Source: an uncultured delta proteobacterium (lineage in GTDB: Bacteria > Myxococcota_A > Polyangia > Polyangiales > Polyangiaceae). From it: 64,000 bases of DNA. Below the pieces are notes generated by a model, which was not told the DNA's origin, ran no database searches, and worked only from the letters and a program-made list of their open reading frames with translations. The DNA lies in contig CAWKKR010000004.1 of NCBI GenBank assembly GCA_963850305.1, positions 480,001-544,000 on the forward strand, in the 5' to 3' direction. Both the position numbers and the translations under genes were made by a program. The number at the start of each line of letters is the position of its first letter. Position 1 is the first letter of the stretch. Of this stretch, positions 1-64,000 are shown in pieces.

Positions 1-354
1 CTGTGCGTCGGCTCGAGCGTCTGCCCGAGCGACGAGATCAACCCCGACGACTACCCCGGCTGCGGCTTCCGGACCATCTCCCCGAGCTTCGATCTCGAGT
101 GTCTCTGCGACGGCAACGAACTGTGCCCGATCGGCATCGCGGCAACGTGCGGTGACATCGCGACGCTGCTCAACGGTCGAACCGTCGCGGACATCTGCAA
201 TCAGATCGGCTCCGGGACGTGTCTCGAAGTGGGCAGCCCGACGACCGCCACCACCGGGACTGGCGGGCAACCGGGGGCGTCGTCCACTTGCGACACGGAT
301 TGCGCGTCGGACTGCGCGAACGCCCCGACGTGTCTGACGGCCTGCGGCTGCTGA
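1..354 (+). CDS. Partial (5'-truncated by window) Cys-rich secreted/lipoprotein-type protein
   Basis: Frame 1 is open from base 1 to TGA at 352-354 and reads LCVGSSVCPSDEINPDDYPGCGFR...CDTDCASDCANAPTCLTACGC; absent from the ORF track because its start is outside the window. Confidence 0.75.
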   Translation: MCVGSSVCPSDEINPDDYPGCGFRTISPSFDLECLCDGNELCPIGIAATCGDIATLLNGRTVADICNQIGSGTCLEVGSPTTATTGTGGQPGASSTCDTDCASDCANAPTCLTACGC

Positions 355-389
355 CGCCGTGACGGCGCTCGGGCTACGCTCGGGCGGGC

Positions 390-1442
390 ATGAAAACTAC
401 CGAGCGCGACGAAGCGTCGCTGGAGCGATTGTTCGCGCGCTTGCTGGTGCTGTCCCTGGCTCTCCCGCTGGAGACCGCTGCATGCTCGTCGCCCCCATCG
501 CACGCGGTCGACGCGGGCGTCGTGGACAAGGCACCGAGCGACCCGTGCGCGCCGAAGTTCCTGCGCGCCGTTCCGTACTCCGATGCCGGCGACTGCCGGG
601 CGTTCGAGCGGCTCTCGTGCGGCCCCCCCTCGTTCATCGAGCCCATCGACGGCGGTTGCCGTTTCCAGACCATCGACTGCCAGACCCTATGCCCCGGCTA
701 CGGGGCGGCCGAATGTCATGCCGAAGACGCCTCCTGTCCGAAGGGGCGACTCTCCTCGAACGGCTTCACCGTCGTCTGCGACTACTGCGGCGCGATCGGC
801 CGCCGACCGCGCGGGCTGCTACCGAGCGCGGCACCTGCCGGGGAACGCGCTCTCGGCGTCTTCTTTGCCGCAGCATCGCGTCTCGAGGCCGCCTCGGTAC
901 GTGCCTTCTCCGAGCTCGCGACCATGCTCTCCAACCTCCGCGCCCCGGTGGAGTTCCTCCACGCCGCGCGGGCTGCAGCCGAGGACGAGGTCCGCCACGC
1001 CCGGCTCACCGCCGGGCTCGCCCGTCGATTCGGCGCCCGCCCAGGACGTCCGCGGGTTCGGCGGGCACGCGCGCGCGACTCCCTCCACGACGTGGCCATC
1101 GAGAACGCCGTCGAGGGATGCGTCCGCGAAACATACGGAGCCGTCTTCGCGTCGTGGCAAGCCGCTCACGCCGCCGACGGCGAAATCGCGGCGGCAATGC
1201 GATCGATTGCCCGAGACGAAACACGCCACGCGGCGCTCGCCTGGGCCATCGCGAGGTGGGCAGCGCCTCGACTCTCCGCGGCCGAGCGCCGTCACGTCGA
1301 AGGCGCCGTGAGAGAAGCCGCCGCCGCCCTCGACGACGAAATCGCGGAGCCCCCCGACGAGCTCGTCACCGTCGCGGGCTTGCCGGACGCCGCGACGCAG
1401 ACACGGCTGATCGCCGGGCTCGCGCGCGACCTGTGGGCTTGA
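390..1442 (+). CDS. Ferritin-like (diiron four-helix bundle) domain lipoprotein
   Basis: Lipobox-like TAAC after a hydrophobic stretch; Cys-rich N-region; E...ExxH pairs LEAASV / EDEVRH / EGCVRE / DETRH. Confidence 0.8.
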   Translation: MKTTERDEASLERLFARLLVLSLALPLETAACSSPPSHAVDAGVVDKAPSDPCAPKFLRAVPYSDAGDCRAFERLSCGPPSFIEPIDGGCRFQTIDCQTLCPGYGAAECHAEDASCPKGRLSSNGFTVVCDYCGAIGRRPRGLLPSAAPAGERALGVFFAAASRLEAASVRAFSELATMLSNLRAPVEFLHAARAAAEDEVRHARLTAGLARRFGARPGRPRVRRARARDSLHDVAIENAVEGCVRETYGAVFASWQAAHAADGEIAAAMRSIARDETRHAALAWAIARWAAPRLSAAERRHVEGAVREAAAALDDEIAEPPDELVTVAGLPDAATQTRLIAGLARDLWA

Positions 1443-1513
1443 CGCCAACCTTCGTCGTTCCTGACCGCCACCGGCACCACGGCCAACCTGGGCCGTACTA
1501 CGATGGCTCGCAA

Positions 1514-2323
1514 ATGAATCCCGAGCTGCGTCTTTATACATTCTCGATTTCCCATTTCAGCGAGAAGATCCGGTGGGCCCTTGACGCCGCAGAGATCCCG
1601 TATCGCGAGATCCGCTGGACGCCGGTGTTCCACGCGCCCCTCGCGCGGCGAAAGAGCCGGAAGAGGACGACAGTGCCGATCATCGAGACGGACACGGAGG
1701 TGATCCAGGACAGCACCGCGATTCTCCACTGGCTCTCGCGAACGCGCGCGCCGTTCCCGCTCTTACCGGAAGATCCGGAGCCGCGTCGCGAAGTGCTCGA
1801 GATCGAGAAGCGCTTCGACGAGGTCGGCAAACACGTGATTCGCTACGCTTACGGGACCGCGCTCGAGCATCCGGATGCGGTACAGAGGATGTGGCTCCTC
1901 GACGCGAAGCCCCTCGAGCGCGTGTTTCTGCCGCTTCTGTTTCCCGTCATCAAGCCGCTCTTCCGGAAGCGGTTTCGGATCACGCCGGATGCCGTGGCGC
2001 TCTCGCGACAGGTCATCGACGATGGCATCGCGTGGCTCGATGGCCGCGTCGCGGACGGCCGTCGCTTCCTCATCGGCGAACGGCTAACCGCCGCGGATCT
2101 CACTGCGGCCGCATTGCTCGCGCCCCTCGCCTGCCCGTCGGAACATCCGGTGTATGGGCAGACCGAATATCGCGAGGTGATCGCACCTGCCGTGAGCGCG
2201 TGGTCGGCGCGACCCGCATTCGAGTGGGTCCGAATGCTGTACGCGAAAGAGCGCGGCGGGGGCCGGGGGCGCACCGCTGACCGGGCACCAGGGGCTCACC
2301 GTATCGCGAACGGCGTCTCGTGA
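1514..2323 (+). CDS. Glutathione S-transferase family protein
   Basis: N-terminal LYTFSISHFSEKIRWALD, TVPII, IQDSTAIL and C-terminal FLIGERLTAADL motifs; start taken at ATG 1514 inside ORF 359..2323. Confidence 0.85.
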   Translation: MNPELRLYTFSISHFSEKIRWALDAAEIPYREIRWTPVFHAPLARRKSRKRTTVPIIETDTEVIQDSTAILHWLSRTRAPFPLLPEDPEPRREVLEIEKRFDEVGKHVIRYAYGTALEHPDAVQRMWLLDAKPLERVFLPLLFPVIKPLFRKRFRITPDAVALSRQVIDDGIAWLDGRVADGRRFLIGERLTAADLTAAALLAPLACPSEHPVYGQTEYREVIAPAVSAWSARPAFEWVRMLYAKERGGGRGRTADRAPGAHRIANGVS

Positions 2324-2709
2324 AATGCGGGTTCGAGCGGCGGATGCGGCAGCGGAGGTGGCAGGAAGTACGACCCGTATTCGGGCCCGGGCGGGGGCCG
2401 CTGGTACAGCAACTCGTCCGGCTTCGCATAGGGCTTCTCGCGATAGATCGCGAGCCGTTCCTCGTACAGATCGACCGGTTCCTGGCGGTAATAAAACCAG
2501 ACCGACCCGGACCGAAAGTACCAGCGATTGTCGATCAGGAAAACCTCCCTGCCGTCGTGACGTGTTTGCGGATACGTGACGGCGTCGGACGGGACGCTCG
2601 CTGCGACGGCCCACGGTTCGGCGCCGGTCGTGGCACACCCGGCCACCACCAGAGCGACCGCCAAGACGATCGGTAAGGTCGCGGTCTGCGTAAATTGCCG
2701 TGCGTCCAT
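2296..2709 (-). CDS. Small Pro/Tyr-rich lipoprotein, unknown function
   Basis: MDARQF...LAVALVVAGC lipobox; aromatic core WYFRSGSVWFYYRQEP; ATG 2709 preceded by a sigma-54 box. Confidence 0.7.
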   Translation of the reverse strand: MDARQFTQTATLPIVLAVALVVAGCATTGAEPWAVAASVPSDAVTYPQTRHDGREVFLIDNRWYFRSGSVWFYYRQEPVDLYEERLAIYREKPYAKPDELLYQRPPPGPEYGSYFLPPPLPHPPLEPAFHETPFAIR

Positions 2710-2721
2710 GCATCCGGGAAG

Positions 2722-2737
2722 AGCAAGCCCGGTGCCA
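2722..2737 (-). promoter_or_regulatory. Sigma-54 -24/-12 promoter
   Basis: TGGCACCGGGCTTGCT on the minus strand (GG-N10-GC, near consensus); conserved C is 14 nt upstream of ATG 2709. Confidence 0.75.
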
Positions 2738-2933
2738 CGCGCTGCCGCGCGGTTCTCCGCGCTGGAACGCAAAAAGACACGAACGATTCTCGCGTGCATC
2801 GAGTGGATGTCCGGACGGTGGTCGCGAGCTTCCCGTAGCAAGTTGTCCCGAGCACGCGGATGGACGCGGCCCGAGCCGCCCCATGCAATGGCGGCCCGGG
2901 CTCCGGGTCGGGAGGCTCGCGGGCGCCGTGACC

Positions 2934-3878
2934 TCACTCTGCACGCGCGACCGCGAGCAAACCCCGTGTCCTCGTGATGCCGTCCCACATGTAGAGAATC
3001 AGCGCGGCCCAGATACACCCGAAGCCCACGGCGCGCGCCGCCGTGAAGGATTCGTGAAAGAGAAAGATCCCGAAGAGAAGCTGGAGCGTCGGACCGATGT
3101 ACTGGACGACACCGACGGTCGAGTATCGAACCCGGCGCGCGCCGAACGTGAAGAGTCCGAGCGGGATCGCGGTGAGCGGGCCGGCGAAGAGGAGCAACGC
3201 ACGCAGGCCGGTGCTCCCCGCGCCGAAGCTGCCGTGACCGGTGGCCTCCTCGAAGAGGAGATAGGCCGCCCCGAAGGGCGCGATGAGCAGGGTCTCGACG
3301 GCCAGCCCGACGAGAGCATCGACGGCGACCGTCTTGCGGATCACGCCGTACGCGCCGAACGCGAATGCGAGCGCTAGCGCGATGAAGGGCGGATGCCCCC
3401 CGAGCCACGTGATGTGTGCGACGCCCGCGCCGGCAATCGCGACGGCAAGCCACTGAACGCGGTTCAACCGCTCGCGCAAGACGGCAACGCCGAGCAGCAC
3501 GTTGACGAGCGGGTTGATGAAGTACCCGAGGCTCGCGTCGACGACGTGACCGTTGCCGACGGCCCAGACGTAGACGAACCAGTTGATGGAGAGGCAGGTC
3601 GCGGACAGGACGAGCCGCTTGAGCGTCGAGGGACGGAAGAGCGCCTCGCGTACGCTCCCGAGGTGCCCACGAACGGCGAGCCACGCGAAGACGGAGGCGA
3701 GACACCACACCACCCGATGCGCCATGATCTGGACGGGCGGCACGGAGGCGATCGTATAGAGGTAGAGTGGCAGCACGCCCCAGACGAGGAACGCGCATAT
3801 CAACGCGGCGAGCCCGCGTGCACGTTCAGTGGCCGCAGTCTCGATGGACACCACCGCGGGAGCGCGCTCTTGGGACAA
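2934..3878 (-). CDS. rarD: EamA/DMT family transporter RarD
   Basis: WGVLPLY, AHRVVW, INWFVYVWAV, ASLGYFINPLVNVLLG, QYIGPTLQ motifs; about 10 TM helices. Confidence 0.9.
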   Translation of the reverse strand: MSQERAPAVVSIETAATERARGLAALICAFLVWGVLPLYLYTIASVPPVQIMAHRVVWCLASVFAWLAVRGHLGSVREALFRPSTLKRLVLSATCLSINWFVYVWAVGNGHVVDASLGYFINPLVNVLLGVAVLRERLNRVQWLAVAIAGAGVAHITWLGGHPPFIALALAFAFGAYGVIRKTVAVDALVGLAVETLLIAPFGAAYLLFEEATGHGSFGAGSTGLRALLLFAGPLTAIPLGLFTFGARRVRYSTVGVVQYIGPTLQLLFGIFLFHESFTAARAVGFGCIWAALILYMWDGITRTRGLLAVARAE

Positions 3879-4984
3879 GGCGCCGTTGATATTCGACTCC
3901 CGCGACGCTGACTACTCACGTTCGACACTCTCCTCCGCGGCTTCCATCCTTCGACCTCTCCCTGTGTTCTCTCCCTGTCTCGCCGCCACGAGGCGCACAG
4001 CAGCGCCGTGAAGAGCGCCCAGACTCCACCATTCCCGTTCAGATCGCCGGCCGTGGTGGCACATCCCCCGCGACGTTCCGAGTGCACCGTGCCGCGGGCG
4101 GCGGCGTCTCCGGTGGGAATCTTCGGTTCGAGGAGGGCCGCGTCGCGGGCCGCGTCTGGCTCGGCGACGCGAACGGCGGCTGCATCGAGAAAAGCAACGT
4201 CGGAGGCGTCGGCAGCAGCGCGGCGCGAACGTTGGGTCTCGCCGCGCCTGGCGTGCCCGAGCGCCGTGCCGGCGTCACGAAGGCCCGCAAACGCCCGCAG
4301 CTCTTCGACCGAGCCGTTGAACACATCGACGTCCACGTCGCCCGTGACGCCACCGATGTCGTCGCGATATCCGGTTTGCCAGAAGAGCCACGCGCCGAAC
4401 CCCGACGGCAGCGTCGGACACGCGACCCCGTAATCCGCGACCCAGAGCGGACAATCCGCGAGCTCCAGAGTACCGAAGTACTCGTCCCAGAAGTTCGGCG
4501 CGGTGTAGACGAGCGGCGGCTTCCCCGTTCCGGCCGCGACACGGGCGATCCAGTCTTTTACCGCGGAGGGTGCGGCATCCGGCAGAGCGCCGCCGAGCGC
4601 TTCCACGTCGAGCGCGACGGGGAGGTCGCCCGGACCGAGCTCGCCGACGCGCTCGACGACCAGGTCGGCCTGGGCAACGGCATCTTCGCCTGGTTCGAAA
4701 TATTGATACGCGCCGCGCAGGAGGCCGGCATCCCGCGCGCCCGCCCAGTTGAGCTCGAATTGCGAGTCAGGGTGGGAGAGTCCATCGCTGATCCGCACAA
4801 ACCCAAAATCAATCCCGGAGCTCTCGACCTTCGTCCAGTCGATGGCGCCCTGATAATAGGAGACGTCGACCCCTTCGACGGAGCTCGGGCGAGTGCAAAC
4901 GGCGTCCTCCCGAATGGCGCCGATGGTGGCGGAACTCGACGGCGCGCAGCCCTCGAGCAAGAGCAGGAAAAGCAAACACCGCAC
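3800..4984 (-). CDS. GH25 lysozyme/muramidase lipoprotein with MYXO-CTERM-like tail
   Basis: GVDVSYYQGAIDW, RGAYQYF, LPVALDVE, LWVADY, WLFWQ, GDVDVDVFNG; lipobox LEGC; C-terminal GGC...VWALFTALLCASWRR. Confidence 0.88.
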   Translation of the reverse strand: MRCLLFLLLLEGCAPSSSATIGAIREDAVCTRPSSVEGVDVSYYQGAIDWTKVESSGIDFGFVRISDGLSHPDSQFELNWAGARDAGLLRGAYQYFEPGEDAVAQADLVVERVGELGPGDLPVALDVEALGGALPDAAPSAVKDWIARVAAGTGKPPLVYTAPNFWDEYFGTLELADCPLWVADYGVACPTLPSGFGAWLFWQTGYRDDIGGVTGDVDVDVFNGSVEELRAFAGLRDAGTALGHARRGETQRSRRAAADASDVAFLDAAAVRVAEPDAARDAALLEPKIPTGDAAARGTVHSERRGGCATTAGDLNGNGGVWALFTALLCASWRRDRERTQGEVEGWKPRRRVSNVSSQRRGSRISTAPCPKSALPRWCPSRLRPLNVHAGSPR

Positions 4985-5089
4985 GAGGCGCTGTTCGGCT
5001 CCGGCGCGCCATCGGTTGCGCGAAGGATTCGCCTGCGGCTATGGGTGACAGTCCGCGAAATGCGCTCGCGGCCCGACCAAGGAACCCCG

Positions 5090-5968
5090 ATGAAACACGG
5101 CACCCTCTTCCGAATCTTCCAGACGATCGACGTGCATCTCTTCCAGATCGGCGATCAATCGATCACGCTCGGGACGGTCCTGGTGATCGCGCTCGTGGTC
5201 GTGTGTTCGTACGGATTCTCGCTGCTCGTTCAGCGGGGGGTCGCGCGTGCCATCGGGCGGAAGGGCGGACAATCGGTTCCGGTGGTCTCCCGGCTGCTGC
5301 ACTACGCCATCATCGGTAGTGGGCTCTCGATCGCGCTCGAGACGGCGGGGATCCACCTGAGCGCGCTCTTCGCGGCCGGCGCGGTCTTCGCGGTCGGCAT
5401 CGGGTTCGCGATGCAGAACATCGCGCAGAATTTCGTCTCGGGGGTCATCTTGCTCGTCGAGCAGTCGATCCGTCCCGGCGACATCCTCGAGGTGGAGGAC
5501 AAGCAGGTGCGAGTGGTGGAAATGGGGATCCGCGCGACCCGGGTCCGCTCGCGCCATGACGAGGTATTGATCGTGCCGAATTCGACGCTGGTGCAATCCA
5601 CCGTGCGGAGCTTCACCCTGCTCGATACCCTGTGCCGCGTTCCCGTGAGCGTGGGCGTGGCCTACACCAGCGACATGCGCGTCGTTCGCGCGACACTGGA
5701 AGACGTCGCCCGTTCCATCGAGTCGCGCTACGAGGCGAACGAGCCGGTGATCATGCTGACGGACTTCAGCGCTTCCACCGTGGACTGGGAGGTTTCGATC
5801 TGGATCGAGGACCCCTGGCGGCTCCGGATGACCGCGTCGTTGCTTCGTGAAGCGATCTGGAATGCGTTCGCGGAGAAAGGAATTCAGATGGCGTTCCCTC
5901 AGATGGACGTCCATCTCGACGATCCGGTGGTTGCGGCTTTGCGAGAAATCGGGCCGCGCGCGGCATGA
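5090..5968 (+). CDS. Small-conductance mechanosensitive channel (MscS family)
   Basis: GAVFAVGIGFAMQNIAQNFVSGVILL, IRPGDILE, IVPNSTL, GIQMAFPQMDVH; start ATG 5090. Confidence 0.92.
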   Translation: MKHGTLFRIFQTIDVHLFQIGDQSITLGTVLVIALVVVCSYGFSLLVQRGVARAIGRKGGQSVPVVSRLLHYAIIGSGLSIALETAGIHLSALFAAGAVFAVGIGFAMQNIAQNFVSGVILLVEQSIRPGDILEVEDKQVRVVEMGIRATRVRSRHDEVLIVPNSTLVQSTVRSFTLLDTLCRVPVSVGVAYTSDMRVVRATLEDVARSIESRYEANEPVIMLTDFSASTVDWEVSIWIEDPWRLRMTASLLREAIWNAFAEKGIQMAFPQMDVHLDDPVVAALREIGPRAA

Positions 5969-5998
5969 GCCGAAGTTCGTGATACGTTTGACGATCGA

Positions 5999-7174
5999 AT
6001 GCGCTCGCATCGCTTCGCGCTCCTGTCCGCGGTCCTCTTCTATGGATGCGGGCGCGTCGGTTACGACCTGACGCCCGGCGGGGCGAGTCGGGGTGGCGCA
6101 CCTGGCGGCGTCGTCCCCGCGACGAACGACTCGGGCGCAGGGGGCGCCGCGACGGGCGCCGGCGACGGTGGAATCGGCGGCGCATCGAACACCGGCGGCG
6201 CATCGAACACCGGCGGCGCATCGAACACCGGCGGCGCATCGAACACCGGCGGCACATCGAACACCGGCGGCGCATCGAACACCGGCGGCACATCGAACAC
6301 CGGCGGCGCATCGAACACCGACGGCACATCGAACACCGGCGGCGCATCGAACACCGGCGGCGCATCGACCGATGGCGGAGTGACGTCGCTCGAACGCGAC
6401 ACGAAAGGCACCGACGGAAGCCTCGCATCCCGAGGCGAAGCGGGCGCCGGGACGGACGCGGGCGAGCGGTGCGGCCTCTCCACCGGCGGCGTCGCGGACA
6501 ACTGTCTCGATCTCCCGTCGCTCCTGAACGCACCGGTCATCGACGGAATACTCGACTGCGGATTGTCACTGTCCGAGCTGGTGCCCGATGGCTGGAACGG
6601 ACCGCTCACGGACGCCGGCGTCGCACCGATCGACACGAACGCACGCTACGTCGTCGGGTGGCGCCCCGACGGAATCTACTTTTTCATCGACGTCACCGAC
6701 CCGGACGTCATGCAGGCCAACGCCACGGATCATGCCTGGATGGGCGACGGCGTGGAACTCTACGTGGACTCGGACGGGACGTACACCGCGTCACCGAGCT
6801 ACGATGTCCCCGGAACCGACCAGTTCGTCGTCGCCGCGCCTCAGCCGACCGACGCGGCTCCCCGGGCGGAAATATGGGTGATGCAGGCGCTGCAAGGCCC
6901 ATGGCAAACGAACTCGCTCGTCTCGAAACTTCACACCGGCGGCTACACCATCGAGGCCTTCGTCACGGCAGCGGATCTCGGACTCCCCAGTCTGTCGCTC
7001 GTTCCCGGCGCGCACGTCGGCTTCGATCTCGCGGTGAACGTATCCTTTCCGGACGCGGCCACGACCGGCGGCGGAGGGCATCGGCTCGGCCAGTACTTCT
7101 TGAGGGTCGGCCCTGGTCCCGTGTTTCCATTCTCCGACGTGACCGCCTTCTGCAACCCGACCCTGGATCAATAG
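5999..7174 (+). CDS. Lipoprotein with GGASNT-repeat linker and CBM9/DOMON-like sugar-binding domain
   Basis: Lipobox FYGC; APVIDGILD, GIYFFIDVTD, WMGDGVELYVD, GYTIEA, VGFDLAVN motifs. Confidence 0.75.
   Translation: MRSHRFALLSAVLFYGCGRVGYDLTPGGASRGGAPGGVVPATNDSGAGGAATGAGDGGIGGASNTGGASNTGGASNTGGASNTGGTSNTGGASNTGGTSNTGGASNTDGTSNTGGASNTGGASTDGGVTSLERDTKGTDGSLASRGEAGAGTDAGERCGLSTGGVADNCLDLPSLLNAPVIDGILDCGLSLSELVPDGWNGPLTDAGVAPIDTNARYVVGWRPDGIYFFIDVTDPDVMQANATDHAWMGDGVELYVDSDGTYTASPSYDVPGTDQFVVAAPQPTDAAPRAEIWVMQALQGPWQTNSLVSKLHTGGYTIEAFVTAADLGLPSLSLVPGAHVGFDLAVNVSFPDAATTGGGGHRLGQYFLRVGPGPVFPFSDVTAFCNPTLDQ
6176..6370 (+). repeat. 18-bp in-frame tandem repeat (GGCGGCGCATCGAACACC), 10 full units plus a partial unit
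   Basis: Directly visible; encodes (GGASNT/GGTSNT)n. Confidence 0.95.
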
Positions 7175-7274
7175 TCCCGCATCGACGAGGACGTCCCCGA
7201 GGGAGCGAGGGTCGCGGGAGCCGCACCGGAATGAGTGAACAGGCAATTCACGGCCCCGCCGTTTCCGGGGGAAG

Positions 7275-7290
7275 CGGCACACGGCTTGCT
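7275..7290 (+). promoter_or_regulatory. Sigma-54 -24/-12 promoter
   Basis: CGGCACACGGCTTGCT (GG-N10-GC); conserved C is 13 nt upstream of ATG 7302. Confidence 0.7.
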
Positions 7291-7301
7291 TGGCCGGGGC
7301 C

Positions 7302-8351
7302 ATGGATTCCCGTGCGCAATTGGAGACGCATGGCTTTCAAGGCTCCGCAAAAGCGACCTTCAAGCCGCGCGACGTCGAGGAACCCGTGGATTTCTGGATC
7401 AATCGACGGCTCGCAGGCGTACTCGTCGCGGTATTCGCGCCGCTTCCGATCACGCCAAATCAAGTGACACTGCTCTCGGGCGTGGCCGGACTCGCAGCGG
7501 GGCTCGTGATCGGGACCTCCCCGCTGTCGCACTCCTGGCACGTGCCGATCGGTGGAGCGCTACTGTATCTGTCGGTGCTCCTCGACTGCGCGGATGGGCA
7601 ACTCGCGCGCCTGCGCGGGGAAACGTCGATGGTCGGCCGCATGCTCGACGGCTGCATCGACGTCGTTCCCACGGCGGCGGCGTTCGTGGGGTTCGCGGCC
7701 TATCTGTATCGCTCGGGATATCCGTTCTGGCCGCTCATCGCCGTCGGATTCGCGGCGGGTTACAGCATGAAATGGCACGTGCATGCGTACGACCATGCGA
7801 AGAACCTGTATCTCCGGAACAGCCTTCCGTCGTCCGCCCACGCGAACCCTCTCCCCTCAATCGAGGAGATCCTGAGCGAGCGCGATCGGCTCGCACGCCA
7901 GGGGGACTGGGTCGGCGCGTTGATTTTGCGTGGCTTCGCCGGATTTACGCAATCCCAGCGTCGCGGTTGGCAGGAGCGTCGCATCGGGCTCGGCGTGGAA
8001 GGGACGCGAACGCCGGCCGAACGCGCCGTATACCGAGCCGAATTCGGTCGCACGATGCGCCTTTGGACGTGGAACGGCCTCGGCACGCACCTCTGCCTCT
8101 TGCTCGCGGCCGCGTGTCTGACGCCGGTCTACGCCGCCGCAGCGCTCGTCGCGTGGGGGTTCATCTTGCTGCCGATGAATGTCGCGACGTGGGCCCTGAT
8201 GCGGAACGAACGGCAGATCGAGCGAACCGTGCAGGCAATACTTAGGAAAGGGGGACCTTGGCAGCCTTGGCCCTCTCCGCTTGCCTCGCAACCGCTGCCC
8301 CCGCCGCCTTCGGCAGCCTCGCTCCGCTCGCGCAGTTCCGCACCTCTCTGA
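7302..8351 (+). CDS. CDP-alcohol phosphatidyltransferase family protein
   Basis: ITPNQVT and signature LDCADGQLARLRGETSMVGRMLDGCID. Confidence 0.9.
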   Translation: MDSRAQLETHGFQGSAKATFKPRDVEEPVDFWINRRLAGVLVAVFAPLPITPNQVTLLSGVAGLAAGLVIGTSPLSHSWHVPIGGALLYLSVLLDCADGQLARLRGETSMVGRMLDGCIDVVPTAAAFVGFAAYLYRSGYPFWPLIAVGFAAGYSMKWHVHAYDHAKNLYLRNSLPSSAHANPLPSIEEILSERDRLARQGDWVGALILRGFAGFTQSQRRGWQERRIGLGVEGTRTPAERAVYRAEFGRTMRLWTWNGLGTHLCLLLAAACLTPVYAAAALVAWGFILLPMNVATWALMRNERQIERTVQAILRKGGPWQPWPSPLASQPLPPPPSAASLRSRSSAPL

Positions 8352-8605
8352 TCCTTCGGGGACGACGCGCGCGTCGATGACGGGTTCGCCCCCTAAGGTC
8401 CGGCTACCGGCATCGCTGACGACCACAGTGGTACGGGAAATTAGCGCCTCAGTCGGATCTTCGAAGAGCGCCGCTGGCACCCTGCCCCAGATCGAAGAAC
8501 TACTCAAAAAGTTCCGTCCGCTTTGCATAGGCATTCCCACTACTGGATGGACATGTCCCGGGGGTGCAACCCGCGGCCGACCCCGGCGCGAGAAAGATCC
8601 TGGAA

Positions 8606-9823
8606 ATGCTAGAAAATTCGCTTCGCACGGGCGCGTTCCTACTCCTGGTTGGCGGCTCCCTCGGCCTGGTCGGCTGTGGCAGCACTGCGAATACCGACCA
8701 AAGCGGGAGCGATGTGGGAACGACGGATGCGGGTTCCGATATCGCAGCAGGGCATGCGGATCCCTGCAAGACCCCGATTCACACCCAATACCTCGACGAC
8801 AACCTCTGCATCGATCCACCACCTCCGGACGTTGGGTTCCAGCTCCACTTCGGACCCACGGATTACACCGACCCGGCAAACGTGGCGCCCTTCGTCCTGG
8901 CGCCCAGCGGCGAGGAGGTCATCTGCGAGAACTTCACGACGCCGAACACGACGGACCAGTGGTACTTCGAGTATCACGCGCGGCTTCGCTCGGGCACGCA
9001 CCACATGATTACGTACACGAGCCAGAACGCGCCGGCGAGCACGCCGCCGGACGGCACGCTCGGCGCCTGCAATCTCGACCCGAGCTTCGCCTTCACCCTG
9101 GGCTCTCAGGCAGCACTCGGTCCGGCGGGCGGCACGCTCGACGTCCCGCTGCCGGGTCGGGCGATCGCGCCGGAAGACCAGGGCCTTGCGTCCAAGATGA
9201 AGGCCAACACGAAGGCCGTCGTCGAGATGCACTACATCAACACGTCCGAAGACCCCATGCTGCGCGAAGCCTGGATCAACGTCATCTACACGCCGGCCTC
9301 GGCCGTGAAGGCCGTCGAAGATCCGATCTACTTCATCGGCGGTCTCGCGATGAACGTCCCGCCGCACACGCAGCAAGCCATCAAGGTGTCAGGGTGCGGG
9401 CTCAGCGACGCCCAGCCCGACAAGATCCGCCTCCTGGGCATGACCGGCCATACGCATGCTTCGTCGACGAAGTTCTTCGCTTACATCGACCGCGCGGGCG
9501 GCGGCGACGCGGGCGCGGGCGGCGACGCGGGCGCCGGCAGTCAGCAGCTCATCTATCAGACCTACACCTGGTCCGACCCGATCAACGCGCAGTTCGATAC
9601 TACCCACACGAATCCCGCCGTCGGCAGCCCCACGAGGGACGGCGCGTTCACGGGCGATCTCTACATGAACCGGGGCGACACCCTCGGATGGGAGTGCGAC
9701 ATCGACAACCAGCTCGATACGTCGCTGAGGTTCGCGAATCAGGCATACACCGGGGAAATGTGCAACGTCTTCGGCTTCGTGACCCCGGGTCTCGGCACGC
9801 CGTGGACCTGCTTCAAGCCCTGA
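8606..9823 (+). CDS. Copper type II (PHM/DBH-like) monooxygenase-domain lipoprotein
   Basis: Lipobox LVGC; motifs GTHHM, EMHYIN, GHTH and GEMC match the CuH (His,His,His) and CuM (His,His,Met) ligand pattern. Confidence 0.75.
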   Translation: MLENSLRTGAFLLLVGGSLGLVGCGSTANTDQSGSDVGTTDAGSDIAAGHADPCKTPIHTQYLDDNLCIDPPPPDVGFQLHFGPTDYTDPANVAPFVLAPSGEEVICENFTTPNTTDQWYFEYHARLRSGTHHMITYTSQNAPASTPPDGTLGACNLDPSFAFTLGSQAALGPAGGTLDVPLPGRAIAPEDQGLASKMKANTKAVVEMHYINTSEDPMLREAWINVIYTPASAVKAVEDPIYFIGGLAMNVPPHTQQAIKVSGCGLSDAQPDKIRLLGMTGHTHASSTKFFAYIDRAGGGDAGAGGDAGAGSQQLIYQTYTWSDPINAQFDTTHTNPAVGSPTRDGAFTGDLYMNRGDTLGWECDIDNQLDTSLRFANQAYTGEMCNVFGFVTPGLGTPWTCFKP

Positions 9824-10048
9824 AGCCAGTCCTGCCGTCGTGGTTCCGGGCCGCGACGGCCGTTGCGTGTCGGTTCGGGTAACTCGTGCGCGTAGGGTAC
9901 GCTGTGCCCGATGACGGACGAGCTCAACGAGCTCAACGACCCCCTGCACGCCCTCGGGTTGGTCCTCGACGAGCTGCCCTCCGTCGGCGGCGATCTCCGG
10001 CAAGTGCCGGATACCGTTCTCGCGGGTGGCCCGCTAGCCTGCGCGGCC

Positions 10049-10543
10049 ATGGCTTCGAACCTTCGTTTCTGCGTCCTCGGGGGCCTGGCCGTCTTGCTCG
10101 GCGCCTGTAGCAGCAAGCAAACCGGAGATCCTTGCACTCCGGGCGATCAAGACGGCATCAACGAGCAGCCGCAGACGGTGTTCGCAACCGTCAGTGACGC
10201 GGCGTTCGCCGAAGGCGGCGTGGACAGCGGGTCGACGGAACGAAACTTCACGACGCAGAACTCGAGTACCGTCACGTTCAGACTCACGAACGTCGGCACG
10301 AAGCCGCACGACTTCGCGATCGGGTGCAGGCCCACGGGGCTCCCCGATGGGTGCCCGCAGACGTCCTGCTTCCCCGCTGATGCGAACTTTGCTCCGCTCG
10401 CGCCGGGAGAAACCGAGACTCACACGTTCATGACTCCGGCGGTCGAGGGAGCGTACGAAATACGGTCCGACGTCCAGGGCGACTCGCAGAAGGACGCGGA
10501 CGGCGGGTTCTCCGGGTTGACCGCGGAATTCGTCCTGGAGTGA
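10049..10543 (+). CDS. Cupredoxin-fold lipoprotein with degenerate type-1 copper site
   Basis: Lipobox LGAC; VTFRLTNVGTKPHDF, LAPGETETHTF, GAYEIR pattern; start could be 9911. Confidence 0.6.
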   Translation: MASNLRFCVLGGLAVLLGACSSKQTGDPCTPGDQDGINEQPQTVFATVSDAAFAEGGVDSGSTERNFTTQNSSTVTFRLTNVGTKPHDFAIGCRPTGLPDGCPQTSCFPADANFAPLAPGETETHTFMTPAVEGAYEIRSDVQGDSQKDADGGFSGLTAEFVLE

Positions 10544-10544
10544 T

Positions 10545-13104
10545 GTGGCGTTGCTCTCGCGCTGGGCTTCGACGCTCGGGTTCGCCTCGCTTTTCATCTG
10601 CGCCGTGGCACGGGCGGACCTCGTCGGCGCGGAACCGACGGCTCCCATCCTCGTGCCTTTCCCGGCGGGGGCGCCGCCGGTCGAGACGCAGAATCGTGCT
10701 GCAGCTCGTCGTGGACGCGGCCGGGCACGTGGAGTCTGCGGTAGTGACGTCGCGAGCGCCTGCGGACGCGCCGGCGGCGTTCGGCGACGCGGCGGTCGCG
10801 GCGGCGAAGGCCGCGTCGTTCCGACCGTCGATGCGCGACGGGCACGCGCTTCGTTCCCGCGTCGAATACGTGGTCGTGTTTCATCCGCCGGCGAACGCCG
10901 CTCCTTCCCCTGCGCCGGCCGCGCCCATGGCACTCGGTGCTCCTCCGGCGCACCCGCCCCCCAAAATCTCCAGATCGACCGAGGACGGAGCCCTGTCGAC
11001 GACGGAGCAAGACGAGGACTACCGCGAAGTCGTGCAGGTGCATGGAGTGGGGTGGTCCTCGCCGCGCGGGCTCGGGGACATGCGGATCAAGAGAGAGCTG
11101 CTGAACGCTTCGCCGCGGCAACAGACGAGCGAGATGCTGTCCGCGGCGCCCGGGTTTTTCGTCGATCACGAGGACGGCGAGGGGCTCGGCAACGACGTGT
11201 ACCTGCGCGGGTTCGATCTCGACCACGGGTCGGGCATCGAGATGCGCGTCGGGAACGTGCCGATCAACAACCCGGTGCACGTGCAGGGGCAAGGATACGC
11301 CGACGCGAACTTCATCATCCCCGAGGTCGTGCGCAGCATTCGCGTGCTGGAAGGGCCGTACGACCCGCGCCAGGGTGACGCCGCGATCGTCGGCAGCGCG
11401 TATTTCGACCTCGGCGTGCCGAACCGCGGGAGTCTCGTGAAACTGTCGTACGGCTCGTTCGATCAGATGCGCGTCGTCGGCGTGACGGCGCCCGAAGGCG
11501 CGGACGAAGAGACGTTCGCGGCGTTCGCGCTCCGGAAGACGGACGGATTCGGCGAGAACCGCGCGTCGCAATCCGGAACGGTGAACGCACAGTACGGCTT
11601 CGACCTCGGTGCGCACGACCATCTGCGATTGCTCGGGACGGCGTACGGCGTACGAGCAGCGTTGCCCGGCGTGGTGCGACAGGACGACCTCGATGCCGGG
11701 CGCATCGGGCTCTACGACAGCTACCCGAACTACGCCGAAAACCAGGGCGTTCAGACGTCGCGCGTGATCCTGGGCGCGGACTTCGACCACGTTCAGTCGA
11801 CCGGCGCGCGCTTCGAGTTCGCGCCCTGGGCGATGTGGACGAATTTCCGTGGCCGCCAGAACCTGAGCGGCAACATCTACGGCTCCCTATTGAATCCGGA
11901 GCTCGCGGGCGGACAGGGCGATCTCTGGGAGAGCACGAACGTCGAGACCGCCATGGGCGTCACCTCTCGCTATCACACGGCGCCGGTGGCGCTCGGAACC
12001 TTCGGCGAGCTCGTCGCGGAACCCGGCGTGTACGTCCGCGCGGGTCACACGGATCAGACGAAGAGCTTGCTGAATCCCGAGACGCTCGTGGCGTGGGACC
12101 GGCGGCTCGATGCGGGCCTCGACACCCTGGACGCCGGCGCGTACGTCGATCTCGACTTTCGCTTCTGGAAGCGGCTCCGCGTCTCGGGCGGCGTTCGTGC
12201 CGATCTGCTTCACGTGGGCGTCGACGATCGTCTGGGCTACGACGTGCCACCGGCGGAGCGCGGGGACGCGATTCCGGGCTCGACTCGCGCGACGGAAGGC
12301 GTCGCCGTCAGCCCGCGCGCGACGATCGAATACGACGCGACGCACGAGCTTGCCGTCGTGACCTCGTACGGCGAAGGATTTCGTTCGCTCGACGCGACCG
12401 CGAGCGTCGCCACGGTTGCCGCGACGCAAGGCTCGGGGCCCAGCATCCAGGAAGGCGCGAAGCCGTATTCCAAGGTGCGCTCGTTCGAGGGAGGGCTCCG
12501 CGTGCAGACGCCGAACGAGCGCTACACGGCAACGGCTTCGGCGTTCGAGACGCTCGTCGAGAACGAGCTCGTGTTCGAAGCGACGTCCGGGGGATTCACG
12601 ACCGAGGGCGCCAGCGTGCGCCGCGGCGTGGTCGGCTCGGTCGTGGCGAAACCGGCGGACTTCATTCTCGCGTCGGCCGCCCTCTCGGTCTCTTCGGCGA
12701 CGTTCACGACGCTCGTACCGGGCGTGTCGCACTACGTGCCGAACGTGCCGCCGGTGCTCCTGCGCGTGGACGTGACGGCACACGGCGCGCTCGCGACGCT
12801 CCGCGATCGGCCGCTGACCGGTCGCGTGGGCGTCGGATACACGTTCCTCGCCGGGCGCCATCTGACGGACGCCATCGTCGGCCCATCGAACAACGTGCTC
12901 AACGCGAACGCCGCGCTCCGTTATGGAAGCGTCGAACTCGGCGTCGACGCGTACAACCTGCTGAACCTGCGCTACGCCGACGACGAAGAGTACTATGTAT
13001 CCAACTTCAGCGTGAAACCGGGCACCGCCCTCGCATCGGCAGCGACGCACCTGTTCGCGGCCCCGCCGCTCACGGTGCTCGGCACGGCGGCGTTGTATTT
13101 TTGA
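10545..13104 (+). CDS. TonB-dependent receptor with N-terminal TonB-C-like domain; apparent +1 frameshift at ~10692
   Basis: Signal peptide (…ICAVARA-D) in the 10545 frame; TonB-C domain, plug (YLRGFDLDHG, GQGYAD, GPY), barrel and C-terminal Phe in the 10540 frame. Confidence 0.85.
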
Positions 13105-13110
13105 CGGGAC

Positions 13111-13992
13111 TCACGTCGACACCTCGAGCCGTTTGCGGATCGCCAGCAGTTCCTCGCGGCGCGCGGGAGTCGTTCTGGGATACGCGAGCCCGATGTCTTC
13201 CAGGGTATCGAGGACGACTTGGGACACGATCAACCGGGCGTTTTCCTTGTCGTCGGCGGGGACGACGTACCAGGGCGCATGATGAGTGCTGGTAGCGCCG
13301 AGGCATTCCTCGTAGGCCGTCATGTACTGCTCCCAGAATTCCCTCTCCTGGATGTCCGCCACGCTGAACTTCCAGTTTTTTTCCGGCTTGTCGATGCGTT
13401 CGAGAAAGCGCCGCCGCTGCTCCTCCTTCGAGAGGTGCAGGTAGAATTTGACGATGCGCGTTCCGTTGGCATGGAGGTGCCTCTCCAGGTCCACGATGGA
13501 TCGGTACCGGTCGCGCCAGACGGCTTTTTCCTCGAGCCTCGCGTCCGGGAGCCCTTCGTTCCGGAGGATCTCCGGATGGACGCGAACGATCAGCACCTCT
13601 TCGTAATAGGAGCGATTGAAGATGCCGATCCTCCCGCGTTCCGGGAGATCTCGCGTGGTGCGCCAGAGGAAGTCATGCTTGAGTTCGGTGGCACTCGGAT
13701 GCTTGAAGCTGAACACCTGGCAGCCCTGCGGATTGACCCCGGACATCACGTGCCGGATCGCGCCGTCCTTCCCCGCGGCGTCCATCGCCTGGAAGATCAG
13801 CAGGATGGCGTGGCCGCTCGTGGCGTAGAGCAACTCCTGCTGCGAGCTCAGCCGTTCGATGTGCTCCTTCAGGAGGGTCTCGTATTCTTCCTTCGACCGG
13901 TACGCGGGAGCGACCTTCGTCGGCCATTTCTCCAGATCGACGGCGGCTCCCTCGGTCACGCGAAATTCTTTGGTCTTCACGGTGGTCTGCAT
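13111..13992 (-). CDS. ppk2: Polyphosphate kinase 2 family protein (class III-like)
   Basis: Walker [43 protein letters not shown]. Confidence 0.93.
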
Positions 13993-14089
13993 CTCTGGGT
14001 CTCCTGCTCGCCTCGAGCCAGTCTGAAACGACGTGGCCTTCCCGGCCACCTCCGCGCGCGCGGCGTGGACGGGACCGCTCGGCGATCCG

Positions 14090-16672
14090 TCACTTCGTGG
14101 CGCGGAGTCGCCGAGCTCCCCTCACCAGGAGCGGAGATGCCGTCGGGTCGAGCACGCGATACGCGATCAACTTCACGCGGTCGCTCACGACGGCCCACGT
14201 AATGGCATAGCCCCAGACGAAGAACGCCCAGTTCCAGCCGAGCGGCGCCATGAACAACCCATAGACCGCAATCAGTGTGGCCAACGTTTGCGTCCCGAGC
14301 ACCGCCATCCAGAGAATGGGTGCCGGGCGTGTGGACCAGAACGGGCCCCGCGTGCGCGCCAGGAAGATCGTCAGATGGCCCGCCACGGACAGCATCAAGT
14401 ACATCAATGTCTGGATGCGCGGATGAGACAGATGAAAAACACGATCCCCCAGGTAGAATAGACCGAACGAAGCCAGCGGACCGACGACGCCCAGGACCGT
14501 GGCAATCCCCAGCACGAGGCGCATGTTCCAGGCCTCCGGTCTATTTTCGTAACGAACGTCGTCGTAGGCGATGGAGAGGATCGCGCCGTCGTTGAGGAGC
14601 GCGAGGATGACGATCATCACCGCGGTCAGCGGATAGAAATTGAACACCAGGATCGCGAGGGTCATGAACAGGAGCACGCGCAGTGTCTCGGCGATACGAT
14701 AAATCGCGTAGCTGTTCATTCGCCGGAAGATCTTCCGGCTTTCCTCGATCGCATGGATGATGACCGAGAGGCCCGGGGAAAGGAGCACGATGGACGCCGC
14801 CGCCCGCGCGGCGTCCGTGGCGCCCGACACGGCGATCCCGCAGTCCGCCTTCTTCAGCGCGGGCGCGTCGTTCACGCCGTCACCGGTCATGCCGACGATG
14901 TGTCCGCGCTGCTGGAGCACGTCCACGATGTGGAACTTGTGTTCGGGGAACACCTGGGCGAAGCCGTCGGCCTTCTCGATGGACTCGGCGGAACGCGCCG
15001 ACTCGTGATGCTTCGTGTCACCTAGACCGCTGGCGTCGAGAATGTTCGCGCCCATCCCGAGCTGCCGCGCCGTCTCGCGAGCGATCGCCACCTGGTCCCC
15101 CGTGACCATCTTCACCTCCACGCCCATCCGGCGAGCGCTCGCGATGGTGGCCCTCGCCTGTTCGCGCGGAGGATCGAACAGCGGCAACACCCCGATGAAC
15201 TTCCACGGGCCTTCCTGCTGGCCGCGAGCCACACCGAGCGAGCGGAAGCCGCGGCGGGCAAACTCGTCGATGGCCTGCTCGACCATGGGCCTTACGTCAG
15301 CACCGTCGGCCGACATGTCGAGGATCACCTGGGGCGCCCCCTTCGTGACCTTGAATTTCTTCCCGTCCGGGCCATCGACGGAAGCCTCGGTCCGCTTTTG
15401 GACGGGATCGAAGGGCTGGAAGTGAAGAACCTCGTAGCTCTCCGTGTCCCGATCGCTCTTCAGTCCCCCGATGACGGCAAGGTCGATCGCGTCGTGGTCC
15501 TCCGCGCGCGAGGCCAGCGCCGCACAGAGGATGAGCTCCTCCGCGGCGACGCCGCCGACGCAGAACGGATCTCCGAGGGTCAGCTTGTTTTGCGTTAGCG
15601 TTCCGGTCTTGTCGGAGCACAGGATGTCCACCCCTGCGAGTTCCTCGATTGCGGCGAGCCGCGTGATGATCGCTTGCTCCTTCGCCAGCAGGCGCGCGCC
15701 GACGGCCATCGTCACCGACAGCACCGTGGGCATCGCGACGGGGATCGCCGCCACGAGCAGCACCAGCGCAAACTGGAAGGTGGTGAGGACGGGGTCGCTA
15801 CGGAATAGGGCAACGACGATGATCACCGCGACCAGCGCGACCGCGAGAAGGATGAGGTAGTCCCCGATCTTCAGGACGGCTCGCTGAAAGTGGCTGACCG
15901 TCGTGGCCTCGTTCACGAGCTCCGCGGTCTTGCCGAAATAGGTCTGCGCACCGGTGGCGTACACCATCGCCTCGACCTCGCCGCGGCGCATGACCGAACC
16001 CGAGAACAGCGCTTCGCCCGCCTTCCGAGTCGCCGGCAGAGACTCGCCCGTGAGCGCCGACTCGTCCACCTGCACCGGATCGCCGCCGAGCAAGCGCACG
16101 TCGGCGGGCACGATGTCCCCGAGGCGCACGCGAATGACGTCGCCGGGCACGAGTTCGCGCGCCTCCAGGTTGCTCCAGCTCCCGTCGCGCTTGACGGTAG
16201 CCTGGAGCGCCAGCTTCGCCCGGAGCGCGGCGATGGCGTTGCCTGCCTGCCGCTCTTCCCAGAACCCGACCAGCGCGTTGGACACCAGCAAGACGAGAAT
16301 GATCCACAGGTCCAGCCAGTGCCGGACTATCGCCGACAGAATCACCGCCCCTTCGATCATCCCCGGGATGGGACCCCAGAAGTAGCCGAGAGCCTGGAGC
16401 AGCACGCTCGTCTTGCGCTCCTGAAGTTCGTTCGGCCCGTATGCGGCGAGCCGCTTCCGAGCTTCGGCGAGCGTCAGCCCATCGGATGACGACCCGAGCC
16501 GCTGCTGAAGCCCCGGCATGGGTACGGATTTCAGAACGTCAGCGGGGTAAGCCTCGGACGAGGTTTCGCCGTGGGGACTCGTCCGCGGCGCGGAGCCGCG
16601 CTTCGCGCGGTGGGTGGTCTTCGCGACCGACTCCGACTTCGAAGCAGTGGACCGAGCTGAATCGGGTTCCAT
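14090..16672 (-). CDS. Plasma-membrane proton-efflux P-type ATPase (P3A, PMA1/AHA-like)
   Basis: [57 protein letters not shown] (TM6 Asp); GGAGG SD before ATG 16672. Confidence 0.92.
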
Positions 16673-16912
16673 GTCGGTTCCTCCGTGTGCGGCAGGCAAT
16701 GCGCTCCGTGCGTGCACCACCGGTCGCCCGTTTCGTCGAGGGCCTTCGGGCGTTTGGTAGACCGCGTAGCATGTCCCGTACCAAGGCCGGTTTTCGCCGC
16801 CTGGGCGAGCGCTCGGTCCATCTTCGATGTCCGGCGAACGGAGTCGTCACGCAAAGCTCACCCTGAGCTCACCTTTGCGACACGGACATGGCAAAGTGTG
16901 GCCGCCCCGCGA

Positions 16913-19084
16913 ATGGACGAAAGCGCAGTGACTCTGGCCGAAGAACCCGCACCCAGCCGCGCGGTCATCGAAGCGTCGAAGGACGAGGCGAAGGCCAAGG
17001 ACGAGGCCGGAACACCGTTCATCAACCGCGAGCTGAGCTGGCTGAGGTTCAATCGCCGCGTCCTCGCCGAGGCGCTGGACGACAGTCTCCCGATCATCGA
17101 GCGCGTTCGCTTTCTGTCGATCTTCAGCAGCAACCTCGACGAATTCTTCATGATCCGCGTGTCGGGGCTGCGTGCGCAGATGGCGACGATGGCGAACGAG
17201 CGGTCGTCCGATGGGCGAACGCCCGCGGAGCAACTCGCCGCGATTCGACGCGACCTTTCGCCGACACTCGATCGGGCGGCCGCGTGCTGGCAGGACGATC
17301 TGCTCAAGCGACTCGCGCAGGAAGGCATCCGCATCCTCCGATACGACGAGCTGAAGAAGAAACAGCGACATCTCCTCCGCCAGCACTTTCAGAAGCACAT
17401 CTTCCCCACCCTGACGCCCCTCGCCTTCGACCCGGGACACCCGTTTCCGCACATCTCCAACCTGAGCATCAATCTCGCGGTCGTCGTGCGGGCGCCGAAC
17501 CAGCTGGAGAAGTTCGCGAGGCTGCGTGCACCGGCGAGTCTCGCTCGGTTCGTCCGGATCCCCGACGAGGAGAAGGCCGAGAAATACGACGAGCTGGGGC
17601 TTCAGAACATCGTCGAACCGAACTTCGTGTGGCTCGAGGAGGTGATTGCCGCGAACCTCGATCTCTTGTTCCCGAAGATGGAGGTCGTCGCGTGCTATCC
17701 GTTCCGCGTCACGCGCGACGCCGACACGGAGATCGAAAGTGACGAGGCCGAGGACCTCCTGACGGCCATCTCGCACGTCGTGGAGCGGCGCTACTTCGGG
17801 CGCGCGGTCCGGCTCGAAATCGACAGTCAGATGCCGGAGCGCATCCGCGACATCCTCACGGTGAACCTCGAGCTCTTGCCGTATCAGGTGTACACGGCGC
17901 TGGGGCCAATCGGACTCGCCGATCTCGCGCAGCTGACGTCGATCGACCGCCCTCAGCTCAAGTATCCGCCATTCACGCCGGTGACGCGACGGTTCCCGGG
18001 CCCCGAGGGGATCTTCGGCGCGATCCGGAAGCGCGACATCATCCTCCATCACCCGTACGACTCGTTCGATACGGTGCTCGAGTTTCTCTCGACCGCCGCG
18101 AAGGATCCGGACGTCATCGCGATCAAACAGACGCTTTATCGCGTCGGTCCGGCGTCTCCCATCGTTTCTTATCTGAAGGAAGCGCGCGAGAACGAGAAGC
18201 AAGTCGCGACGCTGGTCGAGCTCAAGGCGCGATTCGACGAAGAGAACAACATCGTCTGGGCGCAGGAACTCGAACAGGCCGGCGTTCACGTCGTTTACGG
18301 CGTGGTCGGTCTCAAGACGCACGCGAAGATGGCGCTCGTCGTCCGGCGCGAGGGCAACCGGCTCCGTCTCTACGTGCACCTCGGCACCGGGAACTACAAC
18401 GCGGTGACCGGCAAGCTCTACACGGACATCGGTCTGCTCACGTGTAACCCCGACATCGCCCGGGACGTGCTGGACCTCTTCAACGGGCTCACGGGCTACT
18501 CCGGCAAGACGGATTATCACGAGCTCATCGTCGCGCCCGGATCCATGCGGGATCACATGCTCGCGCGCATCGAGCGCGAGGTCGAAGCACACCGTACGCA
18601 CGGGCAGGGACGGATCGCGTGGAAGCTGAACTCGCTGTCCGACGAGCCCATCGTCGAAGCGCTCTACCGTGCGTCGCAGGCCGGCGTGCGCGTCGATCTC
18701 GTGGTGCGAGGCATTTGCTGTTTGAGGCCTGGCGTAGCCGGGCTAAGCGAGAATATCCGCGTAACCTCCGTCGTGGGCCGGTTCCTCGAGCACGAACGCA
18801 TCTACTACTTCGCGAACGGAGGGAAGGAGGAGCTCCTGATCGGCAGTGCCGACATGATGCGCCGGAACCTGGATCGCCGCGTCGAGGTCATCGTCCCGGT
18901 GAAAGATCCGGAGCTCCGCGCCGCGGTTCGTGACAGCATCCTCGAGGTGTCGCTCGGAGACAACGTCAAGTGCTGGGAGCTGTACCCGGACGGTTCCTAC
19001 AAGCGCCGTGAGGTCGGCGATGCCGAGCCGCTGAACTCGCAGGAGCGTCTGATGGCCAAGGGAGGCACCTGGCGGGGTGAATGA
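16913..19084 (+). CDS. ppk1: Polyphosphate kinase 1
   Basis: NRELSWLRFNRRVL, SSNLDEFFMIRV, HHPYDSF, ELKARFDEENNI, KTHAK, GRFLEHERI, SADMMRRNLDRRVE. Confidence 0.97.
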   Translation: MDESAVTLAEEPAPSRAVIEASKDEAKAKDEAGTPFINRELSWLRFNRRVLAEALDDSLPIIERVRFLSIFSSNLDEFFMIRVSGLRAQMATMANERSSDGRTPAEQLAAIRRDLSPTLDRAAACWQDDLLKRLAQEGIRILRYDELKKKQRHLLRQHFQKHIFPTLTPLAFDPGHPFPHISNLSINLAVVVRAPNQLEKFARLRAPASLARFVRIPDEEKAEKYDELGLQNIVEPNFVWLEEVIAANLDLLFPKMEVVACYPFRVTRDADTEIESDEAEDLLTAISHVVERRYFGRAVRLEIDSQMPERIRDILTVNLELLPYQVYTALGPIGLADLAQLTSIDRPQLKYPPFTPVTRRFPGPEGIFGAIRKRDIILHHPYDSFDTVLEFLSTAAKDPDVIAIKQTLYRVGPASPIVSYLKEARENEKQVATLVELKARFDEENNIVWAQELEQAGVHVVYGVVGLKTHAKMALVVRREGNRLRLYVHLGTGNYNAVTGKLYTDIGLLTCNPDIARDVLDLFNGLTGYSGKTDYHELIVAPGSMRDHMLARIEREVEAHRTHGQGRIAWKLNSLSDEPIVEALYRASQAGVRVDLVVRGICCLRPGVAGLSENIRVTSVVGRFLEHERIYYFANGGKEELLIGSADMMRRNLDRRVEVIVPVKDPELRAAVRDSILEVSLGDNVKCWELYPDGSYKRREVGDAEPLNSQERLMAKGGTWRGE

Positions 19085-19590
19085 CGGAGCTCCTGGTCGT
19101 GCGTCACGGCATCGCGCTCGGCCGTGAAGACGCGGCCGCCGCGGAGCTCGACGATCGGGAGCGACCGCTCACGCGCCGCGGGCGCGAACGGACGACGCTC
19201 GTCGCGGAAGCGCTGGCGAAGCGGAAGCCGCGCCTCGACGCGATCTTCACGAGCCCGCTCCGCCGCGCGCGCGAGACGGCGGAGCTCCTGGCGGACGCCT
19301 GCGGGGGGCTGAACTGCGTCGAGACGACGTCGCTCCTGCCGGACGCGGACCCGCGGGAGCTCGCGGAATTTCTCTCGGAGAGGACCGTTCCGCGAACCAT
19401 CGCGGTCGTGGGTCACGAGCCGCATCTCGGTTGCTTCGTCGGATGGAGTCTGACGGGGGAACGTCGCTCCGTGATCGAGCTAAGAAAGGCGGGCACGTGC
19501 CTGCTCCGTTTCGAGGGCGCGCCGCGCGCCGGCGAGGGACGGCTGATTTGGCTCTTGTCGCCGGCACTGATGCGCGGAAGATGCGGCTGA
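19081..19590 (+). CDS. sixA: SixA-like phosphohistidine phosphatase
   Basis: VVRHGIA, RPLTRRG, TSPLRRARETA, VVGHEP; ATGA overlap with ppk1. Confidence 0.88.
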   Translation: MTELLVVRHGIALGREDAAAAELDDRERPLTRRGRERTTLVAEALAKRKPRLDAIFTSPLRRARETAELLADACGGLNCVETTSLLPDADPRELAEFLSERTVPRTIAVVGHEPHLGCFVGWSLTGERRSVIELRKAGTCLLRFEGAPRAGEGRLIWLLSPALMRGRCG

Positions 19591-21107
19591 TGGCGAGCGC
19601 GTCGAATCCGTCGTACCCGCGCGGGCAGACCCTGGCCGCGATCGATCTCGGATCGAACAGCTTCCACATGGTGGTCGCAAGGGTGATGGACGGACAGCTC
19701 GTCATCGTCGACCGGATGAAGGAAATGGTGCAGCTTCGTGCCGGGCTCGACGCCAGCCGGCGCCTCGACGCCGCGGCGGAGCAACGCGCGCTCGCGTGCC
19801 TGGAGCGGTTCGGACAGCGCGTGCGCTCCCTGCCGGAAGAGAGTGTGCGCGCCGTCGGAACGAACACGCTTAGGCTCGCGCGCAATGCCGACCCGTTTCT
19901 CGAGAAGGCGGAAAACGCACTCGGGCAGCCCATCGAAATCATCAGCGGCATCGAAGAAGCACGGCTCATCTACCTCGGAGTAGCGCACGGTTTCGGGCCC
20001 AGTGACGAGCGACGCCTCGTCGTCGACATCGGAGGGGGCAGCACGGAGCTCGTCGTCGGCGAGCGATTCTCGCCGCTCGATCTGGAGAGCCTGTACATGG
20101 GCTGCGTCGCCATGATGCAGCTCCATTTCCCGGATGGAAGACTCTCCGCAAGGCGATTCCGCCGTGCGGAAGTCGCGGCCCTTCAGGAACTGGAGCGTGT
20201 CGAGAAGCGGTTCCGGCGCATCGGCTGGAAGATGGCCATCGGGGCGTCCGGCACGATCCGCGCCGTCAGCGGCGTCATCCACGAAAGCACACCGGGCAAG
20301 CCGGGCATCACGCGAGAGGCGCTGAAGAAGCTCCGCGCCACCGTTCTCGCGGCCGAACACGTCGACCAGCTCTCGCTGCCTGGGTTGACTCCGTCACGCG
20401 CGGCGGTGTTCCCGGGCGGCCTCGCGATTCTCTCGGCCATCTTCGAGAGCTTGCAGATCGACGAGATGCAGGTGAGTCAGAGCGCGCTCCGCGAGGGGCT
20501 GCTGAACGACCTCGTCGGGCGCTTCTTCCATCGCGACGTGCGCACCATGACCGTGACCGCCCTGATGGATCGGTATCACGTCGATCGCGAGCAAGCCGAG
20601 CGAGTCGAGAAGACCCTGCTCAAGCTACTCCCGCAGGTGGAGACCGCCTGGGATCTCCCCTCCCCGCGGTCGCTCGAGCTCTGCTCGTGGGCGGCGCGCC
20701 TCCACGAGATCGGCCTCGATATCGCGCACAGCCACTATCACAAGCACGGCGCCTACGTGCTCGAGAACGCGGACATGCCGGGGTTCTCGCTCCAGGAACA
20801 GAGGCTCTTGTCGGCGCTGGTCCGCGCGCACCGTCGCAAGTTCCCGGTGAGCACCTTCAGGAGCCTTCCCGCCAAGGCGCGCGTCGTGGAACACCTCGCC
20901 GTCCTTCTCCGGCTCTCCGTGCTCCTGCACCGGAGCCGCGCCGACGTCCCGGACCTCTCGCTCCTACCCGGAAGGCGGAGGCTCGAGCTCAAGTTTCCCG
21001 CCGGCTGGCTCGAGGCGCAGCCGCTCACGCAGGCGGATCTCCAGGAAGAGGCGGAGTTCCTGCGCGAGGCGGATTTCGAGCTGCGCGTGCCGTCCGCGTC
21101 GGCGTAA
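19590..21107 (+). CDS. ppx: Exopolyphosphatase Ppx/GppA
   Basis: AAIDLGSNSFHM, ISGIEEARLIY, VDIGGGSTE, ALREGLL, HD-type C-terminal domain (LHEIG, YHKHGAY). Confidence 0.95.
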   Translation: MASASNPSYPRGQTLAAIDLGSNSFHMVVARVMDGQLVIVDRMKEMVQLRAGLDASRRLDAAAEQRALACLERFGQRVRSLPEESVRAVGTNTLRLARNADPFLEKAENALGQPIEIISGIEEARLIYLGVAHGFGPSDERRLVVDIGGGSTELVVGERFSPLDLESLYMGCVAMMQLHFPDGRLSARRFRRAEVAALQELERVEKRFRRIGWKMAIGASGTIRAVSGVIHESTPGKPGITREALKKLRATVLAAEHVDQLSLPGLTPSRAAVFPGGLAILSAIFESLQIDEMQVSQSALREGLLNDLVGRFFHRDVRTMTVTALMDRYHVDREQAERVEKTLLKLLPQVETAWDLPSPRSLELCSWAARLHEIGLDIAHSHYHKHGAYVLENADMPGFSLQEQRLLSALVRAHRRKFPVSTFRSLPAKARVVEHLAVLLRLSVLLHRSRADVPDLSLLPGRRRLELKFPAGWLEAQPLTQADLQEEAEFLREADFELRVPSASA

Positions 21108-21128
21108 CGCATCGAGTAGACTCGGAGC

Positions 21129-22109
<981 letters not shown>

Positions 22110-22111
22110 GC

Positions 22112-22741
22112 ATGCCGTCGAGGTCACCGCCCCTTTCGTGGCTCCAGCCGTCCGTCCTAGTGGGCTCGCTCGTTCCCTTCGCGGCGCTCGCGTATCGCGC
22201 GGCGGCGGGCCGCCTCGGCGCGAACCCCGTCGCGACCGCGCTCAATCAACTCGGCCTGCTCGCGCTGATCTTCCTCTGCGCGTGCCTCTCGTGTACCCCG
22301 CTCAAGACGCTCTTCGGCCTTGCTTTTCCGATGCGCCTGCGAAAGACGCTCGGTCTCCTCTGCTTCTTCACGGCACTCGCGCACGTCACGGTGTATGTGG
22401 CCGTCGATCAAGGCTTCGCGTTCGGCGTCATCGTCCGGGACGTCACCAAGCGCCCGTTCATCGCAGTCGGTTTCGCCGCGCTGACGCTCCTCGTCCCGCT
22501 CGCCCTCACCTCGACGAAGGGCTCCGTGAAGCGCCTCGGGTTCGCGCGCTGGAAGCTCCTGCACCGGCTCGTCTATGTGACGGCGGTGCTCGCGATCATT
22601 CACTTCGTGATGCGGGTGAAGGCGGACACTCGCGAGCCCTATCTGTACGCGGCGTTCCTCGGCGTGCTCTTCGCCGTCCGGGTCCATGACGGCGCGCGGC
22701 CCGGCAAGGCCCGCGCGAAGCGCAGGGCCGTGCCAGGTTGA
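22112..22741 (+). CDS. msrQ: Heme-binding membrane subunit MsrQ
   Basis: LGANPV, RKTLGL, KRPFI, PLALTS, WKLLHRLVY; directly follows msrP. Confidence 0.92.
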   Translation: MPSRSPPLSWLQPSVLVGSLVPFAALAYRAAAGRLGANPVATALNQLGLLALIFLCACLSCTPLKTLFGLAFPMRLRKTLGLLCFFTALAHVTVYVAVDQGFAFGVIVRDVTKRPFIAVGFAALTLLVPLALTSTKGSVKRLGFARWKLLHRLVYVTAVLAIIHFVMRVKADTREPYLYAAFLGVLFAVRVHDGARPGKARAKRRAVPG

Positions 22742-22751
22742 GCGATTCGCG

Positions 22752-23778
22752 TCAGTTCGTGCCCGCGTCGGCGTTGCCCTTGGGCTTCGGCGGCGGCGGG
22801 GTACAGCGAAGGAACGGCTCGGTCTTGCCCGAGTCCGCCTTCGGCGCGGGACCGACGGGGAGCTGTGCACCGAGTGGCAACAGGCACTCGCCGTCCGTGA
22901 ACGTGCCGCAGACGCCGTAGCCGCTGCAGCAGCCCCAGATCGGGCCGACCAGGCCGAGGTAACTCGGGCACTCCCCGTTGACCGACGGATCATCGGGCGG
23001 CCCCGTGACGGTCTGAACCGGCGGTCCCGCGTCCACGACAGGCGGCGGCGGCGGGAAGCAGAACCCGATCCCGAGCGAATCTAGACCGCACGCGCCGTTC
23101 GGCAAGCAGCACGCCTTGATGTCGCCGTCGCCCTTGCATTTCTTCAGATCGCAGGTCTTCGGCGGAGGCGCAAAACACACCCCGATGCCGAGCGTGTCGA
23201 AACCGCACCCCTGGCCGTTCGCCAAGCAGCAAGGCGCCGGGCCGCCGTCCGTCGATGGACAGCTCGAGAGGTCGCAGAGCGGCGTGGGCGGCGCGAAACA
23301 GAGCCCGATGCCGAGCGTGTCGACGCCGCACTTGTTGTTCAGCTGGCAGCACGCGGCCGGTCCCCCCTTGGTGGTCGGACACTTGTCCACGTCGCAGGGT
23401 GGCCCTGCGTCCACGTTCGTGGCCGGATTCGGGAAACAAAAGACGCCGTTGCCGTACGGGTCCGTGCCGCACTCGGCGGCCGGCGTGCAGCACTTGTAGC
23501 CGTTCTTGGGCGTCGGACAGTCCTTCTCGACGCACACGCGGTTCGGTGCCGAGTTCGGCGTGCAACCGAGCAGGAGCCCGGTGGGAATCCGTACCGCACG
23601 AGCCATCCGGCGCGCAACAGGCTGAACCGGTGGCGGGCGCCGGGCACAACGACGGGTTGCACACGCCGGCAGGCTGACCGCCGTCATATCGCTGAATGAT
23701 GATGCTGCCGTCGTCGCAAGCCGAAAAACATCCGGCAACCGCCGACAAGGCCAGAGCAGATAGTAAGAAACGCTTCAC
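22752..23778 (-). CDS. Cys-rich repeat lipoprotein; apparent +1 frameshift at ~23586
   Basis: Signal peptide MKRFLLSALALSAVAGC in the 23778 frame; repeats C..CP....CC.....CG.D.LGIG.CF continue in the 23738 frame. Confidence 0.75.
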
Positions 23779-24020
23779 GCTTGAATCTCCAGGTTCGAGA
23801 GCCGCACGCTCGAACGCGGAGAATATCGGGTTCGCGCGCCGCGCGCGAAATTCTCGTCTTTCACCCGGCCACGATAGATGCGAGCTCTACTTACATGTAG
23901 GCATCGGCAAGAGGGGGCTGCCCCGCGCAGCTCGAGTGCACAAGGGCCTCCAAAGACGCTCGGCCACACGGCCGCACCGTCGGGAGGCGTCACGGCGGCG
24001 CGCCGCACACCGAGCCGAGC

Positions 24021-25310
24021 TCAGTCCGGCGTGTTCGAGCAATAGCTCGGGAACCCCGACGGGATCCCGTTCGCATACGGCTCGGGCGACACCTTGTACG
24101 GATGCGCCGTGAAGAACTGGAGCGAGACAGGCGCCACGCCGGGGTCGACCTCGTGGCCACCCGGGTGGTGGCACATCATCGTGTAGTAACCCTGCGGCTG
24201 GTAATTCGAATAGTACGTGTGGCTGTTCTGGTTGAAGTCCAGGACCACGACGTCCGAGCCCGAGTCGCCGTACGTCAGGATCGAGGCCACCTTGTTGGAC
24301 GGATCCTGATCCGTCGCGCCGAAAGGTTGACCGCCGGAATACGATATGACGCTCGCCATGTAGTTCGAGCGCGCCAGGGAGACGTACATCGTATGGAGCG
24401 CGCCGGCGCTCCACCCAAGCGCGTGAATGTGCCGGGTGTCGATGTTGGCTTGCTGGATAGCGCACGCGACGACCGTGTCCTGGATCGGCAGGTCTTCCAC
24501 GAACCACACGCCGTCGTCGGTCGTCGTGCAGCCGGTACACGTCGTCTCGGTGAACGCCGCGACGACGCCGCCCGCGCTCGTGACGGCCGCAATGTTCGCG
24601 GCGCCGAACCCTGACTCGACCTCGGCCGGGTTCGAGAAGGTCGCGTGGTAGTAGAGGATGAGCGGGCCGCCGGGCGCCGGTTTGCTCTTCGCCGACGGGT
24701 CCATGTAGATGACGACGGGCATGGTCCTGCCGCTCGCCCCCGGGATCTGAACGGTGCCGCCGGAGGTTGCGTTCGTCGGGAACGTCGGACAGCTCGTCGC
24801 GGTCGGGAGTGCGGTCGGCGTCGGCCCTCCCGTCGATGTTCCGCCGGAGCCCGTGGCGTCACCGCCGGACCCCGTCGAAGTTCCGCCGGAACCCGTGCCG
24901 TCGCCGCCGGAACCCGTGTCGTATCCACCCGCGCCCGTGCCATCACCGCCGGAACCCGTCGACGGCGCGGCACCGGTACCCACCGCGCCGCCATTGGGAG
25001 TCGTACTGAACCCGCCCTGGCCGTTCGAACCGCCGGCACCCGGCGCCGACGAGGAACATCCGCTGACGTCGAGCTGGCAGTTGATACACTGAGCCGTACC
25101 GTAGGGGGCCTGGTTCAGGGTGGCCTCGGCACACGACGGCGGCGTCGGGCCGTCGCACTGTTCCCCCTGCTCCACGACCAGATCGCCACAGTGGGCAGCC
25201 TGGCTACCGCTGCCCGACCCGGAAGAACATCCGAGAAGCCCAGCGACTGCAACCAGCGGCACGTACATCCGCGGATCTAGTGTTGATAGGGCCGTCCATC
25301 GTCGAAGCAT
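24021..25310 (-). CDS. Lipoprotein esterase (PHB-depolymerase/CE1-like alpha/beta hydrolase) with Cys repeat and Gly/Thr linker
   Basis: Lipobox LLGC; CGDLVVEQGEQCDG; PLILYYHA; GWSAG nucleophile elbow; HPGGH. Confidence 0.75.
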   Translation of the reverse strand: MLRRWTALSTLDPRMYVPLVAVAGLLGCSSGSGSGSQAAHCGDLVVEQGEQCDGPTPPSCAEATLNQAPYGTAQCINCQLDVSGCSSSAPGAGGSNGQGGFSTTPNGGAVGTGAAPSTGSGGDGTGAGGYDTGSGGDGTGSGGTSTGSGGDATGSGGTSTGGPTPTALPTATSCPTFPTNATSGGTVQIPGASGRTMPVVIYMDPSAKSKPAPGGPLILYYHATFSNPAEVESGFGAANIAAVTSAGGVVAAFTETTCTGCTTTDDGVWFVEDLPIQDTVVACAIQQANIDTRHIHALGWSAGALHTMYVSLARSNYMASVISYSGGQPFGATDQDPSNKVASILTYGDSGSDVVVLDFNQNSHTYYSNYQPQGYYTMMCHHPGGHEVDPGVAPVSLQFFTAHPYKVSPEPYANGIPSGFPSYCSNTPD

Positions 25311-25517
25311 TTTTCCACCTCATCGAAACCGATTCCGAAATCCACCAATCCAACAGTGGGATGCCACACACCCAGGCGGGCCCGCTTATCCATCCAGCTC
25401 AAAGACGAAGCCGGCGAGGTCGAATTCGATGAGCGTCCGCGCTTCGTGCGAGTACGAAGGGAAAATTGAATCGAAATCGAATCGAACCTGGCTTCCGCGC
25501 GATGTCGCAGCGAGGAT

Positions 25518-27395
25518 TCAGTCCTCGAAGTTCGCGTGAACGAAGTCCGAGACGATCTGCGCGACGCGACGCTGGGCCGAGATCTCGGTGAACGTGTGAT
25601 CGGCCCCCTCGATGATCTGCATCTGGAAATTGGCCCGACCGCGCATGCGCCGCGCGCCCGGGCCGAGATAGGAAGCGAGCGTGTCCAGGGCCGAATCATC
25701 AGCGCTGTAGACGAGCAGGGACTTCGTGCCCCTATCGGAGGTGCGCCAGAAATCTCGCTCCACCGGGTTCAGGGGCTTGTGCGGTGAGACGAGCGCGTTG
25801 AGAGCGGCCTTGGTCGTCGCGAAGGCCACGCGCGAGCCGTGCGCGAGCAAGTAACGCGCAATGCCGGCTGCGGCCACTCGACCTCTCAAGACACGCATCC
25901 ACGTATCTTGGTTGAATAGAGACCGACCATAGACGTGGCTCGCCTTGAAACGATCTGCTGCGCGAGACTCGAGCGTGTCCCCCTCCTTCCACTCGAACGC
26001 GGACAGATTCATGAGCACCTGGCCCACGACCCGCGCATCCGTCGCCGTCGAATGGAAGGCGAGATAGGCACCCGAACAGATCCCGACCAGGACGAATCGC
26101 GCGATACCGTAGTCTCGCGCCAGGAGTGACATCGCCGATTGCACGTCCGCGACGCAGGCTATCGAGTAGATCTGGTTCTCCTGCTTGCCCGGCGCGGCGT
26201 AGCTCTCCCCGAGACCGCTCACGTCGATGCGCATCGACGTGATACCACGCGCAGCGAAATCCCGGGCCATCGTCACGTAAAGGCGGTTCGACCCGATGTG
26301 GTGGTTCGCTCCGACGTTGATGAAGAGGACCGCCTGATCGCGCTTCGCGCCCGGCGTCTCCGGTGTCGAGACGATACCGAACAACCGATCGTCGGGACCG
26401 AATCGCTCGGGTTGCTCCGATACCCGGACGCCTTCGCGGGTCGTGGCAACGAGCGGTGGCGCCGGCGGCGGGATCGTCGGTTCGCGCTGCCCGCGCCTCG
26501 ACGAGTTGCCGTAGGCCGCACGAGCCCAGCTCTCCACCGTGGAGATGGCCTGAGCCGGCAGAGTCGCGAACTCGACGTCACGCATCATGGCCGCATAGCC
26601 AGGCGTCGCGATGAACTCCACCTCGTGCCCGCAGCTCTCGTAATACTCGGCGAGGCGCTCTTCACCCGAAACGTCGTCGCGCGGGACGATGAGTACGCGG
26701 AGAATCCGAGCGACTCTCGTTTTCAGAAGATCGAGCCCTTTCAGGTCTTCGATCATCGGGGATGTGACGAGGTAACCCGCCACCTGGAGTTCGGGGCCAC
26801 CGTTGTCCTTGAGCAACTGGAAGGCGCGCAGCTCCCGCGCATAGCTGCGTCCCGAGAGGGCGGCCCCGAAGAACATCAAGCTCGAGATGTCATCGCGTTC
26901 GGCAACCACGTGGCCCGCGAGGAGCGCACCGAGTCGGGTCCCGAACAGCCCGATGCTGGAAACGCCGCCGCGGCGTTTCAGCTCGTCGATGGCCGCATGG
27001 ATGTCGTCCATCATGGCGCGGACGCGCTGCTCGGAGTCCGGATAGCCCGCGGAGTCGCCGGTACCGCGGTAATCGAAGCGGAGTACGTGAAAACCAGCCG
27101 CCGCGAGCCGTTCGGCGAGGACCCGGTACGGGCGGTACGTGCACATCGCCTCGTAGCCGAACGGGTTGCAGAGGACCACGCCGACACCGCGGGGCTCCGC
27201 TGCGGCGGGGAGATGGTGAAAGCCAAAGATTCGAACGGGGTCCGTCCCGAACGAAATCGGTTGCCCCGAAGCGCGCGCTCCAGTCGTGGCGCGAGATGTG
27301 GCCTCGACCTGAAGCCCTACGCCACTCACATCACCCTCGTCGCTCGCCCATGCTCCAGCTGGCGTGAACACTCGCATATCAACGTCGCGCTGCAA
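25518..27395 (-). CDS. Tandem two-domain alpha/beta hydrolase (exosortase-associated hydrolase 2 + hydrolase 1-like fusion)
   Basis: Domain 1: VLRFDYRGTGDS and GTRLGA; domain 2: RIDVSGLGES, GICSGA, GADHTF; exact start uncertain. Confidence 0.8.
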   Translation of the reverse strand: MQRDVDMRVFTPAGAWASDEGDVSGVGLQVEATSRATTGARASGQPISFGTDPVRIFGFHHLPAAAEPRGVGVVLCNPFGYEAMCTYRPYRVLAERLAAAGFHVLRFDYRGTGDSAGYPDSEQRVRAMMDDIHAAIDELKRRGGVSSIGLFGTRLGALLAGHVVAERDDISSLMFFGAALSGRSYARELRAFQLLKDNGGPELQVAGYLVTSPMIEDLKGLDLLKTRVARILRVLIVPRDDVSGEERLAEYYESCGHEVEFIATPGYAAMMRDVEFATLPAQAISTVESWARAAYGNSSRRGQREPTIPPPAPPLVATTREGVRVSEQPERFGPDDRLFGIVSTPETPGAKRDQAVLFINVGANHHIGSNRLYVTMARDFAARGITSMRIDVSGLGESYAAPGKQENQIYSIACVADVQSAMSLLARDYGIARFVLVGICSGAYLAFHSTATDARVVGQVLMNLSAFEWKEGDTLESRAADRFKASHVYGRSLFNQDTWMRVLRGRVAAAGIARYLLAHGSRVAFATTKAALNALVSPHKPLNPVERDFWRTSDRGTKSLLVYSADDSALDTLASYLGPGARRMRGRANFQMQIIEGADHTFTEISAQRRVAQIVSDFVHANFED

Positions 27396-27642
27396 GCCGT
27401 ATCACGAAAGGAGCTGCGCCAGGCGCGCACGTCCTCCGAGCGACGCTCGCCCGGAGTGATGGCGGCATCCCGGCCCGCTGTTTCAGCTTCGCCCATGCTC
27501 GCCCATGCTCGGTCCCCACACCGTATCTTTTGCATAAATCTCGGGAAAGCGACCGCGCGAACCACGGTCATCACCGACTGTCCACTGCGGCCCGCCACGG
27601 CCGATTCAGCCCGGCGGGAATGCACGAAGTCGGGATGTTCCC

Positions 27643-27671
27643 TTGCGGGCACGCGAACGCAAAAATATAGT
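27643..27671 (+). promoter_or_regulatory. Sigma-70-type promoter of the acpS-ACP operon
   Basis: TTGCGG - 17 bp - TATAGT, ending 11 nt before ATG 27683. Confidence 0.6.
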
Positions 27672-27682
27672 ACGGACCACGC

Positions 27683-28075
27683 ATGGAAGCCGTCGCCGTC
27701 GGAATCGACTGGGTCGAGATCGCCGAAGTCGAGCAATCCATTTCGCGGTTCGGGGAACGCTACCTGACGCGGGTCTTCACCGAAGGCGAGCGCGCTTATG
27801 CGAGGACGAGCGATGCGCAGGGCGCGGCCCGTCTGGCTGCTCGATTCGCTGCGAAGGAGGCGGTAATCAAGGTGCTCCGCCCCGCAGACCGACCGGTACC
27901 GTGGCGCGATATCGAGGTCCTCAAAACGGCTTCGGGTGCCTGCGACATCAAGCTCACCGGTATGGCGCTCGCTCTCGCAGGCGAGGCCGGGATCGACCGA
28001 ATATCCGTGAGTCTGACTCATCACGGGAACCAGGCCGCTGCGGTCGCCGCAGCGCTCCGCAAAAAGGACCCATGA
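27683..28075 (+). CDS. acpS: Holo-[acyl-carrier-protein] synthase (AcpS-type PPTase)
   Basis: VGIDWVE, RVFTEGE, LAARFAAKEAVIK, ISVSLTH. Confidence 0.93.
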   Translation: MEAVAVGIDWVEIAEVEQSISRFGERYLTRVFTEGERAYARTSDAQGAARLAARFAAKEAVIKVLRPADRPVPWRDIEVLKTASGACDIKLTGMALALAGEAGIDRISVSLTHHGNQAAAVAAALRKKDP

Positions 28076-28314
28076 CCGAAGAGATCCGAGCGATTCTGAA
28101 GGAACACGGCAGGCTGAACGCGGACGCCACGACGCTCGCAGAGGATGGCGATCTTTACGAGGCGGGGATGACCTCCCACGCCAGCGTGAATGTCATGCTC
28201 GCGCTCGAGGCCAAATTCGACGTGGAATTCCCTGACCGGATGCTGCGACGCAGCGTATTCGAGAGCGTCGCGGCCATCCGCGGTGCGATTGAAGAACTCA
28301 CGGGGGCCCGTTGA
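28072..28314 (+). CDS. Acyl/aminoacyl carrier protein
   Basis: 80 aa; DLYEAGMTSHASVNVMLALEAKFDVEFPD with Ser at the phosphopantetheine position; ATGA overlap with acpS. Confidence 0.9.
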   Translation: MTEEIRAILKEHGRLNADATTLAEDGDLYEAGMTSHASVNVMLALEAKFDVEFPDRMLRRSVFESVAAIRGAIEELTGAR

Positions 28315-29468
28315 CGGTGCCCACACTCATCGACACCGTCGCGCGCATTGCCGCCGAGATCGCTGGACCCGCTGCGGCCGACGTGGACGACCGCGCCCGA
28401 TTTCCGGCCGAGGCGATCGATGCGCTCAGGAAGGATGGACTCCTCGCAGCGGGCATCCCGAAGGACCTCGGGGGCCAGGGCTGCTCGATCGCCGACCTTT
28501 CGCGGATGTGCACGGCCCTCGGCCAGCACTGTGCCTCTACGGCCATGGTCTTCGCGATGCACCAGATCCAGGTGGCGTGCATCGTCCGTCATGGCCTCGG
28601 GTCGTCGTACTTCAGGGCGTACCTGCAGGAAGTCGTGCAGAAGCAGCTCCTGATCGCGTCCGTGACGTCGGAGGCCGGCGTAGGGGGCGACACGAGAACG
28701 AGCGTCTGCGCGGTCGAGAAGACCGATAATCGCTTCGTGCTCAACAAGGACGCAACAACCATCTCCTACGGGGAGGCTGCAGACGATCTGCTGGTGACCT
28801 GCCGACGGTCGTCCGACGCGGCGGGCAGCGACCAGGTGCTCGTGCTGCTCCGAAAGAACGACTATCTGCTCGCCCGCAACGGCTCGTGGAACACCCTCGG
28901 CATGCGCGGCACATGCAGCCCCGGGTACAAGCTCACCTCCTCGGGGCACGTCGAACAGATCCTCCCGGGGTCGTTCGCCGACTCGTCGAGTCAGACGATG
29001 GTGCCCTTCTCGCACGTGCTCTGGTCGGCGTGCTGGCTCGGTATCGCGTCGGACGCGGCGGCGCGTGCCAGCTCCTACGTGCGTGCCGAGGCGCGACGGA
29101 AGCCAGGCACGGTTCCGGCCGGCGCCGTTCGCCTGGCGGAACTGTCGACCGTGCTCCAGACGATGCGCACGCACGTGAAGGACGTCGCGGAGGAATGCGC
29201 GACTCTCTTCGCTTCCCCGGAGGGAAACGACGCCGTGTCGTCCATCGGCTTCGCGCTGAAGATGAACCAGCTCAAGACGTCGTCGTCCGAGACCGTGGTG
29301 GATCTCGTGCACCGCGCGCTCTTGATCTGCGGCATCATGGGCTACAAGAACGACGGCCCGTTCAGCCTCGGACGTCATCTCCGGGATTCGCACTCCGCGG
29401 CATTGATGATCAACAACGATCGTATCTACGCGAAGAGCGCGTCGCTGCTCCTCGTCCACAAGGACTGA
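28311..29468 (+). CDS. Acyl-CoA dehydrogenase-fold flavoprotein (probably acts on aminoacyl-carrier protein)
   Basis: RFPAEAIDAL, PKDLGGQG, CASTAMVFAMH, TSEAGVG, WNTLGMRGT, ICGIMGY, RHLRD. Confidence 0.88.
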   Translation: MTVPTLIDTVARIAAEIAGPAAADVDDRARFPAEAIDALRKDGLLAAGIPKDLGGQGCSIADLSRMCTALGQHCASTAMVFAMHQIQVACIVRHGLGSSYFRAYLQEVVQKQLLIASVTSEAGVGGDTRTSVCAVEKTDNRFVLNKDATTISYGEAADDLLVTCRRSSDAAGSDQVLVLLRKNDYLLARNGSWNTLGMRGTCSPGYKLTSSGHVEQILPGSFADSSSQTMVPFSHVLWSACWLGIASDAAARASSYVRAEARRKPGTVPAGAVRLAELSTVLQTMRTHVKDVAEECATLFASPEGNDAVSSIGFALKMNQLKTSSSETVVDLVHRALLICGIMGYKNDGPFSLGRHLRDSHSAALMINNDRIYAKSASLLLVHKD

Positions 29469-29471
29469 ACG

Positions 29472-30389
29472 ATGGTCAAAGAGCCGACGGCGGTGGAGAA
29501 GGCCTTTTACGAAGACCTGGTGAGCGCACGGCTCGTCATCCCGACGGGCGTGCCGGGCGTGTTCGGGCGGGGCGCCGTCTTCGAGGACGTGCTCGAGCGG
29601 TTCAATCGACTGATCACCAAGGTGGCGGAGAAAGACGGCGCGGAGCGAATGCTCTTCCCGCCCACTCTGAGCCGCCGCGTGTTCGAGAAGAGCGAGTTCT
29701 TGAATTCATTTCCGCAGCTCGCCGGCTCGGTGTTCAGCTTCGACGGGACCGACGCTCAGCACCGGGAACTCACGGCGCGCATTCACGACCAGAAGCCGTG
29801 GGCGGATCTTCAAGTGATGACGGACGTCGTCCTGAGCCCCGCCGCCTGCTACCCGGTGTACCCGACGATGGAGGGCACGCTGCCAGAAGAAGGCCGCCTC
29901 GTGGACATGGAGGAGTGGGTCTTCCGGCACGAGCCGTCGTACGAGCCCACCCGGATGCAGTGCTTCCGCGTGCGCGAGTTCGTCCGCGTGGGCACGCCGG
30001 ACATGGTCGTCGGGTGGCGCGACATGTGGCTGAAGCGCGGACACGAACTGCTGCTGTCGCTCGGACTACCCGCGCGGCCGGAGGTCGCGTCCGATCCGTT
30101 CTTCGGGCGGGGCGGACGCATGCTCGCGGCGAGTCAGAAGGAAATGCAGCTCAAGTTCGAGGTCGTCATTCCGGTTTGCTCCGAAGAGAAGCCGACGGCC
30201 GTGTGCTCCTTCAACTATCACCAGGATCACTTCGGCAAGATCTTCGGCATCCGGACGGCGTCGGGGGAAACGGCACAGACTGCGTGTCTCGGCTTCGGGA
30301 TGGAGCGCGTCTGCATGGCGCTCTTCAAGACGCACGGTGTCGATACCGCACAGTGGCCCACCACGGCGAAGAAGCTGCTCTGGCCGTGA
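29472..30389 (+). CDS. Amino acid:[carrier protein] ligase (truncated atypical seryl-tRNA synthetase homolog)
   Basis: Class II aaRS catalytic core only: FPQLAG, PAACYPVY, motif 2 FRHEPS/REFVR, SFNYHQDHFG, motif 3 TACLGFGMER; no tRNA-binding domain; adjacent to ACP. Confidence 0.9.
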   Translation: MVKEPTAVEKAFYEDLVSARLVIPTGVPGVFGRGAVFEDVLERFNRLITKVAEKDGAERMLFPPTLSRRVFEKSEFLNSFPQLAGSVFSFDGTDAQHRELTARIHDQKPWADLQVMTDVVLSPAACYPVYPTMEGTLPEEGRLVDMEEWVFRHEPSYEPTRMQCFRVREFVRVGTPDMVVGWRDMWLKRGHELLLSLGLPARPEVASDPFFGRGGRMLAASQKEMQLKFEVVIPVCSEEKPTAVCSFNYHQDHFGKIFGIRTASGETAQTACLGFGMERVCMALFKTHGVDTAQWPTTAKKLLWP

Positions 30390-31369
30390 ACGTCGCGGCG
30401 ATCAGAGCCATCGATCCGGCGAGATACACGCCGCACACCCTTCACCGGTGCGAGCGGGCGTTCCCCGAGTCCAATTGCTACATCGACGTCTGGCTGGAGG
30501 TGCTCCACGCGCTCGAACTCGAGCCGCTCGCATGTGCGCCATTCACCCTGGCCGCGGATTTCGAGGGCGATCAGTGGACGTTCTTCAAGCCGCCCCACGG
30601 AGAGCTCGCCCGGCTCTACGGGATCGAGGTCCATGAGCTCACGGTTTGGCGTCCGCTCGCCGACCACGCCGTGGAGCAGCTCGGCCAGGGAAAGATCGTT
30701 CTCACGGAAGCGGACTCGTTCTTTTTGCCGGACACGGCCGGGACGGACTACCGGCGAAACCACGTGAAGACGACGATCGCTCTCCAGGAGATCGACGTCG
30801 CCGCGCGAAGACTCGGATACTTTCACAACGCGGGCTACCATGGGCTGGAAGGCGCGGATTTCGCCGACCTCTTCCGGCTGGATGCGCCCCCGGATCCGAC
30901 GTTCTTGCCGCTCTTCGCGGAGTTCGCGCGGCTCCGGCGCGTGAAGCGCCTGCCCGCGGCAGAGCTCGTTGCGCTCTCGCTCGAGCTCCTCGGCGAACAC
31001 CTCCGTCGCCGGCCCGGTACGAATCCGGTCGCTCGGTTCGCGGCGCGGCTACCCGCCGATCTCGAGTGGCTCCAGGCGGAGGGACTTCCGACGTATCACG
31101 TCTATGCGTTTGCCTCGCTCCGGCAACTGGGAGCGGCGTTCGAGCTCGGCGCGGCGTATCTTCGCTGGCTCGAGGCGAACGATACGCCGGCGCTCGATGG
31201 AGCCGCCAGAGCGTGTGACGTGATCACATCCGGTGCGAAAGCCTTGATCCTGAAGGGTGCCCGCGCCGTGAACGCGAAGCGCGCCGCCGATTTCAGCGAG
31301 CTATTGTCCCAGATGGAACGCGCGTGGGACGAGCTGATGGGAGTCCTGGTTCCGCGCTTCGGCGGTTGA
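30386..31369 (+). CDS. DUF1839-like protein (putative Cys-dependent acyltransferase)
   Basis: ESNCYIDVW, DFEGDQWTFFKP, EADSFFLPDTAGTDYRRNHVKTTI, YFHNAGY, FASLRQLGA; GTGA overlap with the ligase. Confidence 0.8.
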   Translation: MNVAAIRAIDPARYTPHTLHRCERAFPESNCYIDVWLEVLHALELEPLACAPFTLAADFEGDQWTFFKPPHGELARLYGIEVHELTVWRPLADHAVEQLGQGKIVLTEADSFFLPDTAGTDYRRNHVKTTIALQEIDVAARRLGYFHNAGYHGLEGADFADLFRLDAPPDPTFLPLFAEFARLRRVKRLPAAELVALSLELLGEHLRRRPGTNPVARFAARLPADLEWLQAEGLPTYHVYAFASLRQLGAAFELGAAYLRWLEANDTPALDGAARACDVITSGAKALILKGARAVNAKRAADFSELLSQMERAWDELMGVLVPRFGG

Positions 31370-31418
31370 CGCCGAAATCTCGGCGAACACCAGCGTTTCC
31401 GAGAATAATGCGGGCCCG

Positions 31419-33965
31419 ATGCACGAGTTCGCACTTTCCGGCGATGGTCACGCGCTGACGGAGGGTTGGGAAGCATGCCTCACGCCTCCCGGCGCCGCCG
31501 CGGACCTCGGTGCGCTCGCAGGCGAGCGATTCTTCCCAGCGCAAGTCCCGGGAACGATCGCGTCGGCCCTCCGAGCGGCGCGCGCCTGGTCTCTCGAAGC
31601 GCCGAGGGACTTCGACGCGGAGGACGTCTTCTATCGCTGTCGATTCGCGCGACCTCACGCGCCGCCCGGTTCGAAATTCAGGCTCTGCTTCGATTGCCTC
31701 GCCACGCTCGCCGACGTCTTCCTGAACGGGGAGCCGCTGCTGTCCGCCGATAACCAGTTCGTGCGCCACGCGGCGGACGTCACGGCAGCGCTCCGCGACG
31801 ACAACGAACTCATCATCCGATTTCGCGCGCTCGCGCCCGAGCTGAAACAGAAGAAACTCCGCCCGCGATTCCGGACGAAGCTCGTAGCCGAACAGCAGCT
31901 CCGGTTCATCCGCACGACGCTGCTCGGGCGCATTCCGAGCTGGAGTCCGCCGGTCGCACCCGTGGGCCCGCTTCGCGCCATCCGGCTCGAGGTCGAAGGT
32001 CGCGCATTCATCGCCGCTCGCGCTCTGCGGACCCGCATCGACGACGGAGCGGGCGTGGTCGAGGCACGGCTCGAGCTCTCGCTCGTCGGCCAGGCACGGG
32101 TGAAGTCGGCGCGCCTCGTCGTGGGCGATCGAGAATTGTCGCTCTCCGTCGATACGCGGTTCGGTACGGCTGTACTATCGGGCAAGCTTCGCCGGGAGAA
32201 CGCGCCGCTCTGGTGGCCACATACGCACGGAGCGCAACCGCTGTTCACGACTGCGCTCGTCGTGGACTTCGACGACGGCGCCACGGTGCGTCGCGAACTC
32301 GGCCACGTTGGGTTCCGGGATCTCTCGCTCGACACTTCGGACGGCGGCTTCTCGCTCTCGGTGAACGGAACGTCCGTCTTCTGTCGCGGCGCGTGCTGGA
32401 CGCCGCTGGACATCGTCACGCTCGCGACGAATCCGGACGAATGCCGGCGTGCGCTGCGCCTCGCACGCGACGCGGGCATGAACATGATCCGCGTAGGCGG
32501 TACCATGATCTACGAAGCCGACGTCTTCTACGACCTGTGTGACGAGCTCGGACTGCTCGTTTGGCAAGATTTCATGTTCGCGAACATGGACTACCCGGCA
32601 ACCGACGACACGTTCATCGCGAACGTCCGTCGCGAAGCGCTCGAGATCCTCGGACGGCTCCAGCATCGCCCGAGCACGGCCGCCTTTTGCGGCAACAGCG
32701 AGGTCGAGCAACAGGCCGCGATGCTCGGCCTCCCGCGAGACGTCTGGTCGAACGAACTGTTCGCTCGCATCTTGCCGGAGCTCGTTCGCGACTCGTGTCC
32801 GGCGGTGCCTTACTTACCCTCGACACCGAGCGGCGGGGCCTTGCCGTTCCAGGTGAACGCGGGCGTCTCGCATTATTACGGCGTCGGCGCCTACGAGCGC
32901 CCCTTCGACGACGCGCGCCGGAGTCGCGTTCGCTTCACGGCGGAGTGTCTCGCGTTCGCCAACGTGCCGGAAGCATCGACGCTCGACCGGCTCGCGCCCG
33001 ATGGCATCCCGCCCGTCCATGACCCGCGCTGGAAAGCGCGGGTGCCGCGCGACCGAGGCCCCGGCTGGGATTTCGACGACGTGCGCGATCATTACATGGC
33101 GCTCCTCTTCGGCGAAGCATCACGAGGCGTGCGCTATGGCGATCCGGAGCGTTACCTCGAGCTCGCGCGAGTGACCACTGGCGAGGCCATGGAGCGCGTC
33201 TTCTCCGAGTGGCGTCGGCCCGCATCGGTCACGCGGGGCGCGCTCGTCTGGTTTTATCGGGATCTGTGGCCCGGCGCTGGCTGGGGCGTCGTGGATTCGA
33301 TGGGGCGTCCGAAGGCCGCGTACTTCTACCTGCGGCGAGTACTCGCCTCACGTGTCATCGTCCTCTCCGACGAGGGGCTCGATGGCCTCTTTGCGCACAT
33401 CGTGAACGAGCGCGACGCCCCGTTCGATGCGGAGGTTCGAATGAGCCTGTATCGCCACGGTGAAACGCTCGTCACCGAGGGCACGTCGCGCCGAACGATC
33501 CCGTCGCGGAGCGGGTCGAGCTTCGGTCCGTCCGACTTCTTCGAAACGTTCGTCGACACGACGTACGCTTATCGATTCGGGCCTCCCGGTCATGATTTGG
33601 TCGCGGCGACTTTGTCGGACACGGCCACCGGGGAACGACTCGGTACGGCCTTTTACTGCCCCCTCGGGTTCGCAAAGGAACAGGAACCCGACGTCGGCCT
33701 CGACGCGTTCGCCGAACCCGCGGGCGCAACGTCGTTTTTCGTCGAGGTTTCGACGAAGCGCTTCGCGCAGTCAGTCTCGCTCGATGTTCGCGGCGGCGTC
33801 CCCGAGGACGACTATTTTCACCTCGCACCGGGCGACCGTCATCGGGTCCGCGTCGAAGTGACGTCACCCTCGGCGAAGCTTCAGGGCAGTGCGAAGGCGT
33901 TGAACGCGCACCGCGTCGTGAAGATCCGTCAAGGCGCCGGTCACGGCGGCTCCCACTCGAGTTGA
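31419..33965 (+). CDS. Glycoside hydrolase family 2 (beta-mannosidase-like), no signal peptide
   Basis: LWWPHTHG, VFCRGACW, MNMIRVGG, FYDLCDELGLLVWQDFMFA, CGNSE (acid/base), FTAEC (nucleophile region), WGVVD. Confidence 0.9.
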   Translation: MHEFALSGDGHALTEGWEACLTPPGAAADLGALAGERFFPAQVPGTIASALRAARAWSLEAPRDFDAEDVFYRCRFARPHAPPGSKFRLCFDCLATLADVFLNGEPLLSADNQFVRHAADVTAALRDDNELIIRFRALAPELKQKKLRPRFRTKLVAEQQLRFIRTTLLGRIPSWSPPVAPVGPLRAIRLEVEGRAFIAARALRTRIDDGAGVVEARLELSLVGQARVKSARLVVGDRELSLSVDTRFGTAVLSGKLRRENAPLWWPHTHGAQPLFTTALVVDFDDGATVRRELGHVGFRDLSLDTSDGGFSLSVNGTSVFCRGACWTPLDIVTLATNPDECRRALRLARDAGMNMIRVGGTMIYEADVFYDLCDELGLLVWQDFMFANMDYPATDDTFIANVRREALEILGRLQHRPSTAAFCGNSEVEQQAAMLGLPRDVWSNELFARILPELVRDSCPAVPYLPSTPSGGALPFQVNAGVSHYYGVGAYERPFDDARRSRVRFTAECLAFANVPEASTLDRLAPDGIPPVHDPRWKARVPRDRGPGWDFDDVRDHYMALLFGEASRGVRYGDPERYLELARVTTGEAMERVFSEWRRPASVTRGALVWFYRDLWPGAGWGVVDSMGRPKAAYFYLRRVLASRVIVLSDEGLDGLFAHIVNERDAPFDAEVRMSLYRHGETLVTEGTSRRTIPSRSGSSFGPSDFFETFVDTTYAYRFGPPGHDLVAATLSDTATGERLGTAFYCPLGFAKEQEPDVGLDAFAEPAGATSFFVEVSTKRFAQSVSLDVRGGVPEDDYFHLAPGDRHRVRVEVTSPSAKLQGSAKALNAHRVVKIRQGAGHGGSHSS

Positions 33966-34086
33966 GCGGACGCCGTTCGGCCCCCAATGGGTGGGGGCCG
34001 AAAAGGGCCAGCAATCTGCTCGAACTCCGGGTCGCCGCCACGGTTTCCAAAGATCAGCTTGAATTTCGCTGTAACCTGGAGGTTGC

Positions 34087-34785
34087 TCAGCACCGCGTCG
34101 TGATCGTCACGAGGAACCGCTTCAGCGCCCGGAGCGCGACGAGCGGGATCTCGTGTCCGCCATCGAAGGGGACCCACGTGACGGCCAGGCCGCCCCTGAC
34201 GAGATCGTCTCGCAGGCGCTCCGCAGCGTGAAAGGACAGATCGGGGTCCGCGCGCCCGTGCGCGATGAATGCCGGCAAGCCGCGGCGTGTCTCGTATCGG
34301 CTTGCCCAGACGTCCTTGCGAATCCGGGCACCCGCGAGCTGCACCACGCCGCCAAGCGCGCGCTCCGAACTGAGCGCGAGATCGCAGCTCAGCATGGCGC
34401 CCTGCGAGAATCCGCCGACGATCACGCACGGCGGTCGGTAGGTCTCCGTGAGCGCATCGAGCACACCCTCGAGCCTCTTCCGCGCCGCGGGCAACCCCGG
34501 CGGATCGATGTCCGAGAGGTCCCGCGGCTCGCCACGCTCCATCGCCGCTGCCCGGCCCTCCTCGTCGATCGACCACCAGGCGCGGCCTCCGCGCGGACCC
34601 CGATGGGCAGCGAGCGGCCCTTCGGGAAACGCAAACAGCAATGGCAGGCCGAACGACGCCGCAAACGGTGACAGGTCGCGGGCAAACCCGTCGTAGCCAT
34701 GCAAAAGCACGACCAGGGGCGTCTCGCGGGGCGGCGCCCCGTCATTCAACGTAACCCGAAGCCCCGCAATCGAAACGTCGCGCAT
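34087..34785 (-). CDS. Phospholipase/carboxylesterase family alpha/beta hydrolase
   Basis: VVLLHGY, GGFSQGAM, HGRADP, FDGGHEIP. Confidence 0.9.
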   Translation of the reverse strand: MRDVSIAGLRVTLNDGAPPRETPLVVLLHGYDGFARDLSPFAASFGLPLLFAFPEGPLAAHRGPRGGRAWWSIDEEGRAAAMERGEPRDLSDIDPPGLPAARKRLEGVLDALTETYRPPCVIVGGFSQGAMLSCDLALSSERALGGVVQLAGARIRKDVWASRYETRRGLPAFIAHGRADPDLSFHAAERLRDDLVRGGLAVTWVPFDGGHEIPLVALRALKRFLVTITTRC

Positions 34786-34788
34786 CGT

Positions 34789-35283
34789 TCACAAGAGCAG
34801 TCGTTGCAGCTCCTCGGAGCGCGCGTCGTCGATGCCGAGCGCGGCGGCGAGATCGTCCAGGAACACGTTCTCCGACATCGATACGTCTTTGTCCGCGTAA
34901 GCGATCGCAGACGCGAGCACATACCCCACTTCCCCGCGAACGGGATCTTCGGAGAACTCGCGGGCGAGGGCCGCGATCCGCGCCGCGCCGCCGTCGACGG
35001 CGTGTCGCTCTTCGGCCGAGCGAAGCATGGCCGCGAAGTGACGAGTGTGGATTCGCGAATCGAGCTCGCGCAGCGCGCCGCGAAGGACATCGATCTCGGC
35101 CTGCTCGATGGCGCCATCGGCGCTCATGGCGAGAAACATGACCTCGCAGAGCGGGCCATACTCCTGAATGAGCATCTCCGATTCCGCGTCGTCGCCCGGT
35201 GCTCGGACGACGGACGGCGGCGCTCCTCGCTCTCGGAGTCGCTCGCTCAATGCCTGAATCTTCTCCGGGCTGAGGCGAAGCAT
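34789..35283 (-). CDS. TerB-like domain protein
   Basis: AMSADGAIEQAE and IAYADKDVSMSE..FLDDLAAALGI paired motifs. Confidence 0.75.
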   Translation of the reverse strand: MLRLSPEKIQALSERLRERGAPPSVVRAPGDDAESEMLIQEYGPLCEVMFLAMSADGAIEQAEIDVLRGALRELDSRIHTRHFAAMLRSAEERHAVDGGAARIAALAREFSEDPVRGEVGYVLASAIAYADKDVSMSENVFLDDLAAALGIDDARSEELQRLLL

Positions 35284-35350
35284 GACGCACCGAGCGTACT
35301 CCTGACGCCACGGGGGCGCGAGATCTGCCAGCGTCGGGACCCTACACTGC

Positions 35351-35755
35351 TCACTGGCGGGTCTGCGCCACAAGCTCGCGAACGGCTCGGTCGAGCTCTT
35401 CCAAAGATACGTCCTTGCGAACGAAAATCCCAAGAGCCGATGCGCGGGTCTGCTCGAATCTGTCGGCGGTAGCGCTGAAGAATATAGCGCTCAGCACGCG
35501 TCTCGTGCGGAGCATGCGCGCAGCGAGCACGATTCCGTCGCGCCAGCCGAGGTGGATGTCGAAGATCCCGCAGTCGAAAGGCTCCTCGCGCGACGCGATT
35601 TCCGCTTCTTCGGGACTTTCCGCGGTGCGAACGGAGCAGCCACGGCGCGCGAGAAATCGGGCGAGGCTCTCGGCGAGCAGCTCATTGTCATCGACGACCA
35701 GGATTCGAAATGGACGAGCGGCAATTTCGCGCCCCGAACCTTCGTTTACTTGCAC
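35351..35755 (-). CDS. Single-domain response regulator receiver
   Basis: RILVVDDN, FDCGIFDIHL, DGIVLA, FFSA, FVRK; GTG start with G-rich SD. Confidence 0.8.
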   Translation of the reverse strand: MQVNEGSGREIAARPFRILVVDDNELLAESLARFLARRGCSVRTAESPEEAEIASREEPFDCGIFDIHLGWRDGIVLAARMLRTRRVLSAIFFSATADRFEQTRASALGIFVRKDVSLEELDRAVRELVAQTRQ

Positions 35756-35864
35756 AAGTCCCCCTTTTTCCCTCGGAACGCCACCGAGATTCAACACTAT
35801 CGAATCCTTTGTCAATGCTATAAGATGTTCCTCGGCGGTAAGGAAGTCGCGATAGCTCGTCGCC

Positions 35865-36173
35865 GTGAAATTCGGACAAGAGATCCGGCGACGGAGAAAA
35901 GGACTCGGCATGACGATCGAACAACTCGCCGAACAGTCGGGGCTGACGCCCAACTACGTGGGCACGATCGAAGCGGGGCAACGTGATCCGTCGCTCAGCA
36001 CCGTGCTCGCTCTCGCCCGCGGCCTCTCCATCGCACCTGGCGAACTGCTAGGCGGGACACCGAAACTCTCGGGAGCAGCCGTCGAAGCCGCTGCTCTCTT
36101 CGACGGCGCAGCGGGAGAAGTCCAGGACGCGCTTCTCCGGCTTCTTCGCGCCGTCCCTAAAAAACGCAAGTGA
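35865..36173 (+). CDS. XRE-family helix-turn-helix regulator
   Basis: FGQEIRRRR, MTIEQLAEQSGLTPNYVGTIEAGQRDPSLSTV. Confidence 0.92.
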   Translation: MKFGQEIRRRRKGLGMTIEQLAEQSGLTPNYVGTIEAGQRDPSLSTVLALARGLSIAPGELLGGTPKLSGAAVEAAALFDGAAGEVQDALLRLLRAVPKKRK

Positions 36174-36224
36174 CCGAGCTCGGAGGCGTTGCGGCGGAGC
36201 GAGAGCACTGATTGAATATTCAGC

Positions 36225-36596
36225 ATGCTGCCCCTCGCGACACCGTCCGCCACACCATCGCCGCAGCTTTGCCTTCTCGTGAATGAGCCCGCTCGTCCTC
36301 CATGGCCCGCCGCGGAAACAGGCGAGGACTTCTGGCGTGCGATCGACGCGCTGCTGGATCGGGACGGGCCGAGTCGCACCCGGAATCGAGAAATCGCGCG
36401 ACGGCAGGCGGTGCTCCAGGGAATCGTGACCGAGGACGCCTGGCGCGAATATTTGCTGCTGGAGGACGCGCAATCGCGACGGTGTTTGCGATGGCTATGG
36501 CTCGTCGCTCAGTGGGCCCATGAGGAAGGCCGGCGCTCCACGACTTCGGAGGCCGACTCGACGGCGACCCGAGGCCGGCGGCGCGGCACGCGGTAA
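36225..36596 (+). CDS. Hypothetical helical protein downstream of XRE
   Basis: Fills the gap between XRE and the convergent dioxygenase; protein-like composition (AWREYLLLED...WAHEEGRR). Confidence 0.55.
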   Translation: MLPLATPSATPSPQLCLLVNEPARPPWPAAETGEDFWRAIDALLDRDGPSRTRNREIARRQAVLQGIVTEDAWREYLLLEDAQSRRCLRWLWLVAQWAHEEGRRSTTSEADSTATRGRRRGTR

Positions 36597-36602
36597 CGGG
36601 CA

Positions 36603-37379
36603 TCAGCCAAACTGGACGGACCGTCGCGTGAACGCACCGTCCATCCAGAATCCGGTGATGGGAAACGTCACTGGCGTCGGGTGCGCGGCCGCCGCACCGG
36701 CGGAGACGAGCAGGGGCGCATAGTGTTCCCACGTCGGCAGCGCGGTCGCCGCGGCGGGCGCGCGACGCCGAAAATCCATGAGGGCGTCGACGTCGAGACG
36801 CGCGAGGTTGTCGGCGGCCCAGGCGTCGAACTCACGAGCCCACGCGGGGACGCCTCTCTTGAACGCATAGCTCATATTGTGCGTCAGAAATCCGCTCCCG
36901 AAAATCAACACGCCCTCGTCGCGAAGCGGCGCGAGCGCCGCGCCGAGCGCGACGAGTCTCTGCGGCTCCAGCCCCGGCATCGATATTTGCAGCACTGGAA
37001 CGTCGGCCCGCGGATACATCGCGACGAGCGGGACGTAAGCGCCGTGGTCGAGTCCGCGGCGCGGTTCGTCGGTGACCGCGACGTCCGCAGCCTTCAGGAG
37101 CTCGCGAACCCGCGACGCGACGCCGGGCGCTCCGGGTGACGCGTAGCGCGTCTCGTAGTAGCGCGGCGGAAAGCCGTAAAAGTCGTACACGAGTGGCACC
37201 GTCGCGGTCGCTCCGATCGTGACGGGCCGCTGATCCCAGTGAGCGGACACCACGAGGACCGCCGTCGGGGTCGGCATCGCGCGTGCCCACTCTCCGAGCT
37301 CCGCCATCCACTCCGCGTCGTCGAGCAACACGGGCGCGCCGTGGGCGGCGAAGATCACGGGCATCCGCGCCGCTACCAT
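36603..37379 (-). CDS. DODA/YgiD-type class III extradiol dioxygenase
   Basis: MPVIFAAHGAP, VVSAHW, YDFYGFP, RGLDHGAYVPL, GSGFLTHN, EHYAPL. Confidence 0.92.
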   Translation of the reverse strand: MVAARMPVIFAAHGAPVLLDDAEWMAELGEWARAMPTPTAVLVVSAHWDQRPVTIGATATVPLVYDFYGFPPRYYETRYASPGAPGVASRVRELLKAADVAVTDEPRRGLDHGAYVPLVAMYPRADVPVLQISMPGLEPQRLVALGAALAPLRDEGVLIFGSGFLTHNMSYAFKRGVPAWAREFDAWAADNLARLDVDALMDFRRRAPAAATALPTWEHYAPLLVSAGAAAAHPTPVTFPITGFWMDGAFTRRSVQFG

Positions 37380-37422
37380 CGCGCCGACCCCGGAGCCGTC
37401 CTCACCATCCGATTCTCGCTCA

Positions 37423-38283
37423 TCACGAGCCCCTGACGATCGCGTCCTTCGCGATGACGGTCCAGTCGCTCTTGCCATGCCCGGACTCGATGAAACGATC
37501 CATTACCTTGGCGATCGCCGGGAGTACGGCGAGCGAAGCGCCATGCGCCGCAGCCTCCTCCAGCATCAGCCGCGCGTCCTTGCGGGCCATTCGGAGCTCC
37601 CACGACGGGTGGTCGAAGTCCGCTCCGAGAATCCGTTCGAGGCGCGCTTGCATGGTCACGGCCGGGTTGAAGAACTCGAAGAGCCGCGCGGCCTCCTCGG
37701 GCCGCACCCCGACGGCGTTTCCGAGCGCAAAAAAGTCGGCGAGCCCCGACGTCAGGAACATCAGGAAGGAGTTGCCGAGCAGCTTGAAGGCCGCCGCACG
37801 CTCGGGCTCCGCGCCGACATACACGAGCCGCCCCGTCATCTTCTCGAGCACGGAAGCGAGCGCGTCGAACCGCGGCTTGTCGCCCGACCCGAGCATGACG
37901 CCAGTCGATTCGAGCGCGTTCTGCGGACCCATGAACACCGGCGCATGCAGAAACTGGATGCCACGTGCGCTCCATCGTTCGGCGCGCGCGCGGGTTCCCG
38001 TCGGTGACGTCGTGGTGTGATCCACGATGACGGCGCTCGCCGACAGCCCGGGGCGGAGCCGCTCGAGCACGTCATCGACGGCCGCGTCGTCCGAGAGCGT
38101 CAGATGAACGCGTGTCGCGCCCCGCGCCGCCTCGGCAGGATCGTCGACCGGCGTCGCGCCTTCCGCGACGAGGGCCCGCGCGCGCTCCGGGTTGCGGTTC
38201 CAGACTCTGACGGCCTCGCCCCGGCGACGGAGAGCGCGCACGAAGTTCGACCCGAGAAGACCCATTCCGTAAAACGCGATCAT
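37423..38283 (-). CDS. NAD(P)-dependent oxidoreductase, 3-hydroxyisobutyrate dehydrogenase family
   Basis: GMGLLG, VWNRN, DHTTTSP, HAPVFMGP, FKLLGN, KDARL. Confidence 0.9.
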   Translation of the reverse strand: MIAFYGMGLLGSNFVRALRRRGEAVRVWNRNPERARALVAEGATPVDDPAEAARGATRVHLTLSDDAAVDDVLERLRPGLSASAVIVDHTTTSPTGTRARAERWSARGIQFLHAPVFMGPQNALESTGVMLGSGDKPRFDALASVLEKMTGRLVYVGAEPERAAAFKLLGNSFLMFLTSGLADFFALGNAVGVRPEEAARLFEFFNPAVTMQARLERILGADFDHPSWELRMARKDARLMLEEAAAHGASLAVLPAIAKVMDRFIESGHGKSDWTVIAKDAIVRGS

Positions 38284-38351
38284 GGGGCTCTCTTAGAGCT
38301 AAACCCGTCGGAAGGCGAGCCAGCGGGGCGCCCGGATGCCGGAAAGAACCT

Positions 38352-39659
38352 TCACTTCAGTGCGGCGGCGGCCTGGGCGCTCACCGTCGCAATGAGATCG
38401 TCGAGCTCGAGATTGTAATCGGCGAGATGCGTCCCGAAGCCGAGCGCTTCGCTCGGGGTGTTTCGGTAAGCCGGTATGGCGCGTTCGTCGCCCGCGCTCT
38501 GGTTCGGATACACCTGGAGAAATGTGTACTTGCCGCTCGTGACGCAGGTTCCAGCGAAGAGATCGCTCGCCATCGTGAACGGCGTATTCACGTGCGGCAA
38601 TGTCGTCGCCGGCTCATTCGGTGCGAGCCCGACGTCGTAGAACTTCGTCGGCGAGTAGCTGCCGGCGAAGTTGCCCGAGTTCCCCGCGAGGAGCGCAGGA
38701 TTCGTGCAGGCGTCCTGTTGACCCGCAGCCGCGGTCCCGAAGAGCGAGTCTGGCGGGGGCGGCGCGTCCTTGGCGAAGCTGTTGTAGGCGACGATGCATC
38801 CGACCTGCCCCTGGGTCGTGCAGATCGGAACGTTCGCGAACGTCCCTCCGACGGCCTTGCCGACGGGCACGTCGATGGCTCCGCCGATGAGCAGCGCGGA
38901 GATCATGTTCGATCGCATCGTCGGGTCATTGTCGAAGAGATTTTGCATCAGCGTCGTCAGCACGAACGTGCCCTGGGAGTGCCCCATCAGCACGAACTTC
39001 CGGCCGTTGTTGTAGTGCGCGAGGTAGTACTGAAAGGCGGCCTCGACGTCGGCGTACGCGAGGGCCGAGTTGCCGGTGAAGCCGACCCCTGCTTCGCCCC
39101 CGCTCGCCGCGGCGTCGCCCTCGGCCGTCCCGGCCGCCGGCGCAGTGAGCGACAGGGACACCTGTCGATACAGCGGCGCGTACACCTTGCAGATCCGCGT
39201 GAAGCGCGCAGCCTGACTCAGTAACGGATCCAGGATCAAGTCCACGTTGGCGTCCGAGAAATCCGTCATGTTGCCATCCCCCGAGAGATCGACGGTCGGA
39301 TAGACGTAGAAGCAATCGAACGGCGGATCCTTCGCCGGGACGTGGCGATCGAGCCGCTTCGAGCCGTCCTTCAGGAACTCCGTCGCGTCGAGGTCCACGA
39401 GACACTCGTTCGGACTCGTGCCGGGCAGGCAGAGCCACGCCGCGGGATCGCTGAAGTCGAGCGGCGCGTCGCCGACGGCCGTCACGGCGCTCCGGTCGAC
39501 CTTCGGCGGCGCGCCGTCGAACGCGGCGTCCAGACCGCCCGCGTCCATCGAGGGCTGCACGCCGGAATCCGTTCCTTCCGTCCCGAGGCTCTTCGAACTC
39601 GAGCCACACCCCGAGAGCACCGTCACGCCGATTGCGAAAATGAAGCCATGCCGGATCAT
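38352..39659 (-). CDS. DUF3089-like alpha/beta hydrolase lipoprotein
   Basis: Lipobox LSGC; DCFYVYPTV, QAARF, YAPLYRQ, AYADVEAAF, GHSQG, HLADYNL. Confidence 0.85.
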   Translation of the reverse strand: MIRHGFIFAIGVTVLSGCGSSSKSLGTEGTDSGVQPSMDAGGLDAAFDGAPPKVDRSAVTAVGDAPLDFSDPAAWLCLPGTSPNECLVDLDATEFLKDGSKRLDRHVPAKDPPFDCFYVYPTVDLSGDGNMTDFSDANVDLILDPLLSQAARFTRICKVYAPLYRQVSLSLTAPAAGTAEGDAAASGGEAGVGFTGNSALAYADVEAAFQYYLAHYNNGRKFVLMGHSQGTFVLTTLMQNLFDNDPTMRSNMISALLIGGAIDVPVGKAVGGTFANVPICTTQGQVGCIVAYNSFAKDAPPPPDSLFGTAAAGQQDACTNPALLAGNSGNFAGSYSPTKFYDVGLAPNEPATTLPHVNTPFTMASDLFAGTCVTSGKYTFLQVYPNQSAGDERAIPAYRNTPSEALGFGTHLADYNLELDDLIATVSAQAAAALK

Positions 39660-39746
39660 GAAGCCGTCCCTCCGAGCCGCGCCGAATGCGACGCTGGCCG
39701 GCGTCTAGCATCGTCACGCCCGGACGGGAACGACGGACCCGTCGCG

Positions 39747-41105
39747 TCAGGGCGTCCCTGCGTCCGGCATGCCAGGGATCACGGCCTTGCACGTGTTCGC
39801 GATGCACTTCGGCATGCCCGGGAACGCGCAGGGCAAGGCCAGCGTGTGGCACCCGGCGTCCACGAATGGGACGCAGAGCGTTTGCTCGATGTCCGTCAGT
39901 TCCACGGCGAGATCGGCGAGGCCGGACTTCGAGATCAGCGTGCCGCACCCGCCCTCGCACGACACGAGCGATTGGATCGCACAGTCCGAGTCCTGCGTGC
40001 ACGAACGGCCGGGGCTCGCCTCGTATCCGCCGACGGCCTGCTCGATCTGCGTCGTGCGATCGTCGCAGGTCGGCGGCGTCGTGCCGCCGCCCTGGACGTT
40101 GATCGGTGGGATCTCGCAAGTCCCACCGACGCACGTGGGTACGCCTTCCGCCGGGCACCCGGAGAGACCCGGACCAACGCAACCTGCCTGGAAGAAGTCC
40201 CCGCAATATTGCTGCGCAATTCCCGAGAGCTGCGCGGCGATGGACGCCGACCCGGACGCCGCGACGGCAACCTGGGTGCAGCTATCGCCGTAGCACTCAT
40301 TCCCGAGCGTCATCGCGGTGCAATCGGCGTCGGCCTTGCAGGCTCGATCCGCGCCGGCAAATACCGCCGCAACCTCGGGGCTCATCTCCGCGGTTCGGTC
40401 CTCGCACGTCACGACGCCACCGTCCGCGTGCGACACGAGGACCGGCGCCTTGCAGAAGCCGCCCGTACAAACGGAGTTCGTCCCGAGCGATGCGCAATCG
40501 GAATCGGTCGTGCACACGATGGCGCAACCTTCTCCTTGAAACGTCACCTGACTGTTCACGCACGCGGACGTCATGCTGTATTCGGTCGGGCAGGTCGCGA
40601 GCGCAGAGAACCTGGTGCAGTCGGTCGTCGCGGTGCACGGCGCCGTGCAAAGGCCGCAAAAACACCGGAGCCCACTTCCGCAGTCCGCGTCGCTCAGGCA
40701 CACGGATGACCAGGCGCCGTCATGCGACCCGCCGTCGGCCGGCGGAGTCGATGTCGTGTTCTGGCATCGCGCGCCGGAACAGGTGAGGGCCGCCCCCGCG
40801 ATGGCGCAGTCCGCGTCTTTCGAACACGCGAGCGCGCACGAGCGGCTCGTGGCGGCACACGACACGCTGGTCGACACCGGAGCCGCGCAGCTTGCGGCGC
40901 TCGAAAGCGCGCTGCAATCCGACGCGCTCGCGCACGGCTTCGTGCAGGAGCCGCAGATGCACTGAAAGCCATTCGTGCAATCGGAGTCCGCCACGCACGT
41001 CGTGAGCCAGTTCGAGTTGCTTCCGGTTCGATCCGTCGCCCCGCCGCACGCGCCGGCGAGGGTTCCCCCCAATAATCCCAGGAACACGAGCTTAGCGATC
41101 TTCAC
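39747..41105 (-). CDS. Cys-rich repeat lipoprotein
   Basis: Lipobox AGAC; repeated CxxDxDC modules; GTGA overlap with the upstream gene and GAGGAGG SD. Confidence 0.85.
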   Translation of the reverse strand: MKIAKLVFLGLLGGTLAGACGGATDRTGSNSNWLTTCVADSDCTNGFQCICGSCTKPCASASDCSALSSAASCAAPVSTSVSCAATSRSCALACSKDADCAIAGAALTCSGARCQNTTSTPPADGGSHDGAWSSVCLSDADCGSGLRCFCGLCTAPCTATTDCTRFSALATCPTEYSMTSACVNSQVTFQGEGCAIVCTTDSDCASLGTNSVCTGGFCKAPVLVSHADGGVVTCEDRTAEMSPEVAAVFAGADRACKADADCTAMTLGNECYGDSCTQVAVAASGSASIAAQLSGIAQQYCGDFFQAGCVGPGLSGCPAEGVPTCVGGTCEIPPINVQGGGTTPPTCDDRTTQIEQAVGGYEASPGRSCTQDSDCAIQSLVSCEGGCGTLISKSGLADLAVELTDIEQTLCVPFVDAGCHTLALPCAFPGMPKCIANTCKAVIPGMPDAGTP

Positions 41106-42091
41106 GGTGCCTCCTCGCGACCAGGGTCATCCGGTCGCTCCACATTTTGCCCGAAGTAGACGGTCACTTTGACCTTGGTCGAGTCATCGACGGGGTGTTT
41201 CTCGTTGTGTTGCATCACGCGCGCCCACACGTCGTTCACGTCCTTGCGAACGCGCTCGAGGAGTCCATAGACCTCGTCCTCGTGGGGGTGACCCGGCGCG
41301 ACCTCGAACGTGAGCGTCGCGCCGCCGACGACATCCTTCGCGTCGGAGCGCGCTCCGCGGCGGAGCTTCGAGATGATGGCGTTTGCGACGGCGCTGAAGT
41401 GGTCGAACACCGCCGCTTCCCATCCCTGTTCCGATCCGACCGGGACGAGGAACGTTTCCGCGGAAAGGCGTCCATTCGTGTTCTCGATCCGGCCGTCGGC
41501 CATTAGCGTCGCGATCGCACCGTCCACGAGCGATCCCGCAAAGGGCAAGCTCTGCACCAGCTCGGCGCGGGTGCGCGGGCGTCGATAGAGGGCGGCCCAG
41601 ACCATCGACGTCGCGGTGTCGTGCCGGGCGTGCTCCGCGATGCGACCGCGGTCGGTTTCCGACGAGACGCCGTAGACGGCCGTCTTTCCCTTCCCCGTGG
41701 AATACGCGAGCCCCTGGCTCACGAGATCCGCGAGCACGGCCGCGATGTCGTGCTCCGGGTCACGCCGGAAGTGCTCGAAGATGCGCTCGCGCGAGGCGCC
41801 GCCCTCCTCGGACAGGAAGTCGAGCACGGCTTCCCACAAGGTCCGCTCGCGGACGGTCGCGCTCTCGGTCAATCGCTGGACCTTCTTCTGATAGCTCCGC
41901 AGCGCGAGCCCGAACATGTCCGCCACGAGCTTGCGCCCGACGCCTTGCGACTCGATCTCGGCGGCGAGATCCAGGAAAACCTGGTCCGCGACGTGCGCGA
42001 GCGGTGCGCGAATACCCGCGGCCGTCGAGAGCTGCGCGATGAGGACGGTCGTCTGCCGGACGATCGCGTCGATGAGGAGCTTCGCATCCAT
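41102..42091 (-). CDS. Conserved hypothetical protein with predicted HTH/winged-helix elements
   Basis: GVGRKLVADMFGLALRSYQKKVQRL (HTH-like) followed by wHTH-like segments (AVLADLVSQGLAY; IATLMADGRI). Confidence 0.7.
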   Translation of the reverse strand: MDAKLLIDAIVRQTTVLIAQLSTAAGIRAPLAHVADQVFLDLAAEIESQGVGRKLVADMFGLALRSYQKKVQRLTESATVRERTLWEAVLDFLSEEGGASRERIFEHFRRDPEHDIAAVLADLVSQGLAYSTGKGKTAVYGVSSETDRGRIAEHARHDTATSMVWAALYRRPRTRAELVQSLPFAGSLVDGAIATLMADGRIENTNGRLSAETFLVPVGSEQGWEAAVFDHFSAVANAIISKLRRGARSDAKDVVGGATLTFEVAPGHPHEDEVYGLLERVRKDVNDVWARVMQHNEKHPVDDSTKVKVTVYFGQNVERPDDPGREEAP

Positions 42092-42183
42092 CGAGTTTCG
42101 ATGTGTACCCGGGTTCGCCGGGACGCGGCAGATGTCCAGAAGTTCACCGGGGATTTGACGACCCCGCCCTGGCCGGGCGTACG

Positions 42184-42780
42184 ATGTCGATCGTGCCGCG
42201 CGGGCCCATCCCGGAATCGGAGCGCCGGCTCGCGGCGGTGGATCTCGTCGCCGATCGCCGTCACTACGACGACATCATCGCGGGCGTGCTACCGAAGGCG
42301 GAGGTGTCGGTCTGGATCGGCACCGCGAACGTGAAGGACATGCACGTCGAAGCTCCCGTCGGCACCGCGGCGCGCGCCCGCGGACGATATCTGTCGATGA
42401 CCGAGCGCTTCGCGGATCTCGTGCGGCGCGGCGTGGAAATCCGTATCCTCCACGGCGCGACGCCCTCACGCCCGTACCGGGAGTCCCTGAGGCGACAGCG
42501 CGTCCTCGTCCCTCCAGCGTTCGAGATGAGGCACTGCCCGCGCGTGCACCTCAAGGTGATCGTCGTGGACGGCGCGTACCTCTACGTGGGCAGCGCGAAC
42601 TTCACCGGCGCGGGACTCGGCGCGAAGGGCGACGGCCGGCGGAACTTCGAGCTCGGGTTCGGCACCGACGACGACGTGCTTCTCGACCAGGCCCAGTCGC
42701 GCTTCGACCGCATCTGGAGCGGTCGAGAATGCGGCGGTTGCCGGCTGCGGAGCGTCTGTCCGAAGCCACTCGACGGATAG
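42184..42780 (+). CDS. Single-HKD phospholipase D-like protein with C-terminal Cys cluster
   Basis: HLKVIVVDGAYLYVGSANFT; RNFELG; tail CGGCRLRSVCP. Confidence 0.85.
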   Translation: MSIVPRGPIPESERRLAAVDLVADRRHYDDIIAGVLPKAEVSVWIGTANVKDMHVEAPVGTAARARGRYLSMTERFADLVRRGVEIRILHGATPSRPYRESLRRQRVLVPPAFEMRHCPRVHLKVIVVDGAYLYVGSANFTGAGLGAKGDGRRNFELGFGTDDDVLLDQAQSRFDRIWSGRECGGCRLRSVCPKPLDG

Positions 42781-42946
42781 CGCCGGGGCGGCAGGTCGGT
42801 GTCGTCGAGGTCTGCGAACGCGCTCGGCTGCGTCGGTCCCTTCGCTGTGCGCGACGCCCCACACGTGTCGGGAAAAAGCCACAGCAGCCCGCTCCAGCGA
42901 CAAGCTCGGCGGTCGGATTGCACGTGGAGACGCCTGTGCCCGCTCG

Positions 42947-42962
42947 TGGTACGTCCCTTGCT
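42947..42962 (+). promoter_or_regulatory. Sigma-54 -24/-12 promoter
   Basis: TGGTACGTCCCTTGCT; conserved C is 14 nt upstream of ATG 42975. Confidence 0.65.
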
Positions 42963-42974
42963 GGAGGCGCGCCC

Positions 42975-43898
42975 ATGTCCTTCGAACGACCCTTCCTCAT
43001 TGCAACACTCTCGCTCGCCGTCGCTTGTAGTTCCGACACCCATCCCTCCGGCACGACCGACGCTGGAGCGGGTGGGCACGCCAGCTCTCTGGATTCAGGT
43101 TCGGGCGGCGCCAGTTCCGGCGGGACCGGCACCGGCGGGACGAGTGCCGGCGGAGCCGCGACGGGCGGCATGGATGCAGGCTCGAGTGGTGCGGACGCTG
43201 GAGTCTGGACTTTTCCCGGATCGCCAGGGCTGCCCGCGAGTCCGCCGTGGGGACCCAACATCCTGGGCCTTCAAAACCATGACGACTCAGGCTCGCCGTC
43301 GGACATCGCGTTCGGCATGTTCTGGGACCCGGCCACCGTCTCGGTTCCCTACGTCGGCGGCGGCTGCATGGCGTTCGGCACCGCGCCCGGCAAACCGGGT
43401 GGCCTCGACGTCGGACCCGTGACGGTCACGGGCGGCGCGGACAGCGGCGTGCAGCTTCTCACGCGAGACCCGCACTTCGGGGATTACTTCCTCGACGGCG
43501 CGTCGAACCCCTGGCGCGTCGGGGACGAACTCTCGGTCACCGAGGGATCGGTTCACGCGGGGCCGCTGGAGGTGCCGACCGCCTTCACGTCCAGCGATCT
43601 CTCGACGCGGACCGGCTTCACGCGCGGAACCGACGCGGCGCTCACGTTCGCCGGGAGCAACGCGACGAAAGTCGCGTTCAGCGTATCGGCCAGCAACGGC
43701 GCACAGACGTTCCTGCTCGCGTGCCAGGGAGACGCCACGGGCGGCCAGCTGACGATCCCGGGCGCCGCCCTCGCCGCGTTTCCGACGGGCGTGACGAGCC
43801 TCGACGCAAAGCTGTCGCCGATCAATCTCGCACAGAGCGGGACGCTTGCCTTCCTCGCCGTGGGTGAGTCGATCGAAGCGTCGCTCGATCTGCAATGA
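42975..43898 (+). CDS. Lipoprotein with Gly-rich linker and beta-rich C-terminal domain
   Basis: MSFERPFLIATLSLAVAC lipobox; GGLDVGPVTV, GQLTIPGAALAAFP. Confidence 0.8.
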   Translation: MSFERPFLIATLSLAVACSSDTHPSGTTDAGAGGHASSLDSGSGGASSGGTGTGGTSAGGAATGGMDAGSSGADAGVWTFPGSPGLPASPPWGPNILGLQNHDDSGSPSDIAFGMFWDPATVSVPYVGGGCMAFGTAPGKPGGLDVGPVTVTGGADSGVQLLTRDPHFGDYFLDGASNPWRVGDELSVTEGSVHAGPLEVPTAFTSSDLSTRTGFTRGTDAALTFAGSNATKVAFSVSASNGAQTFLLACQGDATGGQLTIPGAALAAFPTGVTSLDAKLSPINLAQSGTLAFLAVGESIEASLDLQ

Positions 43899-43925
43899 GC
43901 GAAACGTGGAGCGCGGCGCGGCCGA

Positions 43926-45455
43926 TCAGCCGCGGAGCTCGCGCTTCAATATCTTGCCCGTCGCGGTCTTCGGCAAGGACTCCCGGAACTCCACGGTGCG
44001 CGGGTACTTGTACGCGGCGAGCTTCTGCTTGCAAAACGAGATGATCTCTTCGCTGCTCGCCTTCTGGCCGGGCTTCAAGGAGAGCACGGCCTTCACCTCT
44101 TCCCCGTGACTCGCGTGCGGCACGCCGATGACGGCGGCCTCCAGCACGGCGGGATGCCCGTAGAGGATCTCCTCGATCTCGCGCGGGTACACGTTGAAGC
44201 CGCCTCGAATGATCATGTCCTTCTTGCGGTCGACGATGAAGTAGTACCCGTCCGTGTCGCGATGGGCCACGTCCCCCGTCGAGAACCACCCGGCCTTGAT
44301 GACCTCGGCCGTGGCCTCCGGGCGCTTGTAATATCCCTTCATCACGTTCGGGCCCTTGATGCAGATTTCCCCCGGCACGAGCGTCTCCGTGATCGTGCGG
44401 CCCTTCTCGTCCACGAGCTTGAACTCGACGCTCCGGATGGGCACGCCGACGCTCCCCGGCTTCGTCGGTCGATCGAGCACGTTGAAGCTCGCGACCGGCG
44501 ACGTCTCGCTCAGGCCGTAGCCCTCGAGGATGTTCACGCGATACTTCTCGTTGAACGCGCGCATGACCTCCACGGGCATCGCGGAGCCGCCGGAGCAGCA
44601 AAAGCGGAGCGCCGAGACGTCGTAGTCGGCCGCGCGCGGGTAGTGCAACAGCGCGAAGTACATCGTCGGCACGCCTCCGAAGAACGTCACCTTGTGCTTC
44701 TGGAGCAGCTCGAAGGCCGCCTTCGCGTCGAAGCGCGGGAGGAGCACGAGCGTGCCGCCGACGCGGAGCACGCCATTCTGGAACACGGTCTGACCGAAGC
44801 TGTGAAAGAGCGGCAGCACCGTCAGCGCTACCGTGTCCTGCGGCAGCGGCATCAACCGCGAGGTCGTGTACTCGGCGTTGTAGAAGAGGTTGAAGTGCGA
44901 GAGCTCCGCGCCCTTCGCCTTCCCCGTGGTGCCGGACGTGTACAGAATCACCGCGGTGTCGTCCGGCATCGTGTCAGGAAGCTCCGTCACGGGCTCCCCG
45001 CCCGCGACGAGCGTCGAGAAATCGTGAGCACCGCTCGGAAGACCCACGCCGCTCCCGTCCGCGCGTGCCACGACGAGGTGCCGGCAACCGGGGACGCGGT
45101 CGAACCCGGCGCGCGCCGCGTCCACGAACCCCTCCCAGACCACCAGCGCCGCAGCATCCGAATCCGACAGGTGGTACGCGATCTCGTCCGGCGTGAGCAG
45201 CACGTTGAGCGGGACCACCGGCGCGCCGAGGTAGTGCGCCGCGAAGTACGCGATCGTGAACTGCGGCACGTTCGGCATCATCAGCGCGACATGCTCGCCA
45301 CGCTTCAGGCCCAGCTTCGCGAGCGCCCCCGCGAGGCGCTGCGCCGCCGAGTGCACCGCCGAGTACGACAGCTCCCGATCGCCGATGATGATGGCGGGCT
45401 TGTCGGGGAACGACGACGCGCCGTCGCGAAGGATCGTGGCAAGGTTCAAGGTCAT
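43926..45455 (-). CDS. Long-chain fatty acid--CoA ligase
   Basis: YTSGTTGKAKG, LPLFHSFG, EGYGLSETSP, GWFSTGD, DRKKDMIIRGG, PKTATGKILK. Confidence 0.95.
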   Translation of the reverse strand: MTLNLATILRDGASSFPDKPAIIIGDRELSYSAVHSAAQRLAGALAKLGLKRGEHVALMMPNVPQFTIAYFAAHYLGAPVVPLNVLLTPDEIAYHLSDSDAAALVVWEGFVDAARAGFDRVPGCRHLVVARADGSGVGLPSGAHDFSTLVAGGEPVTELPDTMPDDTAVILYTSGTTGKAKGAELSHFNLFYNAEYTTSRLMPLPQDTVALTVLPLFHSFGQTVFQNGVLRVGGTLVLLPRFDAKAAFELLQKHKVTFFGGVPTMYFALLHYPRAADYDVSALRFCCSGGSAMPVEVMRAFNEKYRVNILEGYGLSETSPVASFNVLDRPTKPGSVGVPIRSVEFKLVDEKGRTITETLVPGEICIKGPNVMKGYYKRPEATAEVIKAGWFSTGDVAHRDTDGYYFIVDRKKDMIIRGGFNVYPREIEEILYGHPAVLEAAVIGVPHASHGEEVKAVLSLKPGQKASSEEIISFCKQKLAAYKYPRTVEFRESLPKTATGKILKRELRG

Positions 45456-45553
45456 CGAAGAAGCCTCTGTTGAGTGAAGCCGAACGCCCGTTTCACGGGC
45501 CCTACTCTCCGGAGCGATGGTGCCACGCATCCTCACTCGCTGTCGACGACGTC

Positions 45554-45810
45554 CCCGAGCTCGTCCAAGCTCGATGCGGCTCGCGGTGAGCCATCCCGAG
45601 CTCGTCCAAGCTCGATCCGGCTCGCGTCGAGCCATCCCGAGCTCAATCGGGCGCTCTGCCGCCCAGGTGAGCCGTCGCTATGCTCAATCGAGCGTCGCAC
45701 GACTCGATTCGAGCCGCGCCGAGCTCAGTCGAGCGACGCATTACCTCGATTCGAGCAATGCCGAGCTCACCGAATCACCGTCTCGCCTCGGTTCGAGCCG
45801 GCGGGGGCAC
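45554..45810. repeat. Non-coding degenerate tandem array, ~41-bp period, 6 units
   Basis: Anchor GCTC starts at 45559, 45600, 45641, 45682, 45723 and 45765; units 1-2 nearly identical, later units diverged. Confidence 0.8.
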
Positions 45811-45920
45811 AGACGAGCTTTTTTTCGCTCGCGACGAGCCGCGCGACGCAGGCGTGAGCCCTTGGACGCGCTCGACGAGCAAACCGAGCGCACGCGCTGC
45901 TCGGCTACAGCAGCGGCGGT

Positions 45921-46619
45921 TCACTGGCAGGGGAGCAGACGGAGCGCGTCCTGGCAACCGCACGTGCCGTTCGACTTGCAACATCCGACGAGAAGAATCT
46001 GGCAGCCCGTGCAGGAGGACGCCTGGCAAGTCGCGGCACCGCCCGTCCCCGTCGCGCCCCCGGAGGAGTTCGCGCCTCCGGACGAGGCGACGGCTCCGCC
46101 AGCTGCCGTCGCGCCGCCGCTGTCCGTTGTTCCGCCTGATCCGTCGATGCCGCCGGTGCCCATCGAGCCACCCGCACTCTTTGCCCCGCCACTCGCGGCT
46201 CCGCCCTCTCCCGTTACTGCGCCGCCTGCTGCTGACTCCCCGGACCCGCCGTTTCCGGTGGCCGTCGCGCCGCCTGCTTCGCTCGCACCGCCCGTGTCGT
46301 TGGTCCGGTCCGACCCTCCGACACCACTCGCTGCCCCACTGCCGGCTCCCCCTGCCGCAACGGTCGTGCCGCCGTTCCCGGCGACGAAGCCACCGCTACC
46401 GGTGCCGGAAATGCCGTTCGCGCCGCCGCTCTCGCCGCCGGTGTCGGAGCCCGTGCCCGTGGCGACATCCGCGCCGCTACCCCCGAGGGCGCCGAACCCA
46501 GCGTCGAAGGAGTCGACCCCGCCCACGGATTGTCCAACCGCACATGACGCCGGACTCGCGAGCACGAAGAGAGCACAAGCTGCCGCGCTGCTCGTGGCTA
46601 TCCCGCGCCGCACGTACAT
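45921..46619 (-). CDS. Gly-rich lipoprotein with small C-terminal Cys-rich domain
   Basis: Hydrophobic stretch plus PASC; long Gly/Ser/Thr/Ala linker; CQASSCTGC...GCCKSNGTCGC...LPCQ. Confidence 0.75.
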   Translation of the reverse strand: MYVRRGIATSSAAACALFVLASPASCAVGQSVGGVDSFDAGFGALGGSGADVATGTGSDTGGESGGANGISGTGSGGFVAGNGGTTVAAGGAGSGAASGVGGSDRTNDTGGASEAGGATATGNGGSGESAAGGAVTGEGGAASGGAKSAGGSMGTGGIDGSGGTTDSGGATAAGGAVASSGGANSSGGATGTGGAATCQASSCTGCQILLVGCCKSNGTCGCQDALRLLPCQ

Positions 46620-46769
46620 CGAGTGTAAAAGTGTATCACACTCTCTCGGTCAGTCTTCACACGACCACTTCACGAAGGGATCCAGGGATTTGGGGCGCGC
46701 TCGCGACTTTTGTCATCTGTGGGTGTTCGGCCCGGGTAAGGTTGGCCTCTCGGAGGAGACTCAGATGCC

Positions 46770-48311
46770 GTGGTGCAGCAAGCGGGAACGACCGTGAACG
46801 ACGCCGCTGGCAACGCGCGCCGGCGCTCCGTCACACGAATCGTTGCCGCCCTTTGCGTCGTGCTCGCGGCATGCAGCGGCGGCAAGAACTCCGCCGCGAA
46901 CCAGGACGCGAGCCTCGCCGGGAACGGCGGCGCCAGCTCGTCCAGTGGCGGGAATTCAGCAGCAGACGGCGGCAACGGCACGGGCGCTATCGGGGGCGCT
47001 TCGGCGAGCGCCGGAGGTCGCGACAGCACGGCAAGCGGGGGCACGGCCGGCGCTTCGGGTTCGGGCGCGACCGGCGGGGCGAGCGCTGGCGGCGGTGACG
47101 GCGGCGTCGCTGCGGACAGTGGAACGTCCGTCGGATCGAAGCGGCCGTTCCCCGACACGACCTCGACGATCGCGATCCTGACGGATCAGTTGCCGAACCT
47201 GACCGCGGCGCAGCAACGGTTCGTCGTGGCGCATTACGTGGGAACCGAGAAGCAGACACTCGCCCAGTCAGAGCCGCTCCGCGCCCTCGCTCCGAACTTT
47301 CTCGTGCTCCACTATCACCTGTCGATGTGGCAGTCCGCGCCGAGCACGGACTTCATCATCGACGGCGTGAGCTGGGGCAACGATTACCCGGAAGTGACGA
47401 CGCACGAGAGCTGGTTCTGGCACAACACCTCGAACCAGAGGGTCGCGAGCACTGCGGACCAGAAGCTGCTCATGAACATCTCCGAACCGGACTTTCAGAG
47501 CTACTGGGCAAGCTCGCTCGAGGCCCAGGTTGCCGCGGGGGACTACGACGGCGTGTTCTTCGATTCAGCGTCGCCCGCGCTACTGCAAGCGGAGGTCGGC
47601 GACCAGGATGCACGGCTCGCCGGGACGGGCGCGAAGGACTCGGTCATCCCCGAGCTCGGCAATCAGAGCTTCATCTCGGCATGGCAAGAGTGGATGAGTG
47701 CGCTCGACACGACGCTCGCCGCCAAGGGGATCCCCCTCATCCCGAACACGAGCGCGTTCGTGACGGGCTGGGACGACACGGACTACAGCCTGACGGCCGG
47801 CGCGTTCGTCGAAGGCTTCGCGAGCACGTCGTTCGTCACGGCCGACTGGAAGGCGTCCACCAACGAGCTCCTGTCGCTCGCCGCGAAGCACAAGATCCTC
47901 ATCTTGCAGAACTACCTCGGGGCCGCGACGGACGTCGCAACGCGGCTCTTTTACCTGGGCAATTACCTGCTCGTGAAGGGGGACAAGACGTACCTCGAGT
48001 ACTTCGCGAACGGTCCGCTCGAGTGGTACCCCGAGTGGTCGCTCGATTTCGGCGCACCGACGACGACCGGCGCCACGGTGGACAATCTCGCAACGGACGG
48101 CGTCTACCGGCGAGATTTCGCGAAGGGCTCGGTCTTCGTCAATCCGACGGACGCCGACGTGGACGTGACGCTCGCCGCAGCGATGCAACTCGTGACGCCC
48201 TCGGGCGGCGGCGCCGTGGACGCGCAAGGTGACGAGCCCGGGACGATCGCGACGGCAAGCGTGACGTCCGTGAACGTCGCCGCCCACGGCGCGGCCATTC
48301 TGCTCGAGTAG
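46770..48311 (+). CDS. Lipoprotein with putative glycoside hydrolase (GHL15-like TIM barrel) domain
   Basis: Lipobox LAAC; Gly-rich linker; HESWFWH, LMNISEPDFQSYW, YDGVFFDS, LIPN, AFVEGF, GVYRRDFAKGSVFVNPT; start may be GTG 46794. Confidence 0.7.
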   Translation: MVQQAGTTVNDAAGNARRRSVTRIVAALCVVLAACSGGKNSAANQDASLAGNGGASSSSGGNSAADGGNGTGAIGGASASAGGRDSTASGGTAGASGSGATGGASAGGGDGGVAADSGTSVGSKRPFPDTTSTIAILTDQLPNLTAAQQRFVVAHYVGTEKQTLAQSEPLRALAPNFLVLHYHLSMWQSAPSTDFIIDGVSWGNDYPEVTTHESWFWHNTSNQRVASTADQKLLMNISEPDFQSYWASSLEAQVAAGDYDGVFFDSASPALLQAEVGDQDARLAGTGAKDSVIPELGNQSFISAWQEWMSALDTTLAAKGIPLIPNTSAFVTGWDDTDYSLTAGAFVEGFASTSFVTADWKASTNELLSLAAKHKILILQNYLGAATDVATRLFYLGNYLLVKGDKTYLEYFANGPLEWYPEWSLDFGAPTTTGATVDNLATDGVYRRDFAKGSVFVNPTDADVDVTLAAAMQLVTPSGGGAVDAQGDEPGTIATASVTSVNVAAHGAAILLE

Positions 48312-48325
48312 GGACGGTACCGCCG

Positions 48326-48958
48326 TCAGTCGATTTCGATGTCGATGCTGTCGCTGTCCTTCGATACGCGAGCCGTCGCGGAGAGCCGCGAAGCCGGCAC
48401 CTTGCAGCTCTGCTCGAGGAGATGTGCGACGCGGGCCGCGCGATCGGCTGCGAGCTCCCAGGGGTCGTGCCGGCCCTTCGCCCCGCCGACCCCGGCCACG
48501 ACGGTGATGTTCAACGGCGCGGCGACCTTGGCCGTCGCGTCGCAGAGCGCGGAAAGGGGTATGACGTCCACGTGGTCGTGGGATGGACGGAGGGCCGCGC
48601 CGGAGAGCGTGATCACGACGCGCTCGCCCCGCCGCGCAACGGTGACGTCCCGCTCCGACGCGAGCGCGCGACACGCCTGCTCGGCCTGCCCGAGCCGGGC
48701 ATCCCGCTTCCCCTTGGCCGCCTCGTCGTCCTCGTGCGCCGCGGAAGCGGCGCCGGCCTTGGCCGTCTCTGCAGCGAGGGCGGCCTGCGCGCTCGCCGCC
48801 GCTTGCTCCGAGGTCGTCACCCGCGCCGCGAGCGAATGGTAATCGGCGAGCAGCTGGGTGTGGGTCCGGTAGAGGGGGACGTAGTACGCCGCCGCGAGGG
48901 TCAGGGCTGCCACCGTGAATATTCGTGCCGCGAAGCGGCCCTTACCGTCGGATTTCAT
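48326..48958 (-). CDS. Degenerate MotB/OmpA-like membrane protein
   Basis: N-terminal TM, coiled coil, VVITLSG, PWELAADRAARVAHLL, VPASRLSA, IDIEI. Confidence 0.55.
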   Translation of the reverse strand: MKSDGKGRFAARIFTVAALTLAAAYYVPLYRTHTQLLADYHSLAARVTTSEQAAASAQAALAAETAKAGAASAAHEDDEAAKGKRDARLGQAEQACRALASERDVTVARRGERVVITLSGAALRPSHDHVDVIPLSALCDATAKVAAPLNITVVAGVGGAKGRHDPWELAADRAARVAHLLEQSCKVPASRLSATARVSKDSDSIDIEID

Positions 48959-49102
48959 CTCGCCTCGAACTCCGGGCACATGGTCATCCCGGACGGACGA
49001 TAACCGACTCCGCCGCCGCCGGGCGGCGGCCTCGTCGAAGAACCGCCTCGCGAGAATTTTCGACCGGGTTTACGCCGTTTCGGACGCTGCTACGGTTCGG
49101 GC

Positions 49103-50149
49103 ATGGACCGGCGAGCGCCACCCGACACCAGCCTCCTCGACATCGCCCGGAGCGCCAACGCGGGGGCTCCCAAGCGACGCCCCTCGACGATGCCGCCACC
49201 CCGGTCCGTGCCGAGTCAACCGCCCGGCGCGCCCGGCCCGAGCGTGGCCTCGAACCCGAGCATGGCCTCGAACCCGAGCGTCGCGCCACCGTCAAGCATG
49301 CCGACCCACGGCGTCGCGCCACCGTCGAGCGCGCCGGCCCACAGCATCGCGCCGACGGCTCCGGGCGTGCCCGCTTACAGCGTCCCGGCAATCGCGCCGA
49401 GCGTCCATGCCCCCGCCTTGGAAGCGACCACGTCGATGGTCGTACCCAGAGCGGCGCACAGTCGCGGCGCGACGGTGGCCCTCGCGATCGCGGCGGGCCT
49501 CGGTGTCCTCGTCACTCTTTACCGAAATGACGTGTTCTTCAATCTCGCCGAGGGCTTGCATCAAGGAGCTAGCTACCAGCACCTCGAGGCGGCGCTCGGC
49601 TCGCCGGGCTTCGGGACGCCGCAATCGCTGGACGCGCTCGTGGAAGCGGTTCCGGCACCCACGGCGGCCATCCCCGCACCGGTCGCCCCCACCGCAGCCG
49701 GCGCGCGGGCGGTGGAACCCGAGCCCGCGACGGCGAAAGCCGTTGCTGACACGGACACGGCGCCCGCGGACACCTCGGATGACGAGAAAGCGAAACCGGC
49801 CGGGGTCACGCGCCACGCGGCGTTCGTCTACAGGCACGCGGCGATGGCGCGCCGAGCGGAGCACGCGGCGCCCAAAGAAACCGCGCCCACGGCCGATGAC
49901 GACGACAGCGCGGCCGCGCCCCCCAAGAAAAACAAACACAGGGCGGCCGACGACGACTCTCCCGCTGCGGACGACAGCACGCCCGCGCCGTCCAAGAAGC
50001 ACCGGCACAAGTCCGCGGACGCGGACGATGCAATCTCCGACGATAGCTCGAGCAAGAAGTCCAAGGCAGACACGGCGCCCACGCTGGATCTGAACGCCGC
50101 CATCCAGCAGTCGGTCATGAAGAAGTCGAAGAAGCCGGACAGTGAGTGA
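49103..50149 (+). CDS. Low-complexity Pro/Ala- and Asp/Lys-rich single-TM protein
   Basis: Central hydrophobic helix VALAIAAGLGVLVTLY; terminal LDLNAAIQQSV. Confidence 0.65.
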   Translation: MDRRAPPDTSLLDIARSANAGAPKRRPSTMPPPRSVPSQPPGAPGPSVASNPSMASNPSVAPPSSMPTHGVAPPSSAPAHSIAPTAPGVPAYSVPAIAPSVHAPALEATTSMVVPRAAHSRGATVALAIAAGLGVLVTLYRNDVFFNLAEGLHQGASYQHLEAALGSPGFGTPQSLDALVEAVPAPTAAIPAPVAPTAAGARAVEPEPATAKAVADTDTAPADTSDDEKAKPAGVTRHAAFVYRHAAMARRAEHAAPKETAPTADDDDSAAAPPKKNKHRAADDDSPAADDSTPAPSKKHRHKSADADDAISDDSSSKKSKADTAPTLDLNAAIQQSVMKKSKKPDSE

Positions 50150-50176
50150 AGGGGCGTCCGGGCGGGCGCGCTCGAC

Positions 50177-51088
50177 GTGATGGTGGCGATCCCACGTCCC
50201 TCGCGCACGAACATCTGCGCGGTGATCGTCACGTACCACCCGGACGCGGCGTTCGAGAGCCGGGTTTTGCGTATCCTGCCCCAGGTCGCGCACATTGTGG
50301 TGGTCGACAATGCATCATCGGCGGACTCGCGACGGCCCCTCGATGAACTGTGCGCCCGCGGGGTGGTGGAACTCGTGCTGCTCGAGGAGAATCTCGGGAT
50401 CGGCGCGGCGCTGAACCGCGGGCTCGAACTGGCGATCGCTCGCGGGTTCACGTGGGGGCTAACCTTCGACCAGGACAGCGTGGCGGATGATGCGCTGGTA
50501 TCAAAGCTCCTCGAAGTGTACGCGGACTACCCGGACGCCGACCGCACGGCGATCATCGGCGCGAACTACGAAGAGGAAACGACGGGAACGACGGGAACGC
50601 CGAAGCGTGCCAGGCGCGCAGGCACATCGTGGATCGAAGTGGACGAGGTGATCACGTCCGGCTGCCTGCAGTCGCTCGCCGTATTTCGAGACATCGGTCC
50701 GTATCGCGAGGATCTCTTCATCTACTTCGTCGACAACGAATTCTGCAAACGCGCCCGGGTAGCGGGGTATCGCGTCATCCTTTCGCGCACGCCGCTCATC
50801 CTTCACCGCACGGGAAGCACCGCGCGACATCGGTGGCTCCATCGGGACTTCGTGACGCCACACTATGCTCCGTGGCGGCACTATTATATCGTGCGCAACG
50901 GCATCGTCCTCGTCGCCAGGTACTGGAGCGCGGACCCCAAATGGGGGATTCGCCGAGTCCGCAGCATCGTGAAACGGAGCATCGCGGTGCTCGTCTTCGA
51001 GAACGAGCGCGTCGAGAAATTCGCGTACATGATGCGCGGCGCTTACGACGGCGTGCGCGGTCGTACGGGCAAGTTACCGGCGGCGTGA
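50177..51088 (+). CDS. GT2 glycosyltransferase, rhamnosyltransferase-like
   Basis: AVIVTYHPD, VVVDNAS, ENLGIGAALNRG, FDQDS, ITSGCL, REDLFIYFVD, RHYYIVRN. Confidence 0.9.
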   Translation: MMVAIPRPSRTNICAVIVTYHPDAAFESRVLRILPQVAHIVVVDNASSADSRRPLDELCARGVVELVLLEENLGIGAALNRGLELAIARGFTWGLTFDQDSVADDALVSKLLEVYADYPDADRTAIIGANYEEETTGTTGTPKRARRAGTSWIEVDEVITSGCLQSLAVFRDIGPYREDLFIYFVDNEFCKRARVAGYRVILSRTPLILHRTGSTARHRWLHRDFVTPHYAPWRHYYIVRNGIVLVARYWSADPKWGIRRVRSIVKRSIAVLVFENERVEKFAYMMRGAYDGVRGRTGKLPAA

Positions 51089-51211
51089 ACCGAACCGGCT
51101 GCGATCGGAAGCCGGACCGGCGTGACCCGCTCGAAGAAGGGCTACGCATCCTCGAAGCAAAGCTCGAACGTCAAAGGGGACGACCGACGACGACGTCGGT
51201 GTACTAACCAG

Positions 51212-54200
51212 TCAGTGGATCGAGATGAGCTGGCAATCGGCGTTGCAGCCCGGCCCGCCGTCGCAGGTCTCGTATGGGGCCTGGATACGGCCGTCGCCGC
51301 AATAGGGGGCCAGCGTGCAGGCCGTGGTGCACAACCCCTGACCGTACGCGGTGGCGAGGCTGACGTTTCGCGACCCGTCGTCGCACTGCTCGGGACCGTT
51401 TTTCGTGCCATCCCCGCAGTACGCCGCAAGAGTGCAATTCGAATTGCAGGTGCCGTAGCTGCCGTCGTCGACACCGTCATCGCATTGCTCTCCGGGGTCC
51501 TTGACGCCGTCGCCGCACTTCTTCCGGCAGTTTGCGTCGCAGGTGCTGTCGACGGTGCCGTTCTTGGCGCCATCGTCGCAGACCTCGGGCGGCTCGATGG
51601 TGCCGTCACCACACGAGGTCAGCGGCACCGCTGACTTGCAATCCGGCGTGCAGGATCCGGGCTTTCCGCTGTTGACGCCGTCGTCGCAAACCTCGCCGTC
51701 CGCGCCGTCCACCTGCTTGTCACCGCAATAGGGCGCCAAGGTGCACCGGTTCGTGCACTGGTTCTTGCCATAGGCCGTGGCGCTATCCTGGCTACCGAGG
51801 TCGCACGCCTCGGGCGGATTCTGGACGACCTTGTCGCCGCAGTAACCGGCGAGCTGGCAATCCGGCGTGCACGTGCCGTAGCTGCCGTCGTTCTTGCCGT
51901 CGTCGCACGTCTCGGGCGCCGTCTTGATCCCGTCGCCGCACCGCGGGCCGAGGGTGCAATCGGCGTTGCACTTTCCGTAGCCGCCCGTGTTCTTCGAGGT
52001 GCCGTCATCGCACTGCTCGCCGGGGTCGAGGATTCCGTTGCCGCACTTCAGCGTGCACGTCGACGAGCAACCGCTGCTCGTCGAACCGTTGTCGATCCCG
52101 TCGTCGCACTGCTCGGGGCCGTTCTTGACGCCGTCGCCACATCGCTGGCCGAGCGTGCACGAACCCGTGCAGTAGCCGTACCCCGCGCCGTTCTTGGCGC
52201 CGTCGTCGCACTTCTCTCCGTTCGACACGACGCCATCTCCGCAGTAGGGAGCCCACTGGCAACCGGGCGCGCAGACCTGGGCCTTGCCGTAGCTGCCGAG
52301 GTTCGTTCCGTCGTCGCACGCCTCGGGCGGAGTCTGAACCTTGCTGTCTCCGCAATAAGGACCGAACGCCTGACACCCCGGCATGCATCCGCCGTAGGAT
52401 CCGTCGTTCTTGCCGTCGTCGCAGACTTCGTCCTCGGTCACGATGCCGTCGCCACAGACCGACGTGCATTGCGTGATCGCGTGAACGAAGCCCGTCAGCG
52501 TGAGCCGGTACGTGGACGCCGTGGTGTGTCGCTCTGCCTGGAAGACCGCGATCTCGTACATATCCCCCTTCACGAGGCCGAGGTTCTTCGCAGCGGTGGC
52601 GTCGAGCGTGATCGAGCCGTCGAGGGCGCCATGCACGCCGCCGAGATCGACCGCCAGGCGTCCGTTGATGAACACCCACACGTCATCGTCACCGGTGAAG
52701 TCCAGAACTTCCCCGCCCTCGTACGTGAATTGGTACCTGAGCTCGCTGGTGAACGAAAAGTTATGCGACAGGCCGTCGTCGGCCGTATCGACCTGCGGGT
52801 TCGGCAGCGCGTTCCACCCGAGATCGTCGAGCGGGAAGAAGCTCTGGTTGTCGAACTGATACGCGCCACTCGCGATCTGGACGAGAGTCAGCGTCGTGGG
52901 CTTTCTGTTCTGATCCAGATAGACGAGCTTGTCGTAGGGATTCTGTGTCGCGGCAAACCCGCCGTCCGTGGCGCCGCCGTCCGGTAGCTCGCTCCCGTCG
53001 CCCTCGGTCTCATGGTACCACCAGTAGAAGGAGTTTGCGCTCGTGATGAGCTGCGTCCCACCGGGTCCGCCGCTTCCCGTCGACGACTCGAAAAGCGGCA
53101 AGCCTTCCTCGTCGAGACGCGACTTCACGAGACCGGTCGCGGTCGCGATGTTCCACTGGAAGTCGGGGTGGCCGTTCGTCGTGCCGCGATAGCGAAAGTC
53201 CCGGTAGAGAATCGGTATCACCAGCTGGGACGGCGGCGCGAGCGTCACGACCTTGCAGGTGAAGCCTTTCTCCAGTTTGCAAGTGGAACTACAGCCATCG
53301 CCGCTCGTCGTGTTGCCATCGTCACACTGTTCTTGTGGGAACTTGAGGCCATCACCGCAGACGGCCGTGCATTTACCGCCGGAGCACTGGGGTTCGAGCG
53401 TGCAGGTCGGCGAGCAGCCGTCGTACGGGACGAGGCCGCCGTCGTCGCATTGCTCGAAGCCTTCCTTGACCCCGTCGCCGCACTTCGTCTTGTGGCACAC
53501 GCTCGCCTTGCCCGTGGCGGTCGTGCAGGCGTAGCCCGGCTCGAGCTTGCACGTCGAGCTGCAACCGTCGTTGCTCTTCGTATTGTGATCGTCGCACTGC
53601 TCGAGGCCAGCGACGATCCCGTCGCCGCAGTCCTTCGCGACGCACCTTCCGCCGGCAACCGGACAGGTCCAGCCGCTCTCCAGGGTGCAGGTCGAGCTGC
53701 AGCCGTCCCCCGCGGTCAAATTGCCGTCGTCGCACTGCTCGGTTCCGCCGATTTTGCCGTCCCCGCACTGGACCGTGGACACGCACGGCTTTCCAGGGGT
53801 CGGGCAAGCATACCCCTCCTCGATCTGGCAGAGCGGACTGCACCCGTCTCCCCCCGTCGTGTTGCCGTCGTCGCATCCCTCCCCGATGTCGAGATCGACG
53901 ACGCTGTTTCCACAGTACGCCGTCTTCTGACACGCGGCCCCGGGCGTCGGGCACGTCCAGCCTGTCTCGACCACGCAGGTCGAGCTGCAGCCGTCGTTGC
54001 TCGCCGTGTTGCCGTCGTCACACTGTTCGCCCGACTCGAGGATCGCGTTGCCGCACTTTGCCTTCGCGATGGTGCAGCTGCCGCCCGTTCCGTTTGCCGA
54101 CTTCGGGCACGTGTATCCGGGCTCGACGGTGCAGTTCGCGGTGCATCCGTCGCCGCTCTTCGTGTTGCCGTCATCGCACGACTCGCCCGGATCGACCTTG

Positions 54201-55057
54201 CCGTTGCCGCAGACCCAGAGGTTCGCGCAAGGTTGCCCCGGCGTCGTGCAGGCGTACCCGGGCTCGAGCGCGCAGATGCCCGAACAACCGTCCCCTGGAA
54301 CCGCGTTCCCATCGTCGCAGGTCTCGCCGAGGCTCGGCTCGACGATCCCATCTCCGCAATACTGAAGCGGGACGCACGACTGTCCGGGCGTTGGGCAGGT
54401 CCAGCCCGGCTCGAGCCGGCAATCCGCGGTGCATCCGTCGCCACCGGACGCGCCCCCGTCGAACGTGTTCGCGTCGTCGCACTGTTCGCCACTTTCGAGG
54501 ACGCCATCGCCGCAAACCGCGGGCGCATTCGACGCCACGCACGCATCGCCGGGAGTGACGCAGACGAAACCCGGTTCGACGGCGTCACAATCCGCACTGC
54601 AACCGTCACCCCCCTTGTCGTTCCCGTCATCGCACACCTCGGTCCCCTCGAGCTTGCCGTCCCCGCAGGTCATGACGATGGTGTAGACGCATGCCTGACC
54701 GGGGGTCGGGCACGTGTAACCGGGTTCGATCCGACAGACACCGGAACAGCCGTCCCCCGGCGTCGAATTCCCGTCGTCGCATTGCTCGGCCCCGCCGATC
54801 TTGCCGTCACCGCACACGACCGAAGGTCCGCAGCTTGCGCCGCTGCACGAAGAAATGGCGCCCGTATCGGCTCCGGAATCCACGAAAAGGAAGTTCGTGC
54901 CACCCGCTCCGGAGACGGTCGACTGTCCGCCGCTTCCGTTCCGCTGATCGTTCTCGCGGATGATCTCGGGGTTGCCGCTGCACCCGACAAACCAGCCCAC
55001 GAGGGCGACCACGACGATAGCGGAGAGCCTCTTCTGAACCAGAGACGACCGAGTCAT
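51212..55057 (-). CDS. Fibro-slime (PA14-like) domain lipoprotein with many Myxococcus-type cysteine-rich repeats
   Basis: Lipobox FVGC; many CGDG..EQCDDGN..GDGCS repeats; HNFSFTSELRY, FTGDDDVWVFINGRLAVDLGGVH. Confidence 0.92.
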   Translation of the reverse strand: MTRSSLVQKRLSAIVVVALVGWFVGCSGNPEIIRENDQRNGSGGQSTVSGAGGTNFLFVDSGADTGAISSCSGASCGPSVVCGDGKIGGAEQCDDGNSTPGDGCSGVCRIEPGYTCPTPGQACVYTIVMTCGDGKLEGTEVCDDGNDKGGDGCSADCDAVEPGFVCVTPGDACVASNAPAVCGDGVLESGEQCDDANTFDGGASGGDGCTADCRLEPGWTCPTPGQSCVPLQYCGDGIVEPSLGETCDDGNAVPGDGCSGICALEPGYACTTPGQPCANLWVCGNGKVDPGESCDDGNTKSGDGCTANCTVEPGYTCPKSANGTGGSCTIAKAKCGNAILESGEQCDDGNTASNDGCSSTCVVETGWTCPTPGAACQKTAYCGNSVVDLDIGEGCDDGNTTGGDGCSPLCQIEEGYACPTPGKPCVSTVQCGDGKIGGTEQCDDGNLTAGDGCSSTCTLESGWTCPVAGGRCVAKDCGDGIVAGLEQCDDHNTKSNDGCSSTCKLEPGYACTTATGKASVCHKTKCGDGVKEGFEQCDDGGLVPYDGCSPTCTLEPQCSGGKCTAVCGDGLKFPQEQCDDGNTTSGDGCSSTCKLEKGFTCKVVTLAPPSQLVIPILYRDFRYRGTTNGHPDFQWNIATATGLVKSRLDEEGLPLFESSTGSGGPGGTQLITSANSFYWWYHETEGDGSELPDGGATDGGFAATQNPYDKLVYLDQNRKPTTLTLVQIASGAYQFDNQSFFPLDDLGWNALPNPQVDTADDGLSHNFSFTSELRYQFTYEGGEVLDFTGDDDVWVFINGRLAVDLGGVHGALDGSITLDATAAKNLGLVKGDMYEIAVFQAERHTTASTYRLTLTGFVHAITQCTSVCGDGIVTEDEVCDDGKNDGSYGGCMPGCQAFGPYCGDSKVQTPPEACDDGTNLGSYGKAQVCAPGCQWAPYCGDGVVSNGEKCDDGAKNGAGYGYCTGSCTLGQRCGDGVKNGPEQCDDGIDNGSTSSGCSSTCTLKCGNGILDPGEQCDDGTSKNTGGYGKCNADCTLGPRCGDGIKTAPETCDDGKNDGSYGTCTPDCQLAGYCGDKVVQNPPEACDLGSQDSATAYGKNQCTNRCTLAPYCGDKQVDGADGEVCDDGVNSGKPGSCTPDCKSAVPLTSCGDGTIEPPEVCDDGAKNGTVDSTCDANCRKKCGDGVKDPGEQCDDGVDDGSYGTCNSNCTLAAYCGDGTKNGPEQCDDGSRNVSLATAYGQGLCTTACTLAPYCGDGRIQAPYETCDGGPGCNADCQLISIH

Positions 55058-55549
55058 GCGAAACTCCTTCGAGGGCGCGCGATGAGACGCAACTGATGGT
55101 TTAGCACGTGGCCACGGCGCGCTTACGCGCGGATCTCACGTCGTCTGCGTACAATCCGTTTGCGTACAAACTAATCAGAAGGGCTCGACTCTCCTACCCG
55201 AGCGCCGGTTCGCGCACCCCCGCGGAGAGCGGCCCTTCGCGAACGTGCTCGCGGCCGATACGAACGTCCCGGTGATGCTCGTGGCGAGCGATGACGGTGA
55301 GGAGTCGTCGAGGGTTCCGAGCGCCGAACCCCGGGCTCGCCCCGTACGGAAAGTCGCGTGTGACGATTCACCCGTGGGGAGAGGCACCGTCTATAACTCC
55401 CGAGACGCAAGCCTTGCGCTCGTGCGCCTTGAATGCACGGGGGGCGACGGCGACGAGGTCTGCCATGAGCAACCATCATGGCGGGCCGCCGGCTTGCGCG
55501 GAGCAGCCTTCGGACAGAACGAACGCGAACGAAGTGACGCCACCGTGCC

Positions 55550-55565
55550 TGGCATGGGCGTTGCT
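55550..55565 (+). promoter_or_regulatory. Sigma-54 -24/-12 promoter of ppsA
   Basis: TGGCATGGGCGTTGCT; conserved C is 14 nt upstream of ATG 55578; no SD in between. Confidence 0.75.
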
Positions 55566-55577
55566 CTGCGAATTCCT

Positions 55578-57962
55578 ATGAGCGCACAATTCGTAATTCC
55601 GCTGGATCGAGTCGAGCTTTCCGACGTGAGCCGCGTCGGTGGAAAGAACGCCTCGCTCGGGGAGCTGATCCGTCACCTCGGAACGTCCGGAGTGAAGGTC
55701 CCAGGAGGCTTCGCCGTCACGGCCGATGCATTCCGAAAACATCTGGCCGCAAACGATCTCGAATCGCGGATCTATCCGGCTCTCGAGCGGCTGGACGTCC
55801 GGAACGTGGAAGCACTGGAGCGAGAGGCGCTCGGCATTCGCGAGCTGATCCGCGCGGCGCCACTCCCCACGGTCGTGGCCGAAGAGGTTCTCGCTGCATA
55901 TGCCAATCTGTGTGCGGAGTACGGAGTGGCGGAGGCCGACGTGGCCGTGCGATCGAGCGCGACCGCGGAAGACTTGCCCGGGGCGTCTTTTGCGGGCCAA
56001 CAGGAGACGTTTCTCAACGTCCGCGGGGGAGCGCGCCTCCTCGCGCGAGTCCGCGACTGCATGGCGTCGCTCTTCACCGATCGCGCGATCGTCTATCGAG
56101 CCGAGCGCGGCTTCGACCATCGCCAGGTCGCGCTCTCCGTCGGCGTTCAGAAAATGGTCCGCAGCGACGTGGGATCCGCGGGCGTGATCTTCACGCTCGA
56201 CACCGAGTCTGGATTTCGCGACGTCGTCGTCGTCACCGCCGCGTACGGACTCGGGGAGATGGTCGTACAAGGCCGCGTGAACCCCGACGAGTTCTGGGTC
56301 CACAAGCCGACCCTGACGAAAGGGTTTCGGCCGATCCTTCGGCGCGAGCTCGGAGAAAAGGCCATCCGTCTGAAGTACGCCGAAGCGGCCGCTCGCGAGG
56401 TCGTCGAGGAACGAGTTCCCCGGGACGAGCGCCTGCGCTACGCACTCACGGACGACGAGGTGCTCGAGCTCGCACGCGCCGCAATGCGGATCGAGGAACA
56501 CTACAGCGCCGTCGCCGGGCGGCCGATGCCCATGGATATCGAGTGGGCGAAAGACGGCCGCGACGGCGGGCTCTACGTCGTGCAAGCGCGACCCGAGACC
56601 GTTCACTCGAACGGCGGGATTCCCAAGCTCGCTTTCTACCGCCTGCGCGGGAAGAGCGACGTCCTGCTCCGCGGAAAGAGCGTCGGGAGCGGCATCGGCC
56701 GCGGAACGGCGCGGGTCGTCCACTCGCCGACCGAGCTCTCCTCGTTCCAGGAAGGCGAGGTTCTCGTTGCAGCTTCAACCGACCCCGACTGGGAGCCGAT
56801 CCTCCGCCGCGCCTCGGCGGTGGTGACGGACCACGGCGGGCGAACCTGTCACGCGGCCATCGTCTCGCGAGAGCTCGGCATCCCCTGCGTCGTGGGCACG
56901 GGTTCGGCAACGACGACGATTTCGTCCGGAGAGGCGGTCACCGTCTCGTGTGCCGACGGCAGCGAGGGCAGCGTCTACCGCGGGCTCCTCGAATTCGACC
57001 GAACCGAAGTGGACGCGGCGGCGCTTCCTCGGTCGAAGGTGCCGATCATGCTCAATGTCGGCAACCCGGATTCCGCATTCCTGCTGGGCCAGCTCCCGAG
57101 CGCCGGGGTCGGTCTGGCTCGGCTCGAGTTCGTAATTTCCAACTCGATCGGCATTCACCCGATGGCGCTCGTTCATCCGGAGCGTGTCACCGATCGGGTC
57201 GCGCTGGCGGAGATACGCAAGCGCACCGCGGGGTTCTCGAACCCCTCGGACTTCTTCGTCGAACGCCTGGCGTCCGGCATCGCCCGCATCGGTGCGGCGT
57301 TCTATCCACGCCCCGTCATCGTTCGGTTCAGCGATTTCAAGACGAACGAGTACGCATCGCTTCTCGGAGGCGCCACGTTCGAGCCCAGAGAGGACAACCC
57401 GATGATCGGATTTCGCGGCGCCTCGCGGTACTACGACGAGCGCTATCGTGAGGGGTTCGCGCTCGAATGCCGCGCGATCCGGCGGGTTCGTGAGGAGATG
57501 GGCCTGGAGAACGTCGTCGTCATGGTGCCGTTCTGCCGGACCTTGACCGAAGCGCACCGAGTGTTGGCGGAGATGGACGCCAGCGGCCTTCGCCGCGGCG
57601 AGCACGGTCTCGAGGTGTACGTGATGTGCGAGATCCCGAACAACGTCATTCTCGCGAGCGAGTTCGCGGAGCTGTTCGATGGCTTCTCGATCGGCTCGAA
57701 CGATCTCACACAGCTGACACTGGGCGTGGACCGAGACTCGGAACTGCTCTCGCACATCTTCGACGAAGCCGATCCCGGCGTGAAGCGGTCGATCCAGAGC
57801 GTCATTTCTTCGGCGCACGCCAAGGGACGCAAGGTCGGCTTGTGCGGACAAGCGCCCAGCGATCGCCCCGAGTTCGCCGTGTTCCTGGCGGCGTGTGGCA
57901 TCGACTCGATCTCCGTCACCGCCGACGCGCTCCCAGCCATCAAAGAGATCCTCAAGGTGTGA
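55578..57962 (+). CDS. ppsA: Phosphoenolpyruvate synthase
   Basis: VGGKNASLGE, VAVRSSATAEDLP, QARPETVHS, GGRTCHAAIVSRELG, FDGFSIGSNDLTQL, CGQAPSD. Confidence 0.97.
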   Translation: MSAQFVIPLDRVELSDVSRVGGKNASLGELIRHLGTSGVKVPGGFAVTADAFRKHLAANDLESRIYPALERLDVRNVEALEREALGIRELIRAAPLPTVVAEEVLAAYANLCAEYGVAEADVAVRSSATAEDLPGASFAGQQETFLNVRGGARLLARVRDCMASLFTDRAIVYRAERGFDHRQVALSVGVQKMVRSDVGSAGVIFTLDTESGFRDVVVVTAAYGLGEMVVQGRVNPDEFWVHKPTLTKGFRPILRRELGEKAIRLKYAEAAAREVVEERVPRDERLRYALTDDEVLELARAAMRIEEHYSAVAGRPMPMDIEWAKDGRDGGLYVVQARPETVHSNGGIPKLAFYRLRGKSDVLLRGKSVGSGIGRGTARVVHSPTELSSFQEGEVLVAASTDPDWEPILRRASAVVTDHGGRTCHAAIVSRELGIPCVVGTGSATTTISSGEAVTVSCADGSEGSVYRGLLEFDRTEVDAAALPRSKVPIMLNVGNPDSAFLLGQLPSAGVGLARLEFVISNSIGIHPMALVHPERVTDRVALAEIRKRTAGFSNPSDFFVERLASGIARIGAAFYPRPVIVRFSDFKTNEYASLLGGATFEPREDNPMIGFRGASRYYDERYREGFALECRAIRRVREEMGLENVVVMVPFCRTLTEAHRVLAEMDASGLRRGEHGLEVYVMCEIPNNVILASEFAELFDGFSIGSNDLTQLTLGVDRDSELLSHIFDEADPGVKRSIQSVISSAHAKGRKVGLCGQAPSDRPEFAVFLAACGIDSISVTADALPAIKEILKV

Positions 57963-60724
57963 TGGGAACGCAGAAGGACCCGGAAGCGGCGATCGCCGCC
58001 GAACTGTCCGCCTACGGCGAGGAAGTCATCCTGAAGGACGGTGGCTCCATCCGTCTTCGCGCCGTCGGGGCGCCTGACCGGCAGCGCGTGCGTGCGTTCT
58101 TCGACCGCCTCAGCCCGAGGTCGTCTCGCTATCGCTTCTTCGGAGCGGTGTCGTCTCTTCCGTCAGCGGAGGTGTCCAGGATCGCGGGGCTCGACCCCGG
58201 TCGGACGGTGGCGCTCGCAGCCATCGACGACAGCCACGGCGACGAGGACATCGTTGGCATCGCCGAATTCGCGACGCGTCCTCGTGTCGACGGCTCCCCG
58301 GCGGCGTCGCAGGACCCACATCGAGCCGAATTCGCGGTCGCAGTCGCCGACGACCATCAGGACCGCGGCATCGGAACGCTCCTCCTCGAGCGGACGGCAG
58401 CGGCCGCTCAGAGGTCGGGAATCGACGAGCTCGAGGCCTACGTGCTCGCCGACAATGCCGAGATGCTCGACGTGTTTGCGAAGAGTGGATTTCAAATCCA
58501 GGGGTCGCGGGACCACGAACAATGCAAGGTCGTCTTTCAAACCGCGCAGACCGAGCAATTCGTGGCGGCGAGCCTCGAGCGAGAGCGCCTCGCGGCACGC
58601 GAAAGCGTGCGGGTGTTCTTCGAGCCGAGATCCGTCGCCGTCGTCGGGGTGTCGCGGAAGGAAGGGAGCATCGGCCGCGCCATCGTCGAGAACCTCGTGA
58701 AAGCGGGCTTTCCCGGGCCAATCTACCCCGTGAACTCGAACCTCGGGGAGGTGTCCGGCCTGACTTGCTTTTCGTCACTCCTGGCAGTCGGCAAGCCCAT
58801 CGACCTCGTCGTGATTGCCGTTCCGGCAGCGCAGGTCGAATCCGTGGTCGCCGACTGCGCCCACGTTCACGCGAGAGGCGTGGTCGTCGTGTCCTCGGGA
58901 TTCGGCGAGATGTCTCCGGAAGGCAAGGCCCGAGAGATACGGCTCAGGCACCAGGTGCGAAACGCAGGGATGCGCCTGGTTGGCCCGAATTGCATGGGCG
59001 TCCTCAACGCGGCCGACGACATCCGCCTCAACGCGACGTTCGCACCCGTGTGGCCCCCCTCCGGTAACGTGTCGATGCTCTCCCAGAGCGGCGCGCTCGG
59101 CATCGCGATGCTCGACTACGCGAGACAGTTGAACATCGGCCTCGCTGGATTCGTCTCGGTCGGGAACAAGGCGGACGTCTCGGTCAACGACCTGCTTTCA
59201 TATTGGGCGGACGATCCGAAAACGCGGGTCATCGTTCTCTATCTCGAGAGCTTCGGGAACACGCACAAGTTCGTGCGCCTTGCCCCGGAAGTTGCACGGA
59301 AGAAGCCGATCGTCGCGGTGAAATCCGGTCGCTCGGCGGCGGGGACCAGGGCAGCGAGCAGCCATTCGGCGGCACTTGCCAGCCTGGACGTCGGCATCGA
59401 CGCGCTGTTCGCGCAGGCGGGCGTCATTCGTACGAACACACTCGAGGAGCTCTTCGACGTGGTCGCGCTGCTGTCGACGCAACCTTCTCCGAAGGGGCCG
59501 CGCGTGGGGGTCGTCACGAACGCCGGCGGTCCGGGCATTTTGCTGGCTGATGCTTGCGAGGCCCACGGACTGGCCCTTCCGTCGCTGTCTCCGTCGACGC
59601 TCGAGGCGCTTCGACGGATTCTGCCGCCACAAGCCGGCCTCTCGAATCCCATCGACATGATCGCGTCGGCGAGCCCGGACCAGTTCGAGCAAGCCATTGC
59701 ACTCGTGGGGAATGACCCGCTCGTGGACTCCGTCGTCACCATCTATATTCCGCCCCTGGTCACCAAACCCGAGGAGGTGGCGAGAGGCATCGCGCGCGGT
59801 GCCGCTGCCATTCCGAAGGACAAACCGATCGTCACGGTGTTCATGTCTTCGAAGGGCGCGCCGCCCGTGCTGGCGGAGGGCGCACGCGGCAAGATCCCCT
59901 CGTTCGCCTTTCCCGAGAACGCGGCGCTGGCGCTCTCCGCTGCCCTCGGTCATTCGCGTTTCCAGCAGCGCCCCCGGGGCAATCTCGTCTCCATTCCGCG
60001 CGAGAACGAGCGACGCATTCGTCGACTCGTCGACGACGCCTTGCGCGCCTCGGGCGGGGCTAGCGTTTGGCTCTCGACGCAGGACCTCACGGCCCTCCTC
60101 GACCTCGCCGGGATCCCGTTTGCTCCGAGCAAGATGACCTTGCCAGACCCCGACGCCGCTGGCGCCGCCGGCGACGCCCTCGGGTATCCGGTCGTCTTGA
60201 AGGCTGTCGCCAAGACCCTCATTCACAAGAGCGACGTCGGAGGCGTGTCGCTCGGACTGGGCTCGCGAGAGGCCCTTCGAGACGCTGCCGCAGAGATGAA
60301 GACCCGCATGCAAGGTGGCGACCACACCCTCGAAGGCTTCCTGATTCAACGCCAGATCGACGGCGGAATCGAAGCACTGGTCGGCGTCACGCGAGATCGC
60401 GCACTCGGACCGGTCATCGTGGCTGGCCTCGGAGGCGTTCAGGTCGAATTGCTCGGAGACGTGGCGTTCAGGCTGCCTCCGATCTCCGACCTCGACGCAC
60501 GAGAGATGCTGGATCACCTGAAGGCGAAACGTCTCTTCGACGGCTTTCGAGGCGCCCCCCCTGCCGATCGGGCGGCACTGGTCGACGTGATCTGCAAGGT
60601 GTCCGCCCTCGTCGACATCGTGCCGGAAATTGCGGAGATCGATCTGAACCCCATCAAGGTGCTGATGCCCGAAAGGGGTGTCGTCGTCGTCGACGCGCGG
60701 ATCCGGATCGGGATCGAGAGCTGA
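57962..60724 (+). CDS. GNAT + ADP-forming acyl-CoA synthetase-like fusion (Pat-type protein lysine acetyltransferase, GNAT N-terminal)
   Basis: AEFAVAVADDHQDRGIGTLLL; PRSVAVVG, GPNCMG, SQSGALG, LYLESFG, SSHSAAL, HKSDVGGV, IDLNPI; TGATG overlap with ppsA. Confidence 0.92.
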   Translation: MGTQKDPEAAIAAELSAYGEEVILKDGGSIRLRAVGAPDRQRVRAFFDRLSPRSSRYRFFGAVSSLPSAEVSRIAGLDPGRTVALAAIDDSHGDEDIVGIAEFATRPRVDGSPAASQDPHRAEFAVAVADDHQDRGIGTLLLERTAAAAQRSGIDELEAYVLADNAEMLDVFAKSGFQIQGSRDHEQCKVVFQTAQTEQFVAASLERERLAARESVRVFFEPRSVAVVGVSRKEGSIGRAIVENLVKAGFPGPIYPVNSNLGEVSGLTCFSSLLAVGKPIDLVVIAVPAAQVESVVADCAHVHARGVVVVSSGFGEMSPEGKAREIRLRHQVRNAGMRLVGPNCMGVLNAADDIRLNATFAPVWPPSGNVSMLSQSGALGIAMLDYARQLNIGLAGFVSVGNKADVSVNDLLSYWADDPKTRVIVLYLESFGNTHKFVRLAPEVARKKPIVAVKSGRSAAGTRAASSHSAALASLDVGIDALFAQAGVIRTNTLEELFDVVALLSTQPSPKGPRVGVVTNAGGPGILLADACEAHGLALPSLSPSTLEALRRILPPQAGLSNPIDMIASASPDQFEQAIALVGNDPLVDSVVTIYIPPLVTKPEEVARGIARGAAAIPKDKPIVTVFMSSKGAPPVLAEGARGKIPSFAFPENAALALSAALGHSRFQQRPRGNLVSIPRENERRIRRLVDDALRASGGASVWLSTQDLTALLDLAGIPFAPSKMTLPDPDAAGAAGDALGYPVVLKAVAKTLIHKSDVGGVSLGLGSREALRDAAAEMKTRMQGGDHTLEGFLIQRQIDGGIEALVGVTRDRALGPVIVAGLGGVQVELLGDVAFRLPPISDLDAREMLDHLKAKRLFDGFRGAPPADRAALVDVICKVSALVDIVPEIAEIDLNPIKVLMPERGVVVVDARIRIGIES

Positions 60725-60787
60725 TGTTTCTCGTCTCCGCGTCGAGGAAGAATGGCCAATCGATCCGAGCTCGCCAGGGCGAGGTCC

Positions 60788-61216
60788 TCACGCCGCGGGG
60801 GCGCTGGCATCCGCGCGCTGCTTCGAAAAGCTGAGCTCGACCTCGGGTGAGCGGAGCAACGTGCCGAAGGCTGGACAGGCCCGCACCGACCGCTCGATTG
60901 CCGGCAGATAGTCATCGGGCACTCCCGCAGGAAGGGCGACGTGCACGGTCACTTTGTCGAGACGCGGCGTCGGGTCGCGCGCCTTGCGAGCTTCGACCTC
61001 CACGCGGAGTCCCTCCGGCGAGAGCTTCCGTCCGAGCAAGAAGGCGGCGGCGAAGTAGTGCGCGCAAGCCCCGGCCGCCGCTACCATCACGTCGAGCGGG
61101 GACGGCCCACGATCCTCGCCGCCCGGGACGGCGCTCGGTTGGTCGAATAGCAGCTCATGGCTTCCGAGATGGACAGAGCTCGCGACCCCACCCGCTGATT
61201 CGATGATGGCTTTCAT
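60788..61216 (-). CDS. OsmC family protein
   Basis: DQPSAVPGGEDRGPSP, AGAC, ACPAFGTL. Confidence 0.88.
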   Translation of the reverse strand: MKAIIESAGGVASSVHLGSHELLFDQPSAVPGGEDRGPSPLDVMVAAAGACAHYFAAAFLLGRKLSPEGLRVEVEARKARDPTPRLDKVTVHVALPAGVPDDYLPAIERSVRACPAFGTLLRSPEVELSFSKQRADASAPAA

Positions 61217-61231
61217 TGGGTTCTCCTGTTG

Positions 61232-61945
61232 CTACGAGGGACCGTCGCCGAGGACGTACCCGTGACTGCGCGCTAGCCAGGCGAGGACGTCGATGGTCGA
61301 GACGATGCCGACGACGCGGCCAGCCGCGGAAACGACCGGCAGGCGGTGCACGTGTTCGCACGCCATCAGTGCCGCGGCTTTTGCGATCGTCTCGTTGACG
61401 GGAAGACAGAAGGCGATCGGCATCATGATGTCACCGACGGTTGGTGTCGAGGGAGCCGCGAGGTCGCCGTACGACAACCTAATCAGGTTCGTCTTGGAGA
61501 CGACACCGAGGGGACGCCCCTCGTCGTCGACGACCGGTGCGCCGCTGATCCCCCTTTCGAGAAACAGGGCCCCCAGAGCCTCAGCGCCGAGGTCCGCCGT
61601 GACGCAGATCACGTGCCTGGTCATGATCTCCGAAACGAGAGCAAAGTCAGCGCTCCCTGCTTTCGTGGGCGCACGGGAAACGTTGCCGGATCGACTGGAA
61701 ACGGCCTCTTCGTCGGAAAGGCGACACGAGATGAGCACCCCCCGTGCGTCGGGACTCGTGCGGAGCCCGCCATGACGGGAGCAGTCGAAGCAAGCATCCA
61801 GGGCGGTATGCGATCCGCTCAACGGGCATGGCGCGACGAACTCAATCCGTAGGCTGTCCTTTCCCAAGGTCTGCCGCGAATGAAGCGAGGAACTGACGAG
61901 CCTGTAGCCCGCATTTTCCAGTCTGTCCTGTCCATGATCGTTCAT
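61232..61945 (-). CDS. CBS-pair protein with N-terminal Cys-rich module
   Basis: VSEIMT, ISGAPVVD, VGDIM, VHRLPVV, VGIVSTIDV; AAGGAAG SD before ATG 61945. Confidence 0.85.
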   Translation of the reverse strand: MNDHGQDRLENAGYRLVSSSLHSRQTLGKDSLRIEFVAPCPLSGSHTALDACFDCSRHGGLRTSPDARGVLISCRLSDEEAVSSRSGNVSRAPTKAGSADFALVSEIMTRHVICVTADLGAEALGALFLERGISGAPVVDDEGRPLGVVSKTNLIRLSYGDLAAPSTPTVGDIMMPIAFCLPVNETIAKAAALMACEHVHRLPVVSAAGRVVGIVSTIDVLAWLARSHGYVLGDGPS

Positions 61946-61992
61946 CTCGACTTCCTTTCTTGGCCGCGCCTCATGCGCTCGGGGGCTTTCAT

Positions 61993-62008
61993 TGCAACGA
62001 ATCGGCCA
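61993..62008 (-). promoter_or_regulatory. Sigma-54 -24/-12 promoter of CBS-osmC (leadered)
   Basis: TGGCCGATTCGTTGCA on the minus strand; predicted leader ~37 nt containing an SD. Confidence 0.6.
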
Positions 62009-62158
62009 ACTTGGACCCACTGGAGAAAGCCTGGCGCCGCCTGGTGCCCGGACTGCACTTCGTGCACCGCTCCGCGGGTTCTGCGTGTGCCGATGCCTGG
62101 TTGGCTTCCCAAGGAGGGGCGAGTTGACCAGGCGCCCGCACGTACGCAGATTTGCGGC

Positions 62159-62593
62159 GTGCTGACATTCCGATGCGAGTCCTGCGGCGGGTTGAATCGT
62201 GTTCCCGCGGCCAAGCTGGCGCAAAAGCCCGTGTGCGGCCGCTGCAAGCAGCGACTGGACGTGTCGGGCGCTCCGCAAGCCGTGAACGAAGGAGAGCTCT
62301 CGGGCGCCATCGCGGGGTCGCCGATCCCGGTGCTCGTCGACTTCTGGGCGCCGTGGTGTGGCCCGTGTCGAATGGCCGCACCCATCCTCGAGCGGATTGC
62401 GCGCGCGCGTGCTGGTCGGTTGCTCGTGCTCAAAATCAACGGCGACGAAAATCCGTCCGTGTCTGCGCGGCACCGGGTCCAGGGGATCCCCGCGTTCATC
62501 GCGTTCCGGGACGGTGTCGAGGCCGCCAGGCAGGTTGGCCTCCTGCCGGAACCGGCGTTTGCCCGCTGGGTGGATGGTTTCGTAGCGGCGTGA
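62159..62593 (+). CDS. trxC: Thioredoxin 2 (zinc-finger thioredoxin)
   Basis: CESC...NRVP...CGRC zinc finger; VLVDFWAPWCGPCR. Confidence 0.92.
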   Translation: MLTFRCESCGGLNRVPAAKLAQKPVCGRCKQRLDVSGAPQAVNEGELSGAIAGSPIPVLVDFWAPWCGPCRMAAPILERIARARAGRLLVLKINGDENPSVSARHRVQGIPAFIAFRDGVEAARQVGLLPEPAFARWVDGFVAA

Positions 62594-62714
62594 CTGCCCC
62601 GCGATGAACCAGGGAATCGACGTTACCTGCGTCAGTTGCGGAGTCCCAGCCTTGGGTTCCAGGATGGGAGGAGCGTGGCACTGGAGGACGCCGTTCCCCC
62701 GCCGCAATCCGTAG

Positions 62715-63155
62715 CTACTTCGCCCCGCGGACCGTCAGGACCGGAACGGGCGACGTTCGTACGATCTTCTCTGCAACGCTTCCGAGAAGGGCGCGCTCGA
62801 AGCCTCGCCGCCCATGCGTCCCCATGACGATGAGGTCGGCACGCACCTCCCTCGCGCAGTCGAGCGTTTCGCTCCAGGGTACGCCGATGCGGAGAACGGC
62901 CTGTACCGAAGGCAACCGCTTCCGAAGGGCGGCCAGCGTCGCATCGAGCTGTCGTTGCGCGGCCTCTTGAACGGGCGTCAAGACGTCGATGGGGCCCACG
63001 GTCATGCCGGGGTATCCGTAAAGGGGCAGCTCGACGGCGTGAAACAACGTCAACGACGCTTGGTATCGCGTGGCAAGGTCGATGGCGACCTCGAGTGCTT
63101 GCTCGGACGAGTCGGAGAAATCCGTCGGAACCAGGATGCGCTTGATATCGACCAT
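62715..63155 (-). CDS. Universal stress protein (UspA family)
   Basis: IKRILVPTDFS, DLIVMGTHGRRG, LLGSVAEKIVR..PVPVLTV. Confidence 0.95.
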   Translation of the reverse strand: MVDIKRILVPTDFSDSSEQALEVAIDLATRYQASLTLFHAVELPLYGYPGMTVGPIDVLTPVQEAAQRQLDATLAALRKRLPSVQAVLRIGVPWSETLDCAREVRADLIVMGTHGRRGFERALLGSVAEKIVRTSPVPVLTVRGAK

Positions 63156-63186
63156 CAGGGTTGTCCTCGCTGTCGTCGTGGACAGT

Positions 63187-63672
63187 TCATTTGTGGACCG
63201 CGGACTGCGACTCGTGGTGGGTTCTCGGCAGTCGCGCCGTGATTGCGCCGAAGAGCGAGTCGATGAGTGATGCACGTTCGGACTCCGGCACGTGTTCGTC
63301 GGCCCACGCGTAAAGCATCTGGTCCTCGCGGTGCGCGTGCGCTCTGAGTTCGTCGATGAAGGCGCGCGCCGTCTCTGCTCTGACCGCGTGCAGATCCACG
63401 CACGTCCCGAGCTCGAGCAAGCGCTTGCGAATGAGCTCGTGCTCTTTGAGCATGGCGCGGGCCTCGACTTCGTTCGTTCGAAGGAGTGCGGGAATCAGGT
63501 ACCGCTCTTCGACGTCGATGTGGGCGAGCAACTCGGAGTCGAACTTGGTCCAGGTAGCACACACGCCTTCGCGGTCGTCCGCCTCGAACGCCGCGATCAG
63601 ACTGTCGAAAAGACGCTCCAACCGTTTGTGGTCGGAGAGCAGCTGTTCGCGAATCTTGGTCGAGTCGGACAT
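63187..63672 (-). CDS. Hemerythrin/HHE domain protein
   Basis: DHKRLE, HIDVEE, EHELI, HAHRED. Confidence 0.85.
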   Translation of the reverse strand: MSDSTKIREQLLSDHKRLERLFDSLIAAFEADDREGVCATWTKFDSELLAHIDVEERYLIPALLRTNEVEARAMLKEHELIRKRLLELGTCVDLHAVRAETARAFIDELRAHAHREDQMLYAWADEHVPESERASLIDSLFGAITARLPRTHHESQSAVHK

Positions 63673-63684
63673 GTCCCACGTCCG

Positions 63685-63700
63685 AGCAAGGCGCGTGCCG
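63685..63700 (-). promoter_or_regulatory. Sigma-54 -24/-12 promoter of hemerythrin-usp
   Basis: CGGCACGCGCCTTGCT on the minus strand; conserved C is 14 nt upstream of ATG 63672. Confidence 0.75.
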
Positions 63701-63947
63701 CGGCTACCGAGCGAATTCTCAGGGGACCAGCGTGACGACCGACCCGTGAGCGACGGGAGCTTCGATGAAGCGCCGAGGTCCGCTGGCAAACCCCCGGGGC
63801 TCGCGGTGAATCCGAATGCCCGTTCTGCGCCGGGGCGCAATCCGTGCGCCTCCGCGTTTGATCCCCGAGCGCTCTCGAGGCAGGTCGCAACGAAGCATGC
63901 CGACCGCATGGCCTGCGGACGCGCTCCGGCGGCGCTGCCCAGGCGCT

Positions 63948-63963
63948 TGGCCGTTAAATTGCT
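63948..63963 (+). promoter_or_regulatory. Sigma-54 -24/-12 promoter, divergent from hemerythrin
   Basis: TGGCCGTTAAATTGCT; conserved C is 14 nt upstream of ATG 63976. Confidence 0.65.
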
Positions 63964-63975
63964 TTTGCACCTTGC

Positions 63976-64000
63976 ATGTCCGCAGGTATCCATTCTCGGT
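63976..64000 (+). CDS. Probable 5' end of a gene running out of the window (MSAGIHSR...)
   Basis: Only support is the sigma-54 box at the same 14-nt spacing seen for other genes. Confidence 0.4.

Follow-up and report, generated by a model that had tools for sequence, protein, structure and literature searches.

A further copy of a widespread carrier-protein cassette with a truncated seryl-tRNA synthetase homologue, and its predicted role in exopolysaccharide decoration

What becomes of an amino acid that is loaded onto a dedicated carrier protein when the surrounding operon holds no assembly line? This question is raised by a locus in a 64-kb stretch of DNA (hereafter the window). A check of open reading frames and junctions found all seven genes of the original prediction in place and tightly packed, with 4-base overlaps (ATGA/TTGA/GTGA) at acpS/ACP, ACP/ACAD and ligase/DUF1839, and with gaps of 3 bases between the ACAD and ligase genes and 49 bases between the DUF1839 and GH2 genes. 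Moreover, the reported absence of NRPS, PKS, condensation domain and polysaccharide exporter was borne out in a scan of 10 + 37 proteins of the window, and the window contains no strict EPS gene (that is, priming GT, Wza, Wzc/Wzz, Wzx, Wzy, WecG, UGD or ManC). An 11-bp perfect, terminator-like hairpin (33976–34002, no strand), which was read directly from the sequence and is absent from the output of the terminator scan, separates the GH2 gene from the esterase gene, which converges on it. The convergent esterase gene (34087–34785, minus strand) had previously been overlooked.

Five of the genes (ACP, ACAD-fold flavoprotein, ligase, DUF1839 and GH2) are the core of a widespread cassette, which was followed in 78 best-hit loci (39 of them flanked by at least 18 kb) and 29 sampled loci; since the core recurs in both sets, the arrangement is beyond chance. 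Within 10 kb of DUF1839, the ligase, ACAD, ACP and GH2 genes were each found in 37 of the 39 full-flank loci, the hydrolase in 32 and AT3 in 13, so that GH2 and hydrolase do co-occur with the core, as was expected. The AcpS-type phosphopantetheinyl transferase (acpS, 27683–28075, plus strand; PF01648, E 1e-16; TIGR00516 at the cut-off) is an accessory member, and it is not annotated in the cassettes of L098, L099 and L100. In the cassette of L002, an amino-acid adenylation enzyme stands where the ligase would be, and the loading module is therefore replaceable. The sugar-acylating role of the cassette was already predicted in print in 2010 and 2023 (PMC2922099, note in proof; PMC10318531, text and supplement), so the window is a further copy of a widespread, published cassette and the idea of glycan decoration is not novel. 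The present analysis adds the BtrH-like invariant Cys/His of DUF1839, the Gly count of the ligase, the missing Glu of the ACAD, the remodelled GH2 site and its linkage with DUF1839, the placement in the bep locus, the Wzx fusion and the counts of EPS neighbours.

The ligase (29472–30389, plus strand) scores 417.6 bits against PRK07080 (cut-off 357) and matches Bll0957 in the PDB with E 3e-80, which confirms its identity as a SerRS-like ligase. Its 305 aa align only to positions 230–503 of the 518-position SerRS model, and it is therefore the catalytic core of a type-2 SerRS that lacks the tRNA-binding domain. C126, E169 and C272, presumably Zn ligands, are conserved and align with the Cys/Glu/Cys triad of Bll0957, while C126, E169 and G274 are invariant in 78/78 sequences. 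At the position of Ala281 in Bll0957, which we take to govern amino acid specificity, Gly is found in 103 of 105 ligases (Gly274 here), and by this rule, on which a literature search found nothing, such ligases are likely of the alanine type. The cognate carrier protein lies in the ligase's own operon (ACP, 28072–28314, plus strand; PRK07081, 108.9 bits against a cut-off of 72), with Ser35 situated in G-M-T-S-H-A-S and present in 69/69 carriers. Judging from Gly274, the ligase is likely to load alanine onto its own ACP. For the related Bll0957 and Atu2573 ligases, the formation of aminoacyl-AMP and then of aminoacyl-S-carrier has been shown, according to a 2022 review (PMC9437257), the role of the aminoacyl-carrier protein being given there as unknown.

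The ACAD-fold flavoprotein (28311–29468, plus strand; Acyl-CoA_dh domain; AlphaFold model pLDDT 92.9) has a confirmed ACAD fold (Z about 41, rmsd 2.5–2.9 over 357–375 residues). In the sequence alignment, the site of the C-terminal catalytic Glu is occupied by Ile/Val367 in 73/73 sequences and that of the helix-G Glu by Ser234 in 71/73, next to an invariant His235. On this alignment it differs from canonical acyl-CoA or acyl-ACP dehydrogenases, Glu being missing at both canonical base positions. With regard to ACAD-fold flavin monooxygenases of the ChmG/KijD3/DszC type, Foldseek placed TdsC first, 5z8t and DnmZ were in the profile top five, and monooxygenases were tied with dehydrogenases; a flavin-reductase-like gene lies near 10 of the 78 best-hit loci, with none in the window. 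The protein is predicted to be an oxidase or oxygenase of aminoacyl-ACP, and ChmG, an ACAD homologue without the catalytic Glu, N-oxygenates prolyl-ACP (PMC10849742).

Two cysteine enzymes are candidates for the subsequent transfer, and both of these earlier assignments are supported by conservation. DUF1839 (30386–31369, plus strand; PF08893, 368 bits) has C31, D116 and H147 invariant in 81/81 sequences and T/S at position 130. Its nearest clusters in the ESM Atlas are BtrH_N (at 0.95, 206/256 features), a family of ACP:aminoglycoside acyltransferases (PMC10318531), and a PDB sequence search gave no match; it is thus predicted to be a papain-like, BtrH-like protein with ACP-dependent acyltransferase activity. 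The tandem alpha/beta-hydrolase-fold protein (25518–27395, minus strand; likely start codon ATG at 27377 or later) is a BepE/Bcam1334-like fusion of a hydrolase-2-like and a hydrolase-1-like domain, below the cut-offs for both TIGR03100 (125.5 bits, cut-off 168.45) and TIGR03101 (92.7 bits, cut-off 202.75), and no transmembrane stretch was found in it. Its N domain carries Arg at the nucleophile site (44/46 sequences; G-T-R-L-G here), and the C domain has Cys in G-x-C-S-G (46/46; G-I-C-S-G here), Asp (46/46) and His (44/46), and a carrier-to-glycan acyltransferase is predicted. As for the esterase (PF02230, E 4e-15; G-F-S-Q-G), its Ser-Asp-His triad is invariant in 29/29 sequences, and it is found near the cassette in 30/78 best-hit loci versus 0/29 sampled loci; it is therefore a lineage-limited accessory, with a predicted role as an editing thioesterase.

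The GH2 protein (31419–33965, plus strand) belongs to the beta-mannosidase branch, in which it finds its best PDB matches, and has the five-domain fold (TM 0.84 to beta-mannosidases). E428 and E509 align with the glutamates of WCGNNE and SEY in 6byc, and E428, E509 and Ser427 are each invariant in 61/61 sequences. A hydrophobic N-terminal stretch is absent in 61/61, and the protein is therefore taken to be cytoplasmic. The −1 subsite motifs WDW, WGG, NNE and WQxND, which we take to bind mannose, are not kept and are replaced family-wide by PSW/PGW, VGG, NSE and WFYRD/WFLRD; that is, both catalytic Glu are kept and the −1 subsite appears from sequence to be remodelled alike across the family. 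In a sample of 401 genomes, DUF1839 occurs in 15, all of which carry this GH2 subfamily (at least 789 bits, or a 393-bit piece at a contig end), whereas none of the 386 DUF1839-free genomes has a comparable score (two match, with 361 and 310 bits). Since GH2 tracks DUF1839 one-to-one (15/15 versus 0/386), it looks like a step of the pathway rather than a polymer trimmer; the earlier idea of a trimmer or proof-reader is less supported, as the remodelling is family-wide and GH2 tracks DUF1839 and no polymer type. The hydrolase, found in 14/15 DUF1839 genomes and also in 18/386 others, is a more general module.

The proposed linkage of the cassette to polysaccharide genes is supported by its neighbourhoods. 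A strict EPS gene lies within 10 kb in 19/39 full-flank and 9/29 sampled loci, as against 2.8–4.6% of random windows of this genome, an enrichment that is overstated to an unquantified degree, because the profiles were seeded from best-hit loci, kin are non-independent and the background is one genome. In Burkholderia, a Crp/Fnr and a sigma-54 regulator enclose the core, and the genes around it include those for Wza, Wzz, Wzy, Wzx, ManC and a priming GT; this position corresponds to berA-berB of the bep locus (PMC5552954). L100 has a fusion of the hydrolase with a Wzx-type flippase, and hydrolase ORFs that agree with it in length (1094 aa) and gene order occur in G654, G471 and G768; the fusion is thus counted in four genomes, while its presence in 1/60 plasmid records matched represents one lineage. 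In the genome of the window, G000:C8 at 1.70–1.73 Mb groups WecG, GT2, Wzy and two unnamed families, all of which flank the cassette in other Polyangiaceae loci, with two AT3/OpgC acyltransferases, and this Wzx/Wzy locus is the likely partner. This host is a poor test system.

On balance, the most probable reading is a stand-alone carrier-protein pathway. It is likely to charge its own ACP with L-alanine and to oxidise this residue at either the amino group or the alpha-carbon; the acyl group so formed is predicted to pass to a lipid-linked repeat unit, the precursor of a Wzx/Wzy exopolysaccharide whose genes lie elsewhere in the genome. AcpS would make holo-ACP, as is known of its family, and the ligase would form Ala-AMP and then Ala-S-ACP, alanine being suggested by Gly274. 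Without its usual Glu base, the ACAD-fold enzyme would either N-hydroxylate the carrier-bound amino acid, in the manner of ChmG, or remove the amino group to leave a 2-oxoacyl (pyruvoyl) group; simple alpha,beta-desaturation is less likely. DUF1839 would accept the acyl group on Cys31 and couple it to an amine or hydroxyl of a small sugar (cf. BtrH), and GH2 would then cleave or transfer the beta-glycosidic bond of the common intermediate; this order is the weakest step of the proposal. Finally, the tandem Cys-hydrolase would move the unit onto the undecaprenyl-linked repeat at the cytoplasmic face, before flipping, as the Wzx fusion suggests; AT3 or GNAT proteins would assist in the loci that have them. 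The esterase would clear stalled ACP.

A different end point would be a free small molecule, such as an N-acylated amino sugar or glycosylated amino-acid derivative serving as signal, osmolyte or matrix additive, with the cassette near EPS genes only through co-regulation with biofilm formation. Strict EPS genes are lacking within 10 kb of 20/29 sampled loci, small aminoglycosides are the acceptors of BtrH-type enzymes, hosts with widely differing EPS gene sets have an identical core, and the portion of PMC7084887 used here reports no substituent on the H111 polymer; yet the recurring neighbour families include no conserved exporter or receptor, and the Wzx-hydrolase fusion and the AT3 acyltransferases inside the operon (18/78 best-hit loci) also speak against it, so that this possibility is considered unlikely. 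Since the recurring neighbours are polysaccharide genes and include no conserved gene for lipid A, fatty acids or a target protein, it is most improbable that the acyl group is destined for a lipid or protein (lipid A, amino-lipid or surface protein), despite the prediction of 'fatty acid/phospholipid protein processing' in PMC10318531 and the fact that proteins are common substrates of papain-like Cys enzymes.

The simpler version of Iyer et al. and the original prediction, in which the oxidised aminoacyl group passes directly from DUF1839 or the hydrolase to a sugar of the cell surface and GH2 only trims, proof-reads or recycles the glycan, is in print (PMC2922099). It draws on the catalytic Glu pair and fold of GH2, and Ser for Asn before the acid/base could admit 2-N-acyl mannosamine, with WecG near 8/78 best-hit loci. 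However, no gene is labelled WecG in the Burkholderia loci L097 and L098, a cytoplasmic GH2 is away from the polymer, and the one-to-one co-occurrence and single active-site pattern hold despite varying neighbour EPS genes, which makes this version rather doubtful; the Bep backbone is presumably all alpha-linked. More speculatively, and improbably, the GH2-fold protein would be a synthase that acts on a carrier-made N-hydroxy/imino-alanyl group, either by glycosylating it or by an exchange at its N,O-acetal centre. The cassette would then use thiotemplate chemistry to assemble a glyco-amino-acid unit, with which the biofilm polysaccharides of myxobacteria, Burkholderia and rhizobia alike would be decorated. 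If true, the decoration would be labile to base, and the alkaline extraction of such polymers would explain why it has escaped notice. Overall, the original prediction is partly supported: the evidence favours it for the ligase, Cys candidates, co-occurrence and EPS linkage, less so for GH2 trimming, and not as regards novelty or a Dlt relation beyond analogy.

Among known systems, bep (Bcam1330–1349) and the homologous bec cluster share the same five-gene core between two regulators, with a TIGR03100-like hydrolase (Bcam1334; PMC3584217), AT3 and GNAT among the bep genes, but in these loci a complete Wzx/Wzy cluster surrounds the cassette. In a biofilm screen, 15/18 bec genes were hits, including the ACAD becG, whose mutant was milder (0.84) than the six other bec mutants (0.43–0.66); the becF mutant (ACP by synteny) was not a hit, and polar effects are possible (PMC5507470). 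The bep/bec papers cited do not treat the carrier-protein genes as a pathway. The solved B. cenocepacia H111 polymer, reported as Gal:Glc:Man 2:1:1, was extracted with 0.3 M NaOH (PMC7084887), a treatment that removes esters and spares amides and ketals. The clusters of Bradyrhizobium Bll0957 (PDB 3mey/4h2w) and Agrobacterium Atu2571–Atu2575 are alike in PRK07081 carrier, ACAD, DUF1839 and GH2, and the gene order of ligase clusters in the supplement of PMC10318531 agrees with that of the window, which differs in having Gly rather than Ala at the equivalent of position 281 and its own acpS and esterase, and in lying apart from EPS genes.

Both domains of the window hydrolase match exosortase A-associated hydrolases 1 and 2 (TIGR03100/TIGR03101), but it is fused and under both cut-offs; split pairs occur in DUF1839-free genomes, and a literature search for biochemical studies of these hydrolases found only a table mention. 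The ChmG/ChmH/ChmI/ChmJ system of the chalkophomycin N-hydroxypyrrole offers a parallel in an ACAD homologue without catalytic Glu that acts on an aminoacyl-ACP, and has its own features of proline substrate, ANL adenylase, second ACAD and small-molecule product. Dlt, the D-alanylation of teichoic acid, resembles the cassette by analogy in tRNA-independent loading, dedicated carrier and glycopolymer decoration, whereas the oxidation step is present in the window cassette; no ANL-type DltA, MBOAT DltB or DltD was found among the cassette and window proteins scanned, and the ACP scores 22.5 bits against DltC (cut-off 68). The description as Dlt-like therefore stands as analogy, but as a model the butirosin carrier-protein side-chain route (BtrI carrier, BtrJ ligase, BtrO oxygenase, BtrH transferase) is closer, with a stand-alone carrier, ATP-dependent loading, flavin oxidation and then a papain-like transferase to sugar, DUF1839 being nearest BtrH_N. 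The differences are that the window ligase is class II aaRS-like and BtrJ has the ATP-grasp fold, and that the cassette has no aminoglycoside genes and an obligatory GH2; its oxidase is ACAD-fold, while BtrO is a flavin/F420-dependent monooxygenase (PMC2922099).

The cassette (window positions 25518–33965) is a real and intact member of a known system. All seven of its ORFs, i.e., the tandem alpha/beta-hydrolase on the minus strand followed by acpS, ACP, the ACAD-fold flavoprotein, the amino acid:[carrier protein] ligase, DUF1839 and GH2 on the plus strand, were confirmed where the original prediction had placed them. Three of the junctions overlap by 4 bases, and 3 and 49 bases separate the genes at the remaining ones. 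The ligase and carrier protein score above the curated NCBIfam cut-offs (PRK07080 and PRK07081), the DUF1839, AcpS, ACAD and GH2 domains are clear, and the ligase, which is single-copy in this genome, matches Bll0957, the Bradyrhizobium ligase of solved structure, with an E-value of 3e-80. An accessory esterase gene of the Ser-Asp-His type (34087–34785), convergent to GH2, had been overlooked. The cassette is an orphan in its genome, and, as had been claimed, the remainder of the window contains no NRPS, PKS or polysaccharide exporter; a promoter and terminator scan gave no signal exceeding that of shuffled sequences.

Other features of the window include polyphosphate genes (13111–21107: ppk2, a P-type ATPase, ppk1, a histidine phosphatase and ppx) followed by msrPQ-like genes (21129–22741), and a weak, below-cut-off match to an AurF-like diiron protein adjoining a glutathione S-transferase (390–2323). 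Cys-rich repeat genes typical of myxobacteria, whose products are probably secreted or lipoprotein-like, lie at 22752–25310, 39747–41105 and 51212–55057; one carries a PHB-depolymerase-like esterase domain and one DUF4215 repeats with PA14.

C126, E169 and C272 of the ligase align with the metal site of Bll0957, and presumably serve as a metal site here. The position of Bll0957 Ala281 is occupied by Gly in 103 of 105 ligases (the other two being unreadable), which we take to widen the pocket from Gly to Ala/Ser specificity; no support for such an A281G rule was found in the open-licence literature. The model of the ACAD-fold protein is confident and, by fold and profile comparison, equally near to dehydrogenases and flavin monooxygenases. 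Both sites lack the canonical Glu (Ile/Val367 and Ser234-His235). One loop reads R-D-x-x-S-A-x-L-M, similar to R-D-V-R-A-G-G-F-M in the N-oxygenase DnmZ, and prolyl-ACP is N-oxygenated by another ACAD homolog that lacks the Glu, ChmG (PMC10849742). If Gly- and Ala-loading clusters share this oxidase, alpha,beta-desaturation could not be their common reaction, since Gly has no beta-carbon.

In DUF1839, which PMC10318531 describes as papain-like, C31, D116 and H147 are invariant; its nearest ESM Atlas neighbour is BtrH_N at 0.95, and a PDB sequence search with the DUF1839 profile returned 0 matches. Among 17 longer forms considered as fusions, the three examined (P0121, P0123 and P0128) look like frameshift read-throughs, and no DUF1839 fusion is therefore proposed. 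GH2 has a beta-mannosidase fold with both Glu invariant, and a signal peptide was found in 0/61 proteins. Because the motifs WDW, WGG, NNE and WQxND are altered to PGW/PSW, VGG, NSE and WFLRD across the family, a plain beta-mannoside is, judging from sequence, unlikely to be its substrate.

The tandem hydrolase has an Arg at the nucleophile elbow of its N domain and Cys-Asp-His in its C domain. In Rhizobium sp. NLR16a (L100:19856–23167) it is fused behind a Wzx-type flippase, as confirmed by Pfam; ORFs that match this fusion in length and gene order occur in three further genomes (L120:4412–7693, L122:4414–7695 and L123:12459–15740), and all these ORFs are flanked by two GT4 genes. Among 60 plasmid records the fusion occurs in one, that of Rhizobium sp. 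NLR16a. Longer hydrolase forms amount to six matches: P0139, in which the tandem hydrolase is joined to a FemAB-like GNAT (PF13480), and P0138, a doubled form, look intact, and P0140 was rejected as a likely artefact. The genome of the window (G000) also encodes a second, orphan tandem hydrolase (contig C8:1662613–1664334, minus strand; 651 bits) with G-I-R-L-G and G-L-C-S-G motifs, about 40 kb from a Wzx/Wzy locus.

Distribution was studied in the loci of the best 80 of at least 599 matches in species genomes, whose genes were called and then clustered (two loci were left out, the DUF1839 ORF not being called), and in samples of 401 genomes each from the phylum of the window and that of genome G401; G327, on a short contig, was left out of the former and G401 of the latter, G767 contributed two loci, the two sets of loci may overlap in genomes, and kin are not independent. 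DUF1839 is present in 15/401 and 16/401 genomes, respectively (about 4%), and absent from 14/14 control genomes. Flanks of 18 kb or more are available for 39 of the best-hit loci. Within 10 kb, 37 of these encode the ligase, and likewise 37 each the ACAD, ACP and GH2; 32 have the hydrolase, 23 the esterase and 13 an AT3 acyltransferase. The co-occurrence of GH2 and the hydrolase with the core elsewhere, on which the original prediction depended, was borne out by the 29 sampled loci (GH2 28, ligase 27, ACP 26, ACAD 26, hydrolase 21). The esterase, near 0/29 of them, was ruled out as a core gene, as was flavin reductase as an obligate partner (10/78 best-hit and 0/29 sampled loci).

Genome-wide in the own-phylum sample, all 15 genomes with DUF1839 also have the cassette-type GH2 subfamily, which is matched, at lower scores, in only two others, while the hydrolase occurs in 14 of the 15 and at least 18/386 others, mostly as split pairs, a count that is a floor given the stricter first look in that search. 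Since GH2 tracks DUF1839 and the hydrolase occurs more widely, the system is divided into a five-gene core (ACP, ACAD, ligase, DUF1839 and GH2) and a more general hydrolase module. Several variants were seen: L002:6335–7876 encodes a DltA-like amino-acid adenylation enzyme in place of the SerRS-like ligase, and the stretch covered for L113 has no ligase. A RimJ/RimL-type GNAT of 170–240 aa immediately follows DUF1839 in 13 myxobacterial loci (L012, L014, L017, L018, L022, L030, L037, L048, L050, L052, L060, L064 and L072). Directly upstream of the Rhizobium cassette lies efp-epmA-lysine aminomutase (L100:9540–12880), an arrangement seen by gene size and order in L119, L121, L124, L126 and L129 also, with two aminoacyl-tRNA-synthetase paralogs adjacent. 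A second carrier-protein set (PPTase, GT2, deacetylase, WecG, adenylation enzyme, small ACP-like gene and AurF-like N-oxygenase) adjoins the cassette in L056 (11014–18522) and L061.

The expected linkage to polysaccharide genes was found. Recurring neighbours in the best-hit loci are priming glycosyltransferases, Wza, Wzz/Wzc, Wzx, Wzy, WecG and UDP-glucose dehydrogenase, together with GT2/GT4, deacetylases, AT3, a methyltransferase and GNATs. Strict EPS markers occur no farther than 10 kb from 26/78 best-hit, 19/39 full-flank and 9/29 sampled loci, against 2.8–4.6% of random windows in the genome of the window alone, the counts being tilted towards the best-hit loci and L098/L100, from which the profiles were seeded. 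In G000, the families that flank the cassette in related loci gather on C8 at about 1.70–1.73 Mb, with Wzx, Wzy, WecG and two AT3/OpgC. This locus (about 1,700,000–1,730,000; L101 and L102) also contains UGD, GT2/GT4 and a GH44, and embeds a 2149-aa single-module PKS (KS-AT-KR-DH-ACP-TE).

In Burkholderia, the core lies between Crp/Fnr and sigma-54 regulators within a full Wzx/Wzy cluster, by gene order the berA–berB interval of the biofilm exopolysaccharide locus bep (PMC5552954). Bcam1334 of bep is given as a TIGR03100-like hydrolase in PMC3584217. For the homologous bec cluster, PMC5507470 reports that 15 of 18 genes scored in a transposon biofilm screen; compared among mutants, becG (ACAD) gave 0.84 with smooth colonies and six others 0.43–0.66, and becF (ACP) was not among the genes that scored, becF–becK being identified by gene order.

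The proposed route begins with holo-ACP and then Ala-S-ACP, which would be oxidised at N or C-alpha; DUF1839 would pass the acyl group to a small sugar acceptor, GH2 would act on an intermediate shared with DUF1839 (their order being the weakest part), and the hydrolase would move the unit to the lipid-linked repeat unit prior to flipping. Loading has been demonstrated for homologs and the later steps we infer; the route as a whole is given slightly better than an even chance. What speaks most against it is the solved H111 polymer, for which PMC7084887 reports only Gal, Glc and Man; extraction there used 0.3 M NaOH, under which an ester would escape notice, though not an amide or ketal.

A free small molecule as product is considered unlikely, though the strongest of the rivals. 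Somewhat more doubtful is a GH2 that trims glycan while the acyl group is transferred directly. A lipid or protein as acyl target seems improbable. Complex prediction for DUF1839 with GH2 residues 10–665 scored 0.00, which counts neither for nor against pairing.

If the sugar-directed route is true, it would represent an undescribed amino-acid-derived decoration of biofilm polysaccharides, from a cassette that about 4% of the genomes sampled in two phyla carry, and would assign roles to DUF1839, the hydrolase-1/2 pair, an ACAD clade that lacks the Glu and a GH2 subfamily whose pocket is altered. The interest rests in the family; the copy in the window adds little beyond it, its host being known from the assembly alone, with Polyangiaceae metagenome bins as nearest named relatives.

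The sugar-acylation idea is already published: Iyer et al. 2010 (PMC2922099) predicted that Atu2574 joins an amino acid to an amine of a cell-surface sugar, with the redox enzyme altering that amino acid by monooxygenation, and PMC10318531 gives the same five-gene order with suggested cell-wall glycan processing. The role of these ligases is called unknown in a 2022 review (PMC9437257). For Atu2571–Atu2575/bll0957, one functional prediction was found in the open-licence literature (PMC, bioRxiv), where neither a cassette product, nor treatment of the bep/bec carrier genes as such a pathway, nor Bep, acyl carrier protein and ACAD in combination was found; subscription journals may hold more. 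An ACAD-like nature of the butirosin enzyme BtrO was not confirmed, and the reading given here makes no use of it. As for known systems, the description "Dlt-like" holds as an analogy but not as membership; the cassette, a member of neither system, appears to work more like the butirosin side-chain route than like Dlt.
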